Source: Gammaproteobacteria bacterium (GTDB taxonomy: Bacteria > Pseudomonadota > Gammaproteobacteria > Eutrophobiales > Eutrophobiaceae). From it: a stretch of DNA of 64,000 nucleotides. Under the pieces are notes generated by a model, which searched no databases, had not been told where the DNA came from, and was given only the letters and a program-made list of their open reading frames with translations. Numbering within the stretch: position 1 is the stretch's first letter; the number at the start of each line of letters is the position of its first letter. The position numbers and the translations under genes were made by a program. Below, in pieces: positions 1 to 64,000 of the stretch. The stretch spans positions 1,987,620 to 2,051,619 of the forward strand of contig OZ244846.1 of NCBI GenBank assembly GCA_965220815.1, in the 5' to 3' direction.

Positions 1-612
1 ACCAACAACCTTGATATCGACAACCTGAAACCCCTGTCGAGTTTTCTGGGCAAGCTGGGTAATCCGGAACTGGGCGGACTGGACCTGAAGGAGTTCAAAC
101 GCCGGCAGAAATTGCACCGGGTCGCGGAGATAAATTCCATGAACGACGTGCCGGAATTCATGCACAGGGCCCGTGAAGTGTACGGTTACGCCCATTTCGT
201 CAATGACGCCGGCGGCAGCCTGTGCGAACTCGATGATGACGTGATCGGGATGCTGGCTCGGCATACCCTGGTGTTGTACATGAAGGCCTCGGCAGCAGAT
301 GAAAAGGAGTTGATAGCCCGGGCGGAGCAGGACCCCAAGCCCTTGTATTACCAGGACGCATTCCTGGACGAGCAACTGGCCGGTTACATGCAGGAACGGG
401 GCCTGGATTATATCGCCCTGGTAGAACCCGATGATTTTGTCAGGTGGGTATTCCCAAGGCTGTTCCGCGCCCGCATTCCACGCTATGAGCAGATTGCTGC
501 AAGGTATGGTTATACCGTTGCCAGCGATGAGGTACTCGGTGTCGCATCGGAACAGGATTTCATTGAGGTCATCGCCGGCGTCCTTGACAGGCATGAGAAG
601 GGGTCGGACTGA
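1..612 (+). CDS. conserved hypothetical protein, 5'-truncated at window edge
   Basis: Frame 1 is open from nt 1 with no stop until 610-612. The track ORF 112..612 is only its in-window part. The stop overlaps the metA start (ATGA-style). Confidence 0.5.
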   Translation, partial: TNNLDIDNLKPLSSFLGKLGNPELGGLDLKEFKRRQKLHRVAEINSMNDVPEFMHRAREVYGYAHFVNDAGGSLCELDDDVIGMLARHTLVLYMKASAADEKELIARAEQDPKPLYYQDAFLDEQLAGYMQERGLDYIALVEPDDFVRWVFPRLFRARIPRYEQIAARYGYTVASDEVLGVASEQDFIEVIAGVLDRHEKGSD

Positions 613-1625
613 TGCCGTTGGTAGCTAATACTGACTTGCCCAGTTTTGCGCGGCTTGAGAGCGAAGGCAGTCTTGTCATTCCCCGGGACACGGCCCTGAG
701 CCAGGAGGTGCGCGAGCTGCATATCGGCCTGCTGAACATGATGCCGGACAAGGCCCTGGAGGCCACGGAGAGACAGTTCTTCCGGCTGGTCGGTGAAAGT
801 AACCAGATAGCGAGGTTTTACCTGCACCCGTTCACCCTGAAGGAACTGCAGCGCAGCAGGGAAGGCCGGGAGCACGTGGACAGGTATTACAAGAGTTTTG
901 AGGAGATACAGGCCGACGGACTGGATGCGTTGATCATCACCGGGGCCAATGTAGTCGACCCGGCCTTGGACCGGCAGGAATTCTGGGACCCGCTGATCAA
1001 GGTGGTTGACTGGGCCTGTGACAATGTCACGTCCATATTGTGTTCTTGTCTGGCTACCCATGCGGTATTGCAGTTCCGTTACCGGCAGCGCCGGGTCGCG
1101 CTGCCCGACAAGTGCTGGGGCGTTTATTCACACCGGGTCGTGGACCGTTCGCACCCCCTGGTGGCCGGCATGAATACCCGCTTTGATGTGCCGCACTCCC
1201 GTTTCAACGCGGTGACGCCGCAGCAGTTCGCTGCGGTCGGACTGAAGGTGCTGGCTCAAAGCGGCGAAGTCGGGGTGCATCTGGCTGTCAGCGAGGATGG
1301 GTTGCGCCTGGTATTTTTCCAGGGGCATCCCGAATATGACGCGAACAGCCTGTTCAAGGAATACAAGCGGGAGGTGTTGCGGTATTTCTCCGGCGAGACT
1401 GACGCATACCCGCCGTATCCTGAGAATTATTTCAGCCTGCAGACCAGGGCGATTCTGGCGGAGTACCGGGATCGCGTGGCAGCGGCCAGGAACAATGGCG
1501 GGGACCTGCCGCTGTTCCCGGAGCAGCTGATCAGTCCCGGCCTGGACAACACCTGGCATGACAGCGCCGAATCCGTCATCAACAACTGGATCGGACAGGT
1601 CTACCGCATGGCCCACCCGGGCTAG
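612..1625 (+). CDS. metA: homoserine O-acyltransferase (MetA family, HTS/HTA)
   Basis: 337 aa. Strong family similarity recalled from E. coli MetA (IGLLNMMP, ITGA, HSR motifs, GHPEYD). Confidence 0.85.
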   Translation: MPLVANTDLPSFARLESEGSLVIPRDTALSQEVRELHIGLLNMMPDKALEATERQFFRLVGESNQIARFYLHPFTLKELQRSREGREHVDRYYKSFEEIQADGLDALIITGANVVDPALDRQEFWDPLIKVVDWACDNVTSILCSCLATHAVLQFRYRQRRVALPDKCWGVYSHRVVDRSHPLVAGMNTRFDVPHSRFNAVTPQQFAAVGLKVLAQSGEVGVHLAVSEDGLRLVFFQGHPEYDANSLFKEYKREVLRYFSGETDAYPPYPENYFSLQTRAILAEYRDRVAAARNNGGDLPLFPEQLISPGLDNTWHDSAESVINNWIGQVYRMAHPG

Positions 1626-1639
1626 CGGCAGGGATAACG

Positions 1640-1984
1640 CTATTCGGTTTCCTTTTTTCTTGCAGGTGAACGGGTAGAACGGCGCCTGGTTCTGGTCCTG
1701 GGCGCAGGTTCCCTGGCTTTTTCCGGCCAGGGACTGAAGGGGAACGGCTTGTCATCCGACTGGAAAGTGATATAACCCAGGATCAGGGAGATGTAACGCA
1801 GCAGTCCGCCGTTGAAATCGGCCACTTGCCGGTTCAGATCACCCGTCAGCAGCTTTGTAACGAATTGAAAGACAACCACCAGCCACACAAGGATAACGGC
1901 AAAGTATAGAATAACGCCGAAAATGAGGATAAACAGGCCGCGCAGCCACACGTCCGGGTTTTTTACATTTTCTTTTACGGTCAT
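1640..1984 (-). CDS. small integral membrane protein (DUF4389-like)
   Basis: 114 aa with two hydrophobic helices (LFILIFGVILYFAVILVWLVVVF) and a basic C-terminal tail. Confidence 0.4.
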   Translation of the reverse strand: MTVKENVKNPDVWLRGLFILIFGVILYFAVILVWLVVVFQFVTKLLTGDLNRQVADFNGGLLRYISLILGYITFQSDDKPFPFSPWPEKAREPAPRTRTRRRSTRSPARKKETE

Positions 1985-2106
1985 TGATTTTTCCCGATTA
2001 TAAAATATGGATTATACAGAATTAACATTAGGCACCTCTGATTAATTCAGAGGCTCCATTATTGCATCTGCGCTAATCTGCGCCATCTGCGGATCAACCT
2101 GCGTAA

Positions 2107-3927
2107 TCATTCCAGGCTGAACGTCAGTATCTCGTCGCCGACCTCGTAGCCGAACAGGGAATTTCCCCCCGCGGCAACGGTAATATATTGTTTGCCCTTG
2201 TGCATGTAACTGACCGGTGGGGCGTTGACGCCGTATTCACTCATGTATTCCCACAGGGGTGTGCCGCTGTGGGCGTCATAGGCGACGAAGCGGCCGTTGC
2301 CTTCACCGGCAAATACCAGGTCGCCGGCAGTGGCCAGCGCGCCGCCGACCATGGGCCGCCCCACTTTCTGCTGCCAGCTTACCTTGCCGGACACGACGTC
2401 GATGGCGCTGAGCACGCCCCAATCGGGTTCATCGGCCTTTTTGAAAAACGACAGGCTCTGCCAGGGCGCACCCGGTTGCGGTTCCAGTTTCCTGGAAAAG
2501 AACAGTGAGGGCTGGTAAATGCCGGGAATGTACACCTGTTGCAGGCCGGGGTGGTACGCGACCGGAGACCAGGACACCGCGCCCAGGGTGCCGGGCACGA
2601 TGCGCACGCCGTCCTCTGTCGGCCGCGCGAACAGGTTTTCCGGCTTGATGAAAGGTTCGGTGCGCCGGATCAACCTACCGGTCTGCCGGTCATGGATAAA
2701 GAACCAGCCGAGCTTGCTCGCCTGTCCCACCGCCTTCACGGTCCTGCCGTTTTCAACCAGGTCGAACAGTACCGGCGGGCTGGCGACGTCATAGCCCCAG
2801 CGGTCATGGGGCACCTGCTGGTAATGCCAGCGCAGCCTGCCCGTCTCCGCTTCCAGGGCGACCAGACTGACGGTGTACAGGTTGTCGCCGGGACGGGTCG
2901 AGTCGTCCATCTGCGGCGACGGGTTGCCGGTGCCGATATACACCAGGCCCAGTTCAGGGTCGATGGCCGGTGTGGTGTAGATCGAACCACCACCGTAGCG
3001 CCAGGTATCGGCATAGGCCCTGTTGGCGTGTTTCTCTGCTTTCAGGTCCCGGTTCAACGGTACGCCATACCCGGTTTCCTCCCGCCACTCGCCCTGCCAG
3101 CCGGATTCCGGAGTGCTGTACCAGCGCCAGATTTCCTCGCCTGTCTCCGTATCGTAAGCAACGATGAAGCCGCGTAACCCATGGCCCCCGCCGGACAGCC
3201 CGCCGACCGACAATACATAGTCGCCGTCCTGATCAAGGTCCATGTGCAGGCCGTAACCCGCGCCGGAAATGCCCACCAGGACTTTACCGGCAAATACCTG
3301 CGGAGCCAGATTGGCGGTGTACCCGGTCTGCCCCGACTGTCTTGCGCCTTTCAGTTCATCCACGCCCAGCAACGGGTCGAGTTGTTCCGCCTTGCCCGCG
3401 TCGGTATCTGCGATTGCCGTGTCCCAGATTACTTTGCCCGTTTTCCGATCCAGGGCGATCAACCTGGCGTCGATGGTGACGCTGAACACCTTGTCCGCGC
3501 TCAGCGCCGGCCCGCGGTTGGCGGGGCCGCAGCAGAAACTCCTGTCTTCCGCCAGGTCATGGCGGTAACGCCACAACACTTTACCCGTGCCCGCGCGCAG
3601 GGCTATGACATCGTTGTAAGGGGTCGTTACGTACATGATTCCGTCCCGTATAATGGGCGAGGTCTGGAACGACCCGAACTTGCCGGTGTTGAAACGCCAG
3701 GCCAGCCGCAATCGCTCCACGTTGCCGGCATTGACCTGGGACAGGGGACTGAAACGCTGGTTGTCGAAGGTGCGCCCGTACAGGGGCCAGTCGCTGCTGT
3801 CGGTCAGAATGACGGCCGCGCCGGCGGGTTGCGCGACCAGGCAGAACAGCGCCGCCGCCAGTTGGTTGCGGCAACGGCGGATGAATGGGGTCAGGTCGCA
3901 CATTACGTACAGAATAACATTTTTCAA
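2107..3927 (-). CDS. PQQ-dependent dehydrogenase, methanol/ethanol quinoprotein family, periplasmic
   Basis: 606 aa with an N-terminal signal peptide. Vicinal Cys-Cys (SFCCGPANRG) as in MDH/ADH quinoproteins, repeated W-containing propeller motifs, and a PHDRWGYD segment aligned to XoxF PHDEWDYD. Confidence 0.8.
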   Translation of the reverse strand: MKNVILYVMCDLTPFIRRCRNQLAAALFCLVAQPAGAAVILTDSSDWPLYGRTFDNQRFSPLSQVNAGNVERLRLAWRFNTGKFGSFQTSPIIRDGIMYVTTPYNDVIALRAGTGKVLWRYRHDLAEDRSFCCGPANRGPALSADKVFSVTIDARLIALDRKTGKVIWDTAIADTDAGKAEQLDPLLGVDELKGARQSGQTGYTANLAPQVFAGKVLVGISGAGYGLHMDLDQDGDYVLSVGGLSGGGHGLRGFIVAYDTETGEEIWRWYSTPESGWQGEWREETGYGVPLNRDLKAEKHANRAYADTWRYGGGSIYTTPAIDPELGLVYIGTGNPSPQMDDSTRPGDNLYTVSLVALEAETGRLRWHYQQVPHDRWGYDVASPPVLFDLVENGRTVKAVGQASKLGWFFIHDRQTGRLIRRTEPFIKPENLFARPTEDGVRIVPGTLGAVSWSPVAYHPGLQQVYIPGIYQPSLFFSRKLEPQPGAPWQSLSFFKKADEPDWGVLSAIDVVSGKVSWQQKVGRPMVGGALATAGDLVFAGEGNGRFVAYDAHSGTPLWEYMSEYGVNAPPVSYMHKGKQYITVAAGGNSLFGYEVGDEILTFSLE

Positions 3928-3930
3928 GAT

Positions 3931-4845
3931 ATGCGAACGACAACACTGTTTCCGCTGGGGGCCGTCGCCATCAGCGTTTTTTCCTTCCTCTGTCCCGAAG
4001 CGCTGCTCCCTTTCAGGGGATACATCGTCCCGCTGCTCGGCCTGGTCATGCTGGGCATGGGTATGACCCTGCTCCCGGATGATTTCCGGAACGTGATCAG
4101 GAGTCCGAAACCGGTCACGATCGGCGTTGCCCTGCAGTTCATCCTGATGCCGTTTATCGCCTGGCTGCTGTCGGAGTCCATGGGCCTGCCGCCGGAACTG
4201 GCCCTGGGCATGGTGCTGGTGGGTTCATGCCCCGGCGGCACCGCATCCAATATCATCTGCTACCTGGCGAAAGGCGAGGTGGCCGTATCGATTACCCTGA
4301 CGGCCGTGTCCACGGTGCTGGCGGTACTGCTGACGCCGTTGCTGACCTGGGTATACATCGGGCAGAAAGTCCCCGTGCCGGTGTTGGCCATGATGTTTAA
4401 TATCTTTACCATCATCCTGGCGCCGGTCACCCTGGGCGTGTTAATCAATTACCGGTTCGGTGACAGGATACGGCCGGCCAAACGCGTCTTTCCGGGACTG
4501 TCCGCGGTTGCCGTCGTTTTGATCATCGGTATCATAATTGCCAATACCCGTGACCAGCTGGCGTTGCTTGCGGCGCCGGTTATCACCGCAGTATGCCTGC
4601 ACAATTTATCCGGCCTGGCCGGCGGCTATTGCCTGGCATGGCTGTTCGGGTGTGACAAACGCATCCGGCGCACCCTGGCCATTGAAGTGGGCATGCAGAA
4701 TTCCGGACTTGCAATCGCCCTGGTCGAACTGACGAAGTTTCCGCTGGCCGCCGCGTTGCCCGGCGCCCTGTTCAGCGTCTGGCATAATATCAGCGGTTCA
4801 CTGTTGGCAGCCTTGTGGGGACGGGAGTCAGGGGTTAGGGGCTAG
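3931..4845 (+). CDS. bile acid:sodium symporter (BASS) family transporter
   Basis: 304 aa polytopic membrane protein with BASS-family motifs (GMTL, LVGSCPGGTASN, EVGMQNSGLA). The track ORF 3181..4845 carries an artefactual N-extension overlapping the divergent PQQ gene. Confidence 0.8.
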   Translation: MRTTTLFPLGAVAISVFSFLCPEALLPFRGYIVPLLGLVMLGMGMTLLPDDFRNVIRSPKPVTIGVALQFILMPFIAWLLSESMGLPPELALGMVLVGSCPGGTASNIICYLAKGEVAVSITLTAVSTVLAVLLTPLLTWVYIGQKVPVPVLAMMFNIFTIILAPVTLGVLINYRFGDRIRPAKRVFPGLSAVAVVLIIGIIIANTRDQLALLAAPVITAVCLHNLSGLAGGYCLAWLFGCDKRIRRTLAIEVGMQNSGLAIALVELTKFPLAAALPGALFSVWHNISGSLLAALWGRESGVRG

Positions 4846-4888
4846 GGGTTAGGGGGAAATAACGACCTTTTGTCCCATTTACCAATCA

Positions 4889-5494
4889 CTAGTCCCTAGC
4901 CCCTGGTTCCTGACAACTGATGATGCGCTTCTCCGTGATGATCTTCTCCACCCGCACGTCTGTACTGGTGACCGGCATATCATCCACGATCTGGCATTCA
5001 TAACACAGCGCCACCCGCGCGCTCCGGGGATGCGCGGCAAACCACTTGTCATAATAGCCCCTGCCGTAGCCGATACGCCTGCCGTCCGGGGTAAAACCCA
5101 GGCCCGGCGTGATACAGAGGTCCGCCTCTCCGGGCCATTCCTCGTCTGAGTCCGGCGTGAGTATGCCGAGTTGTCCGACCTGCAACCTGTCCCAGCCGTC
5201 AAACTCCACGGCGATCATTTTTTCACGGTTGAGTATCCTCGGGATCAGCACTGTTATACCCGACCCGCGCAGGCAGTCGATGATGCCGCGGGTATCCACT
5301 TCCATCTCCGCCGACACGTAACAGAAAACCGTACCGGCCGGCGCCGCCTGCTCCAGCAGGCGTGCGCGAATGGCCCGGTCGTATTCCGGCCGCAGCCGCT
5401 GCGGCAGTTCCCTGCGTTTTTGCTTCAGGAAATGCCGCAGGCGCGCTTTCTCCCGCGCAGGTGTTGCCTCGTCTGTAACAGGGGTGGTTTCCAT
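4889..5494 (-). CDS. 5-formyltetrahydrofolate cyclo-ligase
   Basis: Roughly 200 aa. Characteristic GYGRGYYDK motif and conserved upstream acidic/Gly motifs. Start taken at the ATG METTPV. Confidence 0.8.
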   Translation of the reverse strand: METTPVTDEATPAREKARLRHFLKQKRRELPQRLRPEYDRAIRARLLEQAAPAGTVFCYVSAEMEVDTRGIIDCLRGSGITVLIPRILNREKMIAVEFDGWDRLQVGQLGILTPDSDEEWPGEADLCITPGLGFTPDGRRIGYGRGYYDKWFAAHPRSARVALCYECQIVDDMPVTSTDVRVEKIITEKRIISCQEPGARD

Positions 5495-5584
5495 GTTCAA
5501 TCAAGCGTTTTCTTTTTTTTGTAAAACATAATACAATAACGCACTTTTTTCATCGGAGAACCAGATCCGGTACAAGGTGTATAT

Positions 5585-5845
5585 ATGGTAACGATACGAT
5601 TAGCCCGGGCAGGCGCAAAGAAAAGGCCGTTTTACCACATTGTTGCCGCGGATTCGCGCAGTCCGCGGGACGGCAGGTATATAGAACGGCTGGGTTTTTT
5701 CAACCCGATAGCCAGCGGCCGGGAGGAGAAACTGAAACTGGAACAGGAGCGGATAGACTACTGGCTGTCCCAGGGGGCGCAGCCCACGGAGCGCGTGGCC
5801 GGACTGATAAAGATCAACGCCGGAAACCAAGCCGGCTCAGGCTGA
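5585..5845 (+). CDS. rpsP: 30S ribosomal protein S16
   Basis: [41 protein letters not shown] is near-identical to bacterial S16. Confidence 0.95.
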
Positions 5846-5850
5846 TTCCC

Positions 5851-6387
5851 ATGCCGGCGCAGGCTGGCAATGAGTCGGACAAGCGGATAATCATCGGCAG
5901 GATGTCCGGTGTGCATGGGACACGTGGCTGGTTGAAAGTATTTTCCTATACCGATCCCAGGGAAAACATCTTTTTATATCAACCCTGGCTGCTGGGAGAA
6001 GGCAGTAAGGGAAACGGAACGAAATGGACCGAAATCGAATTTGCGGATTGCGGGACCAGCGGCAAAACCCTGGTGGTCAAACTACCGGGAATCGAAGACA
6101 GGGAAGCGGCCCTCGAACTCGTCGGCCGGTCGCTGGCGGTGTATCGCGAGCGTTTGCCGAAGCCGGAGCCGGGTCAATATTACTGGACGGACCTTATGCA
6201 CATGGAGGTTGTTACGCTGACCGGGGAGCAGTTGGGCAGGGTCGTCGATATCCACGAAACCGGCGCCAACGACGTGCTGATCGTGCGGGGCGACCGGCGC
6301 CGTTCGATCCCGTTCGTCATGGATGAGGTTATCCGGCGGGTGGATCAGGACGCCGCCGTCATCACGGTGGACTGGGAATGGGATTAG
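5851..6387 (+). CDS. rimM: 16S rRNA processing protein RimM
   Basis: [21 protein letters not shown]-barrel signature, and the conserved rpsP-rimM-trmD-rplS order. Confidence 0.9.
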
Positions 6388-7127
6388 CGATTAATGTGGT
6401 TACGCTGTTTCCGGAGATGTTTGCTGCGGTCAGCGACTATGGCATTACCGGGAAAGCCGTCGGTTCCGGATTGCTGCAGCTCAGCACGGTTAATCCACGG
6501 GATTACGTAACGGACCGCCACCGGACCGTGGATGACAGGCCTTATGGCGGCGGGCCCGGCATGGTCATGATGGCGCAGCCGTTGCTGGCAGCCATACGCG
6601 ACGCCAGGCAGGCTTTGCCCTCGGCCGCGGTGATCTACCTGTCACCCCAGGGGCAGCGATTGCGGCAGCAGGACGTGATGGACTTTGCCGGCAGGGACGC
6701 GTTCATCCTGGTTGCAGGCAGGTATGAGGGCGTTGATGAACGGGTCATGGAACTGGAAGTCGACGAGGAGTGGTCCATCGGGGATTACGTACTCAGCGGC
6801 GGCGAGCTTCCTGCCATGGTATTGATAGACGCAGTGGCCAGGTGCCTGCCGGGAGCATTGGGCAATGATGAATCCGCTATGGAGGATTCTTTTTTCCGGG
6901 GGATACTGGATTGCCCCCATTACACCCGGCCCGAGGTGGTGGCGGGACTGGCGCCGCCGCCGGTATTGCTGAGCGGCGACCATGACAGGATACGGAAATG
7001 GCGCCTGAAACAGGCGCTGGGGCGCACCTGGAAACGGCGTCCCGACCTGCTGGAAGCACTGGTCATGGACACTGAAAAACGGGCGCTGCTGGATGAATAC
7101 ATCACTGAACAGCGGAATGACGAATGA
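6378..7127 (+). CDS. trmD: tRNA (guanine37-N1)-methyltransferase
   Basis: [20 protein letters not shown] and VCGRYEG TrmD motifs; 10-nt overlap with rimM. Confidence 0.95.
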
Positions 7128-7147
7128 CTCTGATGAGGTCTGGAAAC

Positions 7148-7504
7148 ATGGCAAATATTATTGAACAACTCGAAGCCGAGCAATGCGACCGGGACATCCC
7201 CGAGTTTCATCCCGGCGATACCGTCATCGTACAGGTCAAGGTGGTAGAGGGTCAGCGCGAACGGTTACAGGCGTTTGAGGGAACCGTTATCGCCAAGAAG
7301 AACCGCGGACTTAACTCCTCGTTCACCGTGCGCAAGATTTCCTACGGTGAAGGCGTGGAACGGGTATTCCAGACCTACAGCCCAAGTATTGCCGGCATCA
7401 CCGTGAAACGGCGCGGCGACGTGCGCAGGGCCAAGCTGTATTACATGCGCGACCGGCGCGGCAAGGCAGCCAGGATCAAGGAGAAAATCAAACCGTCTTC
7501 CTGA
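7148..7504 (+). CDS. rplS: 50S ribosomal protein L19
   Basis: [12 protein letters not shown]...HPGDTVIV...[16 protein letters not shown] matches L19. Start taken at the internal ATG (track 7124). Confidence 0.93.
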
Positions 7505-7507
7505 ATT

Positions 7508-7693
7508 TATCCACAGATTACGCAGATTAACACAGATGTTTCACTGTAAAGATGCGTATAAAACTCGTTATTCAAGGAACCATCTGATTAGGTCAGAGCT
7601 TCCTTAAATTATGTTGTGTAAATTTATGGGGACAGAATTAATTCTGTCCCCGGCCTGAAAATAATCTGTGTTAATCTGTGTAATCTGTGGATA
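7508..7693. mobile_element. MITE-like inverted-repeat element A (186 bp) filling the rplS-xerD intergenic region
   Basis: 31-bp terminal inverted repeats, TA|TCCACAGATTACGCAGATTAACACAGAT ... ATCTGTGTTAATCTGTGTAATCTGTGGA|TA, flanked by TA. Internal AGGAACC..TCTGATTA..GGTTCC-type hairpin at 7574-7607 and a GGGGACAGAATTAATTCTGTCCCC hairpin. Starts 3 nt after the rplS stop. Confidence 0.7.
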
Positions 7694-7710
7694 AAACATG
7701 GCGGTAGTTT

Positions 7711-8601
7711 GTGTCTGACAAACAGGCTGATATCGACCAGTTTCTTGATGCCCTGTGGCTGGAGCGGGGGCTGAGCGAGAATACCCTCAGCGCCTACCGC
7801 AGCGACCTTTATTCCTACTCCGGCTGGCTGGCGTCCTCCTCGTCCCGCGGCCTGTTGCAGTCCCGTGCCGAGGATGTGCTGGGCTACCTGGCCACGTTGA
7901 CCGGGAAATCCTCCCGCACCAGCGCCCGGCGCCTGTCATCCCTGCGCCGTTTCTTCCAGTACCTGGCCAGGGAGGGGCGTATCAGCCACGATCCCTGCGC
8001 CCGGGTCGCCGCGCCGCGTATCGGCCGTCCCCTGCCGAAATCCCTCACCGAGGAGGAGGTGGAGAGCCTGCTCGACGCGCCGGATACCGCCACAGCCGTG
8101 GGCCAGCGCGACCGGGCGATGCTGGAAGTATTGTACGCGACCGGGCTTAGAGTATCGGAACTGGTCGGCCTGCAACTGGCACAGGTGAATTTGAGACAGG
8201 GCGTGTTGCGGGTGATCGGCAAGGGCAACAAGGAACGCCTGGTGCCGCTGGGAGAGGAAGCTTCCGACTGGGTGGAGAAATTTATTCGCCAGGGACGCGC
8301 TGAACTGTTGCAGGGGCCTCCCGCGGACGTATTGTTTCCCAGCCGCCGCGGCCGCATGATGGCGCGCCAGACGTTCTGGCATGCAATAAAACGCCACGCA
8401 GTCCGGGCGGGCATCAGCAAGACGCTGTCCCCGCACGTGGTCAGGCACGCGTTCGCCACGCACCTGCTGAATCACGGCGCTGACTTGCGCGTGGTGCAGA
8501 TGCTGCTGGGCCACAGCGACATATCGACCACGCAGATCTATACCCACGTCGCCAGGGAACGGCTGAAGAACCTGCATGCTGAACATCACCCGCGGGGGTG
8601 A
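7711..8601 (+). CDS. xerD: site-specific tyrosine recombinase XerD
   Basis: GTG start. Long stretches identical to E. coli XerD ([74 protein letters not shown]). dsbC lies downstream as in E. coli. Confidence 0.93.
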   Translation: [296 protein letters not shown]

Positions 8602-8653
8602 TATGTTATGATCGCGGCATCACCGAACCGATGAAATTCTGGAGCAAAAAATC

Positions 8654-9373
8654 GTGCGACCTGGATTGATACTGCTGTTGACTGCGGCGTTGTTCACCGG
8701 CGCGGCGAATGCCGGCCCGGACCGGGAAGACTTCCTGCGTAAAGCCATCACCGACGTTTTCCCGGATGTTGAGATCACCCGGATCAAACCGGCCCCGATT
8801 CCCGGGCTGTACGAAGTCATGCTGGGCACGGAGATGTTCTACCTTAGCGAAGACGGCCGCTATATCCTGCAGGGGGACCTGATTGACCTGGGCGAAAAAA
8901 TCAACCTGAGCGAGCAGGAACGCGCCGCCGCCAGGAAGCGGGTCCTGGAAAGCATCCCTGAGTCCGAGACCATAGACTTTGTTCCTGAAGCCGCCCGGCA
9001 TACGGTATATGTCTTTACCGATATAACCTGCGGCTACTGCCGGCAATTCCACCGCGACATGGCCGAGTTGAACGGCAAGGGTGTTGCCGTCAGGTACCTG
9101 GCCTTCCCGCGGGCAGGGATCGACTCGGACTCCTTCAGGGAGATGGAATCAGTCTGGTGTGCGGCTGACCCGAATGAGGCAATGACCCTGGCCAAGGGGG
9201 GCAGGCCGGTTAAACCGGCGCAATGCGACAACCCGGTGCAGCGGCAATACGAACTGGGGCAGAACCTGGGCGTGCGGGGAACGCCCGCCATCTACCTGGA
9301 AAACGGCCAGGAAATGCCCGGTTACGTACCGCCGGACGACCTGCTTGAGGCGCTTAGCCTGTACGCAGGCTGA
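8654..9373 (+). CDS. dsbC: thiol:disulfide interchange protein DsbC
   Basis: Signal peptide, dimerisation N-domain, thioredoxin CGYC active site (DITCGYCRQFH). Confidence 0.85.
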   Translation: MRPGLILLLTAALFTGAANAGPDREDFLRKAITDVFPDVEITRIKPAPIPGLYEVMLGTEMFYLSEDGRYILQGDLIDLGEKINLSEQERAAARKRVLESIPESETIDFVPEAARHTVYVFTDITCGYCRQFHRDMAELNGKGVAVRYLAFPRAGIDSDSFREMESVWCAADPNEAMTLAKGGRPVKPAQCDNPVQRQYELGQNLGVRGTPAIYLENGQEMPGYVPPDDLLEALSLYAG

Positions 9374-9382
9374 ACTGCAGCA

Positions 9383-10189
9383 TCAGGGGACGGACTTCAA
9401 GTCCGTCCCCGGTGAACGCCGTTGCAGCTCGCCCTGCAATGATTTGAGCACCGCCACCGTGGTGCTGCCGTCCTTTTCGGTATGCTCGACCTTTACCTGC
9501 AGGAACTCGAGGTCCGGCGCGCACCAGAATACCGACTTGCGGCTGCTGCCGGGTTTGTGCCTGAGCATCTTTATGGTGTTGAAACTGCCAAGAGGCGTTT
9601 CCACCACTTCCTCGCCCAGCTTCTCGAAGCTGTAGGTCTTGATGCCTCCCCCATCGGCGATCCGGTAGGAAGCAGGTATCCGCCCGTTCTGCAGATCGTG
9701 CATGATGGCGAGCTGGTACAGCAGTTTGTCCATCACGGCAGGCTCCATCGGCAGGTGCCAGAAATCGCCGTTGATGGTGTTTTTTATCTTATTGGTCGCG
9801 CGGTTGAACTCGATGGAAACATCGCGTTTTTTCCTGTAGCCGGTGCGCCCGTAACTGTAGTGAAGCGGTTTCAGCATACGCTCCTCTACCATCAGGCGGC
9901 TGGACTCGACGATATGCAGCTTCCTGAATAATGAGATCAGGCCCACCGTTTTCGTCTCGGACCGGTACTCATAGCTGTTGTCATCCAGCCTGGTCAGGCT
10001 GCGGATAACCCGGGCGGCCCTGGTGTCTTTGGCGTACAGGGAATATTCCGCCTGGAAAGTACGCAGGCCGGTAACGTTTTCTGCGCCGGCGGGGGTCGGC
10101 GCCACGACCAGGCACGAAAAAATTACCGCAGTGAACAAAGAGACAATGCCTGTACAGTCAACCCGCCCCGGCTTTATACTGATCGTGAC
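9383..10189 (-). CDS. DUF3108-family periplasmic protein
   Basis: Signal peptide (IVSLFTAVIFSCLVVAPTPAGA) and a beta-rich body. The track start at 10228 would overlap hldE, so a GTG at 10189 is preferred. Confidence 0.5.
   Translation of the reverse strand, partial: VTISIKPGRVDCTGIVSLFTAVIFSCLVVAPTPAGAENVTGLRTFQAEYSLYAKDTRAARVIRSLTRLDDNSYEYRSETKTVGLISLFRKLHIVESSRLMVEERMLKPLHYSYGRTGYRKKRDVSIEFNRATNKIKNTINGDFWHLPMEPAVMDKLLYQLAIMHDLQNGRIPASYRIADGGGIKTYSFEKLGEEVVETPLGSFNTIKMLRHKPGSSRKSVFWCAPDLEFLQVKVEHTEKDGSTTVAVLKSLQGELQRRSPGTDLKSVP
9387..9411. terminator. bidirectional terminator-like perfect hairpin between dsbC and the convergent DUF3108 gene
   Basis: GGGGACGGACTTCAAGTCCGTCCCC: 10-bp perfect stem, 5-nt loop, 14 nt after the dsbC stop. 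No T-run; it overlaps the last 8 codons of the minus-strand ORF. Confidence 0.4.
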
Positions 10190-11635
10190 ATGGTCACGAC
10201 GCGCACAAATTTTTGTCCCGGAGAGCATGCGAATATCCTGGTAGCAGGCGATGTGATGCTGGACCGCTACGTTTTCGGCAGCGCCGGAAGAATTTCACCG
10301 GAAGCGCCGGTCCCGGTGGTCAGGGTGGACAGGGTCGAAGAACGGCCGGGAGGCGCGGCCAACGTCGCCGCGAATATCAGCAGCCTGGGGGTGCAGGTCA
10401 CGCTGGCGGGCATAACCGGAGATGACGGGCAGGCCGGGTTCCTGGAGTCGGCATTGGTGGAGTCGGGGGTCTGTTATCGTTGTTATCGTCTACCGGGCGC
10501 CTCCACTATAACCAAACTGAGGGTTTTAAGTCAAAACCAGCAGCTTCTGCGCCTGGATTACGAGGAGGAATTTCCGGCAAACGCAGCAGACCGCATGCTG
10601 GAGATTTACGCCGAACAGTTGCATGACGCCACCCTGGTGGTGCTGTCCGATTACGCCAAGGGCAGCCTGGCCCGGGTGGAGACGCTGGTCGGACTCGCCC
10701 GTGAACACGGACTGCCCGTGGTCATCGATCCGAAAGGCGCGGATTTTAACCGCTACAAAAACGCCTCGGTGCTGACGCCGAACTACCGGGAGTTCGAGAG
10801 CGTCGCAGGTGAAAGCCTGAGTGAAGACGAAGTCTGCGCCAAAGCCAGGTCCCTGTGTGACGAACTGTCGCTGGACGCCGTGCTGATTACCCGGGGCGAT
10901 CGCGGCATGACGCTGGTGGACGGGGCAGGGCGTGAAATCGTCGATCTGCCGGCTGAGACACATGAGGTGTTTGACGTCACCGGCGCCGGCGATACCGTGA
11001 TAGCGATGTTTGCGGCAGCGCTTGCTTCCGGCTACGGTTACCGCGAGGCGGCCGGCTTTGCCAACTCGGCAGCCGGAATTGCCGTCGGGAAACTGGGCGC
11101 GGCGACCGTCAGCGCGGCTGAATTGAATGCGCGCGCCGGACGCCCCGGCGCGCAGAAACGGATGCAGCCGGAGGACCTGCTCGGCGCGCTCGAACGCAGC
11201 AGGAGCAGGGGGGAAAAGATAGTCATGACCAACGGTTGTTTCGATCTGCTGCACGCGGGCCACGTCGATTGCCTGGAACAGGCCAGGGCGCTGGGTGACA
11301 GGCTGGTGGTTGCAGTGAACGACGACGCTTCCGTGCGCAGGCTCAAGGGTCCGGGAAGACCGTTGCAGGATCTTGACAAACGCCTGAAGGTCCTGGCGGG
11401 ACTGGAAGCGGTCGACTGGCTGGTGGCGTTTTCCGAGGATACGCCGGAACGGCTGGTGCAACTGGTCAATCCCGACCTGCTGGTCAAGGGCGGCGATTAC
11501 GCGCCGGAACAGGTTGCCGGCGCCGGGCATGTGCAGCAGCAGGGAGGCGGCGTAATAACGCTGCCGCTGGTGGACGGTTGTTCGACCAGCGGGATCGTGG
11601 ACGCCATCAGGAAATCAGACCGGGGTCCTGCATGA
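10190..11635 (+). CDS. hldE: bifunctional D-beta-D-heptose 7-phosphate kinase / D-beta-D-heptose 1-phosphate adenylyltransferase
   Basis: ILVAGDVMLDRY..SPEAPVPVV..EERPGGAANVA N-terminal kinase motifs and a C-terminal cytidylyltransferase-like domain (MTNGCFDLLHAGH). Confidence 0.9.
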   Translation: MVTTRTNFCPGEHANILVAGDVMLDRYVFGSAGRISPEAPVPVVRVDRVEERPGGAANVAANISSLGVQVTLAGITGDDGQAGFLESALVESGVCYRCYRLPGASTITKLRVLSQNQQLLRLDYEEEFPANAADRMLEIYAEQLHDATLVVLSDYAKGSLARVETLVGLAREHGLPVVIDPKGADFNRYKNASVLTPNYREFESVAGESLSEDEVCAKARSLCDELSLDAVLITRGDRGMTLVDGAGREIVDLPAETHEVFDVTGAGDTVIAMFAAALASGYGYREAAGFANSAAGIAVGKLGAATVSAAELNARAGRPGAQKRMQPEDLLGALERSRSRGEKIVMTNGCFDLLHAGHVDCLEQARALGDRLVVAVNDDASVRRLKGPGRPLQDLDKRLKVLAGLEAVDWLVAFSEDTPERLVQLVNPDLLVKGGDYAPEQVAGAGHVQQQGGGVITLPLVDGCSTSGIVDAIRKSDRGPA

Positions 11636-12579
11636 TCGTCGTGACCGGGGCGGCCGGGTTTATCGGCAGCAACCTGGTGCGGGGCCTGAACGCGGCCGGC
11701 CGGTCCGACATTATCGCCGTCGACGACCTGACCGATGGAGCCAGGTTCCGCAACCTGGTCGACTGCGATTTTCTCGATTACCTGGACAAGGATGAGTTCA
11801 TGGCATCCCTGCCCGGCGGGCTCGCCGGCGTGGAACGGGTATTTCACCAGGGCGCCTGTTCCGATACCCTGGAGCGGGACGGCAGGTTCATGCTGGAAAA
11901 CAACTACGCCTGGTCGAGGCGCCTGCTGGAGGCCTGCGTGGATAACGGCGCCGGCCTGATTTATGCCTCCAGCGCCGCGGTGTACGGCGGCAACCGGCGT
12001 TTTATCGAAAAGCCGCAATATGAGCAGCCTGCCAACCTGTACGGTTATTCCAAACTGCTGTTCGACCGCCATGCCCGCAGGATCATGCAGGGCGTGTCCT
12101 CCCAGGTTGCCGGCTTGAGGTATTTCAACGTGTACGGTCCCGGAGAACAGCACAAGGGAAAAATGGCCAGCATGGTTTTCCGCCTGCACCGGCAGTTGCT
12201 GGAAAACGGAGAAGCGAGGTTGTTCAAGGGCAGCGGCGGCTATCCGGACGGAGAACAGCGCCGGGATTTCATCCATGTCGATGACGTGGTGGATGTCAAC
12301 CTGTGGTTCATGAAACACAGCGGTGTCAGCGGCATTTTCAACGTCGGCGCCGGCAGGAGCAGGAGCTTTAACGATATCGCCCGCCTGCTCATCGACTGGC
12401 ACACGGGGGGCAGGGTCCAATACATGGATTTCCCGGAAGATCTGCTGGATGCATACCAGAGTTTTACCGAAGCGGATATTTCCGCCTTGCGGGAGGCCGG
12501 ATACCGTAAACCCTTCACCGTGCTGGAGCTGGGCATCAGGAAATACCTGGACAGGTTGAGCGGGCAGCCGGCCCGATGA
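11632..12579 (+). CDS. hldD: ADP-L-glycero-D-manno-heptose 6-epimerase
   Basis: MIVVTGAAGFIGSNLV Rossmann start and the SDR-epimerase YxxxK region. ATGA overlap with hldE. Confidence 0.9.
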   Translation: MIVVTGAAGFIGSNLVRGLNAAGRSDIIAVDDLTDGARFRNLVDCDFLDYLDKDEFMASLPGGLAGVERVFHQGACSDTLERDGRFMLENNYAWSRRLLEACVDNGAGLIYASSAAVYGGNRRFIEKPQYEQPANLYGYSKLLFDRHARRIMQGVSSQVAGLRYFNVYGPGEQHKGKMASMVFRLHRQLLENGEARLFKGSGGYPDGEQRRDFIHVDDVVDVNLWFMKHSGVSGIFNVGAGRSRSFNDIARLLIDWHTGGRVQYMDFPEDLLDAYQSFTEADISALREAGYRKPFTVLELGIRKYLDRLSGQPAR

Positions 12580-13850
12580 GGGTTTTATACAGCCTGGTCC
12601 TGTACCTGTGCGCGCCGCTGGCGCTGTGTTACCTGCTGTTGCGCGGGACAAAAAACCGCGCTTACCTGGAACGCATCCCCGAGCGCTTCGGTTACATCCC
12701 GGAACCCGGCTCCGCACAGCCGGTGATCTGGATCCACGCGGTATCCGTGGGCGAGGTGAAGGCATCGGGGATGCTGGTAAAACGCCTGCTCAGCGCTTAT
12801 CCCGATTGCCGGGTGTTGATGACGACCGTCACACCGACGGGCGCGGCGCGTGTAAGGTCTCTTTTCGCAGGTACGGTGGAGCACAGATACCTGCCCTATG
12901 ACCTGCCCCATGCCGTCCTCCTGTTTCTGCGCCGCATTAATCCGCGTCTGCTGGTTATCCTGGAGACGGAGATATGGCCGAACCTGCTGTATTATTGCAA
13001 ACGGCGCGGTGTTCCCGCGATCCTGGTCAATGCCAGGTTGTCTTCCGCCTCATACCAGGGTTACCTGAAGCTGCGCCGCTTCTCGGCTTCTGCCGTACAG
13101 TCGTTGAGTCACATAGCTGCCCGGGGCGCTGAAGATGCAGAGCGATTCCTGGCGCTGGGCGCGGACCCTGCCAGGGTCTCGATAGCGGGCAACCTGAAGT
13201 TCGACATCGACACGGGCGTTGACATTGTGGCACAGACGGCGTCACTGCGGCGCAGTATCGCTGCGGGGCGTCCGGTATGGATCGCGGCCAGCACCCACGC
13301 GGGCGAAGAGGAGCAGGCCCTGGATGCCTTCGTCCGCGTCGGGCAGGCATTTGCGGACTGCCTGCTGATCATTGCGCCGCGCCATCCCGAACGCTTCGAT
13401 AAGGTATATGACTTGTGCCGGCGGCGCGGCCTGGATGTTGCCAGGCGCAGCGCGGCTGCGGGCGTCGAGGCGCGGGATACGGACGTGTACCTGCTGGATA
13501 CCCTGGGAGAGCTTCCCCTGTTCTACGCCTGCGCCGATGCGGCGTTCGTGGGCGGCAGCCTGACACCCGTCGGCGGGCATAACGTGCTGGAACCGGCCGC
13601 GCTGGGCGTGCCGCTGATCAGCGGGCCACATACCGCCAATTTCAGGGAAGTTATCGAACTGTTCAAGGCTGACGACGCCATCATGATCGTTACGGATGCT
13701 GCGCAACTGGCCGCGGCAGTTACCGGCCTGTTGCAGGATGCCGATCTGGGACGAGCCCGTGGCGAGCGCGGGCAACGGCTGGTGCGCCGGAACCAGGGCG
13801 CTACCGATTCGATCATGGGATTACTCGACAAATGCCTGGCGAACCCCTGA
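12576..13850 (+). CDS. waaA: 3-deoxy-D-manno-octulosonic acid (Kdo) transferase
   Basis: N-terminal membrane anchor, PVIWIHAVSVGE motif, glycosyltransferase C-domain. ATGA overlap with hldD. Confidence 0.9.
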   Translation: MRVLYSLVLYLCAPLALCYLLLRGTKNRAYLERIPERFGYIPEPGSAQPVIWIHAVSVGEVKASGMLVKRLLSAYPDCRVLMTTVTPTGAARVRSLFAGTVEHRYLPYDLPHAVLLFLRRINPRLLVILETEIWPNLLYYCKRRGVPAILVNARLSSASYQGYLKLRRFSASAVQSLSHIAARGAEDAERFLALGADPARVSIAGNLKFDIDTGVDIVAQTASLRRSIAAGRPVWIAASTHAGEEEQALDAFVRVGQAFADCLLIIAPRHPERFDKVYDLCRRRGLDVARRSAAAGVEARDTDVYLLDTLGELPLFYACADAAFVGGSLTPVGGHNVLEPAALGVPLISGPHTANFREVIELFKADDAIMIVTDAAQLAAAVTGLLQDADLGRARGERGQRLVRRNQGATDSIMGLLDKCLANP

Positions 13851-13946
13851 TTTAACCAGTACCTTTTCCTGATATATAATTCTTGACTATTGTATTCGCA
13901 GAAACTAACCTGTACATGTTGGTTCGCTTTAAATGAAGGGGGCGTT

Positions 13947-16259
13947 ATGAAAACACAACATCACAAAACATACTACATAAGCCACATTCTGATTCCGGCC
14001 GTGGCCGGTTTGCTGTTATGTTCCGGTGCAGCCCGGGCCCAGGTGCTCGAGGAGATCGTGGTCACCGCGCAAAAGCGCGCGGAAGACCTGCAGGACACGC
14101 CGGTTGCCGTAACCGCGTTCACCGGGGAGCAACTGCAGCAGGCCGGTGTTTATGATGCCATCGGGCTCAGCAACGTCGTACCCAATGTGACCATAGGCAC
14201 CGAAGACGCCAGGGACGCAATTTTCATCAATATACGCGGCATTTCCCAGTCGGAACGCAGGAATACCTCGGACCCGACTACCGCGTTCTACATGGACGGC
14301 GCCCTGGTGCCGCGCATGTCCGGCGTCAACGCCTACTTTTACGATGTTGAGCGCATCGAAGTGCTGCGCGGCCCACAGGGCACGCTGTACGGTCGCAACA
14401 GCACGTCGGGAGTGGTCAATGTTATTACCAGGAAACCCGACCTGGAAGCGTTCGGGGGCGATATCCAGGTGGGTTACGGTAATTACGATGCGGTTGATGT
14501 AAGAGGCGCCCTGAATGTGCCTTTTTCAGACAGTTTCGGCGCGCGCGTCGCGTTCACCTATAACGAACGGGATGGTTACCGGGACAACAGTCCGGTTGCC
14601 GACGGCGACGACCTGGATGATGTCGGCGTGCGCGGCCACCTGCTCTGGGATATCACTGAAAATACCTCGCTGCTCCTCTCGGCGGACTACTATGAACACC
14701 AGGGTGTCGGACCGGTGCTGGCCCAGGTGGAATGCCCCGACCTCGGGTGCAACATCCCGATACCCCCGGACCCTGCCGACGCCAACCCGCTCAATACGGA
14801 AGGTTTTCGCGATAATACGGATACGAATTTCAAGGTCGAACTGAACCACTCGTTCCCGTTTGCCGACCTGACCTTCATCGGTTCCTACCGGGACCATGAA
14901 CGGGATTACCTGATGGATACCGACGGCACCGGCGCTTCCGTCTTCCTGCCGCCTGCCGGCAGGTTGGTTCCTATCGACACCATTGTCGTGGAACAGACGG
15001 AATCCGAGTCATTTTCGGGCGAACTCCGTTTGAATTCCAACACGGACGGCCGCTTCCAGTGGATCCTGGGGGGCTTTTACCTGGATGAGGATATCGCGGG
15101 CGATTTCCGTTACCAACCGGTGTTGCCGAACGGCGCGCACTTGAATGTGCAGTTTGTCGATAAAGGTTTCAACGTGGAGTCCTGGGCGGTGTTTGCCAAT
15201 GCTTCCGTGGATGTCACCGACCGGTTCACCCTGAACGGCGGCATTCGTTATACGGAAGATGAGAAAGACAAGGGCGGCGTCAACGACCCCGCCAATCCTA
15301 CGGCCGGCAGTTATATGACGGTCACCGTAAGAGAACTCGGCAGGCCCGTCGCGCCGGTATTTCCCCGCGCCCAGGTGTCGAATCCGTCCTGGAGTGAGGT
15401 TACTTATTCGTTCGGTCTTGACTGGCATATCAACGACGACACTCTTGTCTATATCAAGACCAGCAAGGGTTTCAAGTCGGGCGGTTTCAACCGCGGCAGC
15501 GTGGATCCCTTTCAACCGAGCGGCGCGCCCAATGTAGCAAACCTGATCGTCTATAACCCGGAGCAGGTGCTCGCCACGGAAGGCGGCATCAAATCCACTT
15601 TCATGGACGGCCGCGCCCGCGCTAACTTCAGTCTGTTCTGGTATGACTATTCCGACAAGGAGGAAGCCGTGGTGCGCGTCATTGGCGGGATCCCGACCAA
15701 TACGGCGATCAACGCGGGGCAGGCAACCATTTACGGGGCGGAACTGGAAACCTCGTTCCTGTACGGCGATCATGGCGGGCGCATCGATCTCAACATCGGC
15801 TGGCTGGATGCGGAATTCGATGAATTCGTCGGCCTGGACGATCCCCTGACGGCCGGCCAGGACAACCTGGACCTGGGCGGCGGTGAAATGGTCAATGCGC
15901 CGGACTGGAACATCAGCGCCACCTGGGTGCCCGTCGAGCTGGAAGTAATGAATGGAATATTACATCCCATGGTCCAGTTTTCGTTCAAGTCAGACTATAT
16001 AACACGGCCCCATAATCAATCGGTAGACCAGCAGGATTCCTACACCCGCACCAATGCAAGCCTGCACTGGGAATCCAGCAAAACCGGCCTGTTCCTGGAA
16101 GGTTTCGTGCATAACATAGAGAACGAGGACATCCAGACCGTATCGACGTGTCAACAGCAAGTCAATGGCGTGGCGGGAACACCCTTCCCCGGACTGGGCT
16201 GTACCCATATGTATCAACCGCCCCGCACCTACGGCGTGCGGCTGGGGTACAGGTTCTAG
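13947..16259 (+). CDS. TonB-dependent outer-membrane receptor
   Basis: Signal peptide, then a TonB-box/plug (EEIVVTAQKRAEDLQDTPVAVTAF), a 22-strand barrel body and a C-terminal aromatic residue (RLGYRF). RBS AAGGGGG precedes the ATG at 13947. Confidence 0.85.
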   Translation: MKTQHHKTYYISHILIPAVAGLLLCSGAARAQVLEEIVVTAQKRAEDLQDTPVAVTAFTGEQLQQAGVYDAIGLSNVVPNVTIGTEDARDAIFINIRGISQSERRNTSDPTTAFYMDGALVPRMSGVNAYFYDVERIEVLRGPQGTLYGRNSTSGVVNVITRKPDLEAFGGDIQVGYGNYDAVDVRGALNVPFSDSFGARVAFTYNERDGYRDNSPVADGDDLDDVGVRGHLLWDITENTSLLLSADYYEHQGVGPVLAQVECPDLGCNIPIPPDPADANPLNTEGFRDNTDTNFKVELNHSFPFADLTFIGSYRDHERDYLMDTDGTGASVFLPPAGRLVPIDTIVVEQTESESFSGELRLNSNTDGRFQWILGGFYLDEDIAGDFRYQPVLPNGAHLNVQFVDKGFNVESWAVFANASVDVTDRFTLNGGIRYTEDEKDKGGVNDPANPTAGSYMTVTVRELGRPVAPVFPRAQVSNPSWSEVTYSFGLDWHINDDTLVYIKTSKGFKSGGFNRGSVDPFQPSGAPNVANLIVYNPEQVLATEGGIKSTFMDGRARANFSLFWYDYSDKEEAVVRVIGGIPTNTAINAGQATIYGAELETSFLYGDHGGRIDLNIGWLDAEFDEFVGLDDPLTAGQDNLDLGGGEMVNAPDWNISATWVPVELEVMNGILHPMVQFSFKSDYITRPHNQSVDQQDSYTRTNASLHWESSKTGLFLEGFVHNIENEDIQTVSTCQQQVNGVAGTPFPGLGCTHMYQPPRTYGVRLGYRF

Positions 16260-16360
16260 AGATACGGGGTCAGGTCGCACAATGCACATTCTGAATGACC
16301 CCATGTTCTTTGCGCTTCAAAAAAGACAGAATGTGCATTGTGCGACCTGACCCCGTATCT
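16260..16360. repeat. 101-bp stem-loop with 34-bp perfect inverted arms downstream of the TonB receptor stop
   Basis: AGATACGGGGTCAGGTCGCACAATGCACATTCTG ... CAGAATGTGCATTGTGCGACCTGACCCCGTATCT, read directly from the sequence. Confidence 0.8.
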
Positions 16361-16408
16361 CCGGTTCATCCGGCCCCCATTGATTTTGAAGATACGTCCC
16401 TGTATCGT

Positions 16409-16442
16409 AGGAACCTCTGAGACTTTAACCAGAGGTTCCTGA
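16409..16442. repeat. REP-like hairpin, AGGAACCTCTG family, copy 1 (11-bp perfect stem)
   Basis: AGGAACCTCTGagactttaacCAGAGGTTCCT. The same arms recur at 16822, 7574 and 2028. Confidence 0.75.
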
Positions 16443-16446
16443 GTTC

Positions 16447-16815
16447 ATGCTGAAATCCATAACAATAATTCTGGTCCTGGCAGTGCCTTCATTTGCGGCG
16501 GCTGCCGGGTTTCCGACAGTTGAAACGGTCAGGCAGGTCGTCAGTTGCATGGCCGGGCTTGGCGACCAGACCGAAGAAAACCTGTTGACCTGCGCCTGCC
16601 GGCAGGACGTGATTGAAGCCGGGATAAGTTTTGAGATTTTCGAACAGGCCAGCCTGCAGGAGCGCTATAACCGGATGCCGGGCAAACGCGGCGGCCTGTT
16701 CCGTGACGATAAGATAAGCAGGGAACAACTCAAGCAGTTGAAAGACGTCAGGAAGCAGGCCCTGGCGGCATGCCCCGCAGTAAAAAAGGTCAGGCGGGCA
16801 GAGGAAGTACAGTAA
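16447..16815 (+). CDS. small secreted Cys-containing protein, hypothetical
   Basis: 122 aa with a signal peptide (MLKSITIILVLAVPSFAAAAG). Flanked on both sides by copies of the same hairpin. Confidence 0.4.
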   Translation: MLKSITIILVLAVPSFAAAAGFPTVETVRQVVSCMAGLGDQTEENLLTCACRQDVIEAGISFEIFEQASLQERYNRMPGKRGGLFRDDKISREQLKQLKDVRKQALAACPAVKKVRRAEEVQ

Positions 16816-16821
16816 ATCCGT

Positions 16822-16857
16822 TAAGGAACCTCTGATTAAGTCCAGAGGTTCCTTAAT
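16822..16857. repeat. REP-like hairpin, AGGAACCTCTG family, copy 2 (14-bp perfect stem), convergent terminator position
   Basis: TTAAGGAACCTCTGattaagtcCAGAGGTTCCTTAA, lying between the stops of convergent genes. Confidence 0.75.
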
Positions 16858-17689
16858 TCACCGCAAAATTCGAAGACCAGGAAGCGTTCTTGGTATCCGT
16901 TGCCTGGACCGTCAATGTCCCCTCGTTTTCCGGCACGAAGAAGAAACGCAGGCTTGGGTCCATGCTGATGGCAAAGGTCAATATTGCTTTCATTACCGGA
17001 GCCCCGTTGTAATCGACACTCAACGTGTTGACGAAATGGGCGGGGGGATGGACGTGGGAGCCTATCCGCATCGGTTGCAACCCGGTTATGTTGGGGTGCT
17101 TGATCCTGATCTGCATCAGGTTCGGCTTGCTGTATTCGACATCGCCGATCAGTTTCATTTTCATCATGCCCATGTTGGCGATGGAATCACCGATGCTCTT
17201 GGGCGGCGGCGCGGAACATGCGCCCCTTGCCCTGGTAAAACTCTTGACCATGTACAGTTCGCCGGTATTCAATTCGGCGACGGCGCGGACATAGGTATGA
17301 TCATTTATCCTGACGCGCATGGCCAGGTCGGCCTTGCCGCTGGCCGGCGTAAAATCGAAGATGCCCACCAGCGGGACCGGGTTCTTGTCGATGAAGACAT
17401 GCATCCGTTGTATATACAGTTCATCGGTCTGGGGAATTTTGGTATGTATGGTAACGGGAGCGAGCGTTGCATCTTCCGCCGCGTACGGCACTCTTATTTC
17501 CAGAACGCTCTGCTCGGCGTCTTCAATGATTTCCCGGTCCTGGAAGGCTGCATGGCGTGAATTCTCCTCCCAGGCCTGGTCCGACAGTTTCTGCCGCCAG
17601 TCAGGAGGCATCACGTCCGCCGCCACTGACGGCGCCCAGATGAGTATCAGTGCAACATATACGAGCGTTTTTATGGTTGTGTTCAACAT
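16853..17689 (-). CDS. periplasmic protein, possibly a quinoprotein-dehydrogenase-associated SoxYZ-like carrier
   Basis: Signal peptide (MLNTTIKTLVYVALILIWAPSVAA) with RBS GGAGA upstream. About 275 aa, beta-rich, with a single conserved-looking Cys (RARGACSAPPP). The family call is a guess from size, context next to xoxF and memory of the TIGR04557 family. Confidence 0.35.
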   Translation of the reverse strand: MLNTTIKTLVYVALILIWAPSVAADVMPPDWRQKLSDQAWEENSRHAAFQDREIIEDAEQSVLEIRVPYAAEDATLAPVTIHTKIPQTDELYIQRMHVFIDKNPVPLVGIFDFTPASGKADLAMRVRINDHTYVRAVAELNTGELYMVKSFTRARGACSAPPPKSIGDSIANMGMMKMKLIGDVEYSKPNLMQIRIKHPNITGLQPMRIGSHVHPPAHFVNTLSVDYNGAPVMKAILTFAISMDPSLRFFFVPENEGTLTVQATDTKNASWSSNFAVN

Positions 17690-17797
17690 ACGTTTCTCCA
17701 TAAATTCCCAGCGTTGGTTCAGGTGATTGATTTTATCCATCAAAGTATACAATATCGAAAATATCATTTCCAGATTTTACGTTATATTCAGATGGGT

Positions 17798-17874
17798 GGG
17801 GTCAGAGTAAAATCGCCGGGGGCGTCGGCAACAGCAGAGCCGCTGGTGATTTTACTCTGACCCCGGAATTTAGC
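17798..17874. repeat. stem-loop with 17-bp perfect arms between divergent genes
   Basis: GGGGTCAGAGTAAAATC ... GATTTTACTCTGACCCC. It shares a GGGGTCAG core with the 16260 palindrome. Confidence 0.7.
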
Positions 17875-17992
17875 GGGAACTGCCGGGATCAGAGGGAAGA
17901 TCGCGAATTATGCTTGACATCTCCTGAAATTAAGGTGGAATATGCCGTCTGTGTGTAAAAGTGCTTGCTTATTGCATGAATATTTCCTATAT

Positions 17993-18020
17993 TTGACTTG
18001 TTCTAGTATTGTGATAATAT
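17993..18020 (+). promoter_or_regulatory. candidate sigma70 promoter for xoxF
   Basis: TTGACT, 16-nt spacer, TAATAT, within the AT-rich region upstream of xoxF. Confidence 0.3.
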
Positions 18021-18111
18021 TCATTGAAATAGTAAGAGCATAAAAAAACAACATAATAAAATGCTAATGAAGTTTGACGCAGGGATGCGGCTCTGATAAA
18101 TTTAACTCTCA

Positions 18112-18137
18112 GCTATCTTTCATGATCTCGAGATAGC
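18112..18137. promoter_or_regulatory. dyad-symmetry element upstream of xoxF (candidate operator)
   Basis: GCTATCT, 12-nt spacer, AGATAGC, with a nested ATCTCGAGAT palindrome. It sits 60 bp upstream of the xoxF ATG. Confidence 0.3.
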
Positions 18138-18195
18138 GGGGAGGTCAATAAAAATCGAGATCAAAATTGTTAATTAGCAATAAGAGGAGGAGGTC

Positions 18196-20196
18196 ATGAG
18201 TAAATTTTCCTTCAGTAAATGGATAATTGTCTCCCTTGCCCTGTTCATGTCTTTACCAGCTTTCGCGAATGATGGTCTCAGAGAGTTGATGAAAGACCCG
18301 AACTACTGGGTATTTCCGGGCGGCAATTATAACAACTGGCGTTATTCTGAACTGGATCAGATTAACAGAGGTAACGCCGGTGACCTGGTGGCTGCGTGGA
18401 CGTTCTCGACGGGACGCCTGCAAGGCCATGAGGGAGGTCCGTTGGTCCTGCCGCCCAGTGAGACGGGTCTGGCTACCGACCACCTGTATATCCACGCATC
18501 ATTCCCGAATGATGTTTTTGCCATCGATCTCGAGACCCTGGAAATCACCTGGGACTTCGTGCCCGCGCAGGACGAGGAAGCAACCGTTCCCAAGATGTGT
18601 TGCGACATCGTAAACCGCGGTCTGGGTTACGGCGACGGGCAGATCTACCTGCAAGCCGCCGACACCACTTTGTATGCCTTGAACCCGAAGGACGGCAGCA
18701 TTATCTGGCAGACAAAGAACGGCGCGGACATCTCTGACGACATGGTTGGCCACGATACCGGCGGCAGAGGTTATGGCCCGCATAACGGCATGACCAACAC
18801 CAACGCCCCGCACCCGATTAAGGACAAGGTCTTTACCGGTTGCTCCGGCGCCGAGTTTGGTGTGCGCTGCTGGATCGCCGCTTTCAATGCGAGCGACGGC
18901 AGCCTGGCATGGCGTGCGTTCAGCATGGGTCCGGACGAGGATATCCTGTTTGACGAGAATACCACGTCCATGGGCCAGCCGGTCGGCGCGGATTCTTCCC
19001 TGAAGACCTGGTGTGCGTTTGACGCCGAAGTCAGCACCGGCAAGAGCTCCTGGGGCGAGATGGCCCTGCGTGCCAATTCTGCAGAAGAGCGTACGTGTAA
19101 AGAGACATCCGACCAGTGGGTGATCGGTGGCGGTTCCGTATGGGGCTGGTGGCCTGCCGACTTCGATGAGAACCTGATGTACTACGGCAACGGCAACCCC
19201 GGCACCTGGAACCCGGTCGTGCGTCCCGGCGACAACAAGTGGTCCATGACCATTTTTGCCCGTGATATCGACACCGGCGTGGCTCGTTGGGCATACCAGA
19301 TGACGCCTCACGATGAGTGGGACTATGACGGTATCAACGAGATGATCCTGGCCGAACTGGATGTTGGCGGCACCATGACACCGGCCCTGGTTCACTTCGA
19401 CCGTAACGGTTTCGGTTATACCATGAACCGTAAGACCGGCGAACTGCTGGTAGCGGAGAAGTATGATCCGGCCGTTAACTGGGCAACCCACGTCGATATG
19501 AAGACGGGTTATCCCCAGGTCGTTAATGAGTTCAGCACCCACTACAACGGACAGGACGTTGTCTCCAAGGATGTCTGCCCTGCGGCACTGGGAACAAAGG
19601 ATCAGCAGCCTGCTGCCTACTCCCCGAAAACCAACCTGTTCTATGTACCCACAAACCACGTCTGCATGACTTATGAACCGGTCAGCTACGACGCTGGTGG
19701 CGTTACTTATGAACAGGCAGCCGGCAGTTGGTATGTGAATGCCAACCTGACGATGTATCCGGCCGGCCAGGTTATGGACAACGGCACGACCAATATGGGC
19801 AACTTTATTGCCTGGGATGCAAGCGAAGGCAAGATCGTATGGTCTATTCCTGAGCGTTGGTCGGTATGGAGTGGCGCACTGGCAACCAATGGCGACGTAG
19901 TCTTCTACGGCACCCTCGAAGGATATGCCAAAGCGATTGATTCCGAGAGCGGCAAACTGCTGTGGCAGTTCAAGACTCCGTCCGGCATTATCGGCAACTT
20001 CAACACCTGGTCCCACAAGGGCAAGCAATACGTTGGTGTGCTTTCAGGCATCGGCGGATGGGCTGGCGCTGTTGTGGCTATCCCGGTTCTGCGTGACATG
20101 TCCGGCGATGCGGCGCTCGGCGCTGTCGGCGGCTATCGCGCACTGTGGAATTCAACACGTAACAGTGGCGTGTTGATGGTGTTCAGCCTGCCGTAG
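18196..20196 (+). CDS. xoxF: lanthanide-type PQQ-dependent methanol dehydrogenase XoxF
   Basis: Strong RBS AGGAGGAGG. Signal peptide, vicinal disulfide MCCDIVNRG, and PHDEWDYDG (an extra Asp two residues after the catalytic Asp, the XoxF signature; MxaF has Ala there). 666 aa. Confidence 0.9.
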   Translation: MSKFSFSKWIIVSLALFMSLPAFANDGLRELMKDPNYWVFPGGNYNNWRYSELDQINRGNAGDLVAAWTFSTGRLQGHEGGPLVLPPSETGLATDHLYIHASFPNDVFAIDLETLEITWDFVPAQDEEATVPKMCCDIVNRGLGYGDGQIYLQAADTTLYALNPKDGSIIWQTKNGADISDDMVGHDTGGRGYGPHNGMTNTNAPHPIKDKVFTGCSGAEFGVRCWIAAFNASDGSLAWRAFSMGPDEDILFDENTTSMGQPVGADSSLKTWCAFDAEVSTGKSSWGEMALRANSAEERTCKETSDQWVIGGGSVWGWWPADFDENLMYYGNGNPGTWNPVVRPGDNKWSMTIFARDIDTGVARWAYQMTPHDEWDYDGINEMILAELDVGGTMTPALVHFDRNGFGYTMNRKTGELLVAEKYDPAVNWATHVDMKTGYPQVVNEFSTHYNGQDVVSKDVCPAALGTKDQQPAAYSPKTNLFYVPTNHVCMTYEPVSYDAGGVTYEQAAGSWYVNANLTMYPAGQVMDNGTTNMGNFIAWDASEGKIVWSIPERWSVWSGALATNGDVVFYGTLEGYAKAIDSESGKLLWQFKTPSGIIGNFNTWSHKGKQYVGVLSGIGGWAGAVVAIPVLRDMSGDAALGAVGGYRALWNSTRNSGVLMVFSLP

Positions 20197-20229
20197 ACCG
20201 AACAAACTTTTCACAAAGTTTGTAGTTAT

Positions 20230-20264
20230 ATCCCCGGTATCGATGATACCGGGGATTTTTTTTG
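20230..20264 (+). terminator. rho-independent terminator after xoxF
   Basis: ATCCCCGGTATCgatGATACCGGGGAT (12-bp stem) followed by TTTTTTTT. Confidence 0.85.
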
Positions 20265-20361
20265 GAACTTACCGGAGAATCATCAATCATAGCTGTATGC
20301 CCAATAGCGGCGGGTTATGTTATGATGATCGCAAAAATAACAGGTAAAGGGGATAGAGAAT

Positions 20362-20832
20362 ATGTATTTGAAAAGAAGTCTTTTTATTGTTTTGTTTTTA
20401 CTTGGATCCTTGCAGGCGTCCGCCCAGCAGATTCACGTCATTAACGCTGAGGCGCGTATATTCAACCCGGACGTGATATACGTAAAACCGGGCGATAACG
20501 TGAGATTCGTCAATATGACGTCCCATGACGCCGTATCGATTAATCAGGTGCCGCTTCCCGACGGCCAGGTGTTCGAGGGAATGCTTCCCGAAGGCGCTGA
20601 AGGCTGGAAAAGTAAAATGGGCAACGACTTTACCTTGCAAATGGATATAGAGGGTGTGTATCCATACGTATGCATTCCCCATATCGGCTTCGGAATGGTG
20701 GGTGTCATAGTGGTAGGTGAGCCGGTTAACGTTGATGCCGCCATGGATGCTGCGAGAGCCAACCTTACGGGTCCTTATCGCCGGCTTATCGGCAAGATCC
20801 TCAAGGTGCAGCGGGCCGCAAAAAAGGGTTAA
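20362..20832 (+). CDS. pseudoazurin-like type-1 blue copper protein (cupredoxin)
   Basis: Signal peptide. Copper ligands His (MTSHD) and Cys-x-Pro-His-x4-Met (YVCIPHIGFGMVG), the classic pseudoazurin/plastocyanin motif. About 130 aa mature. Confidence 0.75.
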   Translation: MYLKRSLFIVLFLLGSLQASAQQIHVINAEARIFNPDVIYVKPGDNVRFVNMTSHDAVSINQVPLPDGQVFEGMLPEGAEGWKSKMGNDFTLQMDIEGVYPYVCIPHIGFGMVGVIVVGEPVNVDAAMDAARANLTGPYRRLIGKILKVQRAAKKG

Positions 20833-21707
20833 TGAAAATGAAAAGGTACTTTTTGGCGTGCTTGCTGTTGTTGAACGGCGCGCCCGCCATGGCGATTGAT
20901 GTCGAAGAAATGACCGTGTTGAAGGTATGCGCCGACCCGTACATGCTGCCTTTTTCCAATCTCAAGGAACAGGGTTTTGAGAACAGGATAGCTGAATTGT
21001 TCGCCGAGAAACTGGGTGTGGAACTGCAGTATGAGTTTTTTCCCCAGAGGATCGGGTTCATCCGCAATACCCTCAGGGCGGAATCCGAATCAGGTACCGG
21101 GTACAAGTGCGACCTGGTGATGAGCGCGCCGGTCAATTTCGAACGGGCTGCGGCTACAAATCCTTATTACACGTCTTCCTATGCCCTGGTATTGGCAAAG
21201 GGGCGGGGGATGGATGATGTGACATCGCCCGAAATGCTGGTCGATAAGGTAAAAAACGGCGGCCTGAAAATAAAGTTCGGCGTGACCGATCGCGGGCAGG
21301 ACCAGTTCTGGGTCTTCAGACACGGACTGATGAGGAGTATAGTGCCGTACCAGGGACAGCCCGGCGACCCCGAGGAGTATCCGGGCAAAACCCTGACCGA
21401 GGATTTGATTTCAGGGAAAATCGATGCGGCGATCATCTGGGGACCTATCATAGGCTATTTTTCCAGGACCATGGAAGGCGGCGAGGATCTCATCATCCTG
21501 CCGTTGGGCGATGACCCTACGACACCCTACCTGAAATTTTCATTCACCGTGGCCATGGCGGTCAGGCACGGGGAACAGGAATGGAGAGACAAGGTAAATC
21601 AACTCATCGCCGAAAACCAGGCGGAGATGAACGCCATCATGGAGAGCTACGGAGTGCCCTTGCTGCCCATAGAAAAAATCGAAATAAGAGATGATGACGA
21701 CGACTGA
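20832..21707 (+). CDS. xoxJ: quinoprotein dehydrogenase-associated periplasmic binding protein (MxaJ/XoxJ family)
   Basis: Signal peptide. LKVCADPYMLPFSN matches the MxaJ signature. SBP type-3 fold size (291 aa). TAATG overlap with the cupredoxin gene. Confidence 0.8.
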   Translation: MKMKRYFLACLLLLNGAPAMAIDVEEMTVLKVCADPYMLPFSNLKEQGFENRIAELFAEKLGVELQYEFFPQRIGFIRNTLRAESESGTGYKCDLVMSAPVNFERAAATNPYYTSSYALVLAKGRGMDDVTSPEMLVDKVKNGGLKIKFGVTDRGQDQFWVFRHGLMRSIVPYQGQPGDPEEYPGKTLTEDLISGKIDAAIIWGPIIGYFSRTMEGGEDLIILPLGDDPTTPYLKFSFTVAMAVRHGEQEWRDKVNQLIAENQAEMNAIMESYGVPLLPIEKIEIRDDDDD

Positions 21708-21711
21708 GATT

Positions 21712-21880
21712 TATCCGCAGATGACGCAGATAAACGCAGATAATATTAATGTTGCAGTGCAAATTGTGTAGCACTTGTTTATACAACGAAGAATCTGAAA
21801 TGTTTGCAGACTTGAGAATACATCCTGAAGAAAAGGAAACACATAAAAACATCTGCGCTAATCTGCGTCATCTGCGGATA
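21712..21880. mobile_element. MITE-like inverted-repeat element B (169 bp)
   Basis: TA|TCCGCAGATGACGCAGATAAACGCAGAT ... ATCTGCGCTAATCTGCGTCATCTGCGGA|TA. Starts 4 nt after the xoxJ stop. Confidence 0.7.
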
Positions 21881-22618
21881 ATTTTATGCGTTCTATGGCT
21901 GTTTTCAGCGCCGCCGGCTTTCGCTGAGGAAGCGGATGAAGACGTAGAAGTAAAAGGGGCCACCATCGGCAGGATGGGCGACCCCGCAGTGGTTGACCCG
22001 AACACCTACGAGTTTGCCGACGCGGAGGTAAAACTCTGGATGGATAATCACCTCAGGAACATCGACAGCCCCGGGCGGCTCTATTATGATTTCGTCAAGC
22101 GCGGCAGTTACGAGGAAGGATTCAGTGACTCGGTATTCCTGGATATCCTCAAGGTTAATGAGGATGGCAGTAAGGACGCCGACCTGGAATTTTTCACCGC
22201 GGACAGGCAACAGGATGCCCGGCGTGATAACCTGGTCGGCATAACGGGTAACCCGGTGCTGGTTGTATACATGCAGGGTGATGTCTACGAGATGAACCGC
22301 CTTACCAACGGTAGCTGGCGTTATTTCCAGAGGCGTATCAAGTCGGCATTTGCCGAGAACGCGAAAATAGAGCCGGTTACATTCGAGTATGACGGCGCTG
22401 AGATGACAGGGGAAAAGATTTCCATCACCCCGTATGTCAACGATCCCAGGCGCAGACAGTTCGCCGCGTTCGCTCCAAAGCTTTACGAGTTTATATTATC
22501 CGACCAGGTGCCGGGGAAACTGTACCAGATCAAGACAGTCATACCGGCCGGTTCACCGGACGGTGAACCGTTGATGGAAGAGATCCTGACCCTGCAAAAC
22601 GCAGAATTCGCGAACTGA
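21797..22618 (+). CDS. hypothetical periplasmic protein whose 5' end is encoded inside MITE B
   Basis: Downstream of the MITE, ILCVLWLFSAPPAFA|EE reads as the signal h-region and cleavage site. The only in-frame start codons (21749, 21797) lie inside the MITE. The body is D/E-rich with no recognised domain. Confidence 0.4.
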   Translation, partial: EMFADLRIHPEEKETHKNICANLRHLRIILCVLWLFSAPPAFAEEADEDVEVKGATIGRMGDPAVVDPNTYEFADAEVKLWMDNHLRNIDSPGRLYYDFVKRGSYEEGFSDSVFLDILKVNEDGSKDADLEFFTADRQQDARRDNLVGITGNPVLVVYMQGDVYEMNRLTNGSWRYFQRRIKSAFAENAKIEPVTFEYDGAEMTGEKISITPYVNDPRRRQFAAFAPKLYEFILSDQVPGKLYQIKTVIPAGSPDGEPLMEEILTLQNAEFAN

Positions 22619-22628
22619 GGTTTCCGCC

Positions 22629-23447
22629 TCAGCCCCTGTTCAGCAGCACCATGACCTCGCCCTTGCCGTCGTTGGCGAGATCGCCGGTGTACAGGCGCAC
22701 TTCCGGACCGAAGTTGCGAAAAAACCGGTAACGGCTTCCCATCCGGGACAGTTGCTTGAAAAACAGGCGCAGGTATTCCATCTTCAGCGCGCCGCAATTT
22801 GCCAGGGTGGTTCCGATACGGTCCGGCCGCCTGCCCAGGATGATGGTCCCGCGTTTCATTCCGTAGCCCGGGAGTCTGCCGGATTTGCCCAGGATCAATA
22901 TCGTGCCGGCAACCATGCCGGAACCGCTGAAATCGCCCGCATCGCCCCCGATCATGATCATGCCGCGCCGCATCCTGTCGCCGATTCGGTTCCCGGCATT
23001 GCCCCATACCGTTATCAGCCCGTCACGCATCCCGTACGCGCCGGTGTGTGTCCCGGCCCCGATGTAATCGCCGGCGTCGCCTTCCACGTCGATCCTGCCC
23101 CACTCCATGTCGCAACCCAGCCAGTCGCTGCAACTGCCGCTGACCTTTATTGTGCCGCCTTTCATGCCATGGCCGAGGTAACTGCCGCCGTGGGCCTTGA
23201 CGCTGATATGGCCGCGGGTCATCTGCGCGCCAATCCGGGTTACCAGTTCTGTAGTGCGGCGCAATTCGATGTGCTCATGGTTCTCCCCACTGATGGAAAA
23301 CAGCTCTCCGAGTCTGGTTGGTCTGGAACCGTAATCCAGTTTCAGATCGGTAATCTGTTGCACAGCCGACAACCTGTCCGGTGTCAATGATGACAAATCC
23401 AGTCGCCATCGCGGCTTTTTCTTCAGGGTGAAAATCATGGGCTTCAC
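22629..23447 (-). CDS. fhcC: formyltransferase/hydrolase complex subunit C (FwdC-like beta-helix), set 1
   Basis: Repeated GxxxGxG[ML]xxGxI beta-helix units typical of FwdC/GltB C-domain. GTG start; 4-nt overlap with upstream ftr. Confidence 0.85.
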   Translation of the reverse strand: MKPMIFTLKKKPRWRLDLSSLTPDRLSAVQQITDLKLDYGSRPTRLGELFSISGENHEHIELRRTTELVTRIGAQMTRGHISVKAHGGSYLGHGMKGGTIKVSGSCSDWLGCDMEWGRIDVEGDAGDYIGAGTHTGAYGMRDGLITVWGNAGNRIGDRMRRGMIMIGGDAGDFSGSGMVAGTILILGKSGRLPGYGMKRGTIILGRRPDRIGTTLANCGALKMEYLRLFFKQLSRMGSRYRFFRNFGPEVRLYTGDLANDGKGEVMVLLNRG

Positions 23448-24340
23448 TGTAATATGTCCCTGAGGTGGAAGTGATACTGCCCCAGTTTCCCGCCATAGTT
23501 TCCCGCACTGATTCGGTAGATGCCCTTGTCGGGCCCGTTTTTGCAGACAGCCTCGACCCCGGCGCGCATGGCTTCGCTTATCGCAGTTTCATTTAAACCA
23601 TCGATGACAATTTCCAGGACGGAACCGACCTCTTCGGTAAGCGTGCTGTTTACCCGGCCTTTCAGGGTGGGGCAGAATACTTCGTTGGTGGAGGCCGGTA
23701 AAAATGAATATTTGGACCCTACCTTGGAGCCGGACCCGACAATGCCGCCCGGGAACGTAGTGACCGCGCCTTCTACCGCCCTGATTGCTTTTACCGCTTT
23801 TTCACAGGCGTTCAGGCCGTGGCGGGATGTCTTTGCCATTACCAGGAAGTTGCCGCCGCCGATGGCGGGGACCACGCCGGTAGTCTCCTCGCACAGGAAT
23901 TCGCCGTGCATGACCGGGATGCGCCAGTAGCGGATTCCGTCCAGTATCTTTGATATCTGGTAACCGTCGCCGAAATACCTCAGGCTTTTTCCCAGGGGCA
24001 GCATGGTATCGCTGTGGGTCCCGGCAAAACAGGCGCTGGTTGCGGTGGTCATCACGGATTGGCCGACGCGCCGGGTGAGCTGGTCCGCGAGTTGGGATTT
24101 GGACATGGCGAACATGATGATCGCCACACCGGGCCTGCCGTCCGGGGTTTCATCGGGTCCCAGTTCCCGTTCTATGTCGGCCTCACAACCGCAGGCTATC
24201 ACGGAAGAGGCGAACCCGGTCAGTGAGTTGGCCGCGATGTATGCGTACTTCATGGTCATCGCGGTGATGATCAACCGGGTCGCCTTCATGGGGAAGGCCT
24301 CGGCAAAGGTATCGTCGATGGTTACGCCGTTGATATTCAT
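23444..24340 (-). CDS. fhcD: formylmethanofuran:tetrahydromethanopterin N-formyltransferase (Ftr/FhcD), set 1
   Basis: 298 aa. Ftr family similarity, and paralogous to 30169..31056 (about 50% identity by eye). Confidence 0.85.
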   Translation of the reverse strand: MNINGVTIDDTFAEAFPMKATRLIITAMTMKYAYIAANSLTGFASSVIACGCEADIERELGPDETPDGRPGVAIIMFAMSKSQLADQLTRRVGQSVMTTATSACFAGTHSDTMLPLGKSLRYFGDGYQISKILDGIRYWRIPVMHGEFLCEETTGVVPAIGGGNFLVMAKTSRHGLNACEKAVKAIRAVEGAVTTFPGGIVGSGSKVGSKYSFLPASTNEVFCPTLKGRVNSTLTEEVGSVLEIVIDGLNETAISEAMRAGVEAVCKNGPDKGIYRISAGNYGGKLGQYHFHLRDILQ

Positions 24341-24350
24341 GTTTATTCTA

Positions 24351-24606
24351 TATCCACAGATGACACAGATGAACGCAGATGATTTATTGTTTATTTATCC
24401 ACAGATTACACAGATTACACAGATATTTTCAGGTGTTATTTGTGTGCGTCTCCGGTTATCATTCCCGCGCAAGCAGGGACTCAACAGATAAATTCTTCCG
24501 TTTCAAAAAAAGTTTTTTACCTGCCATGTGTTTACATTCGTGATGTTAAGCAGAAGGATATGAAATCATTTCAATCATCTGTGTTAATCTGTGTAATCTG
24601 TGGATA
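24351..24606. mobile_element. MITE-like element inside the fhc operon (256 bp, two left ends and one right end)
   Basis: TA|TCCACAGATGACACAGATGAACGCAGAT, then a second TTATCCACAGATTACACAGATTACACAGAT at 24394, then the right end CATCTGTGTTAATCTGTGTAATCTGTGGA|TA at 24577-24606. The fhcA stop codon (24584-24586) lies inside the right end. Confidence 0.7.
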
Positions 24607-26260
24607 AGTCCCGTTTGCAGTCATGCACCAGCAGAGAATGCTGGTTGTAGCCTTCAAGTTCGTCCCGGCTGATTTTGAAATTCTCAAGGCTCATGGTCAT
24701 GTACCTGTCGAAGTAGCGTTTAAGGGGTTTCTCTATTCCCGGGTCGTATTCCGGTTCGACCACGTGGGTGGAGGTAGCCGGGATGGCGCAGACCTTGCCG
24801 TTCCTGACGCAGGGTTCGCCGCGCTTGAATACGTATTCCGGTTTGCCGAACATGGTCTCGAGGTTGTCGTCGGGCGTGTACACGGTGATATCCGCTATTG
24901 CCCCGATGCCGAGGTGGCCCAGGTCCCGGAGGCCCAGGCTCCGTGCCGGCGCGGCGCGGGTGATGATCGCTATCTCGTATAACGAGTATTCCCGGTCGAG
25001 TGAGGACAGGACGCTGGCGCCTGCTGCGTCCCTGTTTATCGCGCCCAGCATGTCGTTGCGGAAACTCCTGTCCATGAGCAGCCTGATCAGGTGCGGGTAA
25101 AAGGTAAACGGCGCGCCGTTGGGATGGTCGGTGGTCATGAACACGCGCCAGGGATCATTCACGAGCAGGAATATTTCCAGGCCGATGCACCACTGCAAGG
25201 CGTTGACAAAATTTTTGTCCCGGTAACGGAACGGCACCACGCCGCAGCCTGCATCGCATTCGATATCCATGCATACCCATTTTTTCGGGTTGGCATGAAC
25301 ATGTCCCCTGTGTTGCATCATGGTATCGGCGGAGGCGGTGACCGTCTGGCCGAACATGACCTGGCCTACGTCAATGGACAGGTTCGGGTTCAGGTTTACC
25401 GCCTCTGCCAACTGTGCCGCCGCGGATGAGAATTTCCTGTCCCCTTCCTGCCCGTAACTGTGGAACTGTACGTGGGTCAGGTGCATGGGTCTCCCCTCGG
25501 CCGAAGCTATGGTGTCGAGGGTCGTCCGGTAATTGCCCGGCACCCCCAGGTTGCAGGCATGGACGTGCAGCGGGTGGGGAACGCCGATGGCCTCCAGCGC
25601 ATCGAGCAGGGCGGACAGGATGGCGCGCGGCGTTAATCCGTAATATTTGTTGGATTCATCCAGGTCCAGCTTTCTCTGGTTGAACTTGAACGCGTTGATG
25701 CCTCCGGGGTTGACTACCTTGACGCCCATGGCCCGTGTTGCCTGTATGGTCCACGCCACGTAATCGTTGACAAGTTGCGAGTCCCTGTTGCGTTGTAGCA
25801 GGCGTAACAGGAAATCATCATTTCCGAGCAGGACATAAGCGCCGGTATCCAGCATGGGAGTATCGGCCATCTCCAGGTGCGACTGGCGTGCATTCACCGG
25901 CATCATGGCCGGTTCGAAACAGGAGGTATAACCCATTTCGGCATAGCGGTATCCGGTAACGAAACTGCTTGGCGCGATGCTGCCTGAACCGGAGCGCATC
26001 AGCATGTCGGGAGCAACGGGGTTGCCGGCGTGGTCCTCAGCCAGCAACATCCTGGCGATACTGACCTTGCCTCCGCCGATATGGGTGTGGATATCGATAC
26101 CGCCCGGCATGACGACGCGCCCGGCCAGGTCCAGTACCCGGTCAATCCTGCCTGCAGTCGCCGGATCGGCCAGCCTGCCGTCCTCGATATACAGGTCCAT
26201 AACCTTGCCGTCTATCCCGTTCGCCGGGTCGTAAACCTTTCCGCCTTCGAGCTTGATCAT
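24584..26260 (-). CDS. fhcA: formylmethanofuran dehydrogenase subunit A homolog (amidohydrolase), set 1
   Basis: 558 aa. Metal-dependent amidohydrolase motifs (PGGIDIHTHIGGGK ...HVHAC...). Paralogous to 31053..32690. The last 7 codons are encoded by the MITE terminal repeat. Confidence 0.85.
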   Translation of the reverse strand: MIKLEGGKVYDPANGIDGKVMDLYIEDGRLADPATAGRIDRVLDLAGRVVMPGGIDIHTHIGGGKVSIARMLLAEDHAGNPVAPDMLMRSGSGSIAPSSFVTGYRYAEMGYTSCFEPAMMPVNARQSHLEMADTPMLDTGAYVLLGNDDFLLRLLQRNRDSQLVNDYVAWTIQATRAMGVKVVNPGGINAFKFNQRKLDLDESNKYYGLTPRAILSALLDALEAIGVPHPLHVHACNLGVPGNYRTTLDTIASAEGRPMHLTHVQFHSYGQEGDRKFSSAAAQLAEAVNLNPNLSIDVGQVMFGQTVTASADTMMQHRGHVHANPKKWVCMDIECDAGCGVVPFRYRDKNFVNALQWCIGLEIFLLVNDPWRVFMTTDHPNGAPFTFYPHLIRLLMDRSFRNDMLGAINRDAAGASVLSSLDREYSLYEIAIITRAAPARSLGLRDLGHLGIGAIADITVYTPDDNLETMFGKPEYVFKRGEPCVRNGKVCAIPATSTHVVEPEYDPGIEKPLKRYFDRYMTMSLENFKISRDELEGYNQHSLLVHDCKRDLSTDYTD

Positions 26261-27492
26261 GCCGCGCTGCCGGTTATATGTGACAGGACCTGGCCGATGA
26301 CGGTAGCGGCACTGGGGGCGCCCGATTCCCTCAGCTTTTTCAAAGGCAGGCTTATGACGCCGTCCGTCCTGAACAGGGTGCCGGCATGGTCTATGCCGGG
26401 AACGCCCGTGGGAATGTAAACGTCTGCATCACTCGTCCCGGCACTGTACGGAGACAGGATGATCACAGGTACGTCCAGGTCCGGGGGCATTTCTTCGGCA
26501 AACCCCGATATCCACAACAGGCTGTCCACGTCCGCCGGGTGTACGCCGGCGCCGGAAGGACGCCCGCCGTTGAAATCGACTGCAGCCGGGAAGCCGGTCT
26601 GCCAGGTGGCTACGCTCTGCCAGGATGCGCCGCCGTTGCTGCCGCCCAGGGATAAACCGGCAAAACGCTGCCTCGCGTTAAGGTCGCGCAACAGGTCCTG
26701 CGCCGAACTGATGACGAAGTCGGCCTGATCCTGGGGCAGGGCTGCGGGGCTCCATACCAGTACGCCGTATTGCGCGTCCCTGATCATGCCGGCAACCTGT
26801 TTCAGTTTACGGGTTTTTGACGCCGGTATTTTTCTGAAATCCGGCAGTTGCCGGTCGGCCAGCAGGGCGCGCAGCAGCGCGAAGTTGTCGGCGATTTCAT
26901 CACCCTGGCCGGAAAGGACCGCAGGCTCATGGTGGTCGCAGCCGGCCAATTCGGTCCTGCCCGGCCTGCCCAGGTAAGCCAGCTTCTTGTGTTGCCCCGC
27001 GAACAATGAATGGGGCGTGTTGATGAATCGCTCGATAAACCGGGGATAATTGCCGCAGACATTATTGCCGATAAAGATGACGACGTCCGCACGGTTCTTT
27101 ACCTCCGCCAGGGTGGCCGTGATCCCGCCGCGTGCCTGCAACGCTTTCAGGTTATGCAGGGACTGGTTTTCCTGCGAATGCAACAGCGCCGCATCCGTCT
27201 TTTCGGCCAGTTGCAGGGCTGCGCGCAGGCCGTTAACGTCTGTGCCGAGGCCGGCGATCAATGGTTTGCGGGACTTGCGCAGGAGTTTTGCCGCAGCGCT
27301 TAAGGCTTGTCCCACAGTTGCAGGAGCGCCCCTGACAGAGGCTTCCGATGCCGGGGGCGGGGCGGAAAAGCCCTGCCTGGCAAGCCGGCAGGCATTGGCG
27401 GAGACGCTGAGTTGATTCTTCTGTGCGCGAAGCGTCAGGTCATCGCATAACAGGCTGCAGAACGGACAGGTGACGTTATCAATCGACGCCAT
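26257..27492 (-). CDS. fhcB: formylmethanofuran dehydrogenase subunit B homolog lacking the metal-ligand Cys (Fhc type), set 1
   Basis: Start at MASIDNVTCPFCSLLCDD, an N-terminal Cys cluster. At the position aligned to CHGPS of the paralog it reads SLHNL. The track ORF extends 96 codons further upstream as R/G/Q-rich junk overlapping fprA. Confidence 0.8.
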   Translation of the reverse strand: MASIDNVTCPFCSLLCDDLTLRAQKNQLSVSANACRLARQGFSAPPPASEASVRGAPATVGQALSAAAKLLRKSRKPLIAGLGTDVNGLRAALQLAEKTDAALLHSQENQSLHNLKALQARGGITATLAEVKNRADVVIFIGNNVCGNYPRFIERFINTPHSLFAGQHKKLAYLGRPGRTELAGCDHHEPAVLSGQGDEIADNFALLRALLADRQLPDFRKIPASKTRKLKQVAGMIRDAQYGVLVWSPAALPQDQADFVISSAQDLLRDLNARQRFAGLSLGGSNGGASWQSVATWQTGFPAAVDFNGGRPSGAGVHPADVDSLLWISGFAEEMPPDLDVPVIILSPYSAGTSDADVYIPTGVPGIDHAGTLFRTDGVISLPLKKLRESGAPSAATVIGQVLSHITGSAA

Positions 27493-28865
27493 CAATCCAG
27501 CAGGGCCAGCATTTCGCTGACGTAAGTGAATTTCTCCCTGGGTTTGTCCACAGGTTCGCCGCGCGCGATCTCGGCGGCATCGATTATTTTCCAGTCTGCG
27601 AAACTGATATGGCGTATGTTGCGCCGGTCCAGGACCTCGTAACAGCCCTCGGCGCCGCGCTTGTTTTCCCCATTTTGCAGATTGTCCAGATTGTCCAGGT
27701 CTTCCAGCAACATCCGCACGGTTTCCACGCTGTCCGCCTTGTTGGTGCCGATGATGCCGGTGGGACCGCGCTTGATCCATCCGGCGGTATACAATCCCCG
27801 TTCAACCGTACCGTCCTTCATGACCCTGCCTTTATCATTGGAAAAGACCCCGCGGGCTTCATCAAACGGCACCCCGGGCATGGGTATGCCGTGGTAGCCG
27901 ATACTGCGAAAGACGATACCCGTGTCGAGAGTGAATGTTTCTCCGCTGCCCCTGGCCGATTGCCGGAACGATTCTCCCGACAGGGAGTTTTTTTCTATCA
28001 GCAGGCTTTCCACCCGGCCGTCGCCGAGTATTTCCCTGGGACTCTTCAGGAAGGTGAAAATACAGCGCCTGTCCCCCCCCGCCTCACGGTCGGCAAATCC
28101 GCAGAACAGGTCATAGATTTTTTTGTTGCCGGTATTTTCCAGTTCAGCTTCACTTTCCGGGTTCAACAACAGTTCGCCCGCATCGATGACCGGGTCGCAG
28201 TCGGCCAGCGCGCCGAATTCCTTCAATTCCTTGGAGGTGAACTTGGCCTGCGCCGGCCCGCGCCGGCCGATAACGTAGATGTTTTTGATTTTACTGGTCG
28301 CAAGTACATCCAGGGCATGTTCGGATATGTCGGTGTGTTTCAATTCATCAACAGTCTTGGCCAGTATCCGGCTCACGTCGGCAGCCACGTTGCCCTGGCC
28401 GATAATGACGGCGGTTTCATGGGACAGGTCGAATTGCCTGTCGCGATAATCGGGATGGCCGTTATACCAGCCGACAAATTCCGTTGCCGTGTAGCTGCCG
28501 GACAGGTCCTCACCAGGGATGCCCAGGCGGCGGTCGGTTTCGGCGCCGCAGGTGAGGATCACGGCATGATGGTTTGCCCGCAATTCGTCAATGCTGATGT
28601 CCCTGCCCGCAGCCACGTTGCCGATGTAATTGAACTGTTCCGCCTCGGCAAGCCTGGCATAGACCTTGATAGCCTGTTTCAGTTTTGGATGGTCGGGCGC
28701 AACGCCGCTTCTTACCAGGCCGTAAGGTACGGGCAGGCGCTCGAACATATTGACCCTGAATTCGATGCCCGCCTTGATGAGCGCGTCTACGGCGTAGAAG
28801 CCGCTGGGGCCGCTGCCTACGACGGCGACTGTCAGGGGATTATCCGGGGTTCCTAATCGACTCAT
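27492..28865 (-). CDS. fprA: NADPH:ferredoxin (adrenodoxin-type) oxidoreductase, FprA family
   Basis: VAVVGSGPSGFYA FAD site at the N-terminus. WIKRGPTGIIGTNKAD and overall colinearity with M. tuberculosis FprA, from memory. Its stop overlaps the fhcB start. Confidence 0.8.
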   Translation of the reverse strand: MSRLGTPDNPLTVAVVGSGPSGFYAVDALIKAGIEFRVNMFERLPVPYGLVRSGVAPDHPKLKQAIKVYARLAEAEQFNYIGNVAAGRDISIDELRANHHAVILTCGAETDRRLGIPGEDLSGSYTATEFVGWYNGHPDYRDRQFDLSHETAVIIGQGNVAADVSRILAKTVDELKHTDISEHALDVLATSKIKNIYVIGRRGPAQAKFTSKELKEFGALADCDPVIDAGELLLNPESEAELENTGNKKIYDLFCGFADREAGGDRRCIFTFLKSPREILGDGRVESLLIEKNSLSGESFRQSARGSGETFTLDTGIVFRSIGYHGIPMPGVPFDEARGVFSNDKGRVMKDGTVERGLYTAGWIKRGPTGIIGTNKADSVETVRMLLEDLDNLDNLQNGENKRGAEGCYEVLDRRNIRHISFADWKIIDAAEIARGEPVDKPREKFTYVSEMLALLD

Positions 28866-28998
28866 GATTCACACAGTTGGTAAAAGAAGAGAAACGTATC
28901 CCGAACACCCTACGCCGCGCGGTCAGGGTTCGTTCAGGGTTGAATGGGGGAACCCCGATCAAATCGAGGTTCCCCGGTTAAAAAATACAGGGTGCCGG

Positions 28999-29304
28999 CT
29001 AGAAACCCAGGGCCGCTTTCTTTTCGTCCGCGCCGGGCAACGGATCCATGGTATCGGTGATGACCGGCAGTTCCTTGGACCTCTCAGCGTTGATTTCTAT
29101 CCACTCATACTTGTCTTCGGGCAGGTCATCTTCCTCGTAGATGGCTTCAACAGGACATTCCGGCAGGCACGCACTGCAGTCGATGCAGACTTCCGGGTCG
29201 ATATACAGCATCTGATCGTCGTAGTGGAAGCATTCCACCGGGCACACTGCGACACAGTCGGTATAGCGGCAGTCTTTACAGTTGTCGGTTACGATTGTTG
29301 TCAT
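28999..29304 (-). CDS. fdxA: 7Fe ferredoxin ([3Fe-4S][4Fe-4S], FdxA type)
   Basis: CKDCRYTDCVAVCPVECF ... CIDCSACLPECP in the Azotobacter ferredoxin I pattern. Strong SD AGGAGAA. Confidence 0.85.
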   Translation of the reverse strand: MTTIVTDNCKDCRYTDCVAVCPVECFHYDDQMLYIDPEVCIDCSACLPECPVEAIYEEDDLPEDKYEWIEINAERSKELPVITDTMDPLPGADEKKAALGF

Positions 29305-29346
29305 GATGTTCTCCTGTATAAGCTCTTCTGCGGGATATTACCCCAT

Positions 29347-30156
29347 CTATCCTGCATATAATAATATTTCTCCCCGGTTCAACTCAACACTGTCCCCGCA
29401 ATAGCGTTTATACGAGCCCTGCAGGTATTCTTCAGCAATTGCGAATACCCGGGACAGGTGCAATAAATAAAGTGTCATGTAACCCGGCCGGTAGGTGCAG
29501 GAATAGCTGAACGTGGGCAGTAACGGAGCGTCTTTCATGCTGACGATGGATCCCCGCTTCATCCCTGCCCCGGTGCGGATGCCGAGTTCTCCCAGGACGA
29601 ATATGCTGCCGGACAACATGTTGACGCCGGTAAAGTCACCGCTGTTGCCGCCCACAGCGATCAGCCCGCCACGGATGGCGTTGCCGGTCTCGTTGCGCAC
29701 GTTGCCGTGAATGATGATTTCCCCTCCTGTCATGCCCACGGATGCTCCCCGATAGGCGCTGCCGACAAGGTGGCCTGCATTACCGTGAATTTCGATTTTC
29801 CCCCCCGACATCTCCGGTCCGACCCAGTCGGTGGCATTGCCGTTGACTCGGATTTCCCCTCCGCTCATGCCGGCGCCCAGGTGTTCGCCCACGTCGCCTT
29901 CAACCCGGATTGTTCCCCGGGACATGCCGGCGCCGATGAATTTCACCCGCCCCAGGTCATCACCCTGCAGGTCGATGACCCCGTCATAGCAGCCCGTAAC
30001 GCTGAAGAAGTCCCCGATGGATCGGGACTCGCTGCCGTGCATGACCGTCAGTCTTTCCACGTCAGCCGCGCCCTGGCCGGTGAGCCGGTCAGGCGTGACG
30101 TTATCGGCCTCCATGGGCACGTCCGGCGCGGCAATCTGTCTCAGTAATAAAGGCAT
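29347..30156 (-). CDS. fwdC: formylmethanofuran dehydrogenase subunit C, set 2
   Basis: 269 aa with the same GxxGxxG beta-helix repeats as fhcC. Confidence 0.8.
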   Translation of the reverse strand: MPLLLRQIAAPDVPMEADNVTPDRLTGQGAADVERLTVMHGSESRSIGDFFSVTGCYDGVIDLQGDDLGRVKFIGAGMSRGTIRVEGDVGEHLGAGMSGGEIRVNGNATDWVGPEMSGGKIEIHGNAGHLVGSAYRGASVGMTGGEIIIHGNVRNETGNAIRGGLIAVGGNSGDFTGVNMLSGSIFVLGELGIRTGAGMKRGSIVSMKDAPLLPTFSYSCTYRPGYMTLYLLHLSRVFAIAEEYLQGSYKRYCGDSVELNRGEILLYAG

Positions 30157-30168
30157 ATCATTGTGCTG

Positions 30169-31056
30169 TCAACCGAGGTTGAGATCGTGCAGGTTGATTT
30201 TGTACTGTCCGAGGTTCCCCCCGTAATTACCCGCGGAGACCTGCCTGATCCCGGGTTTTGCGGCGGCCTGTATGCCCGCGGCCATGGCCTGCCTGACCGC
30301 GTCCTCAGTAAGGCCGTCGATCACTATTTCCAGCACGCAGTTGACATCCGCCGGCAGGCTGCTTTCGGTGACCGACTTCAACGTTGGACAATAGGCGTCG
30401 TTGGTGGATGCGGGCAGGGCCTTGTAACGTGAGCCCACCTTGCTGCCGCTGCGCACGACGCCGTTGGGGAACGGCAGGATAATATCCCTGATGGTTCCCA
30501 TGGCCCGGGTTGCGGCGCCTGCCGCGGCCAGGGTTTTCTTCTCGTTGGTGCCCAGTATGATGATATTGCCGCCTCCCACTGCTTCCCGTACGGAAAACGA
30601 TTCTTCCACGGTAAATTCACCGTCCATGACCGGGATGCGCCAGAAGCGGCGCTCCGCCAGTTTCTTGCTGCCCTGGAAACCGTCGCCGAAATAGCGCAGT
30701 TGTGAACCTACCTGTACTGTCTCCTCACCATCCAGGCCGTTGAAACAGGCCGTTGTCGGGCAAGTCATGACGCATTGGCCGATGCGTTCCAGCAGGCGCT
30801 TTCCCACCGATGCCTTGTCCATGGCGAACAGCAGGATGCTGGCGCCCGGACGGCGATCCGGCGTCTCGTCCGGAGACAGGAATCTCTCGATGCCGGCCTC
30901 GCACTTGCAGCCGATAACCGATGTGGCAAAGCCCGTCATCGATTGCGCCGCTGCCTGGCTCCATTGCCTGGTTGCCGCGGTGACGATTACCCGCGCGCCC
31001 CACATGCCGAATGCTTCGGCAAAGGTATCGACGATCTCCGTGGACTTTATCTTCAT
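30169..31056 (-). CDS. ftr: formylmethanofuran:tetrahydromethanopterin N-formyltransferase, set 2
   Basis: 295 aa Ftr-family paralog of 23444..24340. Confidence 0.85.
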   Translation of the reverse strand: MKIKSTEIVDTFAEAFGMWGARVIVTAATRQWSQAAAQSMTGFATSVIGCKCEAGIERFLSPDETPDRRPGASILLFAMDKASVGKRLLERIGQCVMTCPTTACFNGLDGEETVQVGSQLRYFGDGFQGSKKLAERRFWRIPVMDGEFTVEESFSVREAVGGGNIIILGTNEKKTLAAAGAATRAMGTIRDIILPFPNGVVRSGSKVGSRYKALPASTNDAYCPTLKSVTESSLPADVNCVLEIVIDGLTEDAVRQAMAAGIQAAAKPGIRQVSAGNYGGNLGQYKINLHDLNLG

Positions 31057-32690
31057 ACCGTGTCGATCACTTCGTGGTCGTGCAGGTAGCTGTCATCGAC
31101 TGCATAATTGGGGAACTCGATGGAATAGTAGTTCTCGAAAAACGGTCTTATCTCGGTGACGATGGTCTCGTCATAACCGGGTTCCGTATGCAGGAGTTTC
31201 CCGTAGTAATCCCGGCGGAACTCGTGGTTCTCGATGATGAGGGCGCCGGACTTGATCACGTAGCGCGGTGCGTTGAACATGGCCTCCTTGTCGGCCATGT
31301 CATCGTAGATGGTGATGTCGGCATCGGCGCCCGGACCAAGGTGGCCCTTGTTGCTGAGGTTCAGGGCGCGGGCCGGACCGGCGCGGGTAATAATGGCTAT
31401 CTCATTGAGCGTATATTCACGCTTCAATTCATTCAGTATGGTGTTGTTGATGGCCTTCTGGTTGACGCGTTTGATCTCCTCCCTGCGAAATTCCCGGTCC
31501 ATCAGCAGTCGGATCAGCTTCGGGTAGCTCATAAAGGAACCGCCATTGGGGTGATCGGTGGACAGCACGATGCGCCAGGGATCTTTTGACAGCAGGAACA
31601 GTTCCAGGCCGATGGCCCACTGCAGGGCGTGGACATAGACGTGTTCCTGGTAATTGAACGGCACGATACCGCAACCGCTTTCACACTCCGTATCGGCGTT
31701 TACCCACTTCCCTTTCTTGAATCCCCTGAGCATGTAGGCCAGCGGCGCGTCCGCGGTCATGATCGTCGATTTGCCGAACATGACCTGGCCTACGTCACAG
31801 GTGATGTTGGGATGGTCATTGACGTACTCGGCAATTTCCCGGGATGCCGATTTGGGATTCTTGCCGAGTTCCCCCGCGTAGCTGTGAAACTGAATATGGG
31901 CCAGGTGCGCGCGCCGGTCACCGGCGGTTTTCATGGTCTCCAGGGTGGTCTGGAAGTTGCCGCTATGGCCCAGGTTGTTGCAATGGATATGGGGCGGGTG
32001 TGGCAGGCCCAGTTCATTGACCGTTTCCACAAAGGCATCGATCACCTGCCGCGGCGACACCTCGATGAAGTCGCTTTTCTCATCGATGTCCTTGACGTTG
32101 GAATTCTTCTTGCCCTTCCAGGGTTCATCTCCGCCCGGGTTGACCAGCTTGGTCGTATAAGCCTTGGTTGCGTTGATCCACCAGGCGACGGCCTGGCGGA
32201 ATTCCTCCTTGCGCCCGTCCTTGATCAACTGCTGCAGGAAGATATTATTGCCCAGCAGCACGTAAAACCCCTTGTCGATGACCGGCGTATCATGAAGTTC
32301 TTCAATGGTATGCCGGGCGCCGATTGGGGTGACGGCCGCCTCCATGGCGGTGGTGTAGCCCAGGGTGGCATAACGGTACCCCGTGGCAAAGGTGGAAGGA
32401 ACGGTGCCGCCCGCGCCTGAGCGGGTGTGTTCCGTGCCCGGATGCGGGTCGCGGCGATGGTCTTCAGGTTGCAGTTTCCTGGCCAGGTTTACCTTGGGGC
32501 CGGCAATGTGGCAGTGGATATCCACGCCGCCGGGCATGACCACCATACCGCTAACGTCAATTTTTCGGGGATTGGGGGAGGGTGTTTCCACCATGCGTCC
32601 CTGCTCCACGTAGAGGTCTCTTACTTCCCCGTCGATACCATTGGCCGGGTCATAAACCTTGCCCCCTGCAAGTTGAATGCACTCCGTCAT
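31053..32690 (-). CDS. fwdA: formylmethanofuran dehydrogenase subunit A, set 2
   Basis: 545 aa amidohydrolase paralog (PGGVDIHCHIAGPK). Confidence 0.85.
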   Translation of the reverse strand: MTECIQLAGGKVYDPANGIDGEVRDLYVEQGRMVETPSPNPRKIDVSGMVVMPGGVDIHCHIAGPKVNLARKLQPEDHRRDPHPGTEHTRSGAGGTVPSTFATGYRYATLGYTTAMEAAVTPIGARHTIEELHDTPVIDKGFYVLLGNNIFLQQLIKDGRKEEFRQAVAWWINATKAYTTKLVNPGGDEPWKGKKNSNVKDIDEKSDFIEVSPRQVIDAFVETVNELGLPHPPHIHCNNLGHSGNFQTTLETMKTAGDRRAHLAHIQFHSYAGELGKNPKSASREIAEYVNDHPNITCDVGQVMFGKSTIMTADAPLAYMLRGFKKGKWVNADTECESGCGIVPFNYQEHVYVHALQWAIGLELFLLSKDPWRIVLSTDHPNGGSFMSYPKLIRLLMDREFRREEIKRVNQKAINNTILNELKREYTLNEIAIITRAGPARALNLSNKGHLGPGADADITIYDDMADKEAMFNAPRYVIKSGALIIENHEFRRDYYGKLLHTEPGYDETIVTEIRPFFENYYSIEFPNYAVDDSYLHDHEVIDTV

Positions 32691-32725
32691 ATTATTATCT
32701 GAATTCCGTAATCAGCCCGCGTATC

Positions 32726-34090
32726 TTACTGCAGGGGCGCGGCTGCTCGGCTTACGCCGGTCGCTCCTCGGGCCTGGCCTCTGGCCAGGACCAGTTCGCG
32801 CACGCGTTTTCTGATCGCAGTCAGTATTTCCTCGTCGTTGGGGAAGGGTGAATCGAAGGCCTTGCGCAAGGTGATCGGCACGTCGTCCATCCGGTATACG
32901 GTGCCTGCGGTGTTGATGCCGTAGGTGGAAGTCCGGAATGCCACGTGCGCCAGCTTGCTGGTGAGGGTTGCCTTGGTGTCCAGGCAGACGACCGGGATGT
33001 TTGCCAGGTGGTCGATAGCCGCCTGGGGGAAATTGGATGCGGGGTCGGTGGCGACGATCAGGGCGGCATCGACGTCCCGCTTCGCCAGCAGGTCCACGGT
33101 TGTGAACTCGCCCGGGTTGAAACGGGGGAAGCCGCGGCTGAAATTGACGCCGAAAGGATAGCCGGTCTGCCAGGACATGACATTGTCGGCGCCCGTGACG
33201 TTACCGTGGCCCCGTACCGGTTTGGCGACGAAATGGGTGTATTCATTCAGGTCCGTGGCCAGGGCGAGCAGGGCGCCCGAATTGAAATGCCGGCCGCGGG
33301 TCATGGTCAGGCCCATGCCGAAAAACAACACGCCGTAGCGGCAGTTTTTCATCCGCTCCACCAGTTCCTCCATGGTTTCCAGGCTGACCCCGGTCTCTTC
33401 TTCGATATCCGGGTCAATCCTGCGGTTTTTGACCAGCGCCCGCAGGGCCCATAACACTTCAAAGTCCTTGCCCGGTTTTACCTGGATAAACTGGCTGGCT
33501 GCCGGCGCGCTGGGGGTTCTGCGCACGTCCACCAGGACCACGTGCCGATCTTTTTTGCCCCTGGGGGTAAACATCCCCTTGGCGGTGACCGCATAGCGGC
33601 CGAAGTGGCGCGGGTGGGACTCGGCAGGATTACCGCCCCAGTAGATGACCAGGTCGGCGCGGTTTTTGACTTCACCCAGGGTCATGGTGCTTTCCCCGAC
33701 TCCCTGGAGAGCTATGCCGGACGGGCCGTGACAGACCGACGTGGTGGTGTCGATATTGCCCCTGATGGTGTCGGTAATGGCGACGGCCTGGCGCTGCGCC
33801 TCACAGGTCGTGTCGCTGAGGCCGTAAGTTATCGGGAACCTGGCATTTACCAGTGTTCTCGCGGCTTCCTCCACCGCTTCCTCCATGGAGACAGGCCGGT
33901 TATCTATCATGGCCACCGGCGCGTCCTCTTCGATATAGTGTTCCGCAAACCAGGCTTTGCCGAGTATACAGGCATTCTTCGATTTGGTGATCCGCTTTTC
34001 ATCCATGTCCACGGTCAGGATCATGTCGTCACAGACACAGCCGCAGAATGTGCAGGTGGCATTCTCTACAACTTTTACGTTTTCACTCAT
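32726..34090 (-). CDS. fwdB: formylmethanofuran dehydrogenase subunit B with the metal-ligand Cys retained (molybdo/tungstopterin type), set 2
   Basis: N-terminal CTFCGCVCDD Fe-S motif. Cys120 sits in SVCHGPSG, the Cys/Sec-His position of the formate-dehydrogenase superfamily active site. 454 aa. Confidence 0.8.
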   Translation of the reverse strand: MSENVKVVENATCTFCGCVCDDMILTVDMDEKRITKSKNACILGKAWFAEHYIEEDAPVAMIDNRPVSMEEAVEEAARTLVNARFPITYGLSDTTCEAQRQAVAITDTIRGNIDTTTSVCHGPSGIALQGVGESTMTLGEVKNRADLVIYWGGNPAESHPRHFGRYAVTAKGMFTPRGKKDRHVVLVDVRRTPSAPAASQFIQVKPGKDFEVLWALRALVKNRRIDPDIEEETGVSLETMEELVERMKNCRYGVLFFGMGLTMTRGRHFNSGALLALATDLNEYTHFVAKPVRGHGNVTGADNVMSWQTGYPFGVNFSRGFPRFNPGEFTTVDLLAKRDVDAALIVATDPASNFPQAAIDHLANIPVVCLDTKATLTSKLAHVAFRTSTYGINTAGTVYRMDDVPITLRKAFDSPFPNDEEILTAIRKRVRELVLARGQARGATGVSRAAAPLQ

Positions 34091-34157
34091 GATTAATCCC
34101 CATGGGGTCAGGCCGGCCTTGATATTGCATCCGCTTATGAAATATCAAACAACCATT

Positions 34158-34502
34158 TTAACCAATTTTTTCCACCTCAACAGAAATATGTTTGGACAGG
34201 GGCATGCCGCTGCCGGCAGTATCACTTTCCATCAGCCGGCTGGAGGTGGGCCCATAGGCAATGAAGATCATCCCCTCAGGCAGGTCGGTGGCTTTTTTTG
34301 AGACGCAGGTTACAACGGCTTCCCCGATATGATTTTTCAGGCGCAGCCGGTCGCCGCTGTTGAAACCGAGGCGAACCATCTCGTCCGCATTGATTTCAAC
34401 GGTAGAAGTAACGTCCCGGTACTCGTCACCGAGTTTTCCCTTGTTGAGGGAGGTCCCCTGTTTACTGGACCGCCCAGGTATCAATAACATGGTTTCCGGC
34501 AT
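34158..34502 (-). CDS. fwdD: formylmethanofuran dehydrogenase subunit D (molybdopterin-dinucleotide-binding barrel domain)
   Basis: 114 aa. LGFNSGDRLRLKNHIGEAVVTCVSKKATDLPEGMIFIAYG matches the C-terminal beta-barrel domain of Mo-bisPGD enzymes. It sits directly upstream of fwdB. Confidence 0.7.
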   Translation of the reverse strand: MPETMLLIPGRSSKQGTSLNKGKLGDEYRDVTSTVEINADEMVRLGFNSGDRLRLKNHIGEAVVTCVSKKATDLPEGMIFIAYGPTSSRLMESDTAGSGMPLSKHISVEVEKIG

Positions 34503-34679
34503 ATTTCAGTTCCGCAAATGCGCTGTAAGAATCAGTGAAGAATCCTCCGGCCAGGCCAGAGGAAGTAGGAACAGACAGGGATATATGCCGGCGCCATAAT
34601 CCACATCGGTTCCTGTTTATATCATTTTCCCGCGAAATCGTCAAATCCGCCTCTCCGGCCAAAATAAGCTCAGGAGTTT

Positions 34680-34779
34680 TTACAGGACACCCACGTAAAT
34701 TACAGGACACCCATGTAAATTACAGGACACCCATGCAAATTTTATGGGTGTCCTGTAATTTACATGGGTGTCCTGTAAT
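34680..34779. promoter_or_regulatory. array of five 20-bp repeats (3 direct plus 2 inverted) in the divergent fwdD/mptG promoter region
   Basis: TTACAGGACACCCA[C/T]G[T/C]AAA three times (34680-34739), then TTTTATGGGTGTCCTGTAA and TTTACATGGGTGTCCTGTAA, giving a palindromic overall arrangement. Confidence 0.7.
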
Positions 34780-34790
34780 TTCTCCCTCCC

Positions 34791-34875
34791 CGCAGATAAC
34801 ATCCGCAGATGACGCAGGTTAACGCAGATGTTTTCGGGTAAAATAATCTGCGTTAACCTGCGTCATCTGCGGATA
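34791..34875. mobile_element. minimal MITE-like element C (two terminal repeats with a 14-bp spacer)
   Basis: CGCAGATAACATCCGCAGATGACGCAGGTTAACGCAGATG ttttcgggtaaaat AATCTGCGTTAACCTGCGTCATCTGCGGA|TA. It ends 11 nt before the mptG start. Confidence 0.6.
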
Positions 34876-34885
34876 AAAAATATCT

Positions 34886-35878
34886 GTGCCTTTGAAGACA
34901 CGACAAGACAATACCGCCACTACTGAATCGGTAAGGGTAACCGCCCCGGCGCGCTTGCACCTGGGTTTCCTGGGGCTGGATGGAGCTGACCGGGGGCGGT
35001 TTGGTAGTATTGGTGTGGGTATTACCGGTTTTTCCACGGTGGTATGCGCAGAGCGCAGTGAGCGGGTGGAGATCGATGGGGAGGACGACGGTCATATTGC
35101 CGGCATCACGCGAAACGTACTGGAGCGGTTCCGTATTGATGCCGGGGTCAGGGTGAAGGTTGAGCAGCGTATTCCCCGGCACCAGGGTCTCGGTTCCGGC
35201 ACGCAGATGGCCCTGGCCCTGGGCACTGCCATCACTACCTTGCACGGCGTCCATGCCAGCGTTGAAGACATTGCCCTGGCAACCGGCAGGGGCATGCGTT
35301 CCGGGGTGGGACTGGGCGTGTTCACGCAAGGTGGTTTCATCCTTGACAGCGGCCGGTCGGAAGGACGCAGGTTGCCGACTACAATTTTCCGTCATGACTT
35401 CCCGGAAGAATGGCGGTTTGTGCTGGTCATGGATACGCGGGATGAAGGGATCAGTGGAACGGATGAGGTGGAAGCGTTCAAATCCCTGCCGGACATGTCC
35501 CCGGGAGCTTGTGCGGAAATCTGCCGGCAGGTATTGATGCAGATGTTGCCGGGCATCATGGAAAAGGATTGCGACCGGTTCGGCGCGTCCGTCAGCAGTA
35601 TCCAGTCCAGCATCGGTGAGTATTTCAGCGCTGCCCAGGGGGGCGCCTACGCAAGTGAAAACGTCAGGCAGACACTGGATTTTCTGCTGGAACACAATGC
35701 AACGGGCACAGGCCAGACATCCTGGGGGCCCACCGGTTTTGCCGTTTTTCCGGATGAAAAATCGGCGCGACGGGCCATTGACGCTTTTGCGGGGCGCGAT
35801 GACATGGTAAGTCTCCTGCTTGCCGGGGCGGAAAACAACCGGGCGCGGATCAGCCGGTCGGCAACAGGGGCCGGCTGA
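34886..35878 (+). CDS. mptG: beta-ribofuranosylaminobenzene 5'-phosphate synthase (GHMP-kinase-like, H4MPT biosynthesis)
   Basis: 330 aa. ARLHLGFLGLDGADRGRFGSIGVG N-terminus and a GHMP-like Gly-rich loop (PRHQGLGSGTQ). Context with mch and fae. Confidence 0.6.
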   Translation: MPLKTRQDNTATTESVRVTAPARLHLGFLGLDGADRGRFGSIGVGITGFSTVVCAERSERVEIDGEDDGHIAGITRNVLERFRIDAGVRVKVEQRIPRHQGLGSGTQMALALGTAITTLHGVHASVEDIALATGRGMRSGVGLGVFTQGGFILDSGRSEGRRLPTTIFRHDFPEEWRFVLVMDTRDEGISGTDEVEAFKSLPDMSPGACAEICRQVLMQMLPGIMEKDCDRFGASVSSIQSSIGEYFSAAQGGAYASENVRQTLDFLLEHNATGTGQTSWGPTGFAVFPDEKSARRAIDAFAGRDDMVSLLLAGAENNRARISRSATGAG

Positions 35879-35959
35879 CCTCGTTGACAGGCCAGGGGAC
35901 CTCTGCCTGGGGGCACAATTTCGGGTTTGCAGAGCGCGCGGGTGTGCTATACTGCCTGC

Positions 35960-36199
35960 ATGAAACTCACACAGGAAACCTTTGCCATCCTCGGCGTCGG
36001 AGCTGGTCTGCTGGTCGGGCTGGGTGGCCTGCAAATCAGCTTGCACGGTGATTTGTCCCGGCGCATCGATACCCTGGCTGCCGGGCAGGCGGAGGTGCGT
36101 GAACGACTGGCCCGCGTCGAGACCCACCTTGCGATACCGGCTGCCACCGACGCCGCGCTGGCCGTCACCGTCAAGTCAGGTAGCGCCCCGGATGAGTAG
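35960..36199 (+). CDS. small hypothetical membrane protein
   Basis: MKLTQETFAILGVGAGLLVGLGGL hydrophobic helix. Coding status uncertain. Confidence 0.25.
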   Translation: MKLTQETFAILGVGAGLLVGLGGLQISLHGDLSRRIDTLAAGQAEVRERLARVETHLAIPAATDAALAVTVKSGSAPDE

Positions 36200-36249
36200 C
36201 CGCCCCGACCAGAATAATCACTCTATGTTCGAGCCCGGGATGTAACGAC

Positions 36250-37269
36250 ATGAATATTGCGGCAGTGGGAAACATGAACAGTCCTGACACCGGGAATAAG
36301 AACCTGAGCATCAACAACCTGAGCGCGCCCAAGGTCAACCAGTTGGTCAACTTTGCCCACGGTCTGGGCCTGGATACCACCCGCACGGAAAACGGCAGTT
36401 TGCTGATCGACGCCGGCATCAACAGCTACGGCAGCATCGAGGCCGGACGGCAGATCGCCGAGATTTGCCTGGGTGGTCTGGCCACCGCCAGGTTGCGCGC
36501 CTCCAGGGACTATGAGAACTGGCCCTGGCACGTGGACGTGCATACCAGCCACCCGGTTATCGCCTGCCTCGCCAGCCAGTATGCCGGCTGGAGTCTTTCC
36601 CACGGCCAGGGCAAGGGCACGTTCAATGCGCTGGGCTCCGGCCCTGCCCGGGCGCTGGGCAGCAGGGAACCGTTACTGGATGAGATCGGTTACCGCGACC
36701 AGGCGGACACCACCTGCATCGTGCTGGAAGTGGACCGGATCCCGCCGGTCGAGATCGCCGATAAAATAGCCGAACGCTGCCGGGTCGCGCCGGAGAACCT
36801 CACCCTGATTCTCACGCCCACCTCCAGCCTGGCCGGCGCGGTGCAGGTGGTGGCCCGCGTGTTCGAGTCCGCGCTGCACAAGGCGCACACCTTGCGCTTC
36901 CCCCTGAAAGAGATTGTGGACGGCATGGGCACCGTGCCCTTATGCCCGCCCTCGCCGGACTTCCTTACCGCCATGAGCCGCACCAACGACGCCATATTGT
37001 TCGGCGGCCACGTGCACCTGTTCGTCAGTTGCGGTGATGAGGACGCCGAAGACCTGGCCCGCCGCCTGCCCAGCAATACCTCGGACGATTACGGCCGGCC
37101 GTTTGCCGAGGTGTTCAAGAGCGTCAATTTCGATTTCTACAAACTGGACCCCATGCTGTTCAGCCCGGCCCGGGTGACCGTCAGTTCCCTCAAAACCGGG
37201 CACTCGTTCCAGGCCGGCGAGGTTAACCTGCCGGCATTGAATGAGTCATTTACCAGCATTTTCAGTTAA
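36250..37269 (+). CDS. mch: methenyltetrahydromethanopterin cyclohydrolase
   Basis: 339 aa. GSGPARALG and surrounding conservation recalled for Mch. Sits in an H4MPT-pathway operon. Confidence 0.65.
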   Translation: MNIAAVGNMNSPDTGNKNLSINNLSAPKVNQLVNFAHGLGLDTTRTENGSLLIDAGINSYGSIEAGRQIAEICLGGLATARLRASRDYENWPWHVDVHTSHPVIACLASQYAGWSLSHGQGKGTFNALGSGPARALGSREPLLDEIGYRDQADTTCIVLEVDRIPPVEIADKIAERCRVAPENLTLILTPTSSLAGAVQVVARVFESALHKAHTLRFPLKEIVDGMGTVPLCPPSPDFLTAMSRTNDAILFGGHVHLFVSCGDEDAEDLARRLPSNTSDDYGRPFAEVFKSVNFDFYKLDPMLFSPARVTVSSLKTGHSFQAGEVNLPALNESFTSIFS

Positions 37270-38134
37270 AGACCTCGTTGCCCTGGTCCACGACTGCTTC
37301 CTCACCGACATCAACGCATTAAAACCCGGCAACGTAGGCCGGCACGGTGACGGGCACGGCATGGACTGCGCGGATTTCATCCGTAGCGCAGACGTCGCCA
37401 CCCCCATCCTGTGCGACCACCGGCGCGGCCTGGGCGGGCGTATCCTGGCCGCAGTGCAGGCTACACAGGCCGCGGTGCAGTGCAACACCAACCTGGGCAT
37501 GATCCTGCTGCTGGCCCCCATCATCCGGGTGTTTGAACAGTACGGTTCCATCGCAGATTTCCAGCGTCGGGTCACCGCCACGTTACAAAACCTGGGCAAC
37601 GAGGAGTCACAGCACATCTTCAGCGCCATACGCCTCGCCAACCCGGGCGGGCTGGGCAAAGCCGAACGCTACGACGTCAATTCACTGCCGGATATCGGCG
37701 TCCGCGCAGCCATGGACGCCGCCAAAGACCGCGACCTGATCGCCCGGCAATACGCCAACGGCTACCGGGAAGTGGCGGATTTGGGTGTAAAATGCTTGCA
37801 AAAACACCACCGCAAGTGGCACAGTGTTGAATGGGCGGTTGTTTCCTGCTATCTTATGTTGCTGGGGAGCTTCCCGGATTCTCATATTTGCAGAAAACAC
37901 GGAAGCAGTAGCGCGCAGGAAGTGCGGAAGAAAGCGCTTCCCCTGTTCAGGCAGTTTGTGAGTTATGATGATCCGGAAGATGCAAAAGAAGTATTATTGA
38001 TCTTTGACAGGGAACTCAAAGAATCAGATCTGAATCCGGGCGCCTGCGCCGACCTGACGGTGGCCAGCCTGCTGTTCTACCGGCTTGGCAACGGCCCAGT
38101 TCAGGCCGTGGCTGATGGCGCCAGAGAGGATTGA
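37241..38134 (+). CDS. triphosphoribosyl-dephospho-CoA synthase (CitG/MdcB)-like protein associated with H4MPT-pathway genes
   Basis: [24 protein letters not shown] resembles the CitG KPGLVDRxxxGAHxDMD motif. 297 aa. The start may be downstream of 37241, which overlaps mch. Confidence 0.55.
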
Positions 38135-38217
38135 CAGACCTTTACGGAGGTATCATGTTTAAAATTCTTGACAAACTTTGTAGCATTTTTAAATCCGATG
38201 AAGAAGGAGGTAATGAA

Positions 38218-38730
38218 ATGGCTGTAATCGATAGAGTACTCGTTGGTGAAGCATTGGTGGGGGATGGTAATGAGGTCGCCCATATCGACCTGATCATGGG
38301 CCCCCGCGGCAGCGCTGCGGAAACCGCGGCCTGTAATGCCCTGACCAATAACAAAGACGGTTTTACGTCCCTGCTGGCGGTAGTCTCGCCGAACCTGGCG
38401 TGCAAACCGAGCACGGTAATGTTCAACAAGGTGACCATCAAGGGCGCCGCCCAGGCGGTGCAGATGTTCGGCCCGGCCCAGCGTGCGGTGTCCATGGCGG
38501 TCATGGATTGCGTGGAAGACGGCACCATTCCAGCCGATGAAGCCGACGATGTGTTTATCTGCGTCGGCGTGTTCATCCACTGGCTGGCCGAGGACGACGC
38601 CAAAATCCAGGACTACAACTACGAGGCCACCAAGATGTCCATCAAACGCGCAGTCGCGCGCGAACCCAAGGCATCCGAGGTACTGAGCAAGCGCGGTGAC
38701 GCCGATCATCCGTTCCAGGCTCACTCGTAA
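38218..38730 (+). CDS. fae: formaldehyde-activating enzyme
   Basis: 170 aa. [53 protein letters not shown] is near-identical to M. extorquens Fae, from memory. RBS GGAGG. The track ORF starts 29 codons too early (TTG). Confidence 0.9.
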
Positions 38731-38749
38731 GCGCAGCGCCAGCGCAACA

Positions 38750-38780
38750 AAAAACCCCGGCCTGCCCCGGGGTTTTTTTA
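38750..38780 (+). terminator. rho-independent terminator after fae
   Basis: AAAAACCCCGGcctgccCCGGGGTTTTTTTAT. Confidence 0.85.
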
Positions 38781-38857
38781 TTTCTTGTGCTGTACTTCAG
38801 GAACGATGAACCTTGCATCGATCTCGCAATACAAACACACAAAAAAGTGACAAATTT

Positions 38858-38887
38858 TTGAATTTCAGATTACCATTCTGCTACAAT
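38858..38887 (+). promoter_or_regulatory. candidate sigma70 promoter for the giant gene
   Basis: TTGAAT, 18-nt spacer, TACAAT. Confidence 0.3.
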
Positions 38888-39016
38888 GGGATGAGTACAT
38901 AAGATGCAAGATTACAATGAAGATGTCGTATATGATTTTAAGTCACCTGATCTCCAGGAGGGCACAGTTTTTCCTAGTTAAACAGGGTGTTACCGCGCCC
39001 TGCATGATCTGTTTTA

Positions 39017-39032
39017 CCCCCCCCCCCCCCCC
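39017..39032. repeat. homopolymeric C16 tract in the leader of the giant gene
   Basis: 16 consecutive C read directly, 121 nt upstream of the ATG at 39154. Confidence 0.9.
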
Positions 39033-39153
39033 AACTAAATCCGAGCGCTTACGTACAAGCTATAACCGGCTGCCTTCCCGATCGGACTGGCGCCGGATAA
39101 ATTAGCCGCGCCTGAACCGGTCTTTCAGTATTCCCCACCTGAGCGTCCGCATC

Positions 39154-42100
39154 ATGCGAGTGGACACACTCATAGCACCTGAAACCCTCCTCCGCGCACT
39201 TCTGGCTTGCGCCGGTGGTATCGGGTGCTTGTTGCTGGCGGGATTTCTGGCCGCGTTGCCGGGAGGAGTGGTAGCGCAGCAGGCGCCTTCGGTTTCTATT
39301 ACCAAACCAGCAGGTTCGGTGACAGAAGGAGAGACGGTGACTTTCACCGTAAGCAGGATCGGAGACAGTTCACAAGAACTGAGAGTGAACTTCGAAACTC
39401 AGGATGGAGATACAGGTGGAAATGCCTTTTTCACTGATGCAGTAGCGGGAAGTGACTATACGAGAGTATCCCGCACCCTTACCTTTCCAGCAGGAAACTC
39501 CCAGTCCCAGACAATTTCGGTGCAGACGCTGTCTGACGACGTTTATGAACCACTAGAATATTTCCATATAAGAGCGGTTGTCACCTACAACGATGGAGAA
39601 AAAGATATTACTCGTACTGTGCTTTCTCGCGATCAAAGAATCAGAGAAGCCCAGCAGAGATATCTTACCCTCAAACCTGTTTCATCATCGAGTTACTCCA
39701 TTCCTGAGTTCAGAGCAAAAGAAGGAGAGGAAAATAAGCTGACAATCGAACTTAACGAGCCTCTTCCATACGACCTGAGTATCACCTACACCGTCGGCAA
39801 CACGCTTCATACAACTGCCGAAAAGGGCAAAGACTACACGATGGAAACGGGTACAAAAACGATATCCAGCGGTCAGAAGTCTACCACCCTTATGCTCGAT
39901 ATCAAAGATGATGATGAGGTCGAACCGGATGAATACTTCACGATATTGTTTACTGAAATCGGAAAGGCTAATCCCCTGACTGTTCAAGAAACATACAACG
40001 AAGTTAGCTTTCAAGAAGGAAGCAACCTTTCCGTCCTCATTGAGGATAACGATTCGGGAGAGGGTGCCGTTTACTTGCGTGGGCAAGCGAGGAGTGGTCA
40101 ACTATCTGGCTATCCGGTCACCCGCAATACCCTTACCGAAGGTCAAAGCACAACTATCTACGCAGAAATAGCAGGTGGCGCGCCAAGCACAAGTATTAAC
40201 ATTCCACTCGAGGTCACAGGCTACCCATCAGGTGAAGTAACATCGGGCGACTACAGTATTCCCCCCTCTATACAAATCGCAGCCGGCGACAAAACCGGCA
40301 GCGTTACGCTGAGCATCACAGACGACGCCGTAGACGAGCGCTTCCGTGAATTGCTGGTCGTCAAAATTGATAATGCAGTGACTTCGACCGGCTACAGCAA
40401 GGGAGACCGTAGCGAGTTCCATGTCGTCATGGAGGATAACGACAAGACCGTAGTAGTGCTGAAGAACGAGGACAGAGAGGTCGCCTTGTCGGAGAATTCG
40501 GGCAAGCGGAAGACAACATTTGACATTGTGTTGGCGCGCATACCCAAACCAACTGCTAGCGGACCTCCCGGCTTTGATGTTGATATTAATGAAAGCGATC
40601 CCAAATTCACTCTAACTTATAAGGGCGAAGCAACACACGGTTCCGACTACAGAGCCACCACCTCAGTTCCAGGCTCAGACACGCGCTGCGGCAATACCGG
40701 TAACGATCCTAAAAATTCGAATCACATCTGCACCGTAACGCTCACGGTACTAGATGACAACCTGTATGAAGGGGGAGCCAAAACGACCGAAAAAATCAGT
40801 ATCAGCCTGGCAGGCGGGATGTTTAACGACGGCTTAGATCCCGCCACCAGCACGCCGATCAAACTTACGATTGAAGATAACGATACGCAACCCACGTTTT
40901 CCATCGAAGACGTCTCGGTCACTGAGGACGACCCGGCAAAATTCACAATCTCCCGTAGCGGCGCCAAGGAGAACAGGATTTCAGTACGCGCAAAGACTGC
41001 AATGGGCGGGTCGAACCCTGCACAATCCGCTGATTATGCCGCGCGCACACACACAGTGACCCTTGGCTCAGGCGTTATGAGTAACACTTTTCAAGTTGCG
41101 ATAACAGATGACATTATTCACGAGCCCGGTCCTCCCGAAACCTTTCTGGTAAAGCTGGACCAACCCAAAGACATCGGAGGTCTGCCTCCCCCCGCTATTG
41201 AGGATGACGAGGCTACCGGCACTATCAACGACAATGACGAAAAACCCTCAGCGCTTGAGATCACGGTAGATACCAACACCGCTACCAACGCTGACGATAC
41301 CAACATCGCCGAGGCCGCAGGCGAGACCGACGTCAAGGTTACCGCCACCATCACCAGCGGCACTCGTTTTGCCACCGCGCAAACTGTGGCTGTTACCGTG
41401 GGCAATAGTGACAACGACAATGAAGCCGTCGAGGGCACAGACTACGGCAATGTAGCCGGTTTTGACATCACCATCCCCGCAGGTCAGGCCAGTGGTACTC
41501 ACACTTTCAAACTGACGCCCACTGACGACGATATCGATGATGATAATGAAAAAATCAGTGTCGAAGGCGCTCTCGATGATTTAACCGTTACCCATGCCGC
41601 CATCACGATTGTGGATGACGACACCCGCGGCATTACCGTGGCGCCTGCCAGCCTGACCCTGGATGAGAAGGACGACTCGAATACCGCCACCAGCCAGGAA
41701 AACCAGGGCACCTACGATGTGGTACTTACCAGCGAACCTACGGGAGGCGAGGTGACGGTAAACGTTGCAAGCGGTGATGGAACTGTTGCCACGGTGGATA
41801 AGGCCAGCCTGACGTTCGATGCGACCAACTGGAAAACGGCACAGACTGTTACCGTGACCGCCCAGGACGACCCCATCGACAACACCGGCGATAAGCGCGA
41901 GACCACCATCATCCACACAGTCAGCGCCGCTGACACGGACTATGAAGGAGAGAAGGCAGAATCTGTCGATGTAACCGTCACCGACGACGACGCCGCGCCC
42001 ATGGCGCTCACGCTCAAGGTAGATACCGACGCCACTACTATCGGTGATCAGACCAACATAAACGAGGGCACCGGCTCACCCACCGTCTCACACACCGTGA

Positions 42101-45100
42101 CTGTCACCGCCACCCTGGACGGCGACACCCGTTTCGCCACCGAGCAGACCATCAACGTCACCGTAGGCGCCGCGAGTGACAGCGCCACCGAAGGAAGCGG
42201 CGGCGACTACGACACGGTGGCGGACTTCGAGATCACGCTGGATGCCAGTGAGGGAAGCGCTTCCAAGACGTTCATATTTACCCCTGATCCTGACAGCGTG
42301 GACGAACCGGATGAGACAATCAGCGTCAACGGTGTACTCTCCGGCGTAACGGTTGCAGGCACAACTATCACGCTCGAAGATGATGACGATACCCCCACAG
42401 TCACATTGGCGCTCGCGCCCGCATCGATAAACGAGAGCGGCGCCACCAACGCCAGCACGGTCACGGCCACGCTGAACGGCACATCCAGCGAGGCTGTGAC
42501 CCTCACTGTCTCCGCCACGCCGGTCTCGCCCGCGGTCGCAAGCGACATCACCTTGAGCAATAACAAAACACTGACAATCCCGGCTCTCTCTACAGACAGC
42601 ACCGGCGTCGTCACCATCACCGCGGTCGATAACCACGTGGACGCGGACAACAAGACAGTCACCGTTTCAGCCACTGCCTCAGGTGGCAACGGCCTTGCAG
42701 CGCCGGATGATGTAACTCTCACGATCACAGACGACGACGAACGCGGCATTAATGTGTCAAAGACAACATTGACGTTGGATGAGGCAGACGACACGGACAC
42801 CATGGACGCTGACGAGCATGAGGACACGTATAACGTCGTGCTCGAGAGTGAACCCACGGGCGGTACGGTGACGATAAATGTCGCAAGTGGCGATACGGAT
42901 ATAGCTATTGTCGCCCCGGCGAGTCTCACTTTTAATTCCTCCAACTGGAAGACGCCGCAACCAGTTACCGTCACCGCCGTACCCAACACGGCCGACGACC
43001 CGATGAACAGGCGCCTTGTCACTATTACCCACACCGTCAGCGCCGAGGGTACGGACTACGAGAGCGAAACCGCAAGCAACGTGGAAGTAACGGTAAACGA
43101 CGACGATGGAGCGCCATCGATGTCCATCAACCGCCCATCCGTGACCGAGGGTGACAGCGCCACGGCAACACTCACCTTCACAGTACGTCTGACACCGGCC
43201 AGCGGGAACCAGGTGACAGTAGCCTACGCGGACGCCGGCAGCGGCACCGCAACCTCAGCCACGGACTACGCAGCGTTGACTGCAGGTACGCTTACCTTTG
43301 CCCCCGGCGATACCAGCAAGCCTGTAGCGGTAACGGTGAACGGCGATGTGCTGGATGAGCCCGACGAAACGGTGGTCTTACGCCTGTCCTCGCTTGTCAA
43401 TGCCGTGTTTACGGGTGTAGCGGGGACCACTCTGGACGGCACAGGCACCATCACAGATAACGATCCGACACCAACGGTTTCAGTCTCCGACGCCACGGCA
43501 GTGAACGAAGGCAACGTGATGTCACCTGATCCTCCCAACAACATGACCTTCACGGTACAACTCTCCGCCGTAAGCGGCCAGACCGTGACAGTGCCCTACA
43601 CCCTGGGAGGGACAGCCACAGCCGGCGAGGATTACATCGAGCCTAACCCGCGCTCCGTCACCATCGCCGCAGGTTCCCCGTCTGCAACGATCACAATCCC
43701 CGTGAAAGGCGACGAGGTGGACGAGGATAACGAGACGGTGATAGTGACGCTGGGCACACCGACGAACGCAACAGTATCGACTGCCGAAGGCGCCGCCACT
43801 GCCACTGGAACGATCACGGACGATGACACCCGCGGCATCACCGTGATGCCGCTCACGCGCACCTTGGACGAGGTGGACAACACGGCCACCGACGCCATAA
43901 CGGAAAACCAGGCCACCTACACGGTGGTGCTTGACAGCCAGCCCACCGGCACCGTGACCGTCAACCTGGCCAGCAAGGACGGGACGGTGGCCACGGTCGG
44001 CACGGCCCGCCTGGAGTTCACCACCGGCAACTGGAACACGGTGCGCACGGTGACCATCACCGCGGTGCCGGACATCATCGACAACACCGGCAACCGGCGC
44101 ACGGTGGACATCGAGCACACGGTCAGCGCCGCCGGCACGGACTACAGTGGGGAGCGCGCGGCCAGCGTGGCCGTCACGGTCACGGACGACGATGCTGCAC
44201 CCAGCGGCATCACCCTCACGGCTAGCCCTGACTCGGTGGCGGAGGAGGGCGGCGCAGAGACCATCACCGTCACCGCCGCGGTAAACGGGATAACCCGTTA
44301 TGCGGAAGCCAAGACCGTGACGGTGAGTGTCGGCGGCGGTTCGGCCATCTCAGGCGCGGACTATATGACGGTGTCCAATTTCAATATTACCATTCCCGCG
44401 GGCGCGGCCAGTGAGGCTGAAACGTTCACGCTGACGCCGGCTAGTGACGTGCTGCACGAGGGCAATGAGACACTCAACGTAATGGGAACTCTGACCGGAA
44501 TCACGATAACCCCGGATGAGATTACCATCACCGATAATGACGCGGCGCCCACAGCGCTGACGTTGACAGTGGATGCTGACACGGGCACGGACAACGTGCA
44601 AAGCAGCATTGCCGAGGATAGTGGCGCCAAGACGGTGCGGGTGACGGCAACGCTGGATGGCAGTTCACAGTTTACCACTGATAAGACCGTTTCGGTGGAG
44701 GTGGGCAAGTCGGGCGACTCGGCCGGTGAAGGCTCGGACTATGCCACGGTTGGCGCCCTGACCATTACGATCAAAGCCGGGACATCGAGCGCGCACGTGG
44801 ACTTCACGCTCACGCCCACCAACGACGTGCTGGATGAGGAGAACGAGATCATCAGTCTTGACGGCACCGCGACGGGGCTGATGGTGGCCGATGCGGAGAT
44901 TACCCTGACCGACGATGACGCCACGCCCACTGGCATCACGCTGACGGTAGATACCAACGGCGCGACCGCCGGCACGCCGGACACGGTAGGCGAGGGTGCC
45001 GGGGCCACCACAGTCACCGTCATCGCCGCGGTCAACGGGACCACCCGTTACGTGGACGCCAAGACGGTGGCGGTGAGCGTGAGTGACGATGAAGCAACCT

Positions 45101-48100
45101 CACCAGCCGACTACGCGGCGGTGTCCAATTTTAACATTGTCATCCCCGCGGGCGCGGCCAGCCACACCAACACGTTTACCCTCACGCCCGTGAACGACAA
45201 CCTGGACGAGGAGAATGAAACGATAGACGTGACAGGCACGGTTCCCGGTTCCATCACTGTTACGCCTGCCACGGTAAGCCTCACCGACAATGACGACCCG
45301 CCCATTTTTTCCATTGCCGGTGACGCCGCGTCCGAGGGCGATGCGATTGACTTTGTTGTGACCCGCGGCGGGGCCACGGCGAACGTGGCGACGGTCAAGA
45401 TTGCCACCGCCGCCCATTCAGGTGACGATGTGAATCCTGCCGGCGCCGACGATTACACCGCGATTACAACAGCACAGACACTCAGTTTCGCCAGTGGGGA
45501 TACCAGCCAGACCGTCTCGGTACAGACGACCGAGGACGATTTATATGAGGAAGACGAGACCTTCCTGGCAGTACTGAGCGAGCCGGCGCTGGCGGAGGGA
45601 GACCCGGGCACGGGGGTGAGCATTGCGCCCAACGCCGGCAGCGCCACGGGCACGATACGGAACGATGATACCGAGCCGTCGTTTTCCATTACCGATGCCA
45701 GCGCCTCGGAAGGCGATGCCATCACCTTCACGGTGACCCGTTCCGGGGCCATGGACAATGCCGTGTCGGTATCCTGGAACACCAAGCCGGCGACCGGCGC
45801 CAATGCGGCTGCGACCTCAGATTACACGCCGGTAACAACGCCGACTCAACTGGACTTTGGCGCCGGTGTGGGCAGGGTGACGTTCACGGTCAGCACCACG
45901 GAGGACGTACTGGACGAGGGCAATGAGACCTTCCTGGTGGAGTTGACGAGTCCGGTAGGCGGCGCCATCACCACCGACGAGGCGACCGGTACTATCAACG
46001 ATGATGACGATGCACCGACTGGCATAACCTTGACAGTGGACGAGAACTCGTTCGCGGAGAATGCGGACACCGCAACGGTGACCGTCACTGCCACGGTCAC
46101 GGGCGGCACCACCTTTGCCGATACGAAGACAGTGGTGGTGAGCGTGGACGATGGCACGGCGATTTCTGGCACCGACTATGCAGCGGTGCCCGGCTTCAAC
46201 ATCGCCCTCGCTGTCGGCGCCGAGAGTGCCACCGGAACATTCAGCTTCAAACCGACGGACGACGAACTGGACGAGCCGAATGAGACACTGGACGTGACTG
46301 GGACCCTGACGGATGTGACGATCACGAAGGCCACGATCACGATCAACGACAATGATACGACGCCGAGTTTCAAGGTAGGGGATGCAAGTGCCGCGGAAGG
46401 GGAGGCATTGAGTTTCGTGGTGACGCGGGACGGTGCGACGGCAAACGTGGTGACGGTGGATTGGGCGACGGCGTTGGTGGACGGCGAGGCGTCAGCGATG
46501 GACTTCACAGCGGTGCCGGCAACGACGTTGACCTTTGCGGCGGGGGACACGACGAAGATGGTGACGGTGATGTCGACGGAGGACGTGCTGGACGAGGAGG
46601 ACGAGACGTTCGAGGTCAAGCTGACCAACCCGGCCAAGGGTGCGAGTGACCCGGGCAGCGTCCCGACGATCAGCGATGACACGGGTGAGGGGACCATCAC
46701 CGACGATGACGCGGCGCCGATGACGATGACCCTGACGGTGGATGCGGACACGGCCACGAACAACGTGCAGGGCAGCCTGGCCGAGGACGGCGGGGCGAAG
46801 ACGGTGCGGGTCACGGCCGCGATTACCGGCGCCACCCGCTTTGCCGCCGCGCAGACGGTGAGCGTGGCGGTGGGCAAGGCGATGGACAGCGCCCGGGAGG
46901 GGACGGACTACGCCACGGTGGCCGACCAGACCATCACGATTGCGGCGGGGGCGGCCAGCGGGCAGGTGGACTTCACGCTGACGCCCACGGACGATGACAT
47001 CGACGAGCCGAACGAGACGATAAGCATCGCGGGCACGCTGGCCGGTGTGACGTTCACCGACACCGTCATCACCATTACGGACGATGAGGCCCTGCCGACG
47101 CTGAGCCTGGCGCTCGGCGCAGCGTCGATTAACGAGAGCGGCAACGGCAACAGCACCGCGGTGACGGCGCGCTTGTCGGGCAAGTCCAGCGTGGACGTGA
47201 CGGTGGCGGTGGGCACGGCGCCGGGGGCGGACACGACCACCGGCGATTACACGGTGAGCGCCAACACGACGCTGACGATTGCCGCGGGGTCGACGGCGAG
47301 CACGGGGGAGGTGACCATCACCGCAGTCGATAACAAGGTGGACGCCCCGAACAAGAGCGTGACGGTCTCGGGCACGGCCAGTGGCGGCGGGGTGGCGAAC
47401 CCGGGCAACCAGACGTTGACCATCACGGACGATGACACCCGCGGCATCACCGTGACGCCGCTCACGCGCACCCTGGACGAGGTCGATGACGCGGACACCG
47501 ACGACGCTACGGAAAACCGGGCCACCTACACGGTGGTGCTCGACAGCGAGCCCACCGGCACCGTGACCGTCAACCTGGCCAGCAAGGACGGGACGGTGGC
47601 CACGGTCGGCACGGCCAGCCTGGTCTTCACCACCGCCGACTGGAACACGGTGCGCACGGTGACCGTCACCGCGGTGCCGGACATCATCGACAACACCGGC
47701 AATGCGCGCACGGTGGACATCGAGCACACGGTGGTGGCGGCGGGCACGGACTACGAGGACGAGAGTGCGGCCAGCGTGACCGTCACGGTCACCGACGATG
47801 ACGCGGCGCCGATGACGATGACCCTGACGGTGGATGCGGACACGGCCACGAACAACGTGCAGGGCAGCCTGGCCGAGGACGGCGGGGCGAAGACGGTGCG
47901 GGTCACGGCCGCGATTACCGGCGCCACCCGCTTTGCCGCCGCGCAGACGGTGAGCGTGGCGGTGGGCAAGGCGATGGACAGCGCCCGGGAGGGGACGGAC
48001 TACGCCACGGTGGCCGACCAGACCATCACGATTGCGGCGGGGGCGGCCAGCGGGCAGGTGGACTTCACGCTGACGCCCACGGACGATGACATCGACGAGC

Positions 48101-51100
48101 CGAACGAGACGATAAGCATCGCGGGCACGCTGGCCGGTGTGACGTTCACCGACACCGTCATCACCATTACGGACGATGAGGCCCTGCCGACGCTGAGCCT
48201 GGCGCTCGGCGCAGCGTCGATTAACGAGAGCGGCAACGGCAACAGCACCGCGGTGACGGCGCGCTTGTCGGGCAAGTCCAGCGTGGACGTGACGGTGGCG
48301 GTGGGCACGGCGCCGGGGGCGGACACGACCACCGGCGATTACACGGTGAGCGCCAACACGACGCTGACGATTGCCGCGGGGTCGACGGCGAGCACGGGGG
48401 AGGTGACCATCACCGCAGTCGATAACAAGGTGGACGCCCCGAACAAGAGCGTGACGGTCTCGGGCACGGCCAGTGGCGGCGGGGTGGCGAACCCGGGCAA
48501 CCAGACGTTGACCATCACGGACGATGACACCCGCGGCATCACCGTGACGCCGCTCACGCGCACCCTGGACGAGGTCGATGACGCGGACACCGACGACGCT
48601 ACGGAAAACCGGGCCACCTACACGGTGGTGCTCGACAGCGAGCCCACCGGCACCGTGACCGTCAACCTGGCCAGCAAGGACGGGACGGTGGCCACGGTCG
48701 GCACGGCCAGCCTGGTCTTCACCACCGCCGACTGGAACACGGTGCGCACGGTGACCGTCACCGCGGTGCCGGACATCATCGACAACACCGGCAATGCGCG
48801 CACGGTGGACATCGAGCACACGGTGGTGGCGGCGGGCACGGACTACGAGGACGAGAGTGCGGCCAGCGTGACCGTCACGGTCACCGACGATGACGCGGCG
48901 CCGATGACGATGACCCTGACGGTGGATGCGGACACGGCCACGAACAACGTGCAGGGCAGCCTGGCCGAGGACGGCGGGGCGAAGACGGTGCGGGTCACGG
49001 CCGCGATTACCGGCGCCACCCGCTTTGCCGCCGCGCAGACGGTGAGCGTGGCGGTGGGCAAGGCGATGGACAGCGCCCGGGAGGGGACGGACTACGCCAC
49101 GGTGGCCGACCAGACCATCACGATTGCGGCGGGGGCGGCCAGCGGGCAGGTGGACTTCACGCTGACGCCCACGGACGATGACATCGACGAGCCGAACGAG
49201 ACGATAAGCATCGCGGGCACGCTGGCCGGTGTGACGTTCACCGACACCGTCATCACCATTACGGACGATGAGGCCCTGCCGACGCTGAGCCTGGCGCTCG
49301 GCGCAGCGTCGATTAACGAGAGCGGCAACGGCAACAGCACCGCGGTGACGGCGCGCTTGTCGGGCAAGTCCAGCGTGGACGTGACGGTGGCGGTGGGCAC
49401 GGCGCCGGGGGCGGACACGACCACCGGCGATTACACGGTGAGCGCCAACACGACGCTGACGATTGCCGCGGGGTCGACGGCGAGCACGGGGGAGGTGACC
49501 ATCACCGCAGTCGATAACAAGGTGGACGCCCCGAACAAGAGCGTGACGGTCTCGGGCACGGCCAGTGGCGGCGGGGTGGCGAACCCGGGCAACCAGACGT
49601 TGACCATCACGGACGATGACACCCGCGGCATCACCGTGACGCCGCTCACGCGCACCCTGGACGAGGTCGATGACGCGGACACCGACGACGCTACGGAAAA
49701 CCGGGCCACCTACACGGTGGTGCTCGACAGCGAGCCCACCGGCACCGTGACCGTCAACCTGGCCAGCAAGGACGGGACGGTGGCCACGGTCGGCACGGCC
49801 AGCCTGGTCTTCACCACCGCCGACTGGAACACGGTGCGCACGGTGACCGTCACCGCGGTGCCGGACATCATCGACAACACCGGCAATGCGCGCACGGTGG
49901 ACATCGAGCACACGGTGGTGGCGGCGGGCACGGACTACGAGGACGAGAGTGCGGCCAGCGTGACCGTCACGGTCACCGACGATGACGCGGCGCCGATGAC
50001 GATGACCCTGACGGTGGATGCGGACACGGCCACGAACAACGTGCAGGGCAGCCTGGCCGAGGACGGCGGGGCGAAGACGGTGCGGGTCACGGCCGCGATT
50101 ACCGGCGCCACCCGCTTTGCCGCCGCGCAGACGGTGAGCGTGGCGGTGGGCAAGGCGATGGACAGCGCCCGGGAGGGGACGGACTACGCCACGGTGGCCG
50201 ACCAGACCATCACGATTGCGGCGGGGGCGGCCAGCGGGCAGGTGGACTTCACGCTGACGCCCACGGACGATGACATCGACGAGCCGAACGAGACGATAAG
50301 CATCGCGGGCACGCTGGCCGGTGTGACGTTCACCGACACCGTCATCACCATTACGGACGATGAGGCCCTGCCGACGCTGAGCCTGGCGCTCGGCGCAGCG
50401 TCGATTAACGAGAGCGGCAACGGCAACAGCACCGCGGTGACGGCGCGCTTGTCGGGCAAGTCCAGCGTGGACGTGACGGTGGCGGTGGGCACGGCGCCGG
50501 GGGCGGACACGACCACCGGCGATTACACGGTGAGCGCCAACACGACGCTGACGATTGCCGCGGGGTCGACGGCGAGCACGGGGGAGGTGACCATCACCGC
50601 AGTCGATAACAAGGTGGACGCCCCGAACAAGAGCGTGACGGTCTCGGGCACGGCCAGTGGCGGCGGGGTGGCGAACCCGGGCAACCAGACGTTGACCATC
50701 ACGGACGATGACACCCGCGGCATCACCGTGACGCCGCTCACGCGCACCCTGGACGAGGTCGATGACGCGGACACCGACGACGCTACGGAAAACCGGGCCA
50801 CCTACACGGTGGTGCTCGACAGCGAGCCCACCGGCACCGTGACCGTCAACCTGGCCAGCAAGGACGGGACGGTGGCCACGGTCGGCACGGCCAGCCTGGT
50901 CTTCACCACCGCCGACTGGAACACGGTGCGCACGGTGACCGTCACCGCGGTGCCGGACATCATCGACAACACCGGCAATGCGCGCACGGTGGACATCGAG
51001 CACACGGTGGTGGCGGCGGGCACGGACTACGAGGACGAGAGTGCGGCCAGCGTGACCGTCACGGTCACCGACGATGACGCGGCGCCGATGACGATGACCC

Positions 51101-54100
51101 TGACGGTGGATGCGGACACGGCCACGAACAACGTGCAGGGCAGCCTGGCCGAGGACGGCGGGGCGAAGACGGTGCGGGTCACGGCCGCGATTACCGGCGC
51201 CACCCGCTTTGCCGCCGCGCAGACGGTGAGCGTGGCGGTGGGCAAGGCGATGGACAGCGCCCGGGAGGGGACGGACTACGCCACGGTGGCCGACCAGACC
51301 ATCACGATTGCGGCGGGGGCGGCCAGCGGGCAGGTGGACTTCACGCTGACGCCCACGGACGATGACATCGACGAGCCGAACGAGACGATAAGCATCGCGG
51401 GCACGCTGGCCGGTGTGACGTTCACCGACACCGTCATCACCATTACGGACGATGAGGCCCTGCCGACGCTGAGCCTGGCGCTCGGCGCAGCGTCGATTAA
51501 CGAGAGCGGCAACGGCAACAGCACCGCGGTGACGGCGCGCTTGTCGGGCAAGTCCAGCGTGGACGTGACGGTGGCGGTGGGCACGGCGCCGGGGGCGGAC
51601 ACGACCACCGGCGATTACACGGTGAGCGCCAACACGACGCTGACGATTGCCGCGGGGTCGACGGCGAGCACGGGGGAGGTGACCATCACCGCAGTCGATA
51701 ACAAGGTGGACGCCCCGAACAAGAGCGTGACGGTCTCGGGCACGGCCAGTGGCGGCGGGGTGGCGAACCCGGGCAACCAGACGTTGACCATCACGGACGA
51801 TGACACCCGCGGCATCACCGTGACGCCGCTCACGCGCACCCTGGACGAGGTCGATGACGCGGACACCGACGACGCTACGGAAAACCGGGCCACCTACACG
51901 GTGGTGCTCGACAGCGAGCCCACCGGCACCGTGACCGTCAACCTGGCCAGCAAGGACGGGACGGTGGCCACGGTCGGCACGGCCAGCCTGGTCTTCACCA
52001 CCGCCGACTGGAACACGGTGCGCACGGTGACCGTCACCGCGGTGCCGGACATCATCGACAACACCGGCAATGCGCGCACGGTGGACATCGAGCACACGGT
52101 GGTGGCGGCGGGCACGGACTACGAGGACGAGAGTGCGGCCAGCGTGACCGTCACGGTCACCGACGATGACGCGGCGCCGATGACGATGACCCTGACGGTG
52201 GATGCGGACACGGCCACGAACAACGTGCAGGGCAGCCTGGCCGAGGACGGCGGGGCGAAGACGGTGCGGGTCACGGCCGCGATTACCGGCGCCACCCGCT
52301 TTGCCGCCGCGCAGACGGTGAGCGTGGCGGTGGGCAAGGCGATGGACAGCGCCCGGGAGGGGACGGACTACGCCACGGTGGCCGACCAGACCATCACGAT
52401 TGCGGCGGGGGCGGCCAGCGGGCAGGTGGACTTCACGCTGACGCCCACGGACGATGACATCGACGAGCCGAACGAGACGATAAGCATCGCGGGCACGCTG
52501 GCCGGTGTGACGTTCACCGACACCGTCATCACCATTACGGACGATGAGGCCCTGCCGACGCTGAGCCTGGCGCTCGGCGCAGCGTCGATTAACGAGAGCG
52601 GCAACGGCAACAGCACCGCGGTGACGGCGCGCTTGTCGGGCAAGTCCAGCGTGGACGTGACGGTGGCGGTGGGCACGGCGCCGGGGGCGGACACGACCAC
52701 CGGCGATTACACGGTGAGCGCCAACACGACGCTGACGATTGCCGCGGGGTCGACGGCGAGCACGGGGGAGGTGACCATCACCGCAGTCGATAACAAGGTG
52801 GACGCCCCGAACAAGAGCGTGACGGTCTCGGGCACGGCCAGTGGCGGCGGGGTGGCGAACCCGGGCAACCAGACGTTGACCATCACGGACGATGACACCC
52901 GCGGCATCACCGTGACGCCGCTCACGCGCACCCTGGACGAGGTCGATGACGCGGACACCGACGACGCTACGGAAAACCGGGCCACCTACACGGTGGTGCT
53001 CGACAGCGAGCCCACCGGCACCGTGACCGTCAACCTGGCCAGCAAGGACGGGACGGTGGCCACGGTCGGCACGGCCAGCCTGGTCTTCACCACCGCCGAC
53101 TGGAACACGGTGCGCACGGTGACCGTCACCGCGGTGCCGGACATCATCGACAACACCGGCAATGCGCGCACGGTGGACATCGAGCACACGGTGGTGGCGG
53201 CGGGCACGGACTACGAGGACGAGAGTGCGGCCAGCGTGACCGTCACGGTCACCGACGATGACGCCGCGCCGGGCGGGATTGCGCTCTCGGTCTCCCCGGC
53301 CTCGGTGGGCGAGGGGGCCGGGGAGACGGAGGTGACGGTGACGGCCACGGTGGGCGGGGCCTCCCGTTACGAGGCGGCGCAGACGGTGGCGGTGAGCGTG
53401 GGCGGGGGTACGGCCACCGCCCCGGCGGACTATGCGGCGGTGGCGGGGTTTAACATTGTCATTGCCGCGGGGGCGGTGAGCGCGACCGGCACGTTCGACC
53501 TGACGCCGGTGGACGATGCGCTGGCGGAGGGCAACGAGACCATCGACGTGACGGGCGTCGCCGGCGCGCTGGACGTGACCGACACGGAGATTACCCTTAA
53601 CGACGATGACACCGCGCCCACGGCGCTGACCCTGACGGTGGATGCGGACACGGCCACGAACAACGTGCAGGGCAGCCTGGCCGAGAACGGCGGGGCGAAG
53701 ACGGTGCGGGTGACGGCGACCCTGGACGGGGCCGGGCGCTTTACCGAGGCCAAGACCGTGACGGTGGCGGTGGGCAAGAACACGGACGGCGCCCGGGAGG
53801 GGACGGACTACGCCGTTGTCGCCGACCTGAGCATCGTGATTGCGGCGGGGGAAGGCAGCGCGCACGCGGACTTCACGCTGACGCCGACCGATGACGCCCT
53901 GGCGGAGGGCAGCGAGACGATAAGCATCGCGGGCACGGTGGCCGGGCTGAGTGTCACCGACACTGAAATTACCCTTAACGACGATGACGTGGCGCCCACG
54001 GGCATCACGGTCACGGTGGACGTGGACCCGGACACGGTCGGCGACCAGACCAGTCTGGCCGAGGACGCCGGGGCGCGCACGGTGACGGTGACCGCCGCGG

Positions 54101-57100
54101 TGAACGGGGCGACCCGTTACGTGGCGGCGACGACGGTGGCGGTGGCGGTGGGCAAGGCGGATGACGGGGCCACGGAGGGCACGGACTACGCCAACGTGGC
54201 CGACCTCAGCCTGACGATTGCGGCCGGTGAGCAGAGCGCCAGCGCCACGTTCACGCTGACGGTGACGGACGATGCCTTTAACGAGGGCAACGAGACCATC
54301 AGCGTGGACGGCACGGCGGGCACGCTGAGCGTGACCGATGCGGAAATCACCATTAACGACGATGACGCCGCGCCGGGCGGGATTGCGCTCTCGGTCTCCC
54401 CGGCCTCGGTGGGCGAGGGGGCCGGGGAGACGGAGGTGACGGTGACGGCCACGGTGGGCGGGGCCTCCCGTTACGAGGCGGCGCAGACGGTGGCGGTGAG
54501 CGTGGGCGGGGGTACGGCCACCGCCCCGGCGGACTATGCGGCGGTGGCGGGGTTTAACATTGTCATTGCCGCGGGGGCGGTGAGCGCGACCGGCACGTTC
54601 GACCTGACGCCGGTGGACGATGCGCTGGCGGAGGGCAACGAGACCATCGACGTGACGGGCGTCGCCGGCGCGCTGGACGTGACCGACACGGAGATTACCC
54701 TTAACGACGATGACACCGCGCCCACGGCGCTGACCCTGACGGTGGATGCGGACACGGCCACGAACAACGTGCAGGGCAGCCTGGCCGAGAACGGCGGGGC
54801 GAAGACGGTGCGGGTGACGGCGACCCTGGACGGGGCCGGGCGCTTTACCGAGGCCAAGACCGTGACGGTGGCGGTGGGCAAGAACACGGACGGCGCCCGG
54901 GAGGGGACGGACTACGCCGTTGTCGCCGACCTGAGCATCGTGATTGCGGCGGGGGAAGGCAGCGCGCACGCGGACTTCACGCTGACGCCGACCGATGACG
55001 CCCTGGCGGAGGGCAGCGAGACGATAAGCATCGCGGGCACGGTGGCCGGGCTGAGTGTCACCGACACTGAAATTACCCTTAACGACGATGACGTGGCGCC
55101 CACGGGCATCACGGTCACGGTGGACGTGGACCCGGACACGGTCGGCGACCAGACCAGTCTGGCCGAGGACGCCGGGGCGCGCACGGTGACGGTGACCGCC
55201 GCGGTGAACGGGGCGACCCGTTACGTGGCGGCGACGACGGTGGCGGTGGCGGTGGGCAAGGCGGATGACGGGGCCACGGAGGGCACGGACTACGCCAACG
55301 TGGCCGACCTCAGCCTGACGATTGCGGCCGGTGAGCAGAGCGCCAGCGCCACGTTCACGCTGACGGTGACGGACGATGCCTTTAACGAGGGCAACGAGAC
55401 CATCAGCGTGGACGGCACGGCGGGCACGCTGAGCGTGACCGATGCGGAAATCACCATTAACGACGATGACGCCGCGCCGGGCGGGATTGCGCTCTCGGTC
55501 TCCCCGGCCTCGGTGGGCGAGGGGGCCGGGGAGACGGAGGTGACGGTGACGGCCACGGTGGGCGGGGCCTCCCGTTACGAGGCGGCGCAGACGGTGGCGG
55601 TGAGCGTGGGCGGGGGTACGGCCACCGCCCCGGCGGACTATGCGGCGGTGGCGGGGTTTAACATTGTCATTGCCGCGGGGGCGGTGAGCGCGACCGGCAC
55701 GTTCGACCTGACGCCGGTGGACGATGCGCTGGCGGAGGGCAACGAGACCATCGACGTGACGGGCGTCGCCGGCGCGCTGGACGTGACCGACACGGAGATT
55801 ACCCTTAACGACGATGACACCGCGCCCACGGCGCTGACCCTGACGGTGGATGCGGACACGGCCACGAACAACGTGCAGGGCAGCCTGGCCGAGAACGGCG
55901 GGGCGAAGACGGTGCGGGTGACGGCGACCCTGGACGGGGCCGGGCGCTTTACCGAGGCCAAGACCGTGACGGTGGCGGTGGGCAAGAACACGGACGGCGC
56001 CCGGGAGGGGACGGACTACGCCGTTGTCGCCGACCTGAGCATCGTGATTGCGGCGGGGGAAGGCAGCGCGCACGCGGACTTCACGCTGACGCCGACCGAT
56101 GACGCCCTGGCGGAGGGCAGCGAGACGATAAGCATCGCGGGCACGGTGGCCGGGCTGAGTGTCACCGACACTGAAATTACCCTTAACGACGATGACGTGG
56201 CGCCCACGGGCATCACGGTCACGGTGGACGTGGACCCGGACACGGTCGGCGACCAGACCAGTCTGGCCGAGGACGCCGGGGCGCGCACGGTGACGGTGAC
56301 CGCCGCGGTGAACGGGGCGACCCGTTACGTGGCGGCGACGACGGTGGCGGTGGCGGTGGGCAAGGCGGATGACGGGGCCACGGAGGGCACGGACTACGCC
56401 AACGTGGCCGACCTCAGCCTGACGATTGCGGCCGGTGAGCAGAGCGCCAGCGCCACGTTCACGCTGACGGTGACGGACGATGCCTTTAACGAGGGCAACG
56501 AGACCATCAGCGTGGACGGCACGGCGGGCACGCTGAGCGTGACCGATGCGGAAATCACCATTAACGACGATGACGCCGCGCCGGGCGGGATTGCGCTCTC
56601 GGTCTCCCCGGCCTCGGTGGGCGAGGGGGCCGGGGAGACGGAGGTGACGGTGACGGCCACGGTGGGCGGGGCCTCCCGTTACGAGGCGGCGCAGACGGTG
56701 GCGGTGAGCGTGGGCGGGGGTACGGCCACCGCCCCGGCGGACTATGCGGCGGTGGCGGGGTTTAACATTGTCATTGCCGCGGGGGCGGTGAGCGCGACCG
56801 GCACGTTCGACCTGACGCCGGTGGACGATGCGCTGGCGGAGGGCAACGAGACCATCGACGTGACGGGCGTCGCCGGCGCGCTGGACGTGACCGACACGGA
56901 GATTACCCTTAACGACGATGACACCGCGCCCACGGCGCTGACCCTGACGGTGGATGCGGACACGGCCACGAACAACGTGCAGGGCAGCCTGGCCGAGAAC
57001 GGCGGGGCGAAGACGGTGCGGGTGACGGCGACCCTGGACGGGGCCGGGCGCTTTACCGAGGCCAAGACCGTGACGGTGGCGGTGGGCAAGAACACGGACG

Positions 57101-60100
57101 GCGCCCGGGAGGGGACGGACTACGCCGTTGTCGCCGACCTGAGCATCGTGATTGCGGCGGGGGAAGGCAGCGCGCACGCGGACTTCACGCTGACGCCGAC
57201 CGATGACGCCCTGGCGGAGGGCAGCGAGACGATAAGCATCGCGGGCACGGTGGCCGGGCTGAGTGTCACCGACACTGAAATTACCCTTAACGACGATGAC
57301 GTGGCGCCCACGGGCATCACGGTCACGGTGGACGTGGACCCGGACACGGTCGGCGACCAGACCAGTCTGGCCGAGGACGCCGGGGCGCGCACGGTGACGG
57401 TGACCGCCGCGGTGAACGGGGCGACCCGTTACGTGGCGGCGACGACGGTGGCGGTGGCGGTGGGCAAGGCGGATGACGGGGCCACGGAGGGCACGGACTA
57501 CGCCAACGTGGCCGACCTCAGCCTGACGATTGCGGCCGGTGAGCAGAGCGCCAGCGCCACGTTCACGCTGACGGTGACGGACGATGCCTTTAACGAGGGC
57601 AACGAGACCATCAGCGTGGACGGCACGGCGGGCACGCTGAGCGTGACCGATGCGGAAATCACCATTAACGACGATGACGCCGCGCCGGGCGGGATTGCGC
57701 TCTCGGTCTCCCCGGCCTCGGTGGGCGAGGGGGCCGGGGAGACGGAGGTGACGGTGACGGCCACGGTGGGCGGGGCCTCCCGTTACGAGGCGGCGCAGAC
57801 GGTGGCGGTGAGCGTGGGCGGGGGTACGGCCACCGCCCCGGCGGACTATGCGGCGGTGGCGGGGTTTAACATTGTCATTGCCGCGGGGGCGGTGAGCGCG
57901 ACCGGCACGTTCGACCTGACGCCGGTGGACGATGCGCTGGCGGAGGGCAACGAGACCATCGACGTGACGGGCGTCGCCGGCGCGCTGGACGTGACCGACA
58001 CGGAGATTACCCTTAACGACGATGACACCGCGCCCACGGCGCTGACCCTGACGGTGGATGCGGACACGGCCACGAACAACGTGCAGGGCAGCCTGGCCGA
58101 GAACGGCGGGGCGAAGACGGTGCGGGTGACGGCGACCCTGGACGGGGCCGGGCGCTTTACCGAGGCCAAGACCGTGACGGTGGCGGTGGGCAAGAACACG
58201 GACGGCGCCCGGGAGGGGACGGACTACGCCGTTGTCGCCGACCTGAGCATCGTGATTGCGGCGGGGGAAGGCAGCGCGCACGCGGACTTCACGCTGACGC
58301 CGACCGATGACGCCCTGGCGGAGGGCAGCGAGACGATAAGCATCGCGGGCACGGTGGCCGGGCTGAGTGTCACCGACACTGAAATTACCCTTAACGACGA
58401 TGACGTGGCGCCCACGGGCATCACGGTCACGGTGGACGTGGACCCGGACACGGTCGGCGACCAGACCAGTCTGGCCGAGGACGCCGGGGCGCGCACGGTG
58501 ACGGTGACCGCCGCGGTGAACGGGGCGACCCGTTACGTGGCGGCGACGACGGTGGCGGTGGCGGTGGGCAAGGCGGATGACGGGGCCACGGAGGGCACGG
58601 ACTACGCCAACGTGGCCGACCTCAGCCTGACGATTGCGGCCGGTGAGCAGAGCGCCAGCGCCACGTTCACGCTGACGGTGACGGACGATGCCTTTAACGA
58701 GGGCAACGAGACCATCAGCGTGGACGGCACGGCGGGCACGCTGAGCGTGACCGATGCGGAAATCACCATTAACGACGATGACGCCGCGCCGGGCGGGATT
58801 GCGCTCTCGGTCTCCCCGGCCTCGGTGGGCGAGGGGGCCGGGGAGACGGAGGTGACGGTGACGGCCACGGTGGGCGGGGCCTCCCGTTACGAGGCGGCGC
58901 AGACGGTGGCGGTGAGCGTGGGCGGGGGTACGGCCACCGCCCCGGCGGACTATGCGGCGGTGGCGGGGTTTAACATTGTCATTGCCGCGGGGGCGGTGAG
59001 CGCGACCGGCACGTTCGACCTGACGCCGGTGGACGATGCGCTGGCGGAGGGCAACGAGACCATCGACGTGACGGGCGTCGCCGGCGCGCTGGACGTGACC
59101 GACACGGAGATTACCCTTAACGACGATGACACCGCGCCCACGGCGCTGACCCTGACGGTGGATGCGGACACGGCCACGAACAACGTGCAGGGCAGCCTGG
59201 CCGAGAACGGCGGGGCGAAGACGGTGCGGGTGACGGCGACCCTGGACGGGGCCGGGCGCTTTACCGAGGCCAAGACCGTGACGGTGGCGGTGGGCAAGAA
59301 CACGGACGGCGCCCGGGAGGGGACGGACTACGCCGTTGTCGCCGACCTGAGCATCGTGATTGCGGCGGGGGAAGGCAGCGCGCACGCGGACTTCACGCTG
59401 ACGCCGACCGATGACGCCCTGGCGGAGGGCAGCGAGACGATAAGCATCGCGGGCACGGTGGCCGGGCTGAGTGTCACCGACACTGAAATTACCCTTAACG
59501 ACGATGACGTGGCGCCCACGGGCATCACGGTCACGGTGGACGTGGACCCGGACACGGTCGGCGACCAGACCAGTCTGGCCGAGGACGCCGGGGCGCGCAC
59601 GGTGACGGTGACCGCCGCGGTGAACGGGGCGACCCGTTACGTGGCGGCGACGACGGTGGCGGTGGCGGTGGGCAAGGCGGATGACGGGGCCACGGAGGGC
59701 ACGGACTACGCCAACGTGGCCGACCTCAGCCTGACGATTGCGGCCGGTGAGCAGAGCGCCAGCGCCACGTTCACGCTGACGGTGACGGACGATGCCTTTA
59801 ACGAGGGCAACGAGACCATCAGCGTGGACGGCACGGCGGGCACGCTGAGCGTGACCGATGCGGAAATCACCATTAACGACGATGACGCCGCGCCGGGCGG
59901 GATTGCGCTCTCGGTCTCCCCGGCCTCGGTGGGCGAGGGGGCCGGGGAGACGGAGGTGACGGTGACGGCCACGGTGGGCGGGGCCTCCCGTTACGAGGCG
60001 GCGCAGACGGTGGCGGTGAGCGTGGGCGGGGGTACGGCCACCGCCCCGGCGGACTATGCGGCGGTGGCGGGGTTTAACATTGTCATTGCCGCGGGGGCGG

Positions 60101-63100
60101 TGAGCGCGACCGGCACGTTCGACCTGACGCCGGTGGACGATGCGCTGGCGGAGGGCAACGAGACCATCGACGTGACGGGCGTCGCCGGCGCGCTGGACGT
60201 GACCGACACGGAGATTACCCTTAACGACGATGACACCGCGCCCACGGCGCTGACCCTGACGGTGGATGCGGACACGGCCACGAACAACGTGCAGGGCAGC
60301 CTGGCCGAGAACGGCGGGGCGAAGACGGTGCGGGTGACGGCGACCCTGGACGGGGCCGGGCGCTTTACCGAGGCCAAGACCGTGACGGTGGCGGTGGGCA
60401 AGAACACGGACGGCGCCCGGGAGGGGACGGACTACGCCGTTGTCGCCGACCTGAGCATCGTGATTGCGGCGGGGGAAGGCAGCGCGCACGCGGACTTCAC
60501 GCTGACGCCGACCGATGACGCCCTGGCGGAGGGCAGCGAGACGATAAGCATCGCGGGCACGGTGGCCGGGCTGAGTGTCACCGACACTGAAATTACCCTT
60601 AACGACGATGACGTGGCGCCCACGGGCATCACGGTCACGGTGGACGTGGACCCGGACACGGTCGGCGACCAGACCAGTCTGGCCGAGGACGCCGGGGCGC
60701 GCACGGTGACGGTGACCGCCGCGGTGAACGGGGCGACCCGTTACGTGGCGGCGACGACGGTGGCGGTGGCGGTGGGCAAGGCGGATGACGGGGCCACGGA
60801 GGGCACGGACTACGCCAACGTGGCCGACCTCAGCCTGACGATTGCGGCCGGTGAGCAGAGCGCCAGCGCCACGTTCACGCTGACGGTGACGGACGATGCC
60901 TTTAACGAGGGCAACGAGACCATCAGCGTGGACGGCACGGCGGGCACGCTGAGCGTGACCGATGCGGAAATCACCATTAACGACGATGACGCCGCGCCGG
61001 GCGGGATTGCGCTCTCGGTCTCCCCGGCCTCGGTGGGCGAGGGGGCCGGGGAGACGGAGGTGACGGTGACGGCCACGGTGGGCGGGGCCTCCCGTTACGA
61101 GGCGGCGCAGACGGTGGCGGTGAGCGTGGGCGGGGGTACGGCCACCGCCCCGGCGGACTATGCGGCGGTGGCGGGGTTTAACATTGTCATTGCCGCGGGG
61201 GCGGTGAGCGCGACCGGCACGTTCGACCTGACGCCGGTGGACGATGCGCTGGCGGAGGGCAACGAGACCATCGACGTGACGGGCGTCGCCGGCGCGCTGG
61301 ACGTGACCGACACGGAGATTACCCTTAACGACGATGACACCGCGCCCACGGCGCTGACCCTGACGGTGGATGCGGACACGGCCACGAACAACGTGCAGGG
61401 CAGCCTGGCCGAGAACGGCGGGGCGAAGACGGTGCGGGTGACGGCGACCCTGGACGGGGCCGGGCGCTTTACCGAGGCCAAGACCGTGACGGTGGCGGTG
61501 GGCAAGAACACGGACGGCGCCCGGGAGGGGACGGACTACGCCGTTGTCGCCGACCTGAGCATCGTGATTGCGGCGGGGGAAGGCAGCGCGCACGCGGACT
61601 TCACGCTGACGCCGACCGATGACGCCCTGGCGGAGGGCAGCGAGACGATAAGCATCGCGGGCACGGTGGCCGGGCTGAGTGTCACCGACACTGAAATTAC
61701 CCTTAACGACGATGACGTGGCGCCCACGGGCATCACGGTCACGGTGGACGTGGACCCGGACACGGTCGGCGACCAGACCAGTCTGGCCGAGGACGCCGGG
61801 GCGCGCACGGTGACGGTGACCGCCGCGGTGAACGGGGCGACCCGTTACGTGGCGGCGACGACGGTGGCGGTGGCGGTGGGCAAGGCGGATGACGGGGCCA
61901 CGGAGGGCACGGACTACGCCAACGTGGCCGACCTCAGCCTGACGATTGCGGCCGGTGAGCAGAGCGCCAGCGCCACGTTCACGCTGACGGTGACGGACGA
62001 TGCCTTTAACGAGGGCAACGAGACCATCAGCGTGGACGGCACGGCGGGCACGCTGAGCGTGACCGATGCGGAAATCACCATTAACGACGATGACGCCGCG
62101 CCGGGCGGGATTGCGCTCTCGGTCTCCCCGGCCTCGGTGGGCGAGGGGGCCGGGGAGACGGAGGTGACGGTGACGGCCACGGTGGGCGGGGCCTCCCGTT
62201 ACGAGGCGGCGCAGACGGTGGCGGTGAGCGTGGGCGGGGGTACGGCCACCGCCCCGGCGGACTATGCGGCGGTGGCGGGGTTTAACATTGTCATTGCCGC
62301 GGGGGCGGTGAGCGCGACCGGCACGTTCGACCTGACGCCGGTGGACGATGCGCTGGCGGAGGGCAACGAGACCATCGACGTGACGGGCGTCGCCGGCGCG
62401 CTGGACGTGACCGACACGGAGATTACCCTTAACGACGATGACACCGCGCCCACGGCGCTGACCCTGACGGTGGATGCGGACACGGCCACGAACAACGTGC
62501 AGGGCAGCCTGGCCGAGAACGGCGGGGCGAAGACGGTGCGGGTGACGGCGACCCTGGACGGGGCCGGGCGCTTTACCGAGGCCAAGACCGTGACGGTGGC
62601 GGTGGGCAAGAACACGGACGGCGCCCGGGAGGGGACGGACTACGCCGTTGTCGCCGACCTGAGCATCGTGATTGCGGCGGGGGAAGGCAGCGCGCACGCG
62701 GACTTCACGCTGACGCCGACCGATGACGCCCTGGCGGAGGGCAGCGAGACGATAAGCATCGCGGGCACGGTGGCCGGGCTGAGTGTCACCGACACTGAAA
62801 TTACCCTTAACGACGATGACGTGGCGCCCACGGGCATCACGGTCACGGTGGACGTGGACCCGGACACGGTCGGCGACCAGACCAGTCTGGCCGAGGACGC
62901 CGGGGCGCGCACGGTGACGGTGACCGCCGCGGTGAACGGGGCGACCCGTTACGTGGCGGCGACGACGGTGGCGGTGGCGGTGGGCAAGGCGGATGACGGG
63001 GCCACGGAGGGCACGGACTACGCCAACGTGGCCGACCTCAGCCTGACGATTGCGGCCGGTGAGCAGAGCGCCAGCGCCACGTTCACGCTGACGGTGACGG

Positions 63101-64000
63101 ACGATGCCTTTAACGAGGGCAACGAGACCATCAGCGTGGACGGCACGGCGGGCACGCTGAGCGTGACCGATGCGGAAATCACCATTAACGACGATGACGC
63201 CGCGCCGGGCGGGATTGCGCTCTCGGTCTCCCCGGCCTCGGTGGGCGAGGGGGCCGGGGAGACGGAGGTGACGGTGACGGCCACGGTGGGCGGGGCCTCC
63301 CGTTACGAGGCGGCGCAGACGGTGGCGGTGAGCGTGGGCGGGGGTACGGCCACCGCCCCGGCGGACTATGCGGCGGTGGCGGGGTTTAACATTGTCATTG
63401 CCGCGGGGGCGGTGAGCGCGACCGGCACGTTCGACCTGACGCCGGTGGACGATGCGCTGGCGGAGGGCAACGAGACCATCGACGTGACGGGCGTCGCCGG
63501 CGCGCTGGACGTGACCGACACGGAGATTACCCTTAACGACGATGACACCGCGCCCACGGCGCTGACCCTGACGGTGGATGCGGACACGGCCACGAACAAC
63601 GTGCAGGGCAGCCTGGCCGAGAACGGCGGGGCGAAGACGGTGCGGGTGACGGCGACCCTGGACGGGGCCGGGCGCTTTACCGAGGCCAAGACCGTGACGG
63701 TGGCGGTGGGCAAGAACACGGACGGCGCCCGGGAGGGGACGGACTACGCCGTTGTCGCCGACCAGCGTATCACGATTGCGGCGGGGGCGGGCAGCGCGCA
63801 CGTGGACTTCACGCTGACCCCCACGAACGATGCTATAGACGAACCAGACGAGATGATCAGCATTGAGGGTTCGCTTGCCGGTGTCACTTTCACCCAGGCA
63901 ACCATCACCATCACGGACGATGACGACGCGCCGACGACACTGACCCTGTCGGTGGATGCGGACACGGGCACGAACGGTACGCAAAACAGTATCGCGGAGG
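39154..64000 (+). CDS. giant Calx-beta-repeat extracellular/adhesin-like protein, 3' end beyond the window (>8,282 codons in window)
   Basis: Hand translation from the ATG at 39154 (in-frame stop TAG at 39103-39105 upstream) is open through nt 64000. The product is built from ~120-aa units ending in DEPNET..GT..GVT.TD..ITI.DDD (Calx-beta-like), Thr/Val/Asp/Ala-rich and highly acidic. The N-terminus is a signal-like hydrophobic segment (LLACAGGIGCLLLAGFLAALPGGVVAQQ). Absent from the ORF track because it has no in-window stop. Confidence 0.85.
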   Translation, partial: MRVDTLIAPETLLRALLACAGGIGCLLLAGFLAALPGGVVAQQAPSVSITKPAGSVTEGETVTFTVSRIGDSSQELRVNFETQDGDTGGNAFFTDAVAGSDYTRVSRTLTFPAGNSQSQTISVQTLSDDVYEPLEYFHIRAVVTYNDGEKDITRTVLSRDQRIREAQQRYLTLKPVSSSSYSIPEFRAKEGEENKLTIELNEPLPYDLSITYTVGNTLHTTAEKGKDYTMETGTKTISSGQKSTTLMLDIKDDDEVEPDEYFTILFTEIGKANPLTVQETYNEVSFQEGSNLSVLIEDNDSGEGAVYLRGQARSGQLSGYPVTRNTLTEGQSTTIYAEIAGGAPSTSINIPLEVTGYPSGEVTSGDYSIPPSIQIAAGDKTGSVTLSITDDAVDERFRELLVVKIDNAVTSTGYSKGDRSEFHVVMEDNDKTVVVLKNEDREVALSENSGKRKTTFDIVLARIPKPTASGPPGFDVDINESDPKFTLTYKGEATHGSDYRATTSVPGSDTRCGNTGNDPKNSNHICTVTLTVLDDNLYEGGAKTTEKISISLAGGMFNDGLDPATSTPIKLTIEDNDTQPTFSIEDVSVTEDDPAKFTISRSGAKENRISVRAKTAMGGSNPAQSADYAARTHTVTLGSGVMSNTFQVAITDDIIHEPGPPETFLVKLDQPKDIGGLPPPAIEDDEATGTINDNDEKPSALEITVDTNTATNADDTNIAEAAGETDVKVTATITSGTRFATAQTVAVTVGNSDNDNEAVEGTDYGNVAGFDITIPAGQASGTHTFKLTPTDDDIDDDNEKISVEGALDDLTVTHAAITIVDDDTRGITVAPASLTLDEKDDSNTATSQENQGTYDVVLTSEPTGGEVTVNVASGDGTVATVDKASLTFDATNWKTAQTVTVTAQDDPIDNTGDKRETTIIHTVSAADTDYEGEKAESVDVTVTDDDAAPMALTLKVDTDATTIGDQTNINEGTGSPTVSHTVTVTATLDGDTRFATEQTINVTVGAASDSATEGSGGDYDTVADFEITLDASEGSASKTFIFTPDPDSVDEPDETISVNGVLSGVTVAGTTITLEDDDDTPTVTLALAPASINESGATNASTVTATLNGTSSEAVTLTVSATPVSPAVASDITLSNNKTLTIPALSTDSTGVVTITAVDNHVDADNKTVTVSATASGGNGLAAPDDVTLTITDDDERGINVSKTTLTLDEADDTDTMDADEHEDTYNVVLESEPTGGTVTINVASGDTDIAIVAPASLTFNSSNWKTPQPVTVTAVPNTADDPMNRRLVTITHTVSAEGTDYESETASNVEVTVNDDDGAPSMSINRPSVTEGDSATATLTFTVRLTPASGNQVTVAYADAGSGTATSATDYAALTAGTLTFAPGDTSKPVAVTVNGDVLDEPDETVVLRLSSLVNAVFTGVAGTTLDGTGTITDNDPTPTVSVSDATAVNEGNVMSPDPPNNMTFTVQLSAVSGQTVTVPYTLGGTATAGEDYIEPNPRSVTIAAGSPSATITIPVKGDEVDEDNETVIVTLGTPTNATVSTAEGAATATGTITDDDTRGITVMPLTRTLDEVDNTATDAITENQATYTVVLDSQPTGTVTVNLASKDGTVATVGTARLEFTTGNWNTVRTVTITAVPDIIDNTGNRRTVDIEHTVSAAGTDYSGERAASVAVTVTDDDAAPSGITLTASPDSVAEEGGAETITVTAAVNGITRYAEAKTVTVSVGGGSAISGADYMTVSNFNITIPAGAASEAETFTLTPASDVLHEGNETLNVMGTLTGITITPDEITITDNDAAPTALTLTVDADTGTDNVQSSIAEDSGAKTVRVTATLDGSSQFTTDKTVSVEVGKSGDSAGEGSDYATVGALTITIKAGTSSAHVDFTLTPTNDVLDEENEIISLDGTATGLMVADAEITLTDDDATPTGITLTVDTNGATAGTPDTVGEGAGATTVTVIAAVNGTTRYVDAKTVAVSVSDDEATSPADYAAVSNFNIVIPAGAASHTNTFTLTPVNDNLDEENETIDVTGTVPGSITVTPATVSLTDNDDPPIFSIAGDAASEGDAIDFVVTRGGATANVATVKIATAAHSGDDVNPAGADDYTAITTAQTLSFASGDTSQTVSVQTTEDDLYEEDETFLAVLSEPALAEGDPGTGVSIAPNAGSATGTIRNDDTEPSFSITDASASEGDAITFTVTRSGAMDNAVSVSWNTKPATGANAAATSDYTPVTTPTQLDFGAGVGRVTFTVSTTEDVLDEGNETFLVELTSPVGGAITTDEATGTINDDDDAPTGITLTVDENSFAENADTATVTVTATVTGGTTFADTKTVVVSVDDGTAISGTDYAAVPGFNIALAVGAESATGTFSFKPTDDELDEPNETLDVTGTLTDVTITKATITINDNDTTPSFKVGDASAAEGEALSFVVTRDGATANVVTVDWATALVDGEASAMDFTAVPATTLTFAAGDTTKMVTVMSTEDVLDEEDETFEVKLTNPAKGASDPGSVPTISDDTGEGTITDDDAAPMTMTLTVDADTATNNVQGSLAEDGGAKTVRVTAAITGATRFAAAQTVSVAVGKAMDSAREGTDYATVADQTITIAAGAASGQVDFTLTPTDDDIDEPNETISIAGTLAGVTFTDTVITITDDEALPTLSLALGAASINESGNGNSTAVTARLSGKSSVDVTVAVGTAPGADTTTGDYTVSANTTLTIAAGSTASTGEVTITAVDNKVDAPNKSVTVSGTASGGGVANPGNQTLTITDDDTRGITVTPLTRTLDEVDDADTDDATENRATYTVVLDSEPTGTVTVNLASKDGTVATVGTASLVFTTADWNTVRTVTVTAVPDIIDNTGNARTVDIEHTVVAAGTDYEDESAASVTVTVTDDDAAPMTMTLTVDADTATNNVQGSLAEDGGAKTVRVTAAITGATRFAAAQTVSVAVGKAMDSAREGTDYATVADQTITIAAGAASGQVDFTLTPTDDDIDEPNETISIAGTLAGVTFTDTVITITDDEALPTLSLALGAASINESGNGNSTAVTARLSGKSSVDVTVAVGTAPGADTTTGDYTVSANTTLTIAAGSTASTGEVTITAVDNKVDAPNKSVTVSGTASGGGVANPGNQTLTITDDDTRGITVTPLTRTLDEVDDADTDDATENRATYTVVLDSEPTGTVTVNLASKDGTVATVGTASLVFTTADWNTVRTVTVTAVPDIIDNTGNARTVDIEHTVVAAGTDYEDESAASVTVTVTDDDAAPMTMTLTVDADTATNNVQGSLAEDGGAKTVRVTAAITGATRFAAAQTVSVAVGKAMDSAREGTDYATVADQTITIAAGAASGQVDFTLTPTDDDIDEPNETISIAGTLAGVTFTDTVITITDDEALPTLSLALGAASINESGNGNSTAVTARLSGKSSVDVTVAVGTAPGADTTTGDYTVSANTTLTIAAGSTASTGEVTITAVDNKVDAPNKSVTVSGTASGGGVANPGNQTLTITDDDTRGITVTPLTRTLDEVDDADTDDATENRATYTVVLDSEPTGTVTVNLASKDGTVATVGTASLVFTTADWNTVRTVTVTAVPDIIDNTGNARTVDIEHTVVAAGTDYEDESAASVTVTVTDDDAAPMTMTLTVDADTATNNVQGSLAEDGGAKTVRVTAAITGATRFAAAQTVSVAVGKAMDSAREGTDYATVADQTITIAAGAASGQVDFTLTPTDDDIDEPNETISIAGTLAGVTFTDTVITITDDEALPTLSLALGAASINESGNGNSTAVTARLSGKSSVDVTVAVGTAPGADTTTGDYTVSANTTLTIAAGSTASTGEVTITAVDNKVDAPNKSVTVSGTASGGGVANPGNQTLTITDDDTRGITVTPLTRTLDEVDDADTDDATENRATYTVVLDSEPTGTVTVNLASKDGTVATVGTASLVFTTADWNTVRTVTVTAVPDIIDNTGNARTVDIEHTVVAAGTDYEDESAASVTVTVTDDDAAPMTMTLTVDADTATNNVQGSLAEDGGAKTVRVTAAITGATRFAAAQTVSVAVGKAMDSAREGTDYATVADQTITIAAGAASGQVDFTLTPTDDDIDEPNETISIAGTLAGVTFTDTVITITDDEALPTLSLALGAASINESGNGNSTAVTARLSGKSSVDVTVAVGTAPGADTTTGDYTVSANTTLTIAAGSTASTGEVTITAVDNKVDAPNKSVTVSGTASGGGVANPGNQTLTITDDDTRGITVTPLTRTLDEVDDADTDDATENRATYTVVLDSEPTGTVTVNLASKDGTVATVGTASLVFTTADWNTVRTVTVTAVPDIIDNTGNARTVDIEHTVVAAGTDYEDESAASVTVTVTDDDAAPMTMTLTVDADTATNNVQGSLAEDGGAKTVRVTAAITGATRFAAAQTVSVAVGKAMDSAREGTDYATVADQTITIAAGAASGQVDFTLTPTDDDIDEPNETISIAGTLAGVTFTDTVITITDDEALPTLSLALGAASINESGNGNSTAVTARLSGKSSVDVTVAVGTAPGADTTTGDYTVSANTTLTIAAGSTASTGEVTITAVDNKVDAPNKSVTVSGTASGGGVANPGNQTLTITDDDTRGITVTPLTRTLDEVDDADTDDATENRATYTVVLDSEPTGTVTVNLASKDGTVATVGTASLVFTTADWNTVRTVTVTAVPDIIDNTGNARTVDIEHTVVAAGTDYEDESAASVTVTVTDDDAAPGGIALSVSPASVGEGAGETEVTVTATVGGASRYEAAQTVAVSVGGGTATAPADYAAVAGFNIVIAAGAVSATGTFDLTPVDDALAEGNETIDVTGVAGALDVTDTEITLNDDDTAPTALTLTVDADTATNNVQGSLAENGGAKTVRVTATLDGAGRFTEAKTVTVAVGKNTDGAREGTDYAVVADLSIVIAAGEGSAHADFTLTPTDDALAEGSETISIAGTVAGLSVTDTEITLNDDDVAPTGITVTVDVDPDTVGDQTSLAEDAGARTVTVTAAVNGATRYVAATTVAVAVGKADDGATEGTDYANVADLSLTIAAGEQSASATFTLTVTDDAFNEGNETISVDGTAGTLSVTDAEITINDDDAAPGGIALSVSPASVGEGAGETEVTVTATVGGASRYEAAQTVAVSVGGGTATAPADYAAVAGFNIVIAAGAVSATGTFDLTPVDDALAEGNETIDVTGVAGALDVTDTEITLNDDDTAPTALTLTVDADTATNNVQGSLAENGGAKTVRVTATLDGAGRFTEAKTVTVAVGKNTDGAREGTDYAVVADLSIVIAAGEGSAHADFTLTPTDDALAEGSETISIAGTVAGLSVTDTEITLNDDDVAPTGITVTVDVDPDTVGDQTSLAEDAGARTVTVTAAVNGATRYVAATTVAVAVGKADDGATEGTDYANVADLSLTIAAGEQSASATFTLTVTDDAFNEGNETISVDGTAGTLSVTDAEITINDDDAAPGGIALSVSPASVGEGAGETEVTVTATVGGASRYEAAQTVAVSVGGGTATAPADYAAVAGFNIVIAAGAVSATGTFDLTPVDDALAEGNETIDVTGVAGALDVTDTEITLNDDDTAPTALTLTVDADTATNNVQGSLAENGGAKTVRVTATLDGAGRFTEAKTVTVAVGKNTDGAREGTDYAVVADLSIVIAAGEGSAHADFTLTPTDDALAEGSETISIAGTVAGLSVTDTEITLNDDDVAPTGITVTVDVDPDTVGDQTSLAEDAGARTVTVTAAVNGATRYVAATTVAVAVGKADDGATEGTDYANVADLSLTIAAGEQSASATFTLTVTDDAFNEGNETISVDGTAGTLSVTDAEITINDDDAAPGGIALSVSPASVGEGAGETEVTVTATVGGASRYEAAQTVAVSVGGGTATAPADYAAVAGFNIVIAAGAVSATGTFDLTPVDDALAEGNETIDVTGVAGALDVTDTEITLNDDDTAPTALTLTVDADTATNNVQGSLAENGGAKTVRVTATLDGAGRFTEAKTVTVAVGKNTDGAREGTDYAVVADLSIVIAAGEGSAHADFTLTPTDDALAEGSETISIAGTVAGLSVTDTEITLNDDDVAPTGITVTVDVDPDTVGDQTSLAEDAGARTVTVTAAVNGATRYVAATTVAVAVGKADDGATEGTDYANVADLSLTIAAGEQSASATFTLTVTDDAFNEGNETISVDGTAGTLSVTDAEITINDDDAAPGGIALSVSPASVGEGAGETEVTVTATVGGASRYEAAQTVAVSVGGGTATAPADYAAVAGFNIVIAAGAVSATGTFDLTPVDDALAEGNETIDVTGVAGALDVTDTEITLNDDDTAPTALTLTVDADTATNNVQGSLAENGGAKTVRVTATLDGAGRFTEAKTVTVAVGKNTDGAREGTDYAVVADLSIVIAAGEGSAHADFTLTPTDDALAEGSETISIAGTVAGLSVTDTEITLNDDDVAPTGITVTVDVDPDTVGDQTSLAEDAGARTVTVTAAVNGATRYVAATTVAVAVGKADDGATEGTDYANVADLSLTIAAGEQSASATFTLTVTDDAFNEGNETISVDGTAGTLSVTDAEITINDDDAAPGGIALSVSPASVGEGAGETEVTVTATVGGASRYEAAQTVAVSVGGGTATAPADYAAVAGFNIVIAAGAVSATGTFDLTPVDDALAEGNETIDVTGVAGALDVTDTEITLNDDDTAPTALTLTVDADTATNNVQGSLAENGGAKTVRVTATLDGAGRFTEAKTVTVAVGKNTDGAREGTDYAVVADLSIVIAAGEGSAHADFTLTPTDDALAEGSETISIAGTVAGLSVTDTEITLNDDDVAPTGITVTVDVDPDTVGDQTSLAEDAGARTVTVTAAVNGATRYVAATTVAVAVGKADDGATEGTDYANVADLSLTIAAGEQSASATFTLTVTDDAFNEGNETISVDGTAGTLSVTDAEITINDDDAAPGGIALSVSPASVGEGAGETEVTVTATVGGASRYEAAQTVAVSVGGGTATAPADYAAVAGFNIVIAAGAVSATGTFDLTPVDDALAEGNETIDVTGVAGALDVTDTEITLNDDDTAPTALTLTVDADTATNNVQGSLAENGGAKTVRVTATLDGAGRFTEAKTVTVAVGKNTDGAREGTDYAVVADLSIVIAAGEGSAHADFTLTPTDDALAEGSETISIAGTVAGLSVTDTEITLNDDDVAPTGITVTVDVDPDTVGDQTSLAEDAGARTVTVTAAVNGATRYVAATTVAVAVGKADDGATEGTDYANVADLSLTIAAGEQSASATFTLTVTDDAFNEGNETISVDGTAGTLSVTDAEITINDDDAAPGGIALSVSPASVGEGAGETEVTVTATVGGASRYEAAQTVAVSVGGGTATAPADYAAVAGFNIVIAAGAVSATGTFDLTPVDDALAEGNETIDVTGVAGALDVTDTEITLNDDDTAPTALTLTVDADTATNNVQGSLAENGGAKTVRVTATLDGAGRFTEAKTVTVAVGKNTDGAREGTDYAVVADLSIVIAAGEGSAHADFTLTPTDDALAEGSETISIAGTVAGLSVTDTEITLNDDDVAPTGITVTVDVDPDTVGDQTSLAEDAGARTVTVTAAVNGATRYVAATTVAVAVGKADDGATEGTDYANVADLSLTIAAGEQSASATFTLTVTDDAFNEGNETISVDGTAGTLSVTDAEITINDDDAAPGGIALSVSPASVGEGAGETEVTVTATVGGASRYEAAQTVAVSVGGGTATAPADYAAVAGFNIVIAAGAVSATGTFDLTPVDDALAEGNETIDVTGVAGALDVTDTEITLNDDDTAPTALTLTVDADTATNNVQGSLAENGGAKTVRVTATLDGAGRFTEAKTVTVAVGKNTDGAREGTDYAVVADLSIVIAAGEGSAHADFTLTPTDDALAEGSETISIAGTVAGLSVTDTEITLNDDDVAPTGITVTVDVDPDTVGDQTSLAEDAGARTVTVTAAVNGATRYVAATTVAVAVGKADDGATEGTDYANVADLSLTIAAGEQSASATFTLTVTDDAFNEGNETISVDGTAGTLSVTDAEITINDDDAAPGGIALSVSPASVGEGAGETEVTVTATVGGASRYEAAQTVAVSVGGGTATAPADYAAVAGFNIVIAAGAVSATGTFDLTPVDDALAEGNETIDVTGVAGALDVTDTEITLNDDDTAPTALTLTVDADTATNNVQGSLAENGGAKTVRVTATLDGAGRFTEAKTVTVAVGKNTDGAREGTDYAVVADQRITIAAGAGSAHVDFTLTPTNDAIDEPDEMISIEGSLAGVTFTQATITITDDDDAPTTLTLSVDADTGTNGTQNSIAE
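46701..53252 (+). repeat. tandem array A inside the giant gene: 6 apparently identical copies of a 1092-bp (364-aa) unit
   Basis: Unit starts at 46701, 47793, 48885, 49977, 51069 and 52161. Sequence lines are identical copy to copy. Identical antisense track ORFs are spaced exactly 1092 nt apart (46908, 48000 ... 52368). Confidence 0.9.
53254..63753 (+). repeat. tandem array B inside the giant gene: about 9.5 apparently identical copies of a 1104-bp (368-aa, three-subdomain) unit
   Basis: Unit starts at 53254 + n x 1104 (n = 0..9). Identical antisense track ORFs at 53430, 54534 ... 63366. The 10th copy diverges at ~63754. Confidence 0.9.

Follow-up and report, generated by a model that had tools for sequence, protein, structure and literature searches.

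The 64-kb stretch of DNA analysed here (the window), whose core genes we take to be those of a methylotrophic gammaproteobacterium, carries several hairpin-type elements built from one and the same short, internally repetitive sequence. This raises the question as to what these elements are: the remains of a DNA transposon, binding sites for a host protein, structures that serve the host at the RNA level, or parts of a mobile family of another kind. The reading that we favour, and to which we give a probability of roughly 70%, is that they are gene-less derivatives of a family of mini-elements, distributed over many phyla, whose full-length members encode a GxxExxY protein.

Ten arm modules form four hairpin-type elements and a solo arm

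The repeated unit, which we call the arm module, reads (R)TCC-RCAGAT-nnC-RCAGAT-nnnC-RCAGAT over 28-31 nt, and the window contains 10 copies where 0 are expected. A pattern search with the degenerate 28-mer TCCRCAGATKAYRCAGATWAAYRCAGAT, allowing up to 3 mismatches, gave 9 matches (0.00 expected from 100 dinucleotide-preserving shuffles), and a profile search found the tenth, the inner left arm of element C. Together the modules make up four hairpin-type elements (A to D) plus a solo arm, each of which occupies a short spacer adjoining core genes:

2064..2097 (module 2066-2093), minus strand: solo arm, G-type, 12 nt past the stop of a PQQ-dehydrogenase (xoxF/mxaF-like) gene
7507..7539 (module 7510-7537), plus strand: element A, left arm, A-type (ACAGAT / GCAGAT / ACAGAT), 3 nt past the rplS stop
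7540..7661, plus strand: element A, interior, sequence unique to the rplS|xerD locus
7662..7694 (module 7664-7691), minus strand: element A, right arm, ending 16 nt before the xerD GTG start (7711)
21710..21743 (module 21714-21741), plus strand: element B, left arm, G-type, 4 nt past the stop of an xoxJ-like gene
21849..21881 (module 21851-21878), minus strand: element B, right arm, in-frame within the downstream ORF (...NICANLRHLRIILCVLWLF...)
24351..24383 (module 24353-24380), plus strand: element C, outer left arm, 10 nt before the minus-strand fhcD start
24395..24424, plus strand: element C, second (inner) left arm, units spaced 9 + 9, the better match to the right arm
24574..24607 (module 24577-24604), minus strand: element C, right arm, which on the minus strand forms the last 7 fhcA codons (LSTDYTD) and the TAA stop
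34800..34876, no strand assigned: element D, minimal hairpin, upstream of a GHMP-kinase gene in a divergent spacer
34800-34831 (module 34802-34829), plus strand, and 34843-34876 (module 34846-34873), minus strand: the arms of element D, both with the rare CAGGT variant

The original prediction had placed elements at 7508-7693, 21712-21880, 24351-24606 and 34791-34875 and a solo end at 2065-2094; every one of these copies exists, as does the duplicated left end that it described in element C. The CAGAT repeats are also phased as proposed, except that the units in the window arms are spaced by 9 bp and then 10 bp rather than by a strict 10 bp. Partner arms are 87-97% complementary over 32-38 nt. 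The interiors are as variable as had been suggested, those of A, B and C having no other match, and the AGGAACC-type hairpin seen inside element A is a diverged copy (7574-7605) of the AGGAACCTCTGA...TCAGAGGTTCCT family, accompanied by a perfect GGGGACAGAATTAATTCTGTCCCC hairpin (7628-7651). Further window copies of the AGGAACCTCTGA...TCAGAGGTTCCT family are present at 16409-16440 and 16824-16853. The 122-aa ORF between these two hairpins (16447-16815) was considered as a cargo gene and rejected, having no Pfam match and not being a GxxExxY gene. A GCCTCTGA...TCAGAGGTGCC hairpin comes after the solo arm, and no Rfam family matched window positions 1-40000 at the gathering threshold. Some arms have become part of neighbouring ORFs: in addition to the fhcA 3' end, the only in-frame ATG, GTG or TTG upstream of the signal-peptide-like segment of the ORF after element B lies inside that element.

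The module spans at least ten phyla

The expectation that copies exist beyond this window was borne out by stretches of many other genomes and by IMG/VR contigs. The exact module pattern occurs in at least 28 IMG/VR contigs, and a slightly looser pattern in at least 119 genome stretches, which represent no fewer than 10 phyla and GC contents of 33-72%; the stretches listed come from Verrucomicrobiota, Planctomycetota, Chloroflexota, Acidobacteriota, Nitrospirota, delta-, beta- and gammaproteobacteria, Spirochaetes, Armatimonadota, a cyanobacterium and Bacteroidota. Among the matches listed, a profile built from module-bearing stretches located 359 modules, ~157 of which are unpaired. Modules that neighbour each other within 1 kb are mostly convergent (98, vs 26, 21 and 17 in the other orientations), and the lengths of the convergent pairs in the profile search peak at 60-110 bp, making the "minimal" element D the typical form. 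Distant pairs need not represent one element, since inverted modules on the phage-like contig L013 (296, plus strand, and 1705, minus strand) bracket an apparent major capsid gene. The repeat variants CCACAGAG x3 and CACGGAG x3 were found at 13 loci. A 460-bp pair of CACGGAG-type arms in L018 was rejected as a GxxExxY element, as it encloses an unrelated, zinc-finger-like phage ORF. A text search of the literature for the arm sequence returned nothing.

Flanking sequences, transposases and DnaA boxes

Short, dispersed, intergenic elements with terminal inverted repeats could be IS630/Tc1-mariner MITEs, i.e. deletion derivatives of a DDE transposon that duplicate a TA target and are moved by a full-length IS elsewhere, and the TA bracket in the window had been read in this way. 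TA indeed flanks 8 of the 10 window arms, the exceptions being CA at 34800 and, next to the solo arm, GA, so that the bracket is common here and not constant as had been stated. In 39 complete pairs, however, the base next to TCC is A in 69-74% and G in 21-28%, i.e. R rather than A, the next base out is T in ~50%, only 14 pairs have TA on both sides, and no direct repeats of 2-8 bp are present at offsets 0-4. In addition, three related copies in L001 start with ATCC and end with GGAT within unrelated flanks. The target-site duplication is therefore not upheld, and nor is the full-length IS630 transposase with the same ends: no DDE transposase is found inside 101 pairs or recurrently near 148 loci. 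Given that the interiors are not common to the copies either, and that the gene which travels with the arms is of the PD-(D/E)XK type (see below), an IS630 origin is very improbable.

The heptamers lie about one helical turn apart, and all four exact TTATCCACA DnaA boxes of the window fall in these arms, in keeping with dispersed sites for DnaA titration or an array for a host regulator that binds CAGAT. TTATCC(A/G)CA is found at 7 of the 10 window arms, not at every terminus as had been claimed for consensus and near-consensus boxes together. The exact string is present at only 4 of 10 window arms and, among 211 arms from elsewhere, in only 12 (~6%), and the DnaA consensus TTATNCACA is not a conserved feature of the repeat as in a datA-like site. 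In the window the box arises in the A-type variant only; it requires a derived A together with a non-conserved T. No regulator recurs beside the module, and no other gene apart from the one described in the next section; conservation across phyla would also be unexpected for such sites, given that DnaA box usage and GC content differ between them. We regard a role of this kind as extremely improbable.

Long arm pairs enclose GxxExxY genes

The arm pairs of 420-550 bp (L115, L122 and L239) each enclose a single ORF, which matches TIGR04256 (GxxExxY protein) at 2e-41 and PF13366 (PDDEXK_3) at 3e-38; the GxxExxY nuclease family is the only gene seen inside pairs of this length. A GxxExxY gene is present in L052 too, but the two nearest arms are directly oriented there. 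Neighbour enrichment over 148 loci yielded no recurrent gene family near the module except a GxxExxY cluster. That cluster at first resembled an artefact of translated repeats.

The coupling between gene and arms extends to the base. In L229 the order is sdhA stop, left arm, 18 nt, the ATG of a 129-codon ORF, 22 nt and sdhB start, with the last codons and the TAA of the ORF supplied by the right arm. A C-terminal N-L-R-x-S-A, the translation of a right arm (ATCTGCG-nnn-ATCTGCG), is present in 82 of the 120 closest homologues, including proteins from Thiosymbion, Sulfuricella, Accumulibacter, Gallionellales, Chloroflexi and Nitrospinae, and most of the others have recognisable variants of this tail. 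Some of the closest homologues begin with PQITQI..., which is the left arm read in frame. The conserved KR(M/L)V terminus of the protein joins the arm at a nearly constant junction.

Other GxxExxY clades have inverted repeats of their own. Proteins of clade 2 (34% identical) never have the CAGAT tail (0 of 116), and clade-2 genes in L106 and L247 are bounded by an inverted three-unit repeat, CACGCAAAG-G-CGCAAAG-A-CGCTAAGAT (CRCAAAG x3). A Sphingomonas GxxExxY gene between fabD and fabG (L264) has an inverted CGCGAAG x3 repeat, and one from Treponema (L263) a 24-bp inverted repeat with no obvious triplication; the inverted repeats of these other clades abut start and stop. On the single contig L106, a clade-1 remnant lies in CAGAT arms and a clade-2 gene in CAAAG arms, which favours a specific pairing of gene and arm.

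These observations bear on the idea that the arms are an independent repeat family acting as a landing pad, with the GxxExxY genes having inserted into pre-existing hairpins. In L029 and L149, other repeat families do occupy the loops of CAGAT hairpins, and CACAGAG-type and CAGAT-type arms nest within each other in both orders, as a landing pad might. Such insertion does not sit well with a near-constant junction and a stop codon inside the arm, preserved in 82 of 120 homologues that represent a wide range of taxa and contexts, nor with a separate inverted-repeat family for each examined clade, even on one contig. We therefore consider a landing pad quite unlikely, and favour gene and arms as parts of one element.

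Short elements in L054 and L106 have C-terminal GxxExxY remnants inside, which identifies at least a part of the gene-less hairpins as deletion derivatives; in most hairpins, no remnant of a gene can be recognised. In the window and in its element interiors, a six-frame profile search found no significant GxxExxY gene or remnant, and the window copies are accordingly classed as gene-less derivatives. We could not find the link between hairpin repeats and GxxExxY genes described before: the searchable literature gave no description of GxxExxY inverted repeats or their gene-less derivatives, and only incidental mentions of GxxExxY, PF13366 or TIGR04256. In a 2012 survey of PD-(D/E)XK proteins, PF13366 is listed without a known function and with repeated transfers between divisions.

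The GxxExxY protein is conserved and its genes appear static

The AlphaFold2 model of the GxxExxY protein has a mean pLDDT of 90.0 and a pTM of 0.84. D67 and K79 are invariant, E77 is nearly so, and the glutamate of the motif is conserved. The family is large, with 27,707 cluster representatives (50% identity) at E <= 1e-3. It is rare on plasmids, with 8 of 72,556 records, none of 50,697 deposited phage genomes has it, and a single-protein search of viral contigs gave no confirmed relative. No solved structure was matched by sequence, and PADLOC and PHROGs returned weak Cas4 matches and one family of unknown function.

Three homologues of ~78% identity share one location, between sdhA and sdhB. 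With dN values of 0.11-0.15 and saturated dS, they give a dN/dS of 0.04-0.07, much like the adjoining sdhB (0.05-0.07), and the ORF is therefore maintained by selection. Exact-protein look-ups of four full-length genes found one genomic context for each (sdhA|sdhB for three, a polysaccharide cluster for the other) and no evidence of recent transposition. As the context is the same in many samples, the full-length copies sampled appear to be stationary and passed on vertically, and not to have moved recently.

Orthologous sites reveal persistence, truncation and loss

At rplS|xerD, arms are present at the same place in L029 (flanks ~91% identical in nucleotide sequence) and L149 (XerD 84-85% identical in amino acid sequence). 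These arms are G-type and the interiors are unrelated, consisting of a nested CACAGAG-type element in L029 and, in L149, of a GGGGTCAGAGTAAAATC hairpin from a family that is also found at window positions 17798-17864. More distant gammaproteobacteria with rplS-xerD synteny do not have the module.

The fhcA|fhcD site is more varied. The native FhcA protein ends in ...VHDC(K/R), that of the window in ...VHDCK-RDLSTDYTD, and those of ~15 relatives (82-84% identity) in ...KQDLSADDAD*, which corresponds to a G-type arm. Complete hairpins are present in L261 and L262, a solo left arm in L259, and other palindromic repeats in L257 and L260. L258, with flanks almost identical to those of L259, has an empty site, TGTAAACAATAACCATG, with a spacer of 2 nt. 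By eye, the interior near the right arm in L261 and L262 looks homologous to that of window element C. A search of relatives for empty sites, as the original prediction advised, thus recovered full, solo-arm and empty alleles of one site. The empty allele may be the product of a deletion rather than an uninvaded site, because an extra Q codon before the stop, resembling a footprint, matches the filled alleles.

The same site bears on a proposed insertion preference for the 3' ends of genes. The positions themselves are right, i.e. 3-4 nt past the rplS and xoxJ-like stops and overlapping the fhcA stop, but they do not support a preference: in the empty fhcA|fhcD allele the spacer is 2 nt, so that no insertion could be tolerated at this site without lying directly beside a stop codon. 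The window elements are old residents that undergo truncation and loss, and at the two sites compared they are inherited vertically among related methanotroph genomes, with arms occasionally cut down to a solo arm or lost.

Arm pairing and RNA structure

Partner arms resemble each other more than chance would dictate. They agree at 6.15 of 8 variable positions, compared to 5.33 for non-partners from the same locus and 4.03 for random arms. Over 30 distinct elements, 90.4% of cells pair (84.5% with partners shuffled) and 77 changes affect both sides (37.5 shuffled), and neither pairing value was reached in 500 shuffles. This covariation fits descent from matched masters, homogenisation of the palindromes or selection for pairing alike. 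Folded as RNA, elements A and D reach -84.8 kcal/mol (z -12.1) and -57.9 kcal/mol (z -13.1), respectively, with unbroken stems of at least 30 bp. Intrinsic terminators were rejected as an explanation, because stems of this length followed by YAAA are not the short GC-rich stem and direct U run that are required.

It is conceivable that the elements are RNA or DNA structures selected by the host, with stems kept because they process or stabilise operon transcripts or insulate cistrons, for example by serving RNase III as some copies of REP/BIME, ERIC or Correia repeats do, and that any link to a mobile gene is historical. The very stable stems, the arm covariation (disagreements at R positions are G.U in 7 cases vs A.C in 1), the location of elements between co-transcribed genes and the retention of arms at rplS|xerD and fhcA|fhcD while interiors and spacer diverge are all consistent with this. 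However, the fhcA|fhcD stem is dispensable, because close relatives have a solo arm or nothing in its place, and the G.U pair of element C is an A.C mismatch on the transcribed strand. Moreover, ~157 of the 359 modules are unpaired, and a local function hardly explains why one sequence turns up on phage-like contigs and in at least 10 phyla. We therefore regard host-selected structures as unlikely, and retain descent from GxxExxY mini-elements as the best explanation.

A model for the GxxExxY mini-elements

In this family, each arm consists of (R)TCC and, after it, three C-R-CAGAT heptamers at distances of 9 and 10 bp, roughly one helical turn, and two such arms face each other. The full-length form, ~420-550 bp long, carries one GxxExxY ORF (TIGR04256 / PF13366 PDDEXK_3) of ~125-130 aa, which starts a few tens of bases past the left arm and takes its last codons and its stop from the right arm. 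The product is predicted to be a minimal Cas4/RecB-like PD-(D/E)XK nuclease. In the model that we propose, the arms would be the cis sites of the element, on which a GxxExxY protein of the matching clade may act in trans, like RAYT on REPINs; by recognising the phased heptamers, the protein could drive the spread and maintenance of full and gene-less copies. No target-site duplication would be made, perhaps because the extruded palindrome is cut in a structure-specific manner. Copies transcribed within operons would fold into stems of at least 30 bp, plausible substrates for RNase III. The loops of the window copies receive other palindromic repeats. Neighbouring genes have absorbed these copies, which supply fhcA with its C-terminus and stop and the ORF downstream of element B with its apparent N-terminus.

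More generally, we tentatively suggest, as a possibility that we would not yet bet on, that GxxExxY proteins are the nucleases of an unrecognised class of very small (~440 bp) mobile elements, which would have clade-specific inverted repeats of phased heptamers, move or be maintained without a target-site duplication and seed gene-less hairpins, those of the window among them, across most bacterial phyla.

Comparison with known systems

The closest system in terms of logic is REPIN-RAYT (PMC3116915, PMC3337134), although this is a matter of resemblance and not of membership. Both have inverted doublets that form hairpins in intergenic DNA, many non-coding and few coding copies, and a protein gene flanked by inverted units; both lack a target-site duplication, and both are long-lived and inherited largely vertically, with a protein under purifying selection. 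The differences are that the protein here is a ~125-aa member of the PD-(D/E)XK family instead of a Y1 HUH transposase, that the unit consists of three direct heptamers without GTAG instead of a GTAG-headed imperfect palindrome, and that the ORF stop lies inside the unit. REP classes are lineage-specific, whereas the CAGAT family spans many phyla.

Bacterial MITEs, such as the Correia elements of Neisseria and IS630-derived MITEs, share with the present elements terminal inverted repeats (26-31 bp), overall length (70-260 bp), insertion next to genes, co-transcription, the potential for long RNA stems and local TA flanks. They are unlike them in that here there is neither a consistent duplication nor a DDE parent, interiors are not common to the copies, and the arms are made of phased direct repeats. 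Free-standing homing endonuclease genes of phages are likewise small nuclease genes between co-directional conserved genes, with no evident promoter of their own. However, phage homing genes have no inverted-repeat arms or gene-less hairpins and usually decay after fixation, while the genes described here have both arms and gene-less hairpins and a dN/dS of ~0.05 over deep divergence. The intervening sequences of 23S rRNA that carry an S23p (four-helix-bundle) ORF, such as the Coxiella IVS (PMC4990558), are alike in form only, being selfish insertions of a few hundred bases with pairing inverted repeats and one small ORF in an essential transcription unit. Their location is helix 25 or 45 of the rRNA as opposed to an operon spacer in mRNA, the present elements have a PD-(D/E)XK cargo, and any excision of them by RNase III is putative.

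Implications

The elements lie inside essential operons (rplS|xerD, fhcA|fhcD, sdhA|sdhB and fabD|fabG) and rewrite the ends of genes, which matters for annotation: cases in point are fhcA, at its C-terminus and stop, and the ORF that follows element B, in its start region. The family would explain why this sequence and its variants are strewn over intergenic DNA and why many environmental genomes contain spurious peptide tails (NLRESAKSAD, PQITQI...). Should the repeats be driven by the nuclease, they would represent a second system of the REPIN-RAYT kind with a different mechanism, or else the smallest autonomous DNA element on record. The association in addition provides a first functional context for GxxExxY/PDDEXK_3 proteins, which form tens of thousands of clusters and are annotated by the name of their motif only.

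Sequence differences between CAGAT arms

The CAGAT elements consist of two convergent arms, each built from three C-R-CAGAT heptamers, and the R positions distinguish A-type from G-type arms. These positions were compared in an alignment of 30 elements (alignment A4). Where partner arms disagree at an R position, G in the 5' arm is paired with T in the 3' arm in seven instances, and A with C in one. Between the A-type arms of the window and the G-type arms of its relatives, nearly all R positions differ, in both arms and at two loci, which could be explained by parallel C-to-T change in a CG context, or by gene conversion.

Coding sequences within and beside the elements

Intact genes for GxxExxY, the nuclease family enclosed by full-length elements, lie co-directionally within essential operons, where the spacers measure 2-50 nt. 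They were found in stretches from other genomes:
sdhA-sdhB site (L229, L239 and L265), intact GxxExxY gene
fabD-fabG site (L264), intact GxxExxY gene
polysaccharide cluster (L247), intact GxxExxY gene

None of the genes in these five stretches has an evident promoter of its own, and dN/dS at the sdhA-sdhB site is ~0.05. At 21800-21886 of the window, the right arm of element B is translated in the downstream ORF (KNICANLRHLRIIL...), ahead of a signal-peptide-like hydrophobic stretch, and in-frame ATG, GTG or TTG codons upstream of this stretch are found only within the element. The end of the window (46492-63984, minus strand) is taken up by a tandem-repeat ORF of 5,830 aa, with a repeat of period 378 bp in 28.5 copies (TRF, 53331-63833) and nested ORFs at ~1,092-1,104-bp intervals; it is preceded by short ORFs only (38.7-46.5 kb).

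Other palindromic repeats and nesting

The window also holds hairpins of the form AGGAACCTCTGA-loop-TCAGAGGTTCCT:
16409-16440 and 16824-16853, hairpins on either side of a 122-aa ORF
7574-7605, diverged copy within element A
about 2040-2065, diverged copy beside the solo arm

The bracketed ORF (16447-16815) encodes a signal peptide and has no Pfam match. A TonB-dependent receptor gene is followed directly by a further palindromic element (16259-16361), in which the 35-nt inverted repeat, GAGATACGGGGTCAGGTCGCACAATGCACATTCTG, is perfect and the loop is 33 nt long. Directly upstream of element D, ~20-bp repeated units, AAATTACAGGACACCCATGT, form a 38-52-nt inverted repeat (34673-34785) that shares the build of the CAGAT element, direct repeats within inverted arms, but differs in sequence. 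A GGGGTCAGAGTAAAATC...GATTTTACTCTGACCCC hairpin lies at 17798-17864, and another member of this family is housed within the rplS-xerD CAGAT hairpin of a relative (L149, 1340-1440). In two close relatives (L257, 3160-3265; L260, 3155-3345), the fhcA-fhcD spacer has, in place of the CAGAT element, a different palindromic repeat, CCAACAGGTTGGGATAG...CTATCCCAACCTG, and a lone GCAGATCTG forms part of the FhcA tails (...CLQI*). A phage-like contig (L013) carries a second widespread repeat, read as VGAIHELPL in several ORFs (about 300-520, 2195-2560 and 4750-4900). Finally, a CAGAT hairpin is enclosed by variant, CACAGAG-type arms in L087 (1580-1760), and the nesting is reversed in the relative L029 (2489-2683), with CACAGAG-type inside CAGAT. 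Nesting in both orders suggests that hairpin centres are favoured insertion points for both families.

Follow-up and report, generated by a model that had tools for sequence, protein, structure and literature searches.

The stretch analysed here, a window of 64,000 nucleotides, encodes a pseudoazurin-type cupredoxin that has probably taken over, at the same position in the gene cluster, from the c-type cytochrome XoxG as electron acceptor of the lanthanide-dependent methanol dehydrogenase XoxF. The hypothesis that this cupredoxin is the physiological acceptor is strongly supported by comparative genomics. With a copper protein in XoxG's place, the electrons of methanol oxidation would probably pass to copper, not haem. 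A literature search found no earlier description of a cupredoxin in the XoxG slot beside XoxF. The cassette and its surroundings comprise the following features:

13890-16259, + strand: TonB-dependent outer-membrane receptor (Pfam Plug and TonB_dep_Rec_b-barrel)
16447-16815, + strand: unk122, small secreted protein (pattern C...CxC...C), accessory gene conserved in XoxF5 clusters
16853-17767, - strand: fused SoxY-SoxZ-like carrier ('quinoprotein dehydrogenase-associated SoxYZ-like carrier'; TIGR04557, 211 bits, cut-off 140)
18196-20196, + strand: xoxF, 666 aa, Ln-type PQQ methanol dehydrogenase of a distinct XoxF5-like subclade
20202-20263, + strand: two conserved hairpins 3' of the xoxF stop, the second an intrinsic terminator
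20318-20326 and 20347-20353, + strand: putative extended -10 (TGtTATGAT) and Shine-Dalgarno sequence (AAGGGGA) for cupredoxin-xoxJ
20362-20832, + strand: pseudoazurin-type blue copper protein, 156 aa, with signal peptide and type-1 copper ligands, the proposed XoxF acceptor
20832-21707, + strand: xoxJ, periplasmic binding-protein-fold accessory protein, its start overlapping the cupredoxin stop by 1 nt
21749-22618, + strand: unk289, conserved secreted protein, always after xoxJ

Canonical xoxF5-xoxG-xoxJ clusters, such as those of Methylorubrum extorquens AM1, the Sagittula stellata E-37 plasmid and Azoarcus sp. KH32C pAZKH, share the catalytic XoxF motifs with the window and, like it, place xoxJ right after the acceptor gene, with unk289-like and unk122-like genes and a SoxYZ-like carrier nearby. 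The order is xoxF5, 'c-type cytochrome, methanol metabolism-related', xoxJ in S. stellata and xoxF, cytochrome c, xoxJ in Azoarcus. In Sagittula, a second cytochrome c gene also lies beside xoxF5. The window differs from these clusters in having a type-1 copper pseudoazurin for the CxxCH cytochrome and an XoxF of a separate, insertion-bearing subclade. Here and in the related cassette loci xoxJ lies downstream of the acceptor-slot gene, as in an xoxFGJ operon, but no CxxCH cytochrome stands between xoxF and xoxJ. Since xoxJ, unk289, unk122, and the SoxYZ-like gene all have homologues in the Sagittula and Azoarcus clusters, only the acceptor-slot gene differs. Zinc metallohydrolase and CXXCW genes, which the canonical clusters also carry, did not turn up among the cassette genes inspected, a subset of the window's reading frames. 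A scan of stop-to-stop frames of at least 60 aa found no CxxCH motif in the whole 64-kb window, and no cytochrome c gene (C..CH) was found in any cassette locus or its flanks within ∼10 kb; as positive controls, cytochromes were detected by the C..CH scan in the canonical loci L091 and L093. The preliminary description had placed the cupredoxin in the slot of 'cytochrome cL (XoxG)', with no CxxCH protein nearby. Comparison with Sagittula and Azoarcus bears out both the XoxG slot and its new occupant, and the scan of the window agrees on the missing cytochrome; only the naming fails, since the name cytochrome cL belongs to MxaG, whose counterpart specific to XoxF is XoxG.

Sequence, ligands and predicted fold all identify the slot protein as a pseudoazurin-type cupredoxin. 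It matches Pfam PF00127 (E 7.5e-11), its signal peptide ends ...ASA/QQ, and its best family and PDB sequence matches are pseudoazurins. The type-1 copper ligands lie at H55 and in C104-I-P-H107-I-G-F-G-M112, and H55, C104, H107, and M112 are invariant in alignments of 23 sequences and of 44 orthologues. An AlphaFold (AF2) model (pLDDT 89.5) has two C-terminal helices, 124-134 and 137-155, and in a PDB fold search with this model the best 27 matches were all pseudoazurins (target TM 0.74-0.80), with amicyanin only far down the list. The copper site is thus intact and the predicted fold is that of a pseudoazurin, which is the outcome of the profile and modelling check that the preliminary description had proposed for its 'pseudoazurin-like' protein with a signal peptide and His and Cys-x-Pro-His-x4-Met ligands. 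The denitrifier pseudoazurins of Achromobacter, Alcaligenes, Paracoccus, and Sinorhizobium (3TU6, 1BQK, 1PAZ, 1ADW) share its fold, ligands, C-x2-H-x4-M loop and two C-terminal helices, but identity to them is only ∼30%, the protein carries an extra 11-aa loop (aa 60-70, an insertion found in the window's subgroup), and its gene sits in a xox cluster, not with nir/nos. Its score against the NCBIfam equivalog TIGR02375, 82.2 bits, is below the cut-off of 109.85 and marks a divergent relative rather than an equivalog of the denitrification pseudoazurin. A lipoprotein-anchored paralogue, ∼55% identical, is encoded elsewhere in genomes of the same lineages, which suggests that carriers of this type are already in use in their respiratory chains.

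The dehydrogenase itself is of the lanthanide type, as first described from its WDYDG motif: DEWDYDG, with the extra lanthanide Asp, lies at aa 373-379. The protein scores 597.5 bits against TIGR03075 (cut-off 480), as expected of the methanol/ethanol-family PQQ beta-propellers, and its best PDB match is the XoxF structure 6DAM (E 2e-217), with 6OC5 at 1.3e-206. The vicinal Cys-Cys motif MCCD (aa 134-137), GAEFGVR, GNP, and DEWDYDG, which together cover the lanthanide and metal ligands, are kept in 58-62 of 62 aligned sequences. By PDB matches and identities, the nearest structural relatives are XoxF5 enzymes. The cupredoxin-linked XoxFs nevertheless form, on sequence comparison, a subclade of their own with intact catalytic motifs: its members share at least 69.5% identity, whereas they are 57-64.5% identical to three canonical XoxF5 proteins that are mutually 68-70% identical. 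Relative to 6DAM the window XoxF has four insertions (aa 86-93, 177-193, 273-305, and 498-502), the third flanked by two Cys. The insertions LPxSATGL and SYxAGG are universal in cupredoxin-linked XoxFs, with none in the three XoxG-linked references.

The remaining genes fit the same setting. XoxJ scores 231 bits against TIGR03871 (cut-off 212) and matches the XoxJ structure 6ONP at 2.5e-37, in keeping with the MxaJ/XoxJ-family periplasmic protein already recognised after the cupredoxin. unk289 gave no Pfam match and has no redox-cofactor motif; the Azoarcus gene following xoxJ is homologous to it (1.5e-29), it has 344 homologues, and its AF2 model (pLDDT 79.9) is weakly LolA/LprG-like, with LprG and LolA as the top Foldseek matches at TM ≤0.41. 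unk122 has no match in Pfam or NCBIfam, its homologues being hypothetical proteins encoded next to the SoxYZ-like gene of the canonical clusters in Azoarcus (1e-8) and Sagittula (9e-6), and it occurs in 50 of 76 cupredoxin-xoxJ loci, besides the window. The SoxYZ-like carrier is 34-37% identical to those of canonical clusters. Signal peptides on all these proteins point to a common periplasmic location. The TonB-dependent receptor is found at this place in L004 and L011-L025, the closest relatives, too, and might serve lanthanide or PQQ uptake. The cassette is surrounded by genes of H4MPT formaldehyde oxidation (fhcABCD, mch, fae), and formate dehydrogenase adjoins it in relatives.

The xoxF-cupredoxin-xoxJ-unk289 arrangement, scored by cupredoxin-xoxJ adjacency, was found in 68 of 80 species-level genome loci. 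On several short contigs xoxF falls off the end; wherever the contig reaches, xoxF lies upstream of cupredoxin-xoxJ, with one exception, L030, which has cupredoxin-xoxJ without xoxF. Among nine contexts sampled from XoxF homologues at 65-80% identity, seven carry the cupredoxin and none a cytochrome. Identity across the arrangement falls to 42% for the cupredoxin and 65% for XoxF while the flanks vary; the four-gene core persists in the differing flanks of L001, L026, L058, L098, and L100. XoxF relatives at L096 and L099 are solitary, beside parE, and together with L030 they indicate that this clade can encode the partners at separate places in the genome. L098 carries two tandem cupredoxins, one of them membrane-anchored, and one L098 cupredoxin has a Met/His-rich stretch typical of copper-trafficking proteins. 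The wider neighbourhood (hldE, waaA, fhc genes) is largely syntenic too and the carriers are all related uncultured Gammaproteobacteria, so the conservation partly reflects inheritance rather than independent selection. These carriers come from marine, sponge-associated, sediment and groundwater settings, and their genomes annotate the cupredoxin just as 'plastocyanin/azurin family' or 'pseudoazurin'.

The spacer between xoxF and the cupredoxin gene is itself conserved. The strong terminator noted earlier after xoxF has a 12-bp stem at 20230-20256 with seven G-C pairs followed by T7, and an additional hairpin upstream spans 20202-20223. In a hairpin alignment of 11 relatives, 98% of the cells are paired and four pairs show compensatory changes (GC to AU, UA to CG). 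A spacer hairpin of -19 kcal/mol or lower occurs in essentially all cassette loci, the weakest reaching -18.5. Because this strong terminator separates them, co-transcription of xoxF and the cupredoxin gene is not assured. The TGnTATGAT and Shine-Dalgarno blocks are both conserved in an alignment of 11 spacers, and the former suggests that cupredoxin-xoxJ also has its own promoter; since a consensus promoter scan called none at 20318-20326, we infer that role from the conserved sequence. The TAATG overlap reported previously is present, the cupredoxin TAA (20830-20832) and the xoxJ ATG (20832-20834) sharing one base, and xoxJ has a second in-frame ATG 6 nt downstream of the first. This 1-base overlap is confined to the closest relatives; in other loci the gap is mostly 5-125 nt, and a few apparent overlaps are an artefact of the crude choice of start codons in the gap computation.

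In the proposed mechanism, periplasmic XoxF, with PQQ and a lanthanide, would oxidise methanol, and a docked Cu(II) cupredoxin would re-oxidise the reduced PQQ in two one-electron steps, the clade-specific surface insertions of XoxF perhaps contributing to the docking site. The Cu(I) cupredoxin would then reduce a terminal oxidase or some other enzyme of the respiratory chain. Transcription of xoxF would be strong and stop at the conserved terminator, while expression of the cupredoxin, xoxJ, and unk289 would be weaker, relying on read-through, on their own extended -10 promoter, or on both. We infer not only this promoter but also the direct PQQ-to-copper transfer, the contribution of the insertions and the next acceptor in the chain. 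A C..CH scan found no haem-binding motif in the window XoxF, so transfer would run directly from PQQ to copper, a step for which we know of no precedent. Midpoint potentials of pseudoazurin and amicyanin are ∼+260 to +290 mV and those of cytochrome cL and XoxG ∼+170 to +260 mV, which makes the XoxF-to-cupredoxin step thermodynamically plausible. Comparisons of net charge showed no clear docking signal. On balance, we lean slightly towards a clade-wide, haem-free first step of methanol respiration, in which XoxF would donate directly to a dedicated type-1 copper protein and the XoxF surface (LPxSATGL, SYxAGG, and variable Cys-stapled loops) would have co-evolved for docking.

The cupredoxin might instead be a second carrier in the role of cytochrome cH, shuttling to the oxidase, while an XoxG-type cytochrome encoded elsewhere takes the electrons of XoxF. 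Canonical chains do have two carriers, the second cytochrome c gene beside Sagittula xoxF5 fits such a chain, and the tandem L098 cupredoxins, one membrane-anchored, imply multi-step copper relays; the lone xoxF genes and the locus without xoxF show in addition that genes of the module can be dispersed. This account is nonetheless unlikely, as it needs both a relocation of xoxG and an insertion at the vacated site, whereas the cupredoxin lies exactly at the XoxG position in 68 genomes, none of the ∼80 neighbourhoods holds a cytochrome, and the surface insertions specific to this XoxF clade fit a changed direct partner.

Less probable still is that the cupredoxin is no carrier of the methanol chain at all and serves copper handling, acts with XoxJ, unk289 or the SoxYZ-like 'relay' proteins, or merely keeps an inherited gene order. 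Its complete, invariant type-1 site and pseudoazurin fold indicate electron transfer, and the survival of the four-gene core through flank changes and cupredoxin divergence down to 42% identity speaks against this account, even though hldE, waaA, and fhc synteny marks a vertically inherited region. The terminator and probable separate promoter do divide xoxF from the cupredoxin, whose tightest coupling is to xoxJ, and the Met/His-rich L098 protein would suit copper handling; the paralogue in other contexts, however, shows the xox-linked copy to be a distinct, retained lineage. It is very improbable that the divergent XoxF oxidises another substrate, such as formaldehyde or other alcohols and aldehydes, with the copper partner reflecting a different physiology. 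Formaldehyde and other alcohols are known XoxF substrates, and the subclade, with its four insertions, is only 57-64.5% identical to characterised XoxF5, but its catalytic and lanthanide motifs are all conserved and the fhcABCD, mch, fae, and formate dehydrogenase setting is that expected for methanol oxidation. This proposal also concerns the substrate and leaves the question of the acceptor where it was.

The proposed replacement of XoxG by the cupredoxin has partial parallels. TTQ-dependent methylamine dehydrogenase is already served by cupredoxins. The mau cluster is a precedent for an acceptor-gene swap inside a dehydrogenase cluster (PMC2680597). Like amicyanin in that cluster and the azurin of Methylobacillus flagellatus, the window's protein would be a dedicated cupredoxin acceptor encoded in the cluster of a periplasmic C1 quinoprotein dehydrogenase; the mau system differs in its cofactor (TTQ, not PQQ and lanthanide) and unrelated enzyme family, and the cupredoxin here is pseudoazurin-like. 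No mauA/mauB TTQ dehydrogenase was found among the window genes examined, where the neighbours are xoxF, xoxJ, the SoxYZ-like gene, and fhc genes. Azurin is the natural acceptor of a PQQ enzyme, the type II quinohaemoprotein alcohol dehydrogenase of Pseudomonas putida (PMC8348568). In that enzyme the electron exits via a fused haem c domain, unlike in the window XoxF with its lack of a haem motif. Plastocyanin and cytochrome c6 of cyanobacteria and algae are alternative copper and haem carriers for the same redox partners. Theirs is a regulated two-gene switch within one organism, whereas here the replacement is apparently fixed in a clade. To connect it with iron or copper availability would be speculation.

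Lanthanide methanol dehydrogenase function is thought to be shaped by XoxG, through its identity and its redox tuning, and to our knowledge XoxF enzymology has so far assumed a cytochrome partner or used artificial dyes. If the proposed reading is true, methanol dehydrogenases would have a third class of acceptor besides cytochrome cL and XoxG, and PQQ and a cupredoxin would for the first time be known as a direct redox couple. XoxF would also gain a new, easily monitored (blue, ∼600 nm) physiological assay partner. A natural copper partner would mean, too, that surveys of methylotrophy scored on xoxF-xoxG-xoxJ overlook or misrepresent a large environmental clade, with its more than 68 species-level genomes, and it would link the economies of lanthanides, copper and iron in marine methylotrophs, among them sponge and coral symbionts.

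The four-gene core of the cassette (xoxF, a cupredoxin gene, xoxJ and the gene of a secreted protein, unk289) lies next to a SoxYZ-like gene on the opposite strand and the gene of a small secreted protein, unk122. The elements of this region are as follows:

16447-16815, plus strand, unk122
16853-17767, minus strand, SoxYZ-like protein
18196-20196, plus strand, xoxF, open reading frame of 666 aa
20202-20223, plus strand, first hairpin after xoxF, six bases past the TAG stop
20230-20256, plus strand, intrinsic terminator after xoxF, 12-bp stem with seven G-C pairs, then T7
20318-20326, plus strand, extended -10-like TGnTATGAT block, conserved in close relatives
within 20318-20353, plus strand, AAGGGGA Shine-Dalgarno (ribosome-binding) sequence, conserved in close relatives
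20362-20832, plus strand, cupredoxin, open reading frame of 156 aa, Pfam Copper-bind 7.5e-11
20832-21707, plus strand, xoxJ, 'MoxJ_2' (TIGR03871, 231 bits versus 212), matching structure 6ONP
21749-22618, plus strand, unk289

The preliminary description had read the copper protein as a pseudoazurin-like cupredoxin with a signal peptide and a His plus Cys-x-Pro-His-x4-Met ligand set, and had proposed profile searches and structure prediction as a check; both bear the reading out. In addition to the Pfam match, the protein carries a signal peptide (…SLQASA/QQ) and the ligands H55 and C104-I-P-H107-I-G-F-G-M112. Its best PDB match is the Sinorhizobium pseudoazurin 3TU6 (8.5e-19), followed by about 20 more pseudoazurins and then plastocyanins, and it scores 82 bits against TIGR02375, under the equivalog cut-off of 110. 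The four copper ligands, the N-M-x-S-H and C-x-P-H-x-G-F-G-M contexts and the basic C-terminal helix GPYRRLIGKLLKVQRAAKK are invariant in alignments of 23 and 44 homologues. An AlphaFold2 model from the 44-sequence alignment (mean pLDDT 89.5, pTM 0.81) predicts a beta-sandwich with two helices at its C-terminal end, the hallmark of pseudoazurins. When this model was compared with the PDB by Foldseek, the first 27 matches were pseudoazurins (target TM 0.74-0.80), with plastocyanins and amicyanin far behind. Given the profile and PDB matches, the invariant ligands and the predicted fold, the copper protein is, by sequence and model, a divergent pseudoazurin-type cupredoxin with an intact type-1 site. 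Its identity to characterised pseudoazurins is about 30%, and in its subgroup 11 additional residues (aa 60-70) form a loop directly after the first His ligand. Source annotations name it only 'plastocyanin/azurin family copper-binding protein' or 'pseudoazurin'.

Two annotated XoxF5 clusters, taken as the canonical comparison, have a cytochrome gene between xoxF and xoxJ, as had been proposed. In Sagittula stellata E-37, xoxF5 is followed by a 'c-type cytochrome, methanol metabolism-related' (179 aa, CHVCH), xoxJ and a CXXCW protein, with SoxYZ-like carriers and a 119-aa hypothetical protein (hyp119) nearby. In Azoarcus sp. KH32C the order is xoxF, cytochrome c (132 aa), xoxJ, hyp242, hyp116, a zinc metallohydrolase and a SoxYZ-like carrier. 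The window XoxJ is 44% identical to that of Azoarcus, unk289 matches Azoarcus hyp242 (1.5e-29), unk122 matches Azoarcus hyp116 and Sagittula hyp119 (1e-8 and 9e-6, respectively), and the SoxYZ-like protein is 34-37% identical to the canonical carriers. Since all other cassette genes have canonical counterparts, the presence of a cupredoxin in place of the cytochrome is, on gene order and homology, a clean in-place non-orthologous displacement.

The earlier statement that no CxxCH protein lies nearby extends to the whole 64-kb window, where no C..CH motif occurs in any open frame of at least 60 aa in six frames; the same scan detected the cytochromes of two canonical control loci. Likewise, no conserved C..CH gene was found in the sampled cassette neighbourhoods (flanks up to 10 kb), and the scattered C..CH matches there were rejected as falling in shadow frames of known genes. 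A second PQQ dehydrogenase in the window (2107-3927) also has no adjacent cytochrome c. As for a hidden redox partner, unk289 was considered and rejected: it has no cofactor motif and is thus not an alternative electron carrier. It has no family assignment, and its AlphaFold model (pLDDT 79.9) shows a weak likeness to LolA/LprG-type half-barrels (TM at most 0.41).

The arrangement is widespread. A search of the protein collection with the cupredoxin gave 441 homologues, most of them in metagenomes or under the name 'MAG: Gammaproteobacteria bacterium'. Scanning one genome per GTDB species, with tblastn and blastp against the window proteins, yielded 80 loci. In 68 of these the cupredoxin is directly followed by xoxJ, plus unk289 where the contig is long enough, and xoxF lies immediately upstream in each one whose contig reaches that far; L030 is the sole exception. 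The six-gene pattern unk122(+)/SoxYZ-like(-)/xoxF(+)/cupredoxin(+)/xoxJ(+)/unk289(+) is complete in 45 loci, a count that takes in the window and the first context look-ups. Among the complete chromosomes with the cassette are OZ220696.1, OZ244905.1, OZ242169.1, OY282354.1 and CBDBDW010000002.1. Across cassette loci, cupredoxin identity to the window copy falls no lower than 42%. A second sample, centred on XoxF, comprised the best 120 homologues (94-65% identity), and nine contexts at 65-80% were read. In seven of the nine, xoxF is separated from xoxJ by a Copper-bind gene, none of the nine has a cytochrome, and in the other two (L096 and L099) xoxF stands alone, followed by parE. Flanks vary from fhc genes to an NAD-formate dehydrogenase, toxin-antitoxin and restriction genes or a TPR protein, and to a pyrophosphatase with FTHFS in locus L100; the four-gene core is intact across these differing flanks in the XoxF-centred contexts with a cupredoxin. 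All carriers are uncultured; their record names point to sponge and coral MAGs, among others, and in one case explicitly to a sponge metagenome. They belong to related lineages, so the many loci are not fully independent observations. In the plasmid collection, XoxF matches are all canonical (at most 55% identity) and the matches to the cupredoxin are pseudoazurins of the ordinary kind. One cupredoxin, from Methylophaga thalassica (38% identity), was rejected as xox-linked because of its copper-resistance context.

Several loci deviate from this order. The lone XoxFs of L096 (6001-9889) and L099 (6001-9904) are 614-aa members of the same clade and carry its insertions LPxSATGL and SYxAGG. L030 (10001-12114) encodes cupredoxin, xoxJ and unk289 with no xoxF within 10 kb upstream. 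In L098 (7971-9281), a tandem pair of cupredoxin genes separates xoxF (621 aa) from xoxJ; the first encodes a lipoprotein of 215 aa in which a Met/His-rich stretch (MMGMHEPGMHPGQGPGMHEGD) precedes the cupredoxin domain, and the second a soluble protein of 144 aa. Together they could act as a two-step copper relay. L027 (7822-10001), on a complete MAG chromosome, has a 2.2-kb insertion between xoxF and the cupredoxin gene that may be a mobile element.

The cupredoxin-linked XoxFs form a divergent subclade. The window enzyme scores 597 bits against the NCBIfam methanol/ethanol PQQ-dehydrogenase model (cut-off 480), and its best PDB matches, 6DAM (Methylotuvimicrobium buryatense XoxF, E 2e-217) and 6OC5 (M. 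extorquens XoxF1), score far above XoxF2 (4MAE), MxaF enzymes and ethanol dehydrogenases. It retains the vicinal cysteines of MCCD (aa 134-137), the glutamate of GAEFGVR, the asparagine of GNP and, at aa 373-379, DEWDYDG as the lanthanide motif, in agreement with its initial assignment as a lanthanide-type enzyme with WDYDG. Pairwise identity among cupredoxin-linked XoxFs is at least 69.5% (median 80%), and they are 57-64.5% identical to 6DAM, Sagittula XoxF5 and Azoarcus XoxF, which share 68-70% with each other though they come from three proteobacterial classes. Two short insertions set the subclade apart from canonical enzymes: LPxSATGL (8 residues, window aa 86-93), which follows GGPLV, and SYxAGG (5 residues, window aa 498-502). 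There is also a variable loop after aa 176, and in most members two cysteines flank a further inserted loop, about 20 to about 30 residues long (window aa 273-305). LPxSATGL and SYxAGG occur in all members examined, including the basal 621-633-aa and lone 614-aa forms, whereas none of the three XoxG-linked references (6DAM and the XoxFs of Sagittula and Azoarcus) has either. We hypothesize that these clade-specific insertions have a part in docking of the cupredoxin. Comparison of isoelectric points gave no consistent signal of electrostatic complementarity (cupredoxin pI 4.8-9.6, XoxF pI 4.5-8.0), and across homologues the 11-aa cupredoxin insertion does not strictly co-occur with long XoxF loops.

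Both transcriptional features of the preliminary description, a strong terminator at the end of xoxF and TAATG coupling of the cupredoxin gene to an MxaJ/XoxJ-family gene, are present. The double hairpin 3' of xoxF is kept in the closest relatives (98% of cells paired), with compensatory changes in the terminator stem from G-C to A-U in three sequences and from U-A to C-G in one. Essentially all cassette loci have a hairpin of -19 kcal/mol or below in the xoxF-cupredoxin spacer (143-582 nt; weakest hairpin -18.5), usually followed by a T-run. Between terminator and cupredoxin start, TGnTATGAT and AAGGGGA are found in 9-11 close relatives, and the conserved TGnTATGAT block suggests a separate promoter for cupredoxin-xoxJ. 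xoxF would accordingly be highly expressed and its transcripts mostly terminated, while cupredoxin, xoxJ and unk289 would be expressed at a lower level via read-through and/or their own promoter, so co-expression of xoxF and the cupredoxin cannot be assumed. The cupredoxin TAA stop and the xoxJ ATG have one base in common (GGTTAATGAAAATG), and the xoxJ product matches 6ONP, a XoxJ structure, with an E value of 2.5e-37. This overlap is confined to the closest relatives; the gap elsewhere is mostly 5-125 nt. An Rfam scan of the window returned zero matches.

The surroundings of the cassette include the following genes:

2107-3927, minus strand, second PQQ dehydrogenase, ethanol-dehydrogenase type, 606 aa (1KV9 and 6ZCV, ~1e-79)
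13890-16259, plus strand, TonB-dependent receptor
22629-27780 and 29347-32690, minus strand, two fhcC/fhcD/fhcA sets (formyltransferase/hydrolase)
36250-37269 and 38131-38730, plus strand, mch and fae
39154 to beyond 64000, plus strand, giant gene, more than 8,280 codons long and cut off by the window edge

The second PQQ dehydrogenase adjoins an SBF-family transporter and has HDRWGYDV versus the HDEWDYDG of XoxF, which puts Gly at the usual catalytic Asp position. The TonB-dependent receptor, directly upstream of the cassette and kept in that position in L004 and L011-L025, weakly matches siderophore and PqqU receptor models and is a candidate lanthanide or PQQ importer. The two fhc sets (~35-51% mutual identity by tblastn in related loci), with mch and fae, make the window a dense H4MPT C1-oxidation island. 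The giant gene is rich in Thr/Ala/Val/Asp/Gly (~70% GC), with nine Calx-beta domains within its first 3000 aa, and accounts for the strong AT skew seen over the final 20 kb; a 5830-aa open reading frame on the minus strand (46492-63984), with no Pfam match, was rejected as its antisense shadow. unk122, which has a conserved C...CxC...C pattern, has no family assignment; it and unk289 are unannotated accessory genes of XoxF systems generally, in both cytochrome-type and cupredoxin-type clusters. A SoxYZ-like fusion beside xoxF was noted earlier in symbiont genomes, with the acceptor gene unmentioned (PMC11237559).

The most economical explanation, and a reasonably probable one, makes the cupredoxin the dedicated acceptor of electrons from this XoxF in the periplasm. 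On this reading, methanol would reduce the PQQ of XoxF, the Cu(II) cupredoxin would accept electrons singly from PQQ, and the Cu(I) form would hand them to a terminal oxidase or other respiratory enzyme. Replacement of the cytochrome in its slot, conservation of the cupredoxin to 42% identity across differing flanks, the periplasm common to both proteins, the intact redox site and the distinct XoxF surface all argue for this role. The main rival, in which a xoxG gene at another site supplies the first acceptor and the cupredoxin comes later in the chain, draws on the dispersed genes of L030, L096 and L099 and the tandem cupredoxins of L098, and is rather unlikely against the slot replacement. 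A cupredoxin role unrelated to electron transfer from XoxF is improbable. That the main substrate is other than methanol is very improbable, since methanol oxidation is in keeping with the nearby genes (fhc, mch, fae and formate dehydrogenase), and it would leave the question of the acceptor untouched.

Midpoint potentials are about +260 to +290 mV for pseudoazurin and amicyanin and about +170 to +260 mV for cytochrome cL and XoxG, a similarity that makes the XoxF-to-cupredoxin step thermodynamically reasonable. Methylamine dehydrogenase uses amicyanin or azurin as acceptor, with the acceptor gene swapped inside the mau cluster (PMC2680597), and type II quinohaemoprotein alcohol dehydrogenase uses azurin (PMC8348568); unlike XoxF, neither is a haem-less PQQ enzyme. 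No earlier description of a XoxF-cupredoxin partnership was found in open-access full texts and bioRxiv, and three lookalikes, a cupredoxin-fold hypothetical protein in the M. extorquens lut cluster, a citation in a reference list and the mau cluster, are unrelated. Each of the two components, XoxF and the cupredoxin, is of a known kind, and the whole is a XoxF module.

A further point in favour of the acceptor role is that these lineages have a related pseudoazurin that is membrane-anchored. The remaining 12 of the 80 loci hold this paralogue and not the cassette copy. It lies at 8001-8651 in L007 and also occurs in L039-L041, L043, L044, L047, L049, L050 and L053-L056. It has 200-230 aa, a lipoprotein-type (lipobox) N-terminus and a long low-complexity linker, is about 55% identical to the xox-linked copy within the cupredoxin domain, and occurs in unrelated contexts; in L007, gidA, parAB and atp are close by. 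Both forms occur together in at least eight genomes. The paralogue may be a housekeeping respiratory carrier and the source from which the xox-linked gene was recruited, and its presence suggests that the respiratory chains of these lineages already run on such carriers.

Follow-up and report, generated by a model that had tools for sequence, protein, structure and literature searches.

The closest described relatives of the gene cluster analysed here are complexes that act on formyl-methanofuran (formyl-MFR). The tungsten FwdABCDFG complex of Methanothermobacter wolfeii (PDB 5T5I) combines FwdA, FwdC and FwdD with a FwdB subunit carrying a [4Fe-4S] motif, Cys118, His119 and Arg288, and with the FwdF/G polyferredoxins, whereas FhcABCD of Methylorubrum extorquens (PDB 6S6Y) has lost, according to Hemmann et al. 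(2019, PMC6926001), FwdD and the N-terminal [4Fe-4S] domain as well as Cys118, His119 and Arg288. Archaeal Fwd can run in both directions and is best known for CO2 fixation (PMC6926001); in Candidatus Ethanoperedens thermophilum (PDB 8RJA) Fwd is oxidative, and an F420-reducing subunit built into the complex serves as a dedicated add-on module to a higher-potential acceptor, so that CO2 formation is strongly exergonic (Lemaire et al. 2024, PMC11493965). Among bacteria, the Actinobacteria of Hakuba possess a fwdDBA-ftr-fwdC operon whose FwdB reportedly carries the [4Fe-4S] domain and Cys118, FwdE, FwdF and FwdG being absent; the passages of that report dealing with the operon state that H4MPT biosynthesis genes were not found, and they mention neither a ferredoxin/FprA pair nor a second Fhc set (Merino et al. 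2020, PMC7325909). A 2016 survey recorded Proteobacteria as being without fwdD.

The window, a 64,000-nucleotide stretch of a gammaproteobacterial genome, contains a cluster that the sequence-only reading had described as twelve co-directional genes; all were indeed located on the minus strand, at the positions given for them, but they number eleven. The proposed order was recovered, with a Fwd set (set 2; fwdD-fwdB-fwdA-ftr-fwdC) followed by a 7Fe ferredoxin gene and an FprA-type reductase gene, and then by an Fhc set (set 1; fhcB-fhcA-(MITE)-fhcD-fhcC), and the two sets proved paralogous as claimed, at pairwise identities of 27% (B), 47% (A), 51% (Ftr) and 32% (C), the D-B-A-ftr-C order of set 2 equalling the fhcB-A-D-C order of set 1. 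The host is an uncultured marine bacterium associated with sponges or corals. Divergent from the cluster lie H4MPT-pathway genes (34886..38730, plus strand) identified by Pfam as GHMP-kinase-like (GHMP_kinases), mch (MCH, 8.5e-123), CitG-like (CitG, 4.7e-60) and fae (Fae, 2.3e-68), and the same neighbours occur at the loci of relatives; fae and mch share the window with two PQQ alcohol dehydrogenases. Set 2 has the operon order of the Hakuba genes, yet unlike that case, as far as the operon description there extends, it belongs to a full H4MPT island, with fdx-fprA and Fhc coming after it. Promoter and terminator scans at the cluster gave results no better than chance, and in the 64 kb neither a transporter for molybdate or tungstate nor any moa, moe or mob gene is present.

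FwdB of set 2 (32726..34090, minus strand, 454 aa) is the predicted catalytic Mo/W-pterin and [4Fe-4S] subunit; it scores above the curated cut-off of TIGR03129 (1.3e-153) and aligns over its full length with M. wolfeii FwdB (5t5i_B, E 1.3e-111), its similarity to the Ca. E. thermophilum protein being equal (E 2.5e-111). Its SVCHGPS segment, previously proposed to be the active-site motif, is an exact match to the M. wolfeii segment that holds Cys118, and HMMER and MAFFT alignments place the cysteine at the active-site position, and the counterparts of His119 and Arg288 are retained, as are all four [4Fe-4S] cysteines near the N-terminus; none of these residues varies in 80 of 80 orthologues. 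In set 2 numbering, C13, C16, C20, C41, Cys120, His121, Arg293 and His295 are each kept in 79-80 of the 80. The adjoining fwdD (34158..34502, minus strand, 114 aa), present in a single copy per locus, corresponds to the cap (fourth) domain of the Mo/W-bis-pterin subunit and is a Molydop_binding barrel, as had been supposed (Pfam 6.7e-08; NCBIfam FwdD 2.2e-21), its closest PDB relatives being FwdD subunits (2ki8, 1.8e-16; M. wolfeii 5t5i_D, 4e-13). FwdD was found in set 2 exclusively, and set 2 thereby possesses every feature listed as lost by Fhc (PMC6926001). FwdA (31053..32690, minus strand, 545 aa; TIGR03121 1e-210), the amidohydrolase subunit acting on formyl-MFR, matches archaeal FwdA (469 bits) better than Methylorubrum FhcA (363 bits), and inspection of its translation by eye shows motifs that look like the metal-binding HxH, Lys, His, His and Asp residues. 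The sequence evidence supports the view that FwdB and FwdD carry the hallmarks of a methanogen-style formyl-methanofuran dehydrogenase, and such a function appears probable.

The remainder of set 2 has a different affinity. Its Ftr (30169..31056, minus strand, 295 aa; Pfam FTR 5e-62, FTR_C 8e-60), a formyl-MFR:H4MPT formyltransferase whose gene shares 4 nt with the end of fwdA, has Methylorubrum FhcD (6s6y_D, 320 bits) as its top PDB relative, ahead of archaeal Ftr (299 bits). FwdC (29347..30156, minus strand, 269 aa; TIGR03122 8.5e-73), a beta-helix scaffold with an Fhc-like C-terminus, aligns over its full length with FhcC (6s6y_C), ungapped in the C-terminal part, whereas, of the four archaeal FwdC alignments listed, three end around residue 206-225 and one (9sfi_R) extends to residue 259, but only with gaps. 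In the AF2 model (pLDDT 95) helices are predicted at 225-234 and 242-246, and FwdC has the helix-loop-helix that in Fhc docks FhcD, where M. wolfeii FwdC has a beta-hairpin. Set 2 is a mosaic, archaeal-like in FwdB, FwdD and FwdA and Fhc-like in Ftr and the helix-loop-helix of FwdC, and this suggests that it may form a dehydrogenase complex containing Ftr. It shares an embedded ftr and the FhcC-type C-terminus with M. extorquens Fhc, from which it differs by its complete dehydrogenase site and FwdD; M. wolfeii, in turn, differs in that ftr is not embedded and in having FwdF/G, which are absent from set 2, FprA and a soluble 7Fe ferredoxin being encoded in their place. The designation of set 2 as methanogen type is thus borne out for the active site and FwdD, but set 2 is not purely of that type.

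Set 1, which had been assigned to the hydrolytic Fhc type, lacks the Cys, His, Arg and FwdD, in keeping with that assignment and with M. extorquens, whose B-A-D-C order it shares. FhcB (26257..27492, minus strand, 411 aa), a pterin-less scaffold subunit, falls below the TIGR03129 cut-off (2.6e-68); its active-site segment reads ENQSLHN, with Gln in place of Cys (a variable column) and the predicted SLHNL on the H-G-P-S-V positions, His and Arg being replaced by Ser and Leu. Its N-terminal four-Cys [4Fe-4S] motif (C9, C12, C16 and C35) is kept in 46-48 of 48 orthologues, unlike in Methylorubrum FhcB, where it is lost. An fhcB ORF listed at 507 aa was rejected as over-extended upstream, the true start being an ATG that shares one nucleotide with the stop codon of fprA. 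The formyl-MFR hydrolase FhcA (24584..26260, minus strand, 558 aa; TIGR03121 1.7e-222) and the formyltransferase FhcD (23444..24340, minus strand, 298 aa; Pfam FTR and FTR_C) are closest to the Methylorubrum subunits, FhcA scoring 450 bits against Methylorubrum FhcA and 399 bits against archaeal FwdA, and FhcD having 6s6y_D as its top PDB relative (332 bits). The beta-helix scaffold FhcC (22629..23447, minus strand, 272 aa, GTG start) was assigned from its 32% identity to set 2 FwdC, and the product at the corresponding position in relatives matches Pfam GXGXG.

A MITE-like insertion (24351..24607) lies in the spacer between fhcA and fhcD and reaches into fhcA, for which it provides the final codons and stop; FhcA is 558 aa long here and 550-551 aa in close relatives that do not have the insertion, and the spacer measures 243 nt here, about 110 nt at two related loci (L001, L002) and is missing at a third (L003). 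The terminal inverted repeats (TTATCCACAGATTACACAGATTA) measure 34 nt, with 91% complementarity, and 23 nt, with 100%, the repeat motif has six matches in the window as compared to none expected by chance, and further copies lie at 7507-7694 and 21859-21881.

The presence of two sets raises the question of whether they act in series or as alternatives, with FwdB/D mainly re-oxidising the free formate released by Fhc, or with isoenzymes switched by Mo/W supply in which Fhc and a separate formate dehydrogenase serve as metal-independent back-up at the first step. Methanogens possess metal-dependent Fwd and Fmd isoenzymes, FwdB belongs to the formate dehydrogenase superfamily, and here the sets are co-directional and joined through an fprA-fhcB overlap; however, set 2 has its own intact and highly conserved FwdA and Ftr (median identities of 77% and 69%), which an enzyme confined to free formate would not need, and the Fhc set, which adjoins the Fwd set in 39 of 51 genomes, is not adjacent in the other 12. 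We consider such an arrangement improbable.

Between the sets, as had been noted, lie the ferredoxin gene (28999-29304) and fprA (27492-28865), both on the minus strand. The 101-aa product of fdx belongs to the Azotobacter FdI type of 7Fe ([3Fe-4S][4Fe-4S]) ferredoxins, matching A. vinelandii ferredoxin I from the PDB (E about 1e-30) at nine of nine Cys positions and scoring slightly under the NCBIfam FdxA_Protbact cut-off (2.9e-35); the [3Fe-4S] cluster of FdI-type ferredoxins transfers one electron at a time. FprA (457 aa), an adrenodoxin-type NADPH:ferredoxin reductase with an N-terminal GSGPSG dinucleotide-binding motif, is matched over its full length by M. tuberculosis FprA (1lqt, 7e-109) and adrenodoxin reductase (1cjc, 2e-98), which likewise have small Fe-S ferredoxin partners. 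Among 56 species-level genomes with sufficient flank, the ferredoxin gene follows fwdC in 55 and FprA is present in 54, and the complete 11-gene order is kept at 40 loci. This linkage to the Fwd set persists down to 60-64% FprA identity and survives both the loss of the adjacent Fhc set (as in L077, where the module stops after fprA) and rearrangement (L081, where the fdx-fpr pair is relocated upstream of fwdD). Median identities to the window proteins across 25 divergent genomes range from 78% for FwdB, the cluster's highest, through 77% for FwdA and the ferredoxin and 69% for set 2 Ftr, to 45% for FhcC and 38% for FhcB, the lowest; high FwdB/FwdA and low FhcB/FhcC identity is the pattern expected for catalytic versus scaffold subunits.

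Set 2 could nevertheless be a working dehydrogenase with another acceptor, the ferredoxin and FprA being inherited neighbours that serve a different process, candidates for which are NADPH-driven reductions during the synthesis of H4MPT or methanofuran cofactors, stress or Fe-S metabolism, and a P450-like partner located at another site. Mycobacterial FprA/7Fe-ferredoxin pairs, like adrenodoxin reductase, normally run from NADPH to ferredoxin and on to a P450 or other acceptor, cofactor-biosynthesis genes adjoin the cluster, and the 133-nt fdx-fprA spacer contains a GC-rich hairpin of 13 bp (28947..28975, minus strand), the fold of 28860-29005(-) having a free energy of -47.5 kcal/mol (z -2.35). 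No U run follows the hairpin, and the spacer length differs among relatives. The fprA stop and fhcB start read TGATG, confirming the 1-nt overlap, and the translational coupling of fprA is with fhcB and not with any Fwd gene; together with the hairpin spacer this means that FprA could serve something other than Fwd. The absence of FwdF/G and a locus without FprA (L083) also count against an outlet through the ferredoxin and FprA. Against this explanation stand the near-universal linkage, its persistence after loss of Fhc or rearrangement, the strong conservation of the ferredoxin, and a seven-gene module that offers no other candidate electron-transfer subunit. We regard it as unlikely, although it is the strongest of the alternatives.

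We favour, as the probable reading, a methylotroph-like gammaproteobacterium in which formyl-H4MPT has two exits that operate in parallel. Module A (FwdD-FwdB-FwdA-Ftr-FwdC with the 7Fe ferredoxin and FprA) would be a formyltransferase/formyl-methanofuran dehydrogenase working in the oxidative direction: Ftr would take the formyl group off H4MPT and load it onto methanofuran or methylofuran, FwdA would hydrolyse formyl-MFR, and formate would move inside the complex to the bis-pterin site of FwdB/FwdD, with Mo or W as its metal, and be oxidised there to CO2, electrons travelling from the FwdB [4Fe-4S] cluster to the dedicated ferredoxin, FprA and NADP+. Formyl-H4MPT would thus give CO2 and NADPH without free formate, while Module B (FhcB-FhcA-FhcD-FhcC), an ordinary hydrolytic formyltransferase/hydrolase complex, would release formate. 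For Module A we infer the cofactor loading, the metal (W or Mo), the Ftr complex, the ferredoxin partner, the NADP+ acceptor and the direction of flux. Its design recalls Ca. E. thermophilum, with a predicted soluble ferredoxin, FprA flavoprotein and NADP+ in place of the fixed F420-reducing subunit, and it would run the M. tuberculosis type of chain in reverse, with no P450 nearby.

The formyl-MFR/CO2 couple has an E0' of -530 mV (cited in PMC11493965). An oxidative direction is expected from the formaldehyde-oxidation genes of this bacterium, unlike in M. wolfeii. Since NADP+ has a potential of about -320 mV against the -530 mV of formyl-MFR, electron flow through ferredoxin to NADP+ would be downhill. 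The opposite direction, in which CO2 is reduced via formyl-MFR to formyl-H4MPT with electrons from NADPH through FprA and ferredoxin, draws on the reversibility and CO2-fixing reputation of archaeal Fwd (PMC6926001) and on the classical reaction of FprA, NADPH-dependent ferredoxin reduction, but we judge it very unlikely, as NADPH cannot drive this couple without bifurcation or ion-gradient coupling, and no module for either was found at the loci. The neighbouring fae, mch and PQQ alcohol dehydrogenases likewise speak against it, and an NAD-type formate dehydrogenase after fprA at two loci (L025, L072) fits an oxidative island. Points against the favoured reading of Module A are the absence of a Mo/W transporter and of moa, moe and mob genes from the window, the one-electron [3Fe-4S] cluster, and the oxygen sensitivity of archaeal Fwd enzymes in view of hosts that look aerobic. 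The synteny ties fdxA/fprA to the Fwd set, as had been proposed, and our literature search found no paper describing a module of Fwd, ferredoxin, FprA and Fhc. If the favoured reading is true, the cluster suggests an undescribed route by which these bacteria would oxidise C1 units directly to CO2 and gain NADPH.

The eleven open reading frames at 22629-34502 are co-directional on the minus strand, in agreement with the sequence-only reading except for its count of twelve genes. On the basis of Pfam, NCBIfam and PDB comparisons they encode a Cys-retaining set (set 2, or module A; fwdD-fwdB-fwdA-ftr-fwdC), a 7Fe ferredoxin (fdx) and FprA, and a Cys-less set of the Fhc type (set 1, or module B; fhcB-fhcA-fhcD-fhcC). 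The two sets are paralogous gene for gene, as had been proposed, with identities of 27% for the B subunits, 47% for A, 51% for the formyltransferases and 32% for C; the last value, together with a GXGXG domain in the product encoded at the same position in relatives, is the basis on which fhcC was assigned. Spacers within the cluster are short (67, 35, 12 and 42 nt), fwdA/ftr, fhcB/fhcA and fhcD/fhcC overlap by 4 nt, and the anticipated 1-nt overlap of fprA and fhcB was found to read TGATG, while two longer gaps separate the ferredoxin gene from fprA (133 nt) and fhcA from fhcD (243 nt). Scanning of 22300-35000 for promoters and terminators returned counts like those of shuffled sequences (8 versus 5.7 and 16 versus 12.9, respectively). 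The fhcA-fhcD gap is taken up by a short element whose terminal inverted repeats are built of CACAGAT(T/G)A units (24351-24607), copies of which are also present at 7507-7694 and 21859-21881 against a chance expectation of 0 matches; the element enters fhcA, where the last codons, and with them the C-terminus and stop, are rewritten, and the corresponding spacer in near-identical relatives is either absent or approximately 110 nt long. A partial copy of the element also lies within the 5' part of the unannotated open reading frame at 21749-22618.

Methylorubrum FhcB is distinguished from FwdB by the loss of Cys118 (replaced by Ser), His119, Arg288, the N-terminal [4Fe-4S] domain and the FwdD cap (Hemmann et al. 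2019, PMC6926001; numbering of Methanothermobacter wolfeii FwdB). Alignment of set 2 FwdB with M. wolfeii FwdB (5t5i_B) over 427 residues (E 1.3e-111) placed SVCHGPS on SVCHGPS, thereby confirming that the Cys noted in the earlier reading occupies the active-site column, and MRGH on VRGH. Cys120, His121 and Arg293 thus fall in the columns of Cys118, His119 and Arg288 and are invariant in all 80 distinct orthologous sequences, which were taken from 86 related loci, while C13, C16, C20 and C41 fall on the CxxCxxxC...C motif of 5t5i_B, this four-Cys [4Fe-4S] motif being kept in 79 of the 80 orthologues with the remaining row a gap. The putative fwdD was likewise borne out as a Molydop_binding barrel (Pfam PF01568, 6.7e-08) whose best PDB matches are FwdD chains, its match to the NCBIfam FwdD model (2e-21) being under the strict 'exception' cut-off of that model. 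FwdA of set 2 scores 700 bits against TIGR03121 (cut-off 393), and the motifs DIHCH, KLVNPGG, PHIHC, HIQFH and TDHPNG were recognized by eye in its translation and matched to the binuclear-metal ligand types described in PMC6926001. The 'tungsten-dependent' NCBIfam models gave matches below their cut-offs, and the sequence does not discriminate between W and Mo; genes for Mo/W transport or cofactor synthesis were absent from the 64-kb window. The FwdF/FwdG polyferredoxins constitute the electron wire of archaeal Fwd complexes; no genes for these were detected in the cluster or in the 86 related loci, where the only such candidate is the 101-aa 7Fe ferredoxin. The possibility that set 2 represents a decaying duplicate was considered and rejected, because its catalytic residues are invariant and FwdB is 73-100% identical across genomes.

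The designation of set 2 as 'methanogen type' holds for FwdB, FwdD and FwdA, which are archaeal-like, and fails as a description of the entire set, as Ftr, the FwdC C-terminus and the gene order are Fhc-like. Set 2 FwdA scores 469 bits against archaeal FwdA and 363 bits against Methylorubrum FhcA, whereas FhcA of set 1 behaves in the opposite way (399 and 450 bits, respectively). Both formyltransferases are nearest to FhcD (320 bits for set 2 and 332 bits for set 1, with archaeal Ftr at approximately 300), and the gene order of set 2 (D-B-A-ftr-C) matches that of Fhc once the leading fwdD is set aside; in set 1, too, the formyltransferase gene lies within the operon as in Fhc (B-A-D-C). In Fhc a helix-loop-helix of FhcC (residues 216-246) takes the place of the FwdC beta-hairpin and serves to dock FhcD (PMC6926001). 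HMMER aligned residues 12-266 of set 2 FwdC to 8-262 of FhcC, leaving the C-terminal region free of gaps. Of the four alignments displayed for archaeal FwdC, three end at approximately 206-225 and one (9sfi_R) extends to 259 but has to open gaps to do so. An AlphaFold (AF2) model of set 2 FwdC, built on a 44-sequence alignment, reaches a pLDDT of 95.2 and places helices at 225-234 and 242-246. The global Foldseek scores of this model do not separate FhcC from FwdC (TM 0.91 to 6s6y_C of Methylorubrum extorquens Fhc and 0.89 to 5t5i_C of M. wolfeii Fwd, with E-values favouring FwdC), so that an FhcC-like C-terminus is supported only by the helices predicted locally and by the gap-free alignment. 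Taken together, the formyltransferase, gene order and FwdC C-terminus suggest that set 2 would form an Ftr-containing dehydrogenase complex. It is possible that the two sets are instead related serially, or by metal switching, a relationship which would not explain why set 2 has a FwdA and an Ftr of its own and why both are conserved.

Set 1 was found to be Fhc-like, as expected, its FhcB being devoid of the catalytic Cys, His and Arg (the column of the Cys is variable and holds Gln, while His gives way to Ser and Arg to Leu) and lacking a FwdD partner. FwdD indeed accompanies set 2 only, with a sole homologue per locus located beside the Fwd set; its gene adjoins fwdB in all loci but one (L079), where it follows fprA. 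Set 1 FhcB (26257-27492, minus strand) aligns to positions 1-420 of TIGR03129 and unexpectedly retains the N-terminal CxxCxxxC...C motif (C9, C12, C16 and C35), these residues being kept in 46-48 of 48 orthologues despite an overall identity of only 34-53%. In this respect it differs from Methylorubrum FhcB, from which the N-terminal Fe-S domain has been wholly lost (PMC6926001).

The 101-aa ferredoxin aligns without gaps over residues 4-95 to Azotobacter vinelandii FdI (1frk, 1axq; E ~1e-30), matching all Cys columns for one [3Fe-4S] and one [4Fe-4S] cluster, and its C-terminal extension is covered by Pfam DUF3470. The 457-aa FprA matches, along its whole length and including both the FAD and the NADPH dinucleotide-binding folds, Mycobacterium tuberculosis FprA (1lqt_A, 7.3e-109, residues 10-454) and adrenodoxin reductase (1cjc_A, 1.9e-98), and carries a GSGPSG motif at residues 17-22; judged by homology, the two proteins make up a coherent predicted NADP(H)/ferredoxin couple. 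The spacer between their genes, approximately 3 to 500 nt long among relatives, contains two stable hairpins in the window (28900-28975, minus strand; z -2.35), one of them with a GC-rich stem of 13 bp; a U tract is absent. By stabilizing or attenuating the transcript, these hairpins could set the ratio of ferredoxin to reductase.

The exact FwdB protein was found on 22 contigs, and a scan of the genome collection identified 198 species-level genomes with a FwdB relative. The best 80 of these 198 (73-100% identity) are MAGs, many of them from sponges, corals, seawater, sediment and groundwater, and are almost all Gammaproteobacteria as judged from the MAG labels on which this taxonomy rests; no cultured carrier was identified among them, and some are closed chromosomes, such as OZ244905.1 and OZ220696.1. 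A search for homologous proteins yielded close relatives only, the 120 matches listed of more than 6000 sharing 77% identity or more. Three loci (L029, L061 and L082) with FwdB proteins of 77-78% identity are labelled Planctomycetota, Gemmatimonadota or Ardenticatenaceae; either the contigs were misbinned or the module has been transferred laterally. Gene census by tblastn across the loci established that the complete 11-gene order is kept in 40 of them, and that among loci with enough downstream sequence the ferredoxin is present in 55/56 and FprA in 54/56, while the Fhc set is adjacent in only 39/51. In one locus (L077) the module stops after fprA and is followed by unrelated genes, in another (L081) fdx and fpr precede fwdD, and a third (L083) has no fprA. 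Together, the counts and locus variants indicate that the ferredoxin/FprA pair travels with the Fwd set and not with Fhc.

It could nonetheless be argued that ferredoxin and FprA serve some other process, as the spacer between their genes carries a hairpin, fprA is coupled to fhcB, and NADPH to ferredoxin is the usual direction of electron transfer; the synteny of fdx-fprA with Fwd, which persists across rearrangements, speaks against this alternative. Median identities to the window proteins across 25 divergent genomes are 78% for FwdB, 77% for both FwdA and the ferredoxin, 71% for FhcD, 69% for Ftr, 67% for FwdD, 66% for FhcA, 64% for FprA, 57% for FwdC, 45% for FhcC and 38% for FhcB, such that constraint within the cluster is strongest on the pterin subunit FwdB and weakest on its pterin-less paralogue FhcB. 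Two further loci, in which Fhc is not adjacent, encode other proteins downstream of fprA. L025 (17184-21348) has a NuoE/NuoF-like fusion with 2Fe-2S thioredoxin-like, 51K and 4Fe-4S domains, followed by an FdsA-like formate dehydrogenase alpha subunit that carries a CTRLCHASS motif. In L072 fprA is likewise followed by an FdsA-like alpha subunit (~18456-21287), the one component checked there, and by a putative NuoE/F-like fusion. This points to replacement of Fhc by an NAD-type formate dehydrogenase at these loci.

The gene identities, residues, conservation and linkage described here are direct observations; from them we infer a cofactor, a complex, partners and a direction for module A. According to this proposal, Ftr would move the formyl group from H4MPT onto (methylo)furan, FwdA would hydrolyse the formyl-(methylo)furan, and the pterin site of FwdB/D would oxidize the resulting formate, with electrons passing from the FwdB cluster to the 7Fe ferredoxin, FprA and finally NADP+, while module B would operate as a standard Fhc yielding formate. 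Because the formyl-MFR/CO2 couple has an E0' of -530 mV (PMC11493965), each step to NADP+ would be downhill. The electron outlet of module A would follow the same logic as that of the F420-reducing Fwd of ethane-oxidizing archaea (PMC11493965). Operation of module A in the opposite direction, to fix CO2 reductively, is thermodynamically implausible, as NADPH would have to serve as donor without a bifurcating module.

The neighbourhood of the cluster is a formaldehyde-oxidation island of a methylotroph-like bacterium, and the host is probably aerobic. Genes for a GHMP-kinase-like protein, mch, a CitG-like protein and fae are divergent from fwdD, and downstream of fhcC, at 18196-21707 on the plus strand, are a PQQ dehydrogenase (666 aa), a cupredoxin of the plastocyanin/azurin type and SBP_bac_3, a periplasmic binding protein, in a layout like that of xoxF/xoxJ, except that a copper protein occupies the position expected of a cytochrome c partner. 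The window also encodes a second PQQ dehydrogenase (606 aa; 2107-3927, minus strand) and a 304-aa protein in which SoxY and SoxZ domains are fused (16853-17767, minus strand). From 39106 to 63999 on the plus strand, and beyond the window end, a single frame is open for more than 8298 codons, encoding a giant protein with Calx-beta repeats of which the middle 1500 aa gave no Pfam match. Over most of its length (from ~46 kb) its GC content is 0.67-0.71 as compared to ~0.57 elsewhere in the window, and A is in marked excess over T (skew +0.2 to +0.3). On the antisense strand a frame is likewise open for 5835 codons, presumably as an artefact of composition.

In bacterial methylotrophy, the formate released from formyl-methanofuran is afterwards converted to CO2 by formate dehydrogenases. 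Hydrolysis by Fhc, with formate as the product, is viewed as the only fate of formyl-methanofuran itself (Hemmann et al. 2019, PMC6926001), and fwdD was stated to be absent from Proteobacteria in a 2016 survey (PMC5020050). Merino et al. 2020 (PMC7325909) describe an fwdDBA-ftr-fwdC operon with Cys118 in Actinobacteria without H4MPT synthesis genes, while the M. capsulatus genome paper reports only A, B and C subunits and an extra A/ftr pair, which is not the arrangement of the window. In the literature searched, fwdD and fhcD occur together only in Hemmann et al. (PMC6926001), Fwd is linked to FprA nowhere, and no description of a Fwd-ferredoxin-FprA module was encountered, although a mention in Adam et al. 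2019 (Nat Microbiol) is possible. The components are already known; the predicted redox-competent Fwd of Proteobacteria, its Fhc-like architecture, its conserved candidate ferredoxin/FprA outlet and its tandem placement with Fhc appear to be undescribed.

We tentatively propose, at slightly less than even confidence in the joint claim, that a redox-active Fwd, joined functionally to its formyltransferase in an Ftr-FwdABCD complex, is widespread in uncultured Gammaproteobacteria of marine and host-associated habitats and passes electrons via a dedicated 7Fe ferredoxin and FprA to NADP+, and that Fwd-to-Fhc intermediates are present at the same locus. If so, module A would be a living intermediate, an Ftr-docking Fwd that is still redox-active, and module B a second, a pterin-less Fhc still bearing the [4Fe-4S] domain, so that the locus would offer testable intermediates for the proposed three-step path from archaeal CO2-fixing Fwd to bacterial Fhc. 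Module A may also represent a CO2/formyl-MFR catalyst that tolerates oxygen and is served by a simple electron chain of soluble proteins, which is of interest to enzymology and C1-pathway engineering. For the bacteria themselves, the proposal would mean that formyl-H4MPT is oxidized to CO2 in an NADP-linked, formate-free manner undescribed in any organism. It would thereby add a second terminal C1-oxidation route, one that yields NADPH and bypasses free formate, to at least ~50 species-level genomes, which originate from seawater, sediments, groundwater, sponges and corals.

Follow-up and report, generated by a model that had tools for sequence, protein, structure and literature searches.

The 243-nt spacer between fhcA and fhcD in the 64-kb stretch of DNA that was analysed (the window) is filled by three arms of a dispersed repeat, one right arm and two left arms. 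With moderate confidence, this element is read here as a gene-less, dispersed hairpin copy with one extra left arm, which would belong to the non-autonomous part of a REPIN/RAYT-like system built on GxxExxY nucleases and would be near-neutral for Fhc function. Gene-less hairpins of this kind are taken to be the non-autonomous majority because the same arms flank GxxExxY genes in versions of approximately 480-500 bp. Two inverted arms, each comprising between two and five units of 9-10 nt and terminating in (T)TATCC, flank variable DNA; according to the proposed mechanism, a GxxExxY nuclease would recognise the unit array and might thereby propagate or maintain the hairpins. Arms would later be lost, decay, or be duplicated through recombination and slippage between units; at the present locus, the fhcA reading frame enters an arm and gains about nine residues before an in-frame TAA.

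The surrounding operon is identified as Fhc/Fwd by neighbouring minus-strand genes for the B, A, D (Ftr) and C subunits, whose identities Pfam and NCBIfam models confirm: fhcB (27492-26257, a divergent B subunit), fhcA (26260-24584, formylmethanofuran dehydrogenase subunit A family, 558 aa), fhcD/ftr (23444-24340, formylmethanofuran-tetrahydromethanopterin N-formyltransferase, 298 aa) and fhcC (23447-22629). The NCBIfam matches for subunits A (TIGR03121, 739.6 bits), D (TIGR03119 and NF002554) and C (TIGR03122) exceed their cut-offs, and subunit B matches TIGR03129 at 231.6 bits, under its cut-off of 327.8. The gene order given in the original prediction for methylotrophs, fhcC-D-A-B, was not the one found, as the operon reads fhcB-A-D-C. 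A second, paralogous B-A-D-C set (fhc/fwd) lies in the same window at 34090-29347.

For this analysis, an arm of the repeat was defined as at least two RCAGAT units at 9-10-nt spacing with an ATCC end (GGAT on the other strand), two arms being inverted relative to each other, and all three arms at 24350-24607 fit this pattern. The right, fhcA-proximal arm (24573-24607, minus strand) reads TTATCC-ACAGAT-TAC-ACAGAT-TAAC-ACAGAT-GATT on the minus strand. On the fhcD side, the inner left arm (24395-24431, plus strand) reads TTATCC-ACAGAT-TAC-ACAGAT-TAC-ACAGAT and the outer left arm (24350-24384, plus strand) reads ATATCC-ACAGAT-GAC-ACAGAT-GAAC-GCAGAT-GATT. Positions 24351-24384 and 24573-24606 are 91% complementary over 34 nt, and the inner arm at 24395-24417 is 100% complementary to 24585-24607 over 23 nt, which bears out the proposal that the element is an inverted repeat whose left end is present twice, one nested in the other. 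The AT-rich interior (24432-24572, about 37-40% G+C) contains a small hairpin, ATTCCCGCGCAAGCAGGGA, at 24461-24479. With up to three mismatches allowed, the window contains six occurrences of the 23-mer TTATCCACAGATTACACAGATTA, where 100 shuffles gave an expectation of 0.00. Locally, the arm consensus extends outward as AGATTTATCC; CGGGAC at 24608-24613 (minus strand), corresponding to codons R550-D551, is probably a degenerate outermost unit, an assignment less well supported than that of the core arm, and its counterpart in the relative L003 is CAGGAT. Across the whole window, a search of Rfam 15 returned no family at the gathering threshold, and relaxing the limit to E<=10 gave chance-level miRNA and snoRNA matches only.

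The end of fhcA lies within the right arm, which contains both the stop codon (TAA, 24586-24584) and the last seven codons (24607-24587; TTA TCC ACA GAT TAC ACA GAT, encoding LSTDYTD). The original prediction assigned the tail DLSTDYTD and the stop to the terminal repeat; this holds for LSTDYTD and the TAA, and the preceding D (GAC, 24610-24608) falls immediately beyond the core arm. All nine residues of the tail are nevertheless probably repeat-derived, because the two codons before TTATCC (CGG GAC in the window, CAG GAT in L003) resemble the outer AGAT-TT consensus extension. The further claim that the insertion had replaced the native C-terminus was not supported by comparison with relatives lacking an arm: the tail is indeed absent from them, their FhcA ending at 549 aa in HDCK or HDCR, but no native residue has been lost from the window protein, which retains all residues through K549 and adds about nine. 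The native end of FhcA is therefore probably near K549, followed by a 9-aa arm-derived tail (RD-LSTDYTD), and the conserved domain model for FhcA stops earlier still, near residue 536.

The end of FhcA is a stretch that already varies among relatives. The closest homologues, with 88-95% identity to the window FhcA, are mostly 549-551 aa long and continue from HDC with K, R, RL or LQI before the stop; further arm-less relatives at 80-85% identity have 549-554 aa, with KQ, TNT, INTGHQ and similar endings after HDC. Additionally, at least 14 FhcA clusters at 81-85% identity (13 of 558 aa and one truncated at 508 aa) end in HDCKQ-DLSADDAD. This DLSADDAD is a translated G-variant arm, TTA TCC GCA GAT GAC GCA GAT TAA, as the DNA of L003 confirms; L003 has no more than a solo arm there. 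Elsewhere, unrelated long ORFs in other phyla run into arms and acquire ends such as LSADYAD, LSTDFAD and LSADDADERR. Tail capture is a generic side effect of the repeat, since one frame of the arm stays open until the TAA of GATTAAC.

Besides the fhcA-fhcD element, the window holds at least four further copies of the repeat. A second full copy of 190 bp (7506-7695), with arms of 32 nt that are 97% complementary, fills a junction between co-directional ORFs, beginning 2 nt after a TGA and stopping 4 nt before the next ATG. The third full copy, 171 bp with G-variant arms (21711-21881), begins 3 nt after the upstream stop and leaves 4 nt to the next ATG; L003 has an orthologous element, with which the interior is partly shared. 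A short hairpin form at 34790-34876 consists of arms at 34801-34834 and 34841-34874 separated by a 6-nt loop, both arms sharing the rare variant CAGGTT, and a solo arm, GCATCTGCGCTAATCTGCGCCATCTGCGGAT (2066-2096, minus strand), adjoins the 3' end of a minus-strand ORF at 2107-3927. Overall, two to three of these four other copies exactly fill tight co-directional gene junctions. When the three full copies of the window were aligned in both orientations, the arms alone were conserved and the interiors were unrelated. Units of 9-10 nt make up the arm as an array, (T)TATCC-RCAGAT-NNN-RCAGAT-NNNN-RCAGAT, of which A- and G-variants occur within this one genome. Paired arms of one element tend to be of matching variant: the first R position agrees in 0.88 of comparisons within arm pairs versus 0.52 between elements. 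A profile HMM for GxxExxY gave no match in the window elements or in the whole window (positive control, the L063 hairpin, E 1.8e-15). A resident GxxExxY master copy in this genome is thus hypothetical, as the 64 kb of the window carry neither the gene nor a remnant.

Outside the window, the repeat is distributed very widely. An exact scan for the 20-mer TATCCRCAGATKACRCAGAT, with one genome per species, returned at least 119 genomic stretches that span more than ten phyla with the sequence nearly unchanged. Among the matches listed were Acidobacteriota (many of them Pyrinomonadaceae), Verrucomicrobiota, Planctomycetota, Chloroflexota, Nitrospirota, Latescibacterota, Lentisphaerota, Bacteroidota, Spirochaetota, Armatimonadota, Desulfobacterota and WOR-3, together with Beta- and Gammaproteobacteria. 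The forms seen were solo arms, which are common, and hairpins that span 47-502 bp; an arm contains from two to five units. The arm motif was also found in 50 IMG/VR stretches, and no GxxExxY gene was found in these 50 viral stretches. Plasmids of cultured Bacteroides, Persicobacter and Thiodictyon carry the motif as well, with no annotation under the match: it lies between carA and carB in the Bacteroides finegoldii record, between bioC and a bioG-family gene in the Persicobacter record, and between formylmethanofuran dehydrogenase subunits B and A in the record of Candidatus Thiodictyon syntrophicum.

The association with GxxExxY genes was apparent both from the hairpins and from the proteins. 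Hairpin versions of approximately 480-500 bp carry an ORF of about 120 aa for a GxxExxY protein of the PD-(D/E)XK type. At L068 (3276-3754), an intact gene lies between the arms and matches TIGR04256, "GxxExxY protein" (E 2e-41), and PF13366, PDDEXK_3 (E 3e-38); the hairpin at L053 contains a frameshifted copy, and in the 202-bp hairpin at L063 the last 32 GxxExxY residues remain. The catalytic D...E-x-K residues and the GxxExxY residues are invariant in a three-sequence alignment. In the DNA search, 3 of the 83 paired hairpins contained GxxExxY sequence and 80 were gene-less. For a protein-first test, 80 metagenome GxxExxY loci were collected; 70 of these extended for at least 100 nt to either side of the gene and were examined for RCAGAT doublets that face inward and flank the gene on both sides. 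Such doublets were present for 17/30 genes at least 55% identical to the L068 protein and for 2/40 more distant genes, against a doublet in either orientation in 1/414 control windows more than 400 nt from the gene. Around many of the distant genes, inverted arms follow the same design but consist of other units (for example CACGAATTA, CACGAAAGA, CACGAAGGA, CGCAAAGG and CACGGATTA); therefore, arm type and protein subfamily go together. Gene and arms recur as one cassette in many different contexts. Because the 80 loci were ranked by their similarity to a single RCAGAT-type protein, the co-variation of arms and genes may partly reflect shared descent of whole cassettes. A search by sequence for a solved structure of a GxxExxY relative found none.

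Combined, these observations lead to a broader proposal, which is advanced only tentatively: hairpins of RCAGAT and sister units may form a previously undescribed mobile or self-maintaining class served by a dedicated GxxExxY nuclease, spread over more than ten phyla and phage-like contigs, whose palindromic geometry may allow insertion between closely packed operon genes, the stem keeping stop and start together and so translation coupled. No description of the RCAGAT repeat or of GxxExxY mobility was found in the searchable literature.

Comparison with related fhc loci illustrates how quickly arms come and go. The closest relatives, L001 and L204, have FhcA proteins 92-95% identical to that of the window, with DNA identity of about 93% for L001 and about 88% across fhcA for L204. 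The relatives L203 and L003 share 95-97% DNA identity, yet their arms differ at three sites. At the end of fhcA, L003 has a solo arm where L203 reads tgtaaacaaTAAccATG. Between fhcD and fhcC, L003 has an arm-interior-arm-arm arrangement; L203 has one arm of two units, flanked by sequence that corresponds to that of the first and third arms in L003, the pattern that would be expected of recombination between direct arms. At the site of the 21711-21881 copy, L003 retains the orthologous element, L203 keeps a right-arm remnant only, and L204 shows a footprint, TTCAcCTGCGcATAA. L204 also has an arm between fhcD and fhcC, two genes that overlap in the window. In L002, the fhcA end carries CCACAGAGGTCACAGAGAA, which could be either a decayed arm or an arm of a sister-unit type. 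The fhcA-fhcD spacer of L001 and L204 is occupied by a different inverted-repeat element, CCAACAGGTTGGGATAG / CTATCCCAACCTG.

The length of the fhcA-fhcD junction ranges from 2 nt (L203) through 26 nt with a solo arm (L003) and 33 nt (L002) to the 243 nt of the window. Judged from these comparisons, the junction is a hotspot for small hairpin elements, at which the arms are old and turn over quickly and no arrangement is conserved. The arm at the 3' end of fhcA probably predates the divergence of the relatives; given the different element of L001 and L204, such an ancestral arm would need to have been replaced in that lineage, or else the window arm would be a parallel gain. Pairs of filled and empty sites (L003 versus L203, L204 and L002) displayed no clean duplication and resemble deletions or footprints, the sites being in part too diverged. 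L001 was considered as an empty site for the 21711-21881 copy and set aside, as its region is an assembly gap of Ns. Mobility itself is something that we infer, since the comparisons look like deletions and caught neither a target-site duplication nor a fresh insertion.

At the level of the transcript, the spacer is predicted to form a very stable stem (-80.2 kcal/mol, z = -5.55) in which the 5' arm, containing the fhcA stop, pairs with the outer 3' arm, placing GGAUA 9-13 nt upstream of the fhcD AUG within the duplex. Both the stop codon of fhcA and the GGAUAU that precedes fhcD thus fall within the predicted stem of 23-34 bp. The fhcD ATG lies at 24340, 10 nt past the outer left arm, exactly as had been described. 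The GGATAT regarded in the original prediction as the only Shine-Dalgarno-like sequence of fhcD is likewise part of the arm end, although it makes a weak site, with its GGA 12 nt from the ATG. A consensus scan of the minus (coding) strand from 24000 to 25000 found no sigma-70 promoter and no intrinsic terminator.

This folding may bear on how the insertion is tolerated. The stem would bring the fhcA stop near the fhcD start, and a ribosome finishing fhcA would be expected to melt the base of the stem and expose the fhcD start, so that translational coupling would be kept. Coupling may therefore survive the insertion, which would explain why such elements are tolerated in very tight junctions. 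The stem should also be long enough to serve as an RNase III substrate; Correia elements and rRNA intervening sequences form RNA duplexes of the kind that RNase III cuts. After a cut of this type, the fhcBA and fhcDC parts of the mRNA could meet different fates. Since the arrangement is not conserved among relatives, a selfish insertion with little or no effect on Fhc function is most likely.

Several other explanations were weighed against this reading. The RCAGAT hairpins could be independent elements, selfish or host-derived, with GxxExxY genes acting as homing-endonuclease-like parasites of their loops, in which case the fhc element would never have been linked to a nuclease. PD-(D/E)XK homing endonucleases are an established class, GxxExxY sequence of any kind was detected in only 3/83 paired hairpins, and the gene-less interiors are unrelated to one another and to the gene. 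However, each GxxExxY subfamily has its own arm unit type, which implies specific recognition regardless of the order in which the partners arose; inside RCAGAT hairpins, decay can be followed from an intact gene through a frameshifted one to a 32-aa remnant; and homing alone would leave the arrival of hairpins at new sites unexplained, so that this alternative appears rather unlikely. A role as a selected fhc regulatory device, setting FhcD/C output relative to FhcB/A through processing, attenuation or an internal promoter, is improbable. Transcribed repeat hairpins do alter mRNA fate, as for Correia elements and REP, the stem would sequester the fhcA stop together with the only Shine-Dalgarno-like sequence of fhcD, and the window contains two paralogous fhc/fwd sets; yet the consensus scan of the coding strand found no promoter-like or terminator-like site, the junction varies among relatives (2 nt in L203, 33 nt in L002, 26 nt in L003 and another element in L001 and L204), and the repeat also occurs at carA-carB, at bioC-bioG and in two other junctions of the window. 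Gain and loss of arms between near relatives, both here and at neighbouring junctions, argue against a conserved regulatory role, and the junction variation together with the unrelated sites is better accounted for by passive tolerance than by selection.

The original prediction had interpreted the element as a one-off insertion of a MITE-like sequence. Descent from an insertion sequence with a DDE transposase, as for a conventional MITE (an IS630/mariner-like one, for instance, with TA target duplication and ends of the form TA-TCC...GGA-TA), would account for the terminal inverted repeats, the small size, the AT-rich core, the multiple copies and the TA found beside TCC/GGA at most ends in the window. 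This origin is nevertheless very doubtful, because the copies have no internal sequence in common, arm and unit numbers vary, solo arms are common, and the gene-bearing forms encode a 120-aa PD-(D/E)XK protein and no recognised transposase. The filled/empty pair L003/L203 displayed no duplication, and IS630-type TA duplication was rejected on the grounds that the protein-first set, which is unbiased, has no constant bases outside TCC (AATCC, GTCC, CGTCC, AACC). A one-off MITE insertion is not supported, given the arm-encoded QDLSADDAD of at least 14 relatives, the four further window copies, whose unrelated interiors indicate that this is not a classic MITE, and an arm motif that occurs across many phyla and is linked with genes for GxxExxY nucleases. 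Least probable of all is that a DNA-binding protein of the host uses the arms as arrays of binding sites, which could titrate DnaA or mark chromosome organisation. In its A-variant form the terminus, TTATCCACA, matches a DnaA box perfectly. The 64-kb window contains four perfect TTATCCACA 9-mers, where 0.31 would be expected, and every one of them is an arm terminus; the 9-10-nt spacing would put the motifs on roughly one helix face. About 60% of arms, however, carry the G variant TTATCCGCA, which breaks the box and led to the rejection of a DnaA-box cluster as the main explanation; the conserved core is RCAGAT rather than the DnaA box, and GxxExxY is the more specific partner.

The preferred reading, a gene-less hairpin of a nuclease-associated repeat family, can be placed beside known systems, of which REP/REPIN elements with their RAYT genes (TnpA-REP, HUH Y1) are the principal comparison (PMC8266576, PMC8049555). 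As in those systems, short hairpin doublets are dense in intergenic and operon-internal positions (here at least five copies in 64 kb), gene-less copies far outnumber those that flank, in inverted orientation, a small nuclease-type gene, and solo and clustered forms both occur. The repeat thus shares with REPINs the inverted short-repeat doublets, the many copies and the flanking of a gene by some of them, and lacks a RAYT gene. It does not belong to REPIN/RAYT proper, because the flanked gene is a PD-(D/E)XK GxxExxY gene of about 120 aa and not an HUH Y1 enzyme. In further contrast, the arm is a direct-repeat array of 9-10-nt units rather than one imperfect palindrome with a GTAG head, and, unlike REP sequences, which tend to be species-specific, the same 20-mer recurs in more than ten phyla.

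Bacterial MITEs such as the Neisseria Correia elements, ERIC/IRU and RUP offer a second comparison. They resemble the present repeat in their terminal inverted repeats, their size of 50-250 bp, their sites inside operons and at gene ends, and the extension of ORFs; Correia elements additionally have a transcribed stem that RNase III can cut. The terminal inverted repeats are present here, but the repeat has no shared core or internal sequence, no detectable target duplication and no DDE-transposase-encoding parent with the same ends, and its arm and unit numbers are variable. Intervening sequences of 23S rRNA, known also from Leptospira, are likewise small selfish cassettes in which inverted repeats form an RNA stem around an ORF of about 120 aa with an obscure role. 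The intervening sequence of Coxiella 23S rRNA, with its S23p ORF, served as the comparison system, and its stem is cut by RNase III (PMC4990558). There the stem-loop is removed by the enzyme, a processing that could be supposed for the mRNA-junction element; rRNA intervening sequences, however, sit in rRNA helices and encode a four-helix-bundle protein, whereas the present repeat sits at mRNA junctions and its gene-bearing relatives have the PD-(D/E)XK fold.

For the fhc operon, these results recommend caution, as the FhcA tail and the 243-nt spacer are repeat by-products and not a tailored regulatory feature. Similar tails arising from the RCAGAT repeat occur on unrelated proteins, and annotators should recognise them. 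The repeat also lends itself to studying, in a natural setting, the way in which operons tolerate long transcribed stems. GxxExxY proteins form a large paralogous family without an assigned function, to which the link with the arms gives a testable role, namely the recognition and propagation of arrays of hairpin-forming 9-nt units. If this role is correct, it would constitute a REPIN/RAYT-like partnership with a different catalytic fold, and the REPIN/RAYT concept would gain a second enzyme fold.

Inverted arms with the same 9-nt-periodic design as in the RCAGAT hairpins, built from different units, were found around GxxExxY genes (PD-(D/E)XK nuclease family) further from the intact RCAGAT-type gene of L068. 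Such genes were seen among the metagenome GxxExxY loci L123-L202 and at L063 1656-2000 and L022 389-706, and their arm units are CACGAATTA, CACGAAAGA, CACGAAGGA, CGCAAAGAC, CACGGATTA and CACTAATT, suggesting that GxxExxY cassettes form a superfamily in which protein and arm unit co-diversify. In L125 (1236-1936), a 113-bp segment occurs three times in tandem, with a common start consisting of the flank and the left arm gcgggcaaaaacaaatCCGCAGATTGCG; copies 1 and 2 are 78-bp hairpins and the third arm begins a GxxExxY cassette, an arrangement suggesting that hairpins were amplified locally, in tandem, beside a gene-bearing copy.

Inverted repeats also occupy operon junctions of the fhc pathway in other genomes. 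The fhcA-fhcD spacer of the closest relatives (L001 3818-3927 and L204 4651-4846) holds an inverted-repeat element of a different kind from the gene-less RCAGAT hairpin that fills this spacer in the window (the fhc element, 24350-24607); it reads CCAACAGGTTGGGATAG ... CACTATCCCAACCTGT, with an additional CTATCCCAACCTG copy in L204, and FhcA ends in CLQI in L001 and in K in L204, each directly before the stop codon. On plasmid pTs485 of Candidatus Thiodictyon syntrophicum (L256, 1484-1889), the genes for subunits B and A of formylmethanofuran dehydrogenase are separated by a spacer with an RCAGAT hairpin (1501-1642) followed by a second hairpin with arms of a GCAAAT unit, GTCCGCAAATTAGAGCAAATGA ... 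TTTGCGTTCATTTGCGGAC. Here a single operon junction, of the same pathway as the fhc genes of the window and in a distant lineage, carries two sister repeat types stacked together.

Within the window, subunit B (26257-27492 vs. 32726-34090) distinguishes the two fhc/fwd sets from each other. The set 1 protein, from the operon holding the fhc element, scored 231.6 bits with TIGR03129, below the cut-off of 327.8, and had no molybdopterin-oxidoreductase matches, whereas the set 2 protein scored 511.5 bits and also matched formate dehydrogenase alpha models. The complex of set 1 appears to be of the Fhc type and that of set 2 of the Fwd type. Elsewhere, a giant ORF of at least 5830 aa lies on the minus strand at 46492-63984, with its start near the window end.

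Additional repeats were observed in the window. A second hairpin array (34673-34785) directly adjoins the RCAGAT hairpin at 34790-34876 and is unrelated to it; its 20-nt unit, TTACAGGACACCCATGTAAA, is present three times in direct and two to three times in inverted orientation, and its arms are 100% complementary over up to 38 nt. At 16259-16361, a perfect 35-nt inverted repeat, GAGATACGGGGTCAGGTCGCACAATGCACATTCTG, encloses a 33-nt loop; the repeat begins on the final nucleotide of the stop codon that closes the ORF 13890..16259, and a 26-nt inverted repeat starting GGGGTCAG lies 1.5 kb beyond it (17798-17864); these two may represent another repeat family.

A small hairpin, ATTCCCGCGCAAGCAGGGA, was also noted inside the fhc element (24461-24479), and TCATTCCCGCGCAGGCGGG lies within an RCAGAT element of a Prevotellaceae MAG (L022, about 4425-4447). 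Repeats of the form ATTCCC-N8-GGGAAT are known in Neisseria and other bacteria, and both sequences are similar to these; the hairpin loops of RCAGAT elements may hold a smaller nested repeat.

The perfect DnaA-box 9-mer TTATCCACA occurs four times in the 64-kb window (7507, 7694, 24395 and 24607), with 0.31 expected by chance, and all four are termini of A-variant arms. If a genome carries hundreds of RCAGAT copies, a census of its consensus DnaA boxes would consist mostly of these repeats.
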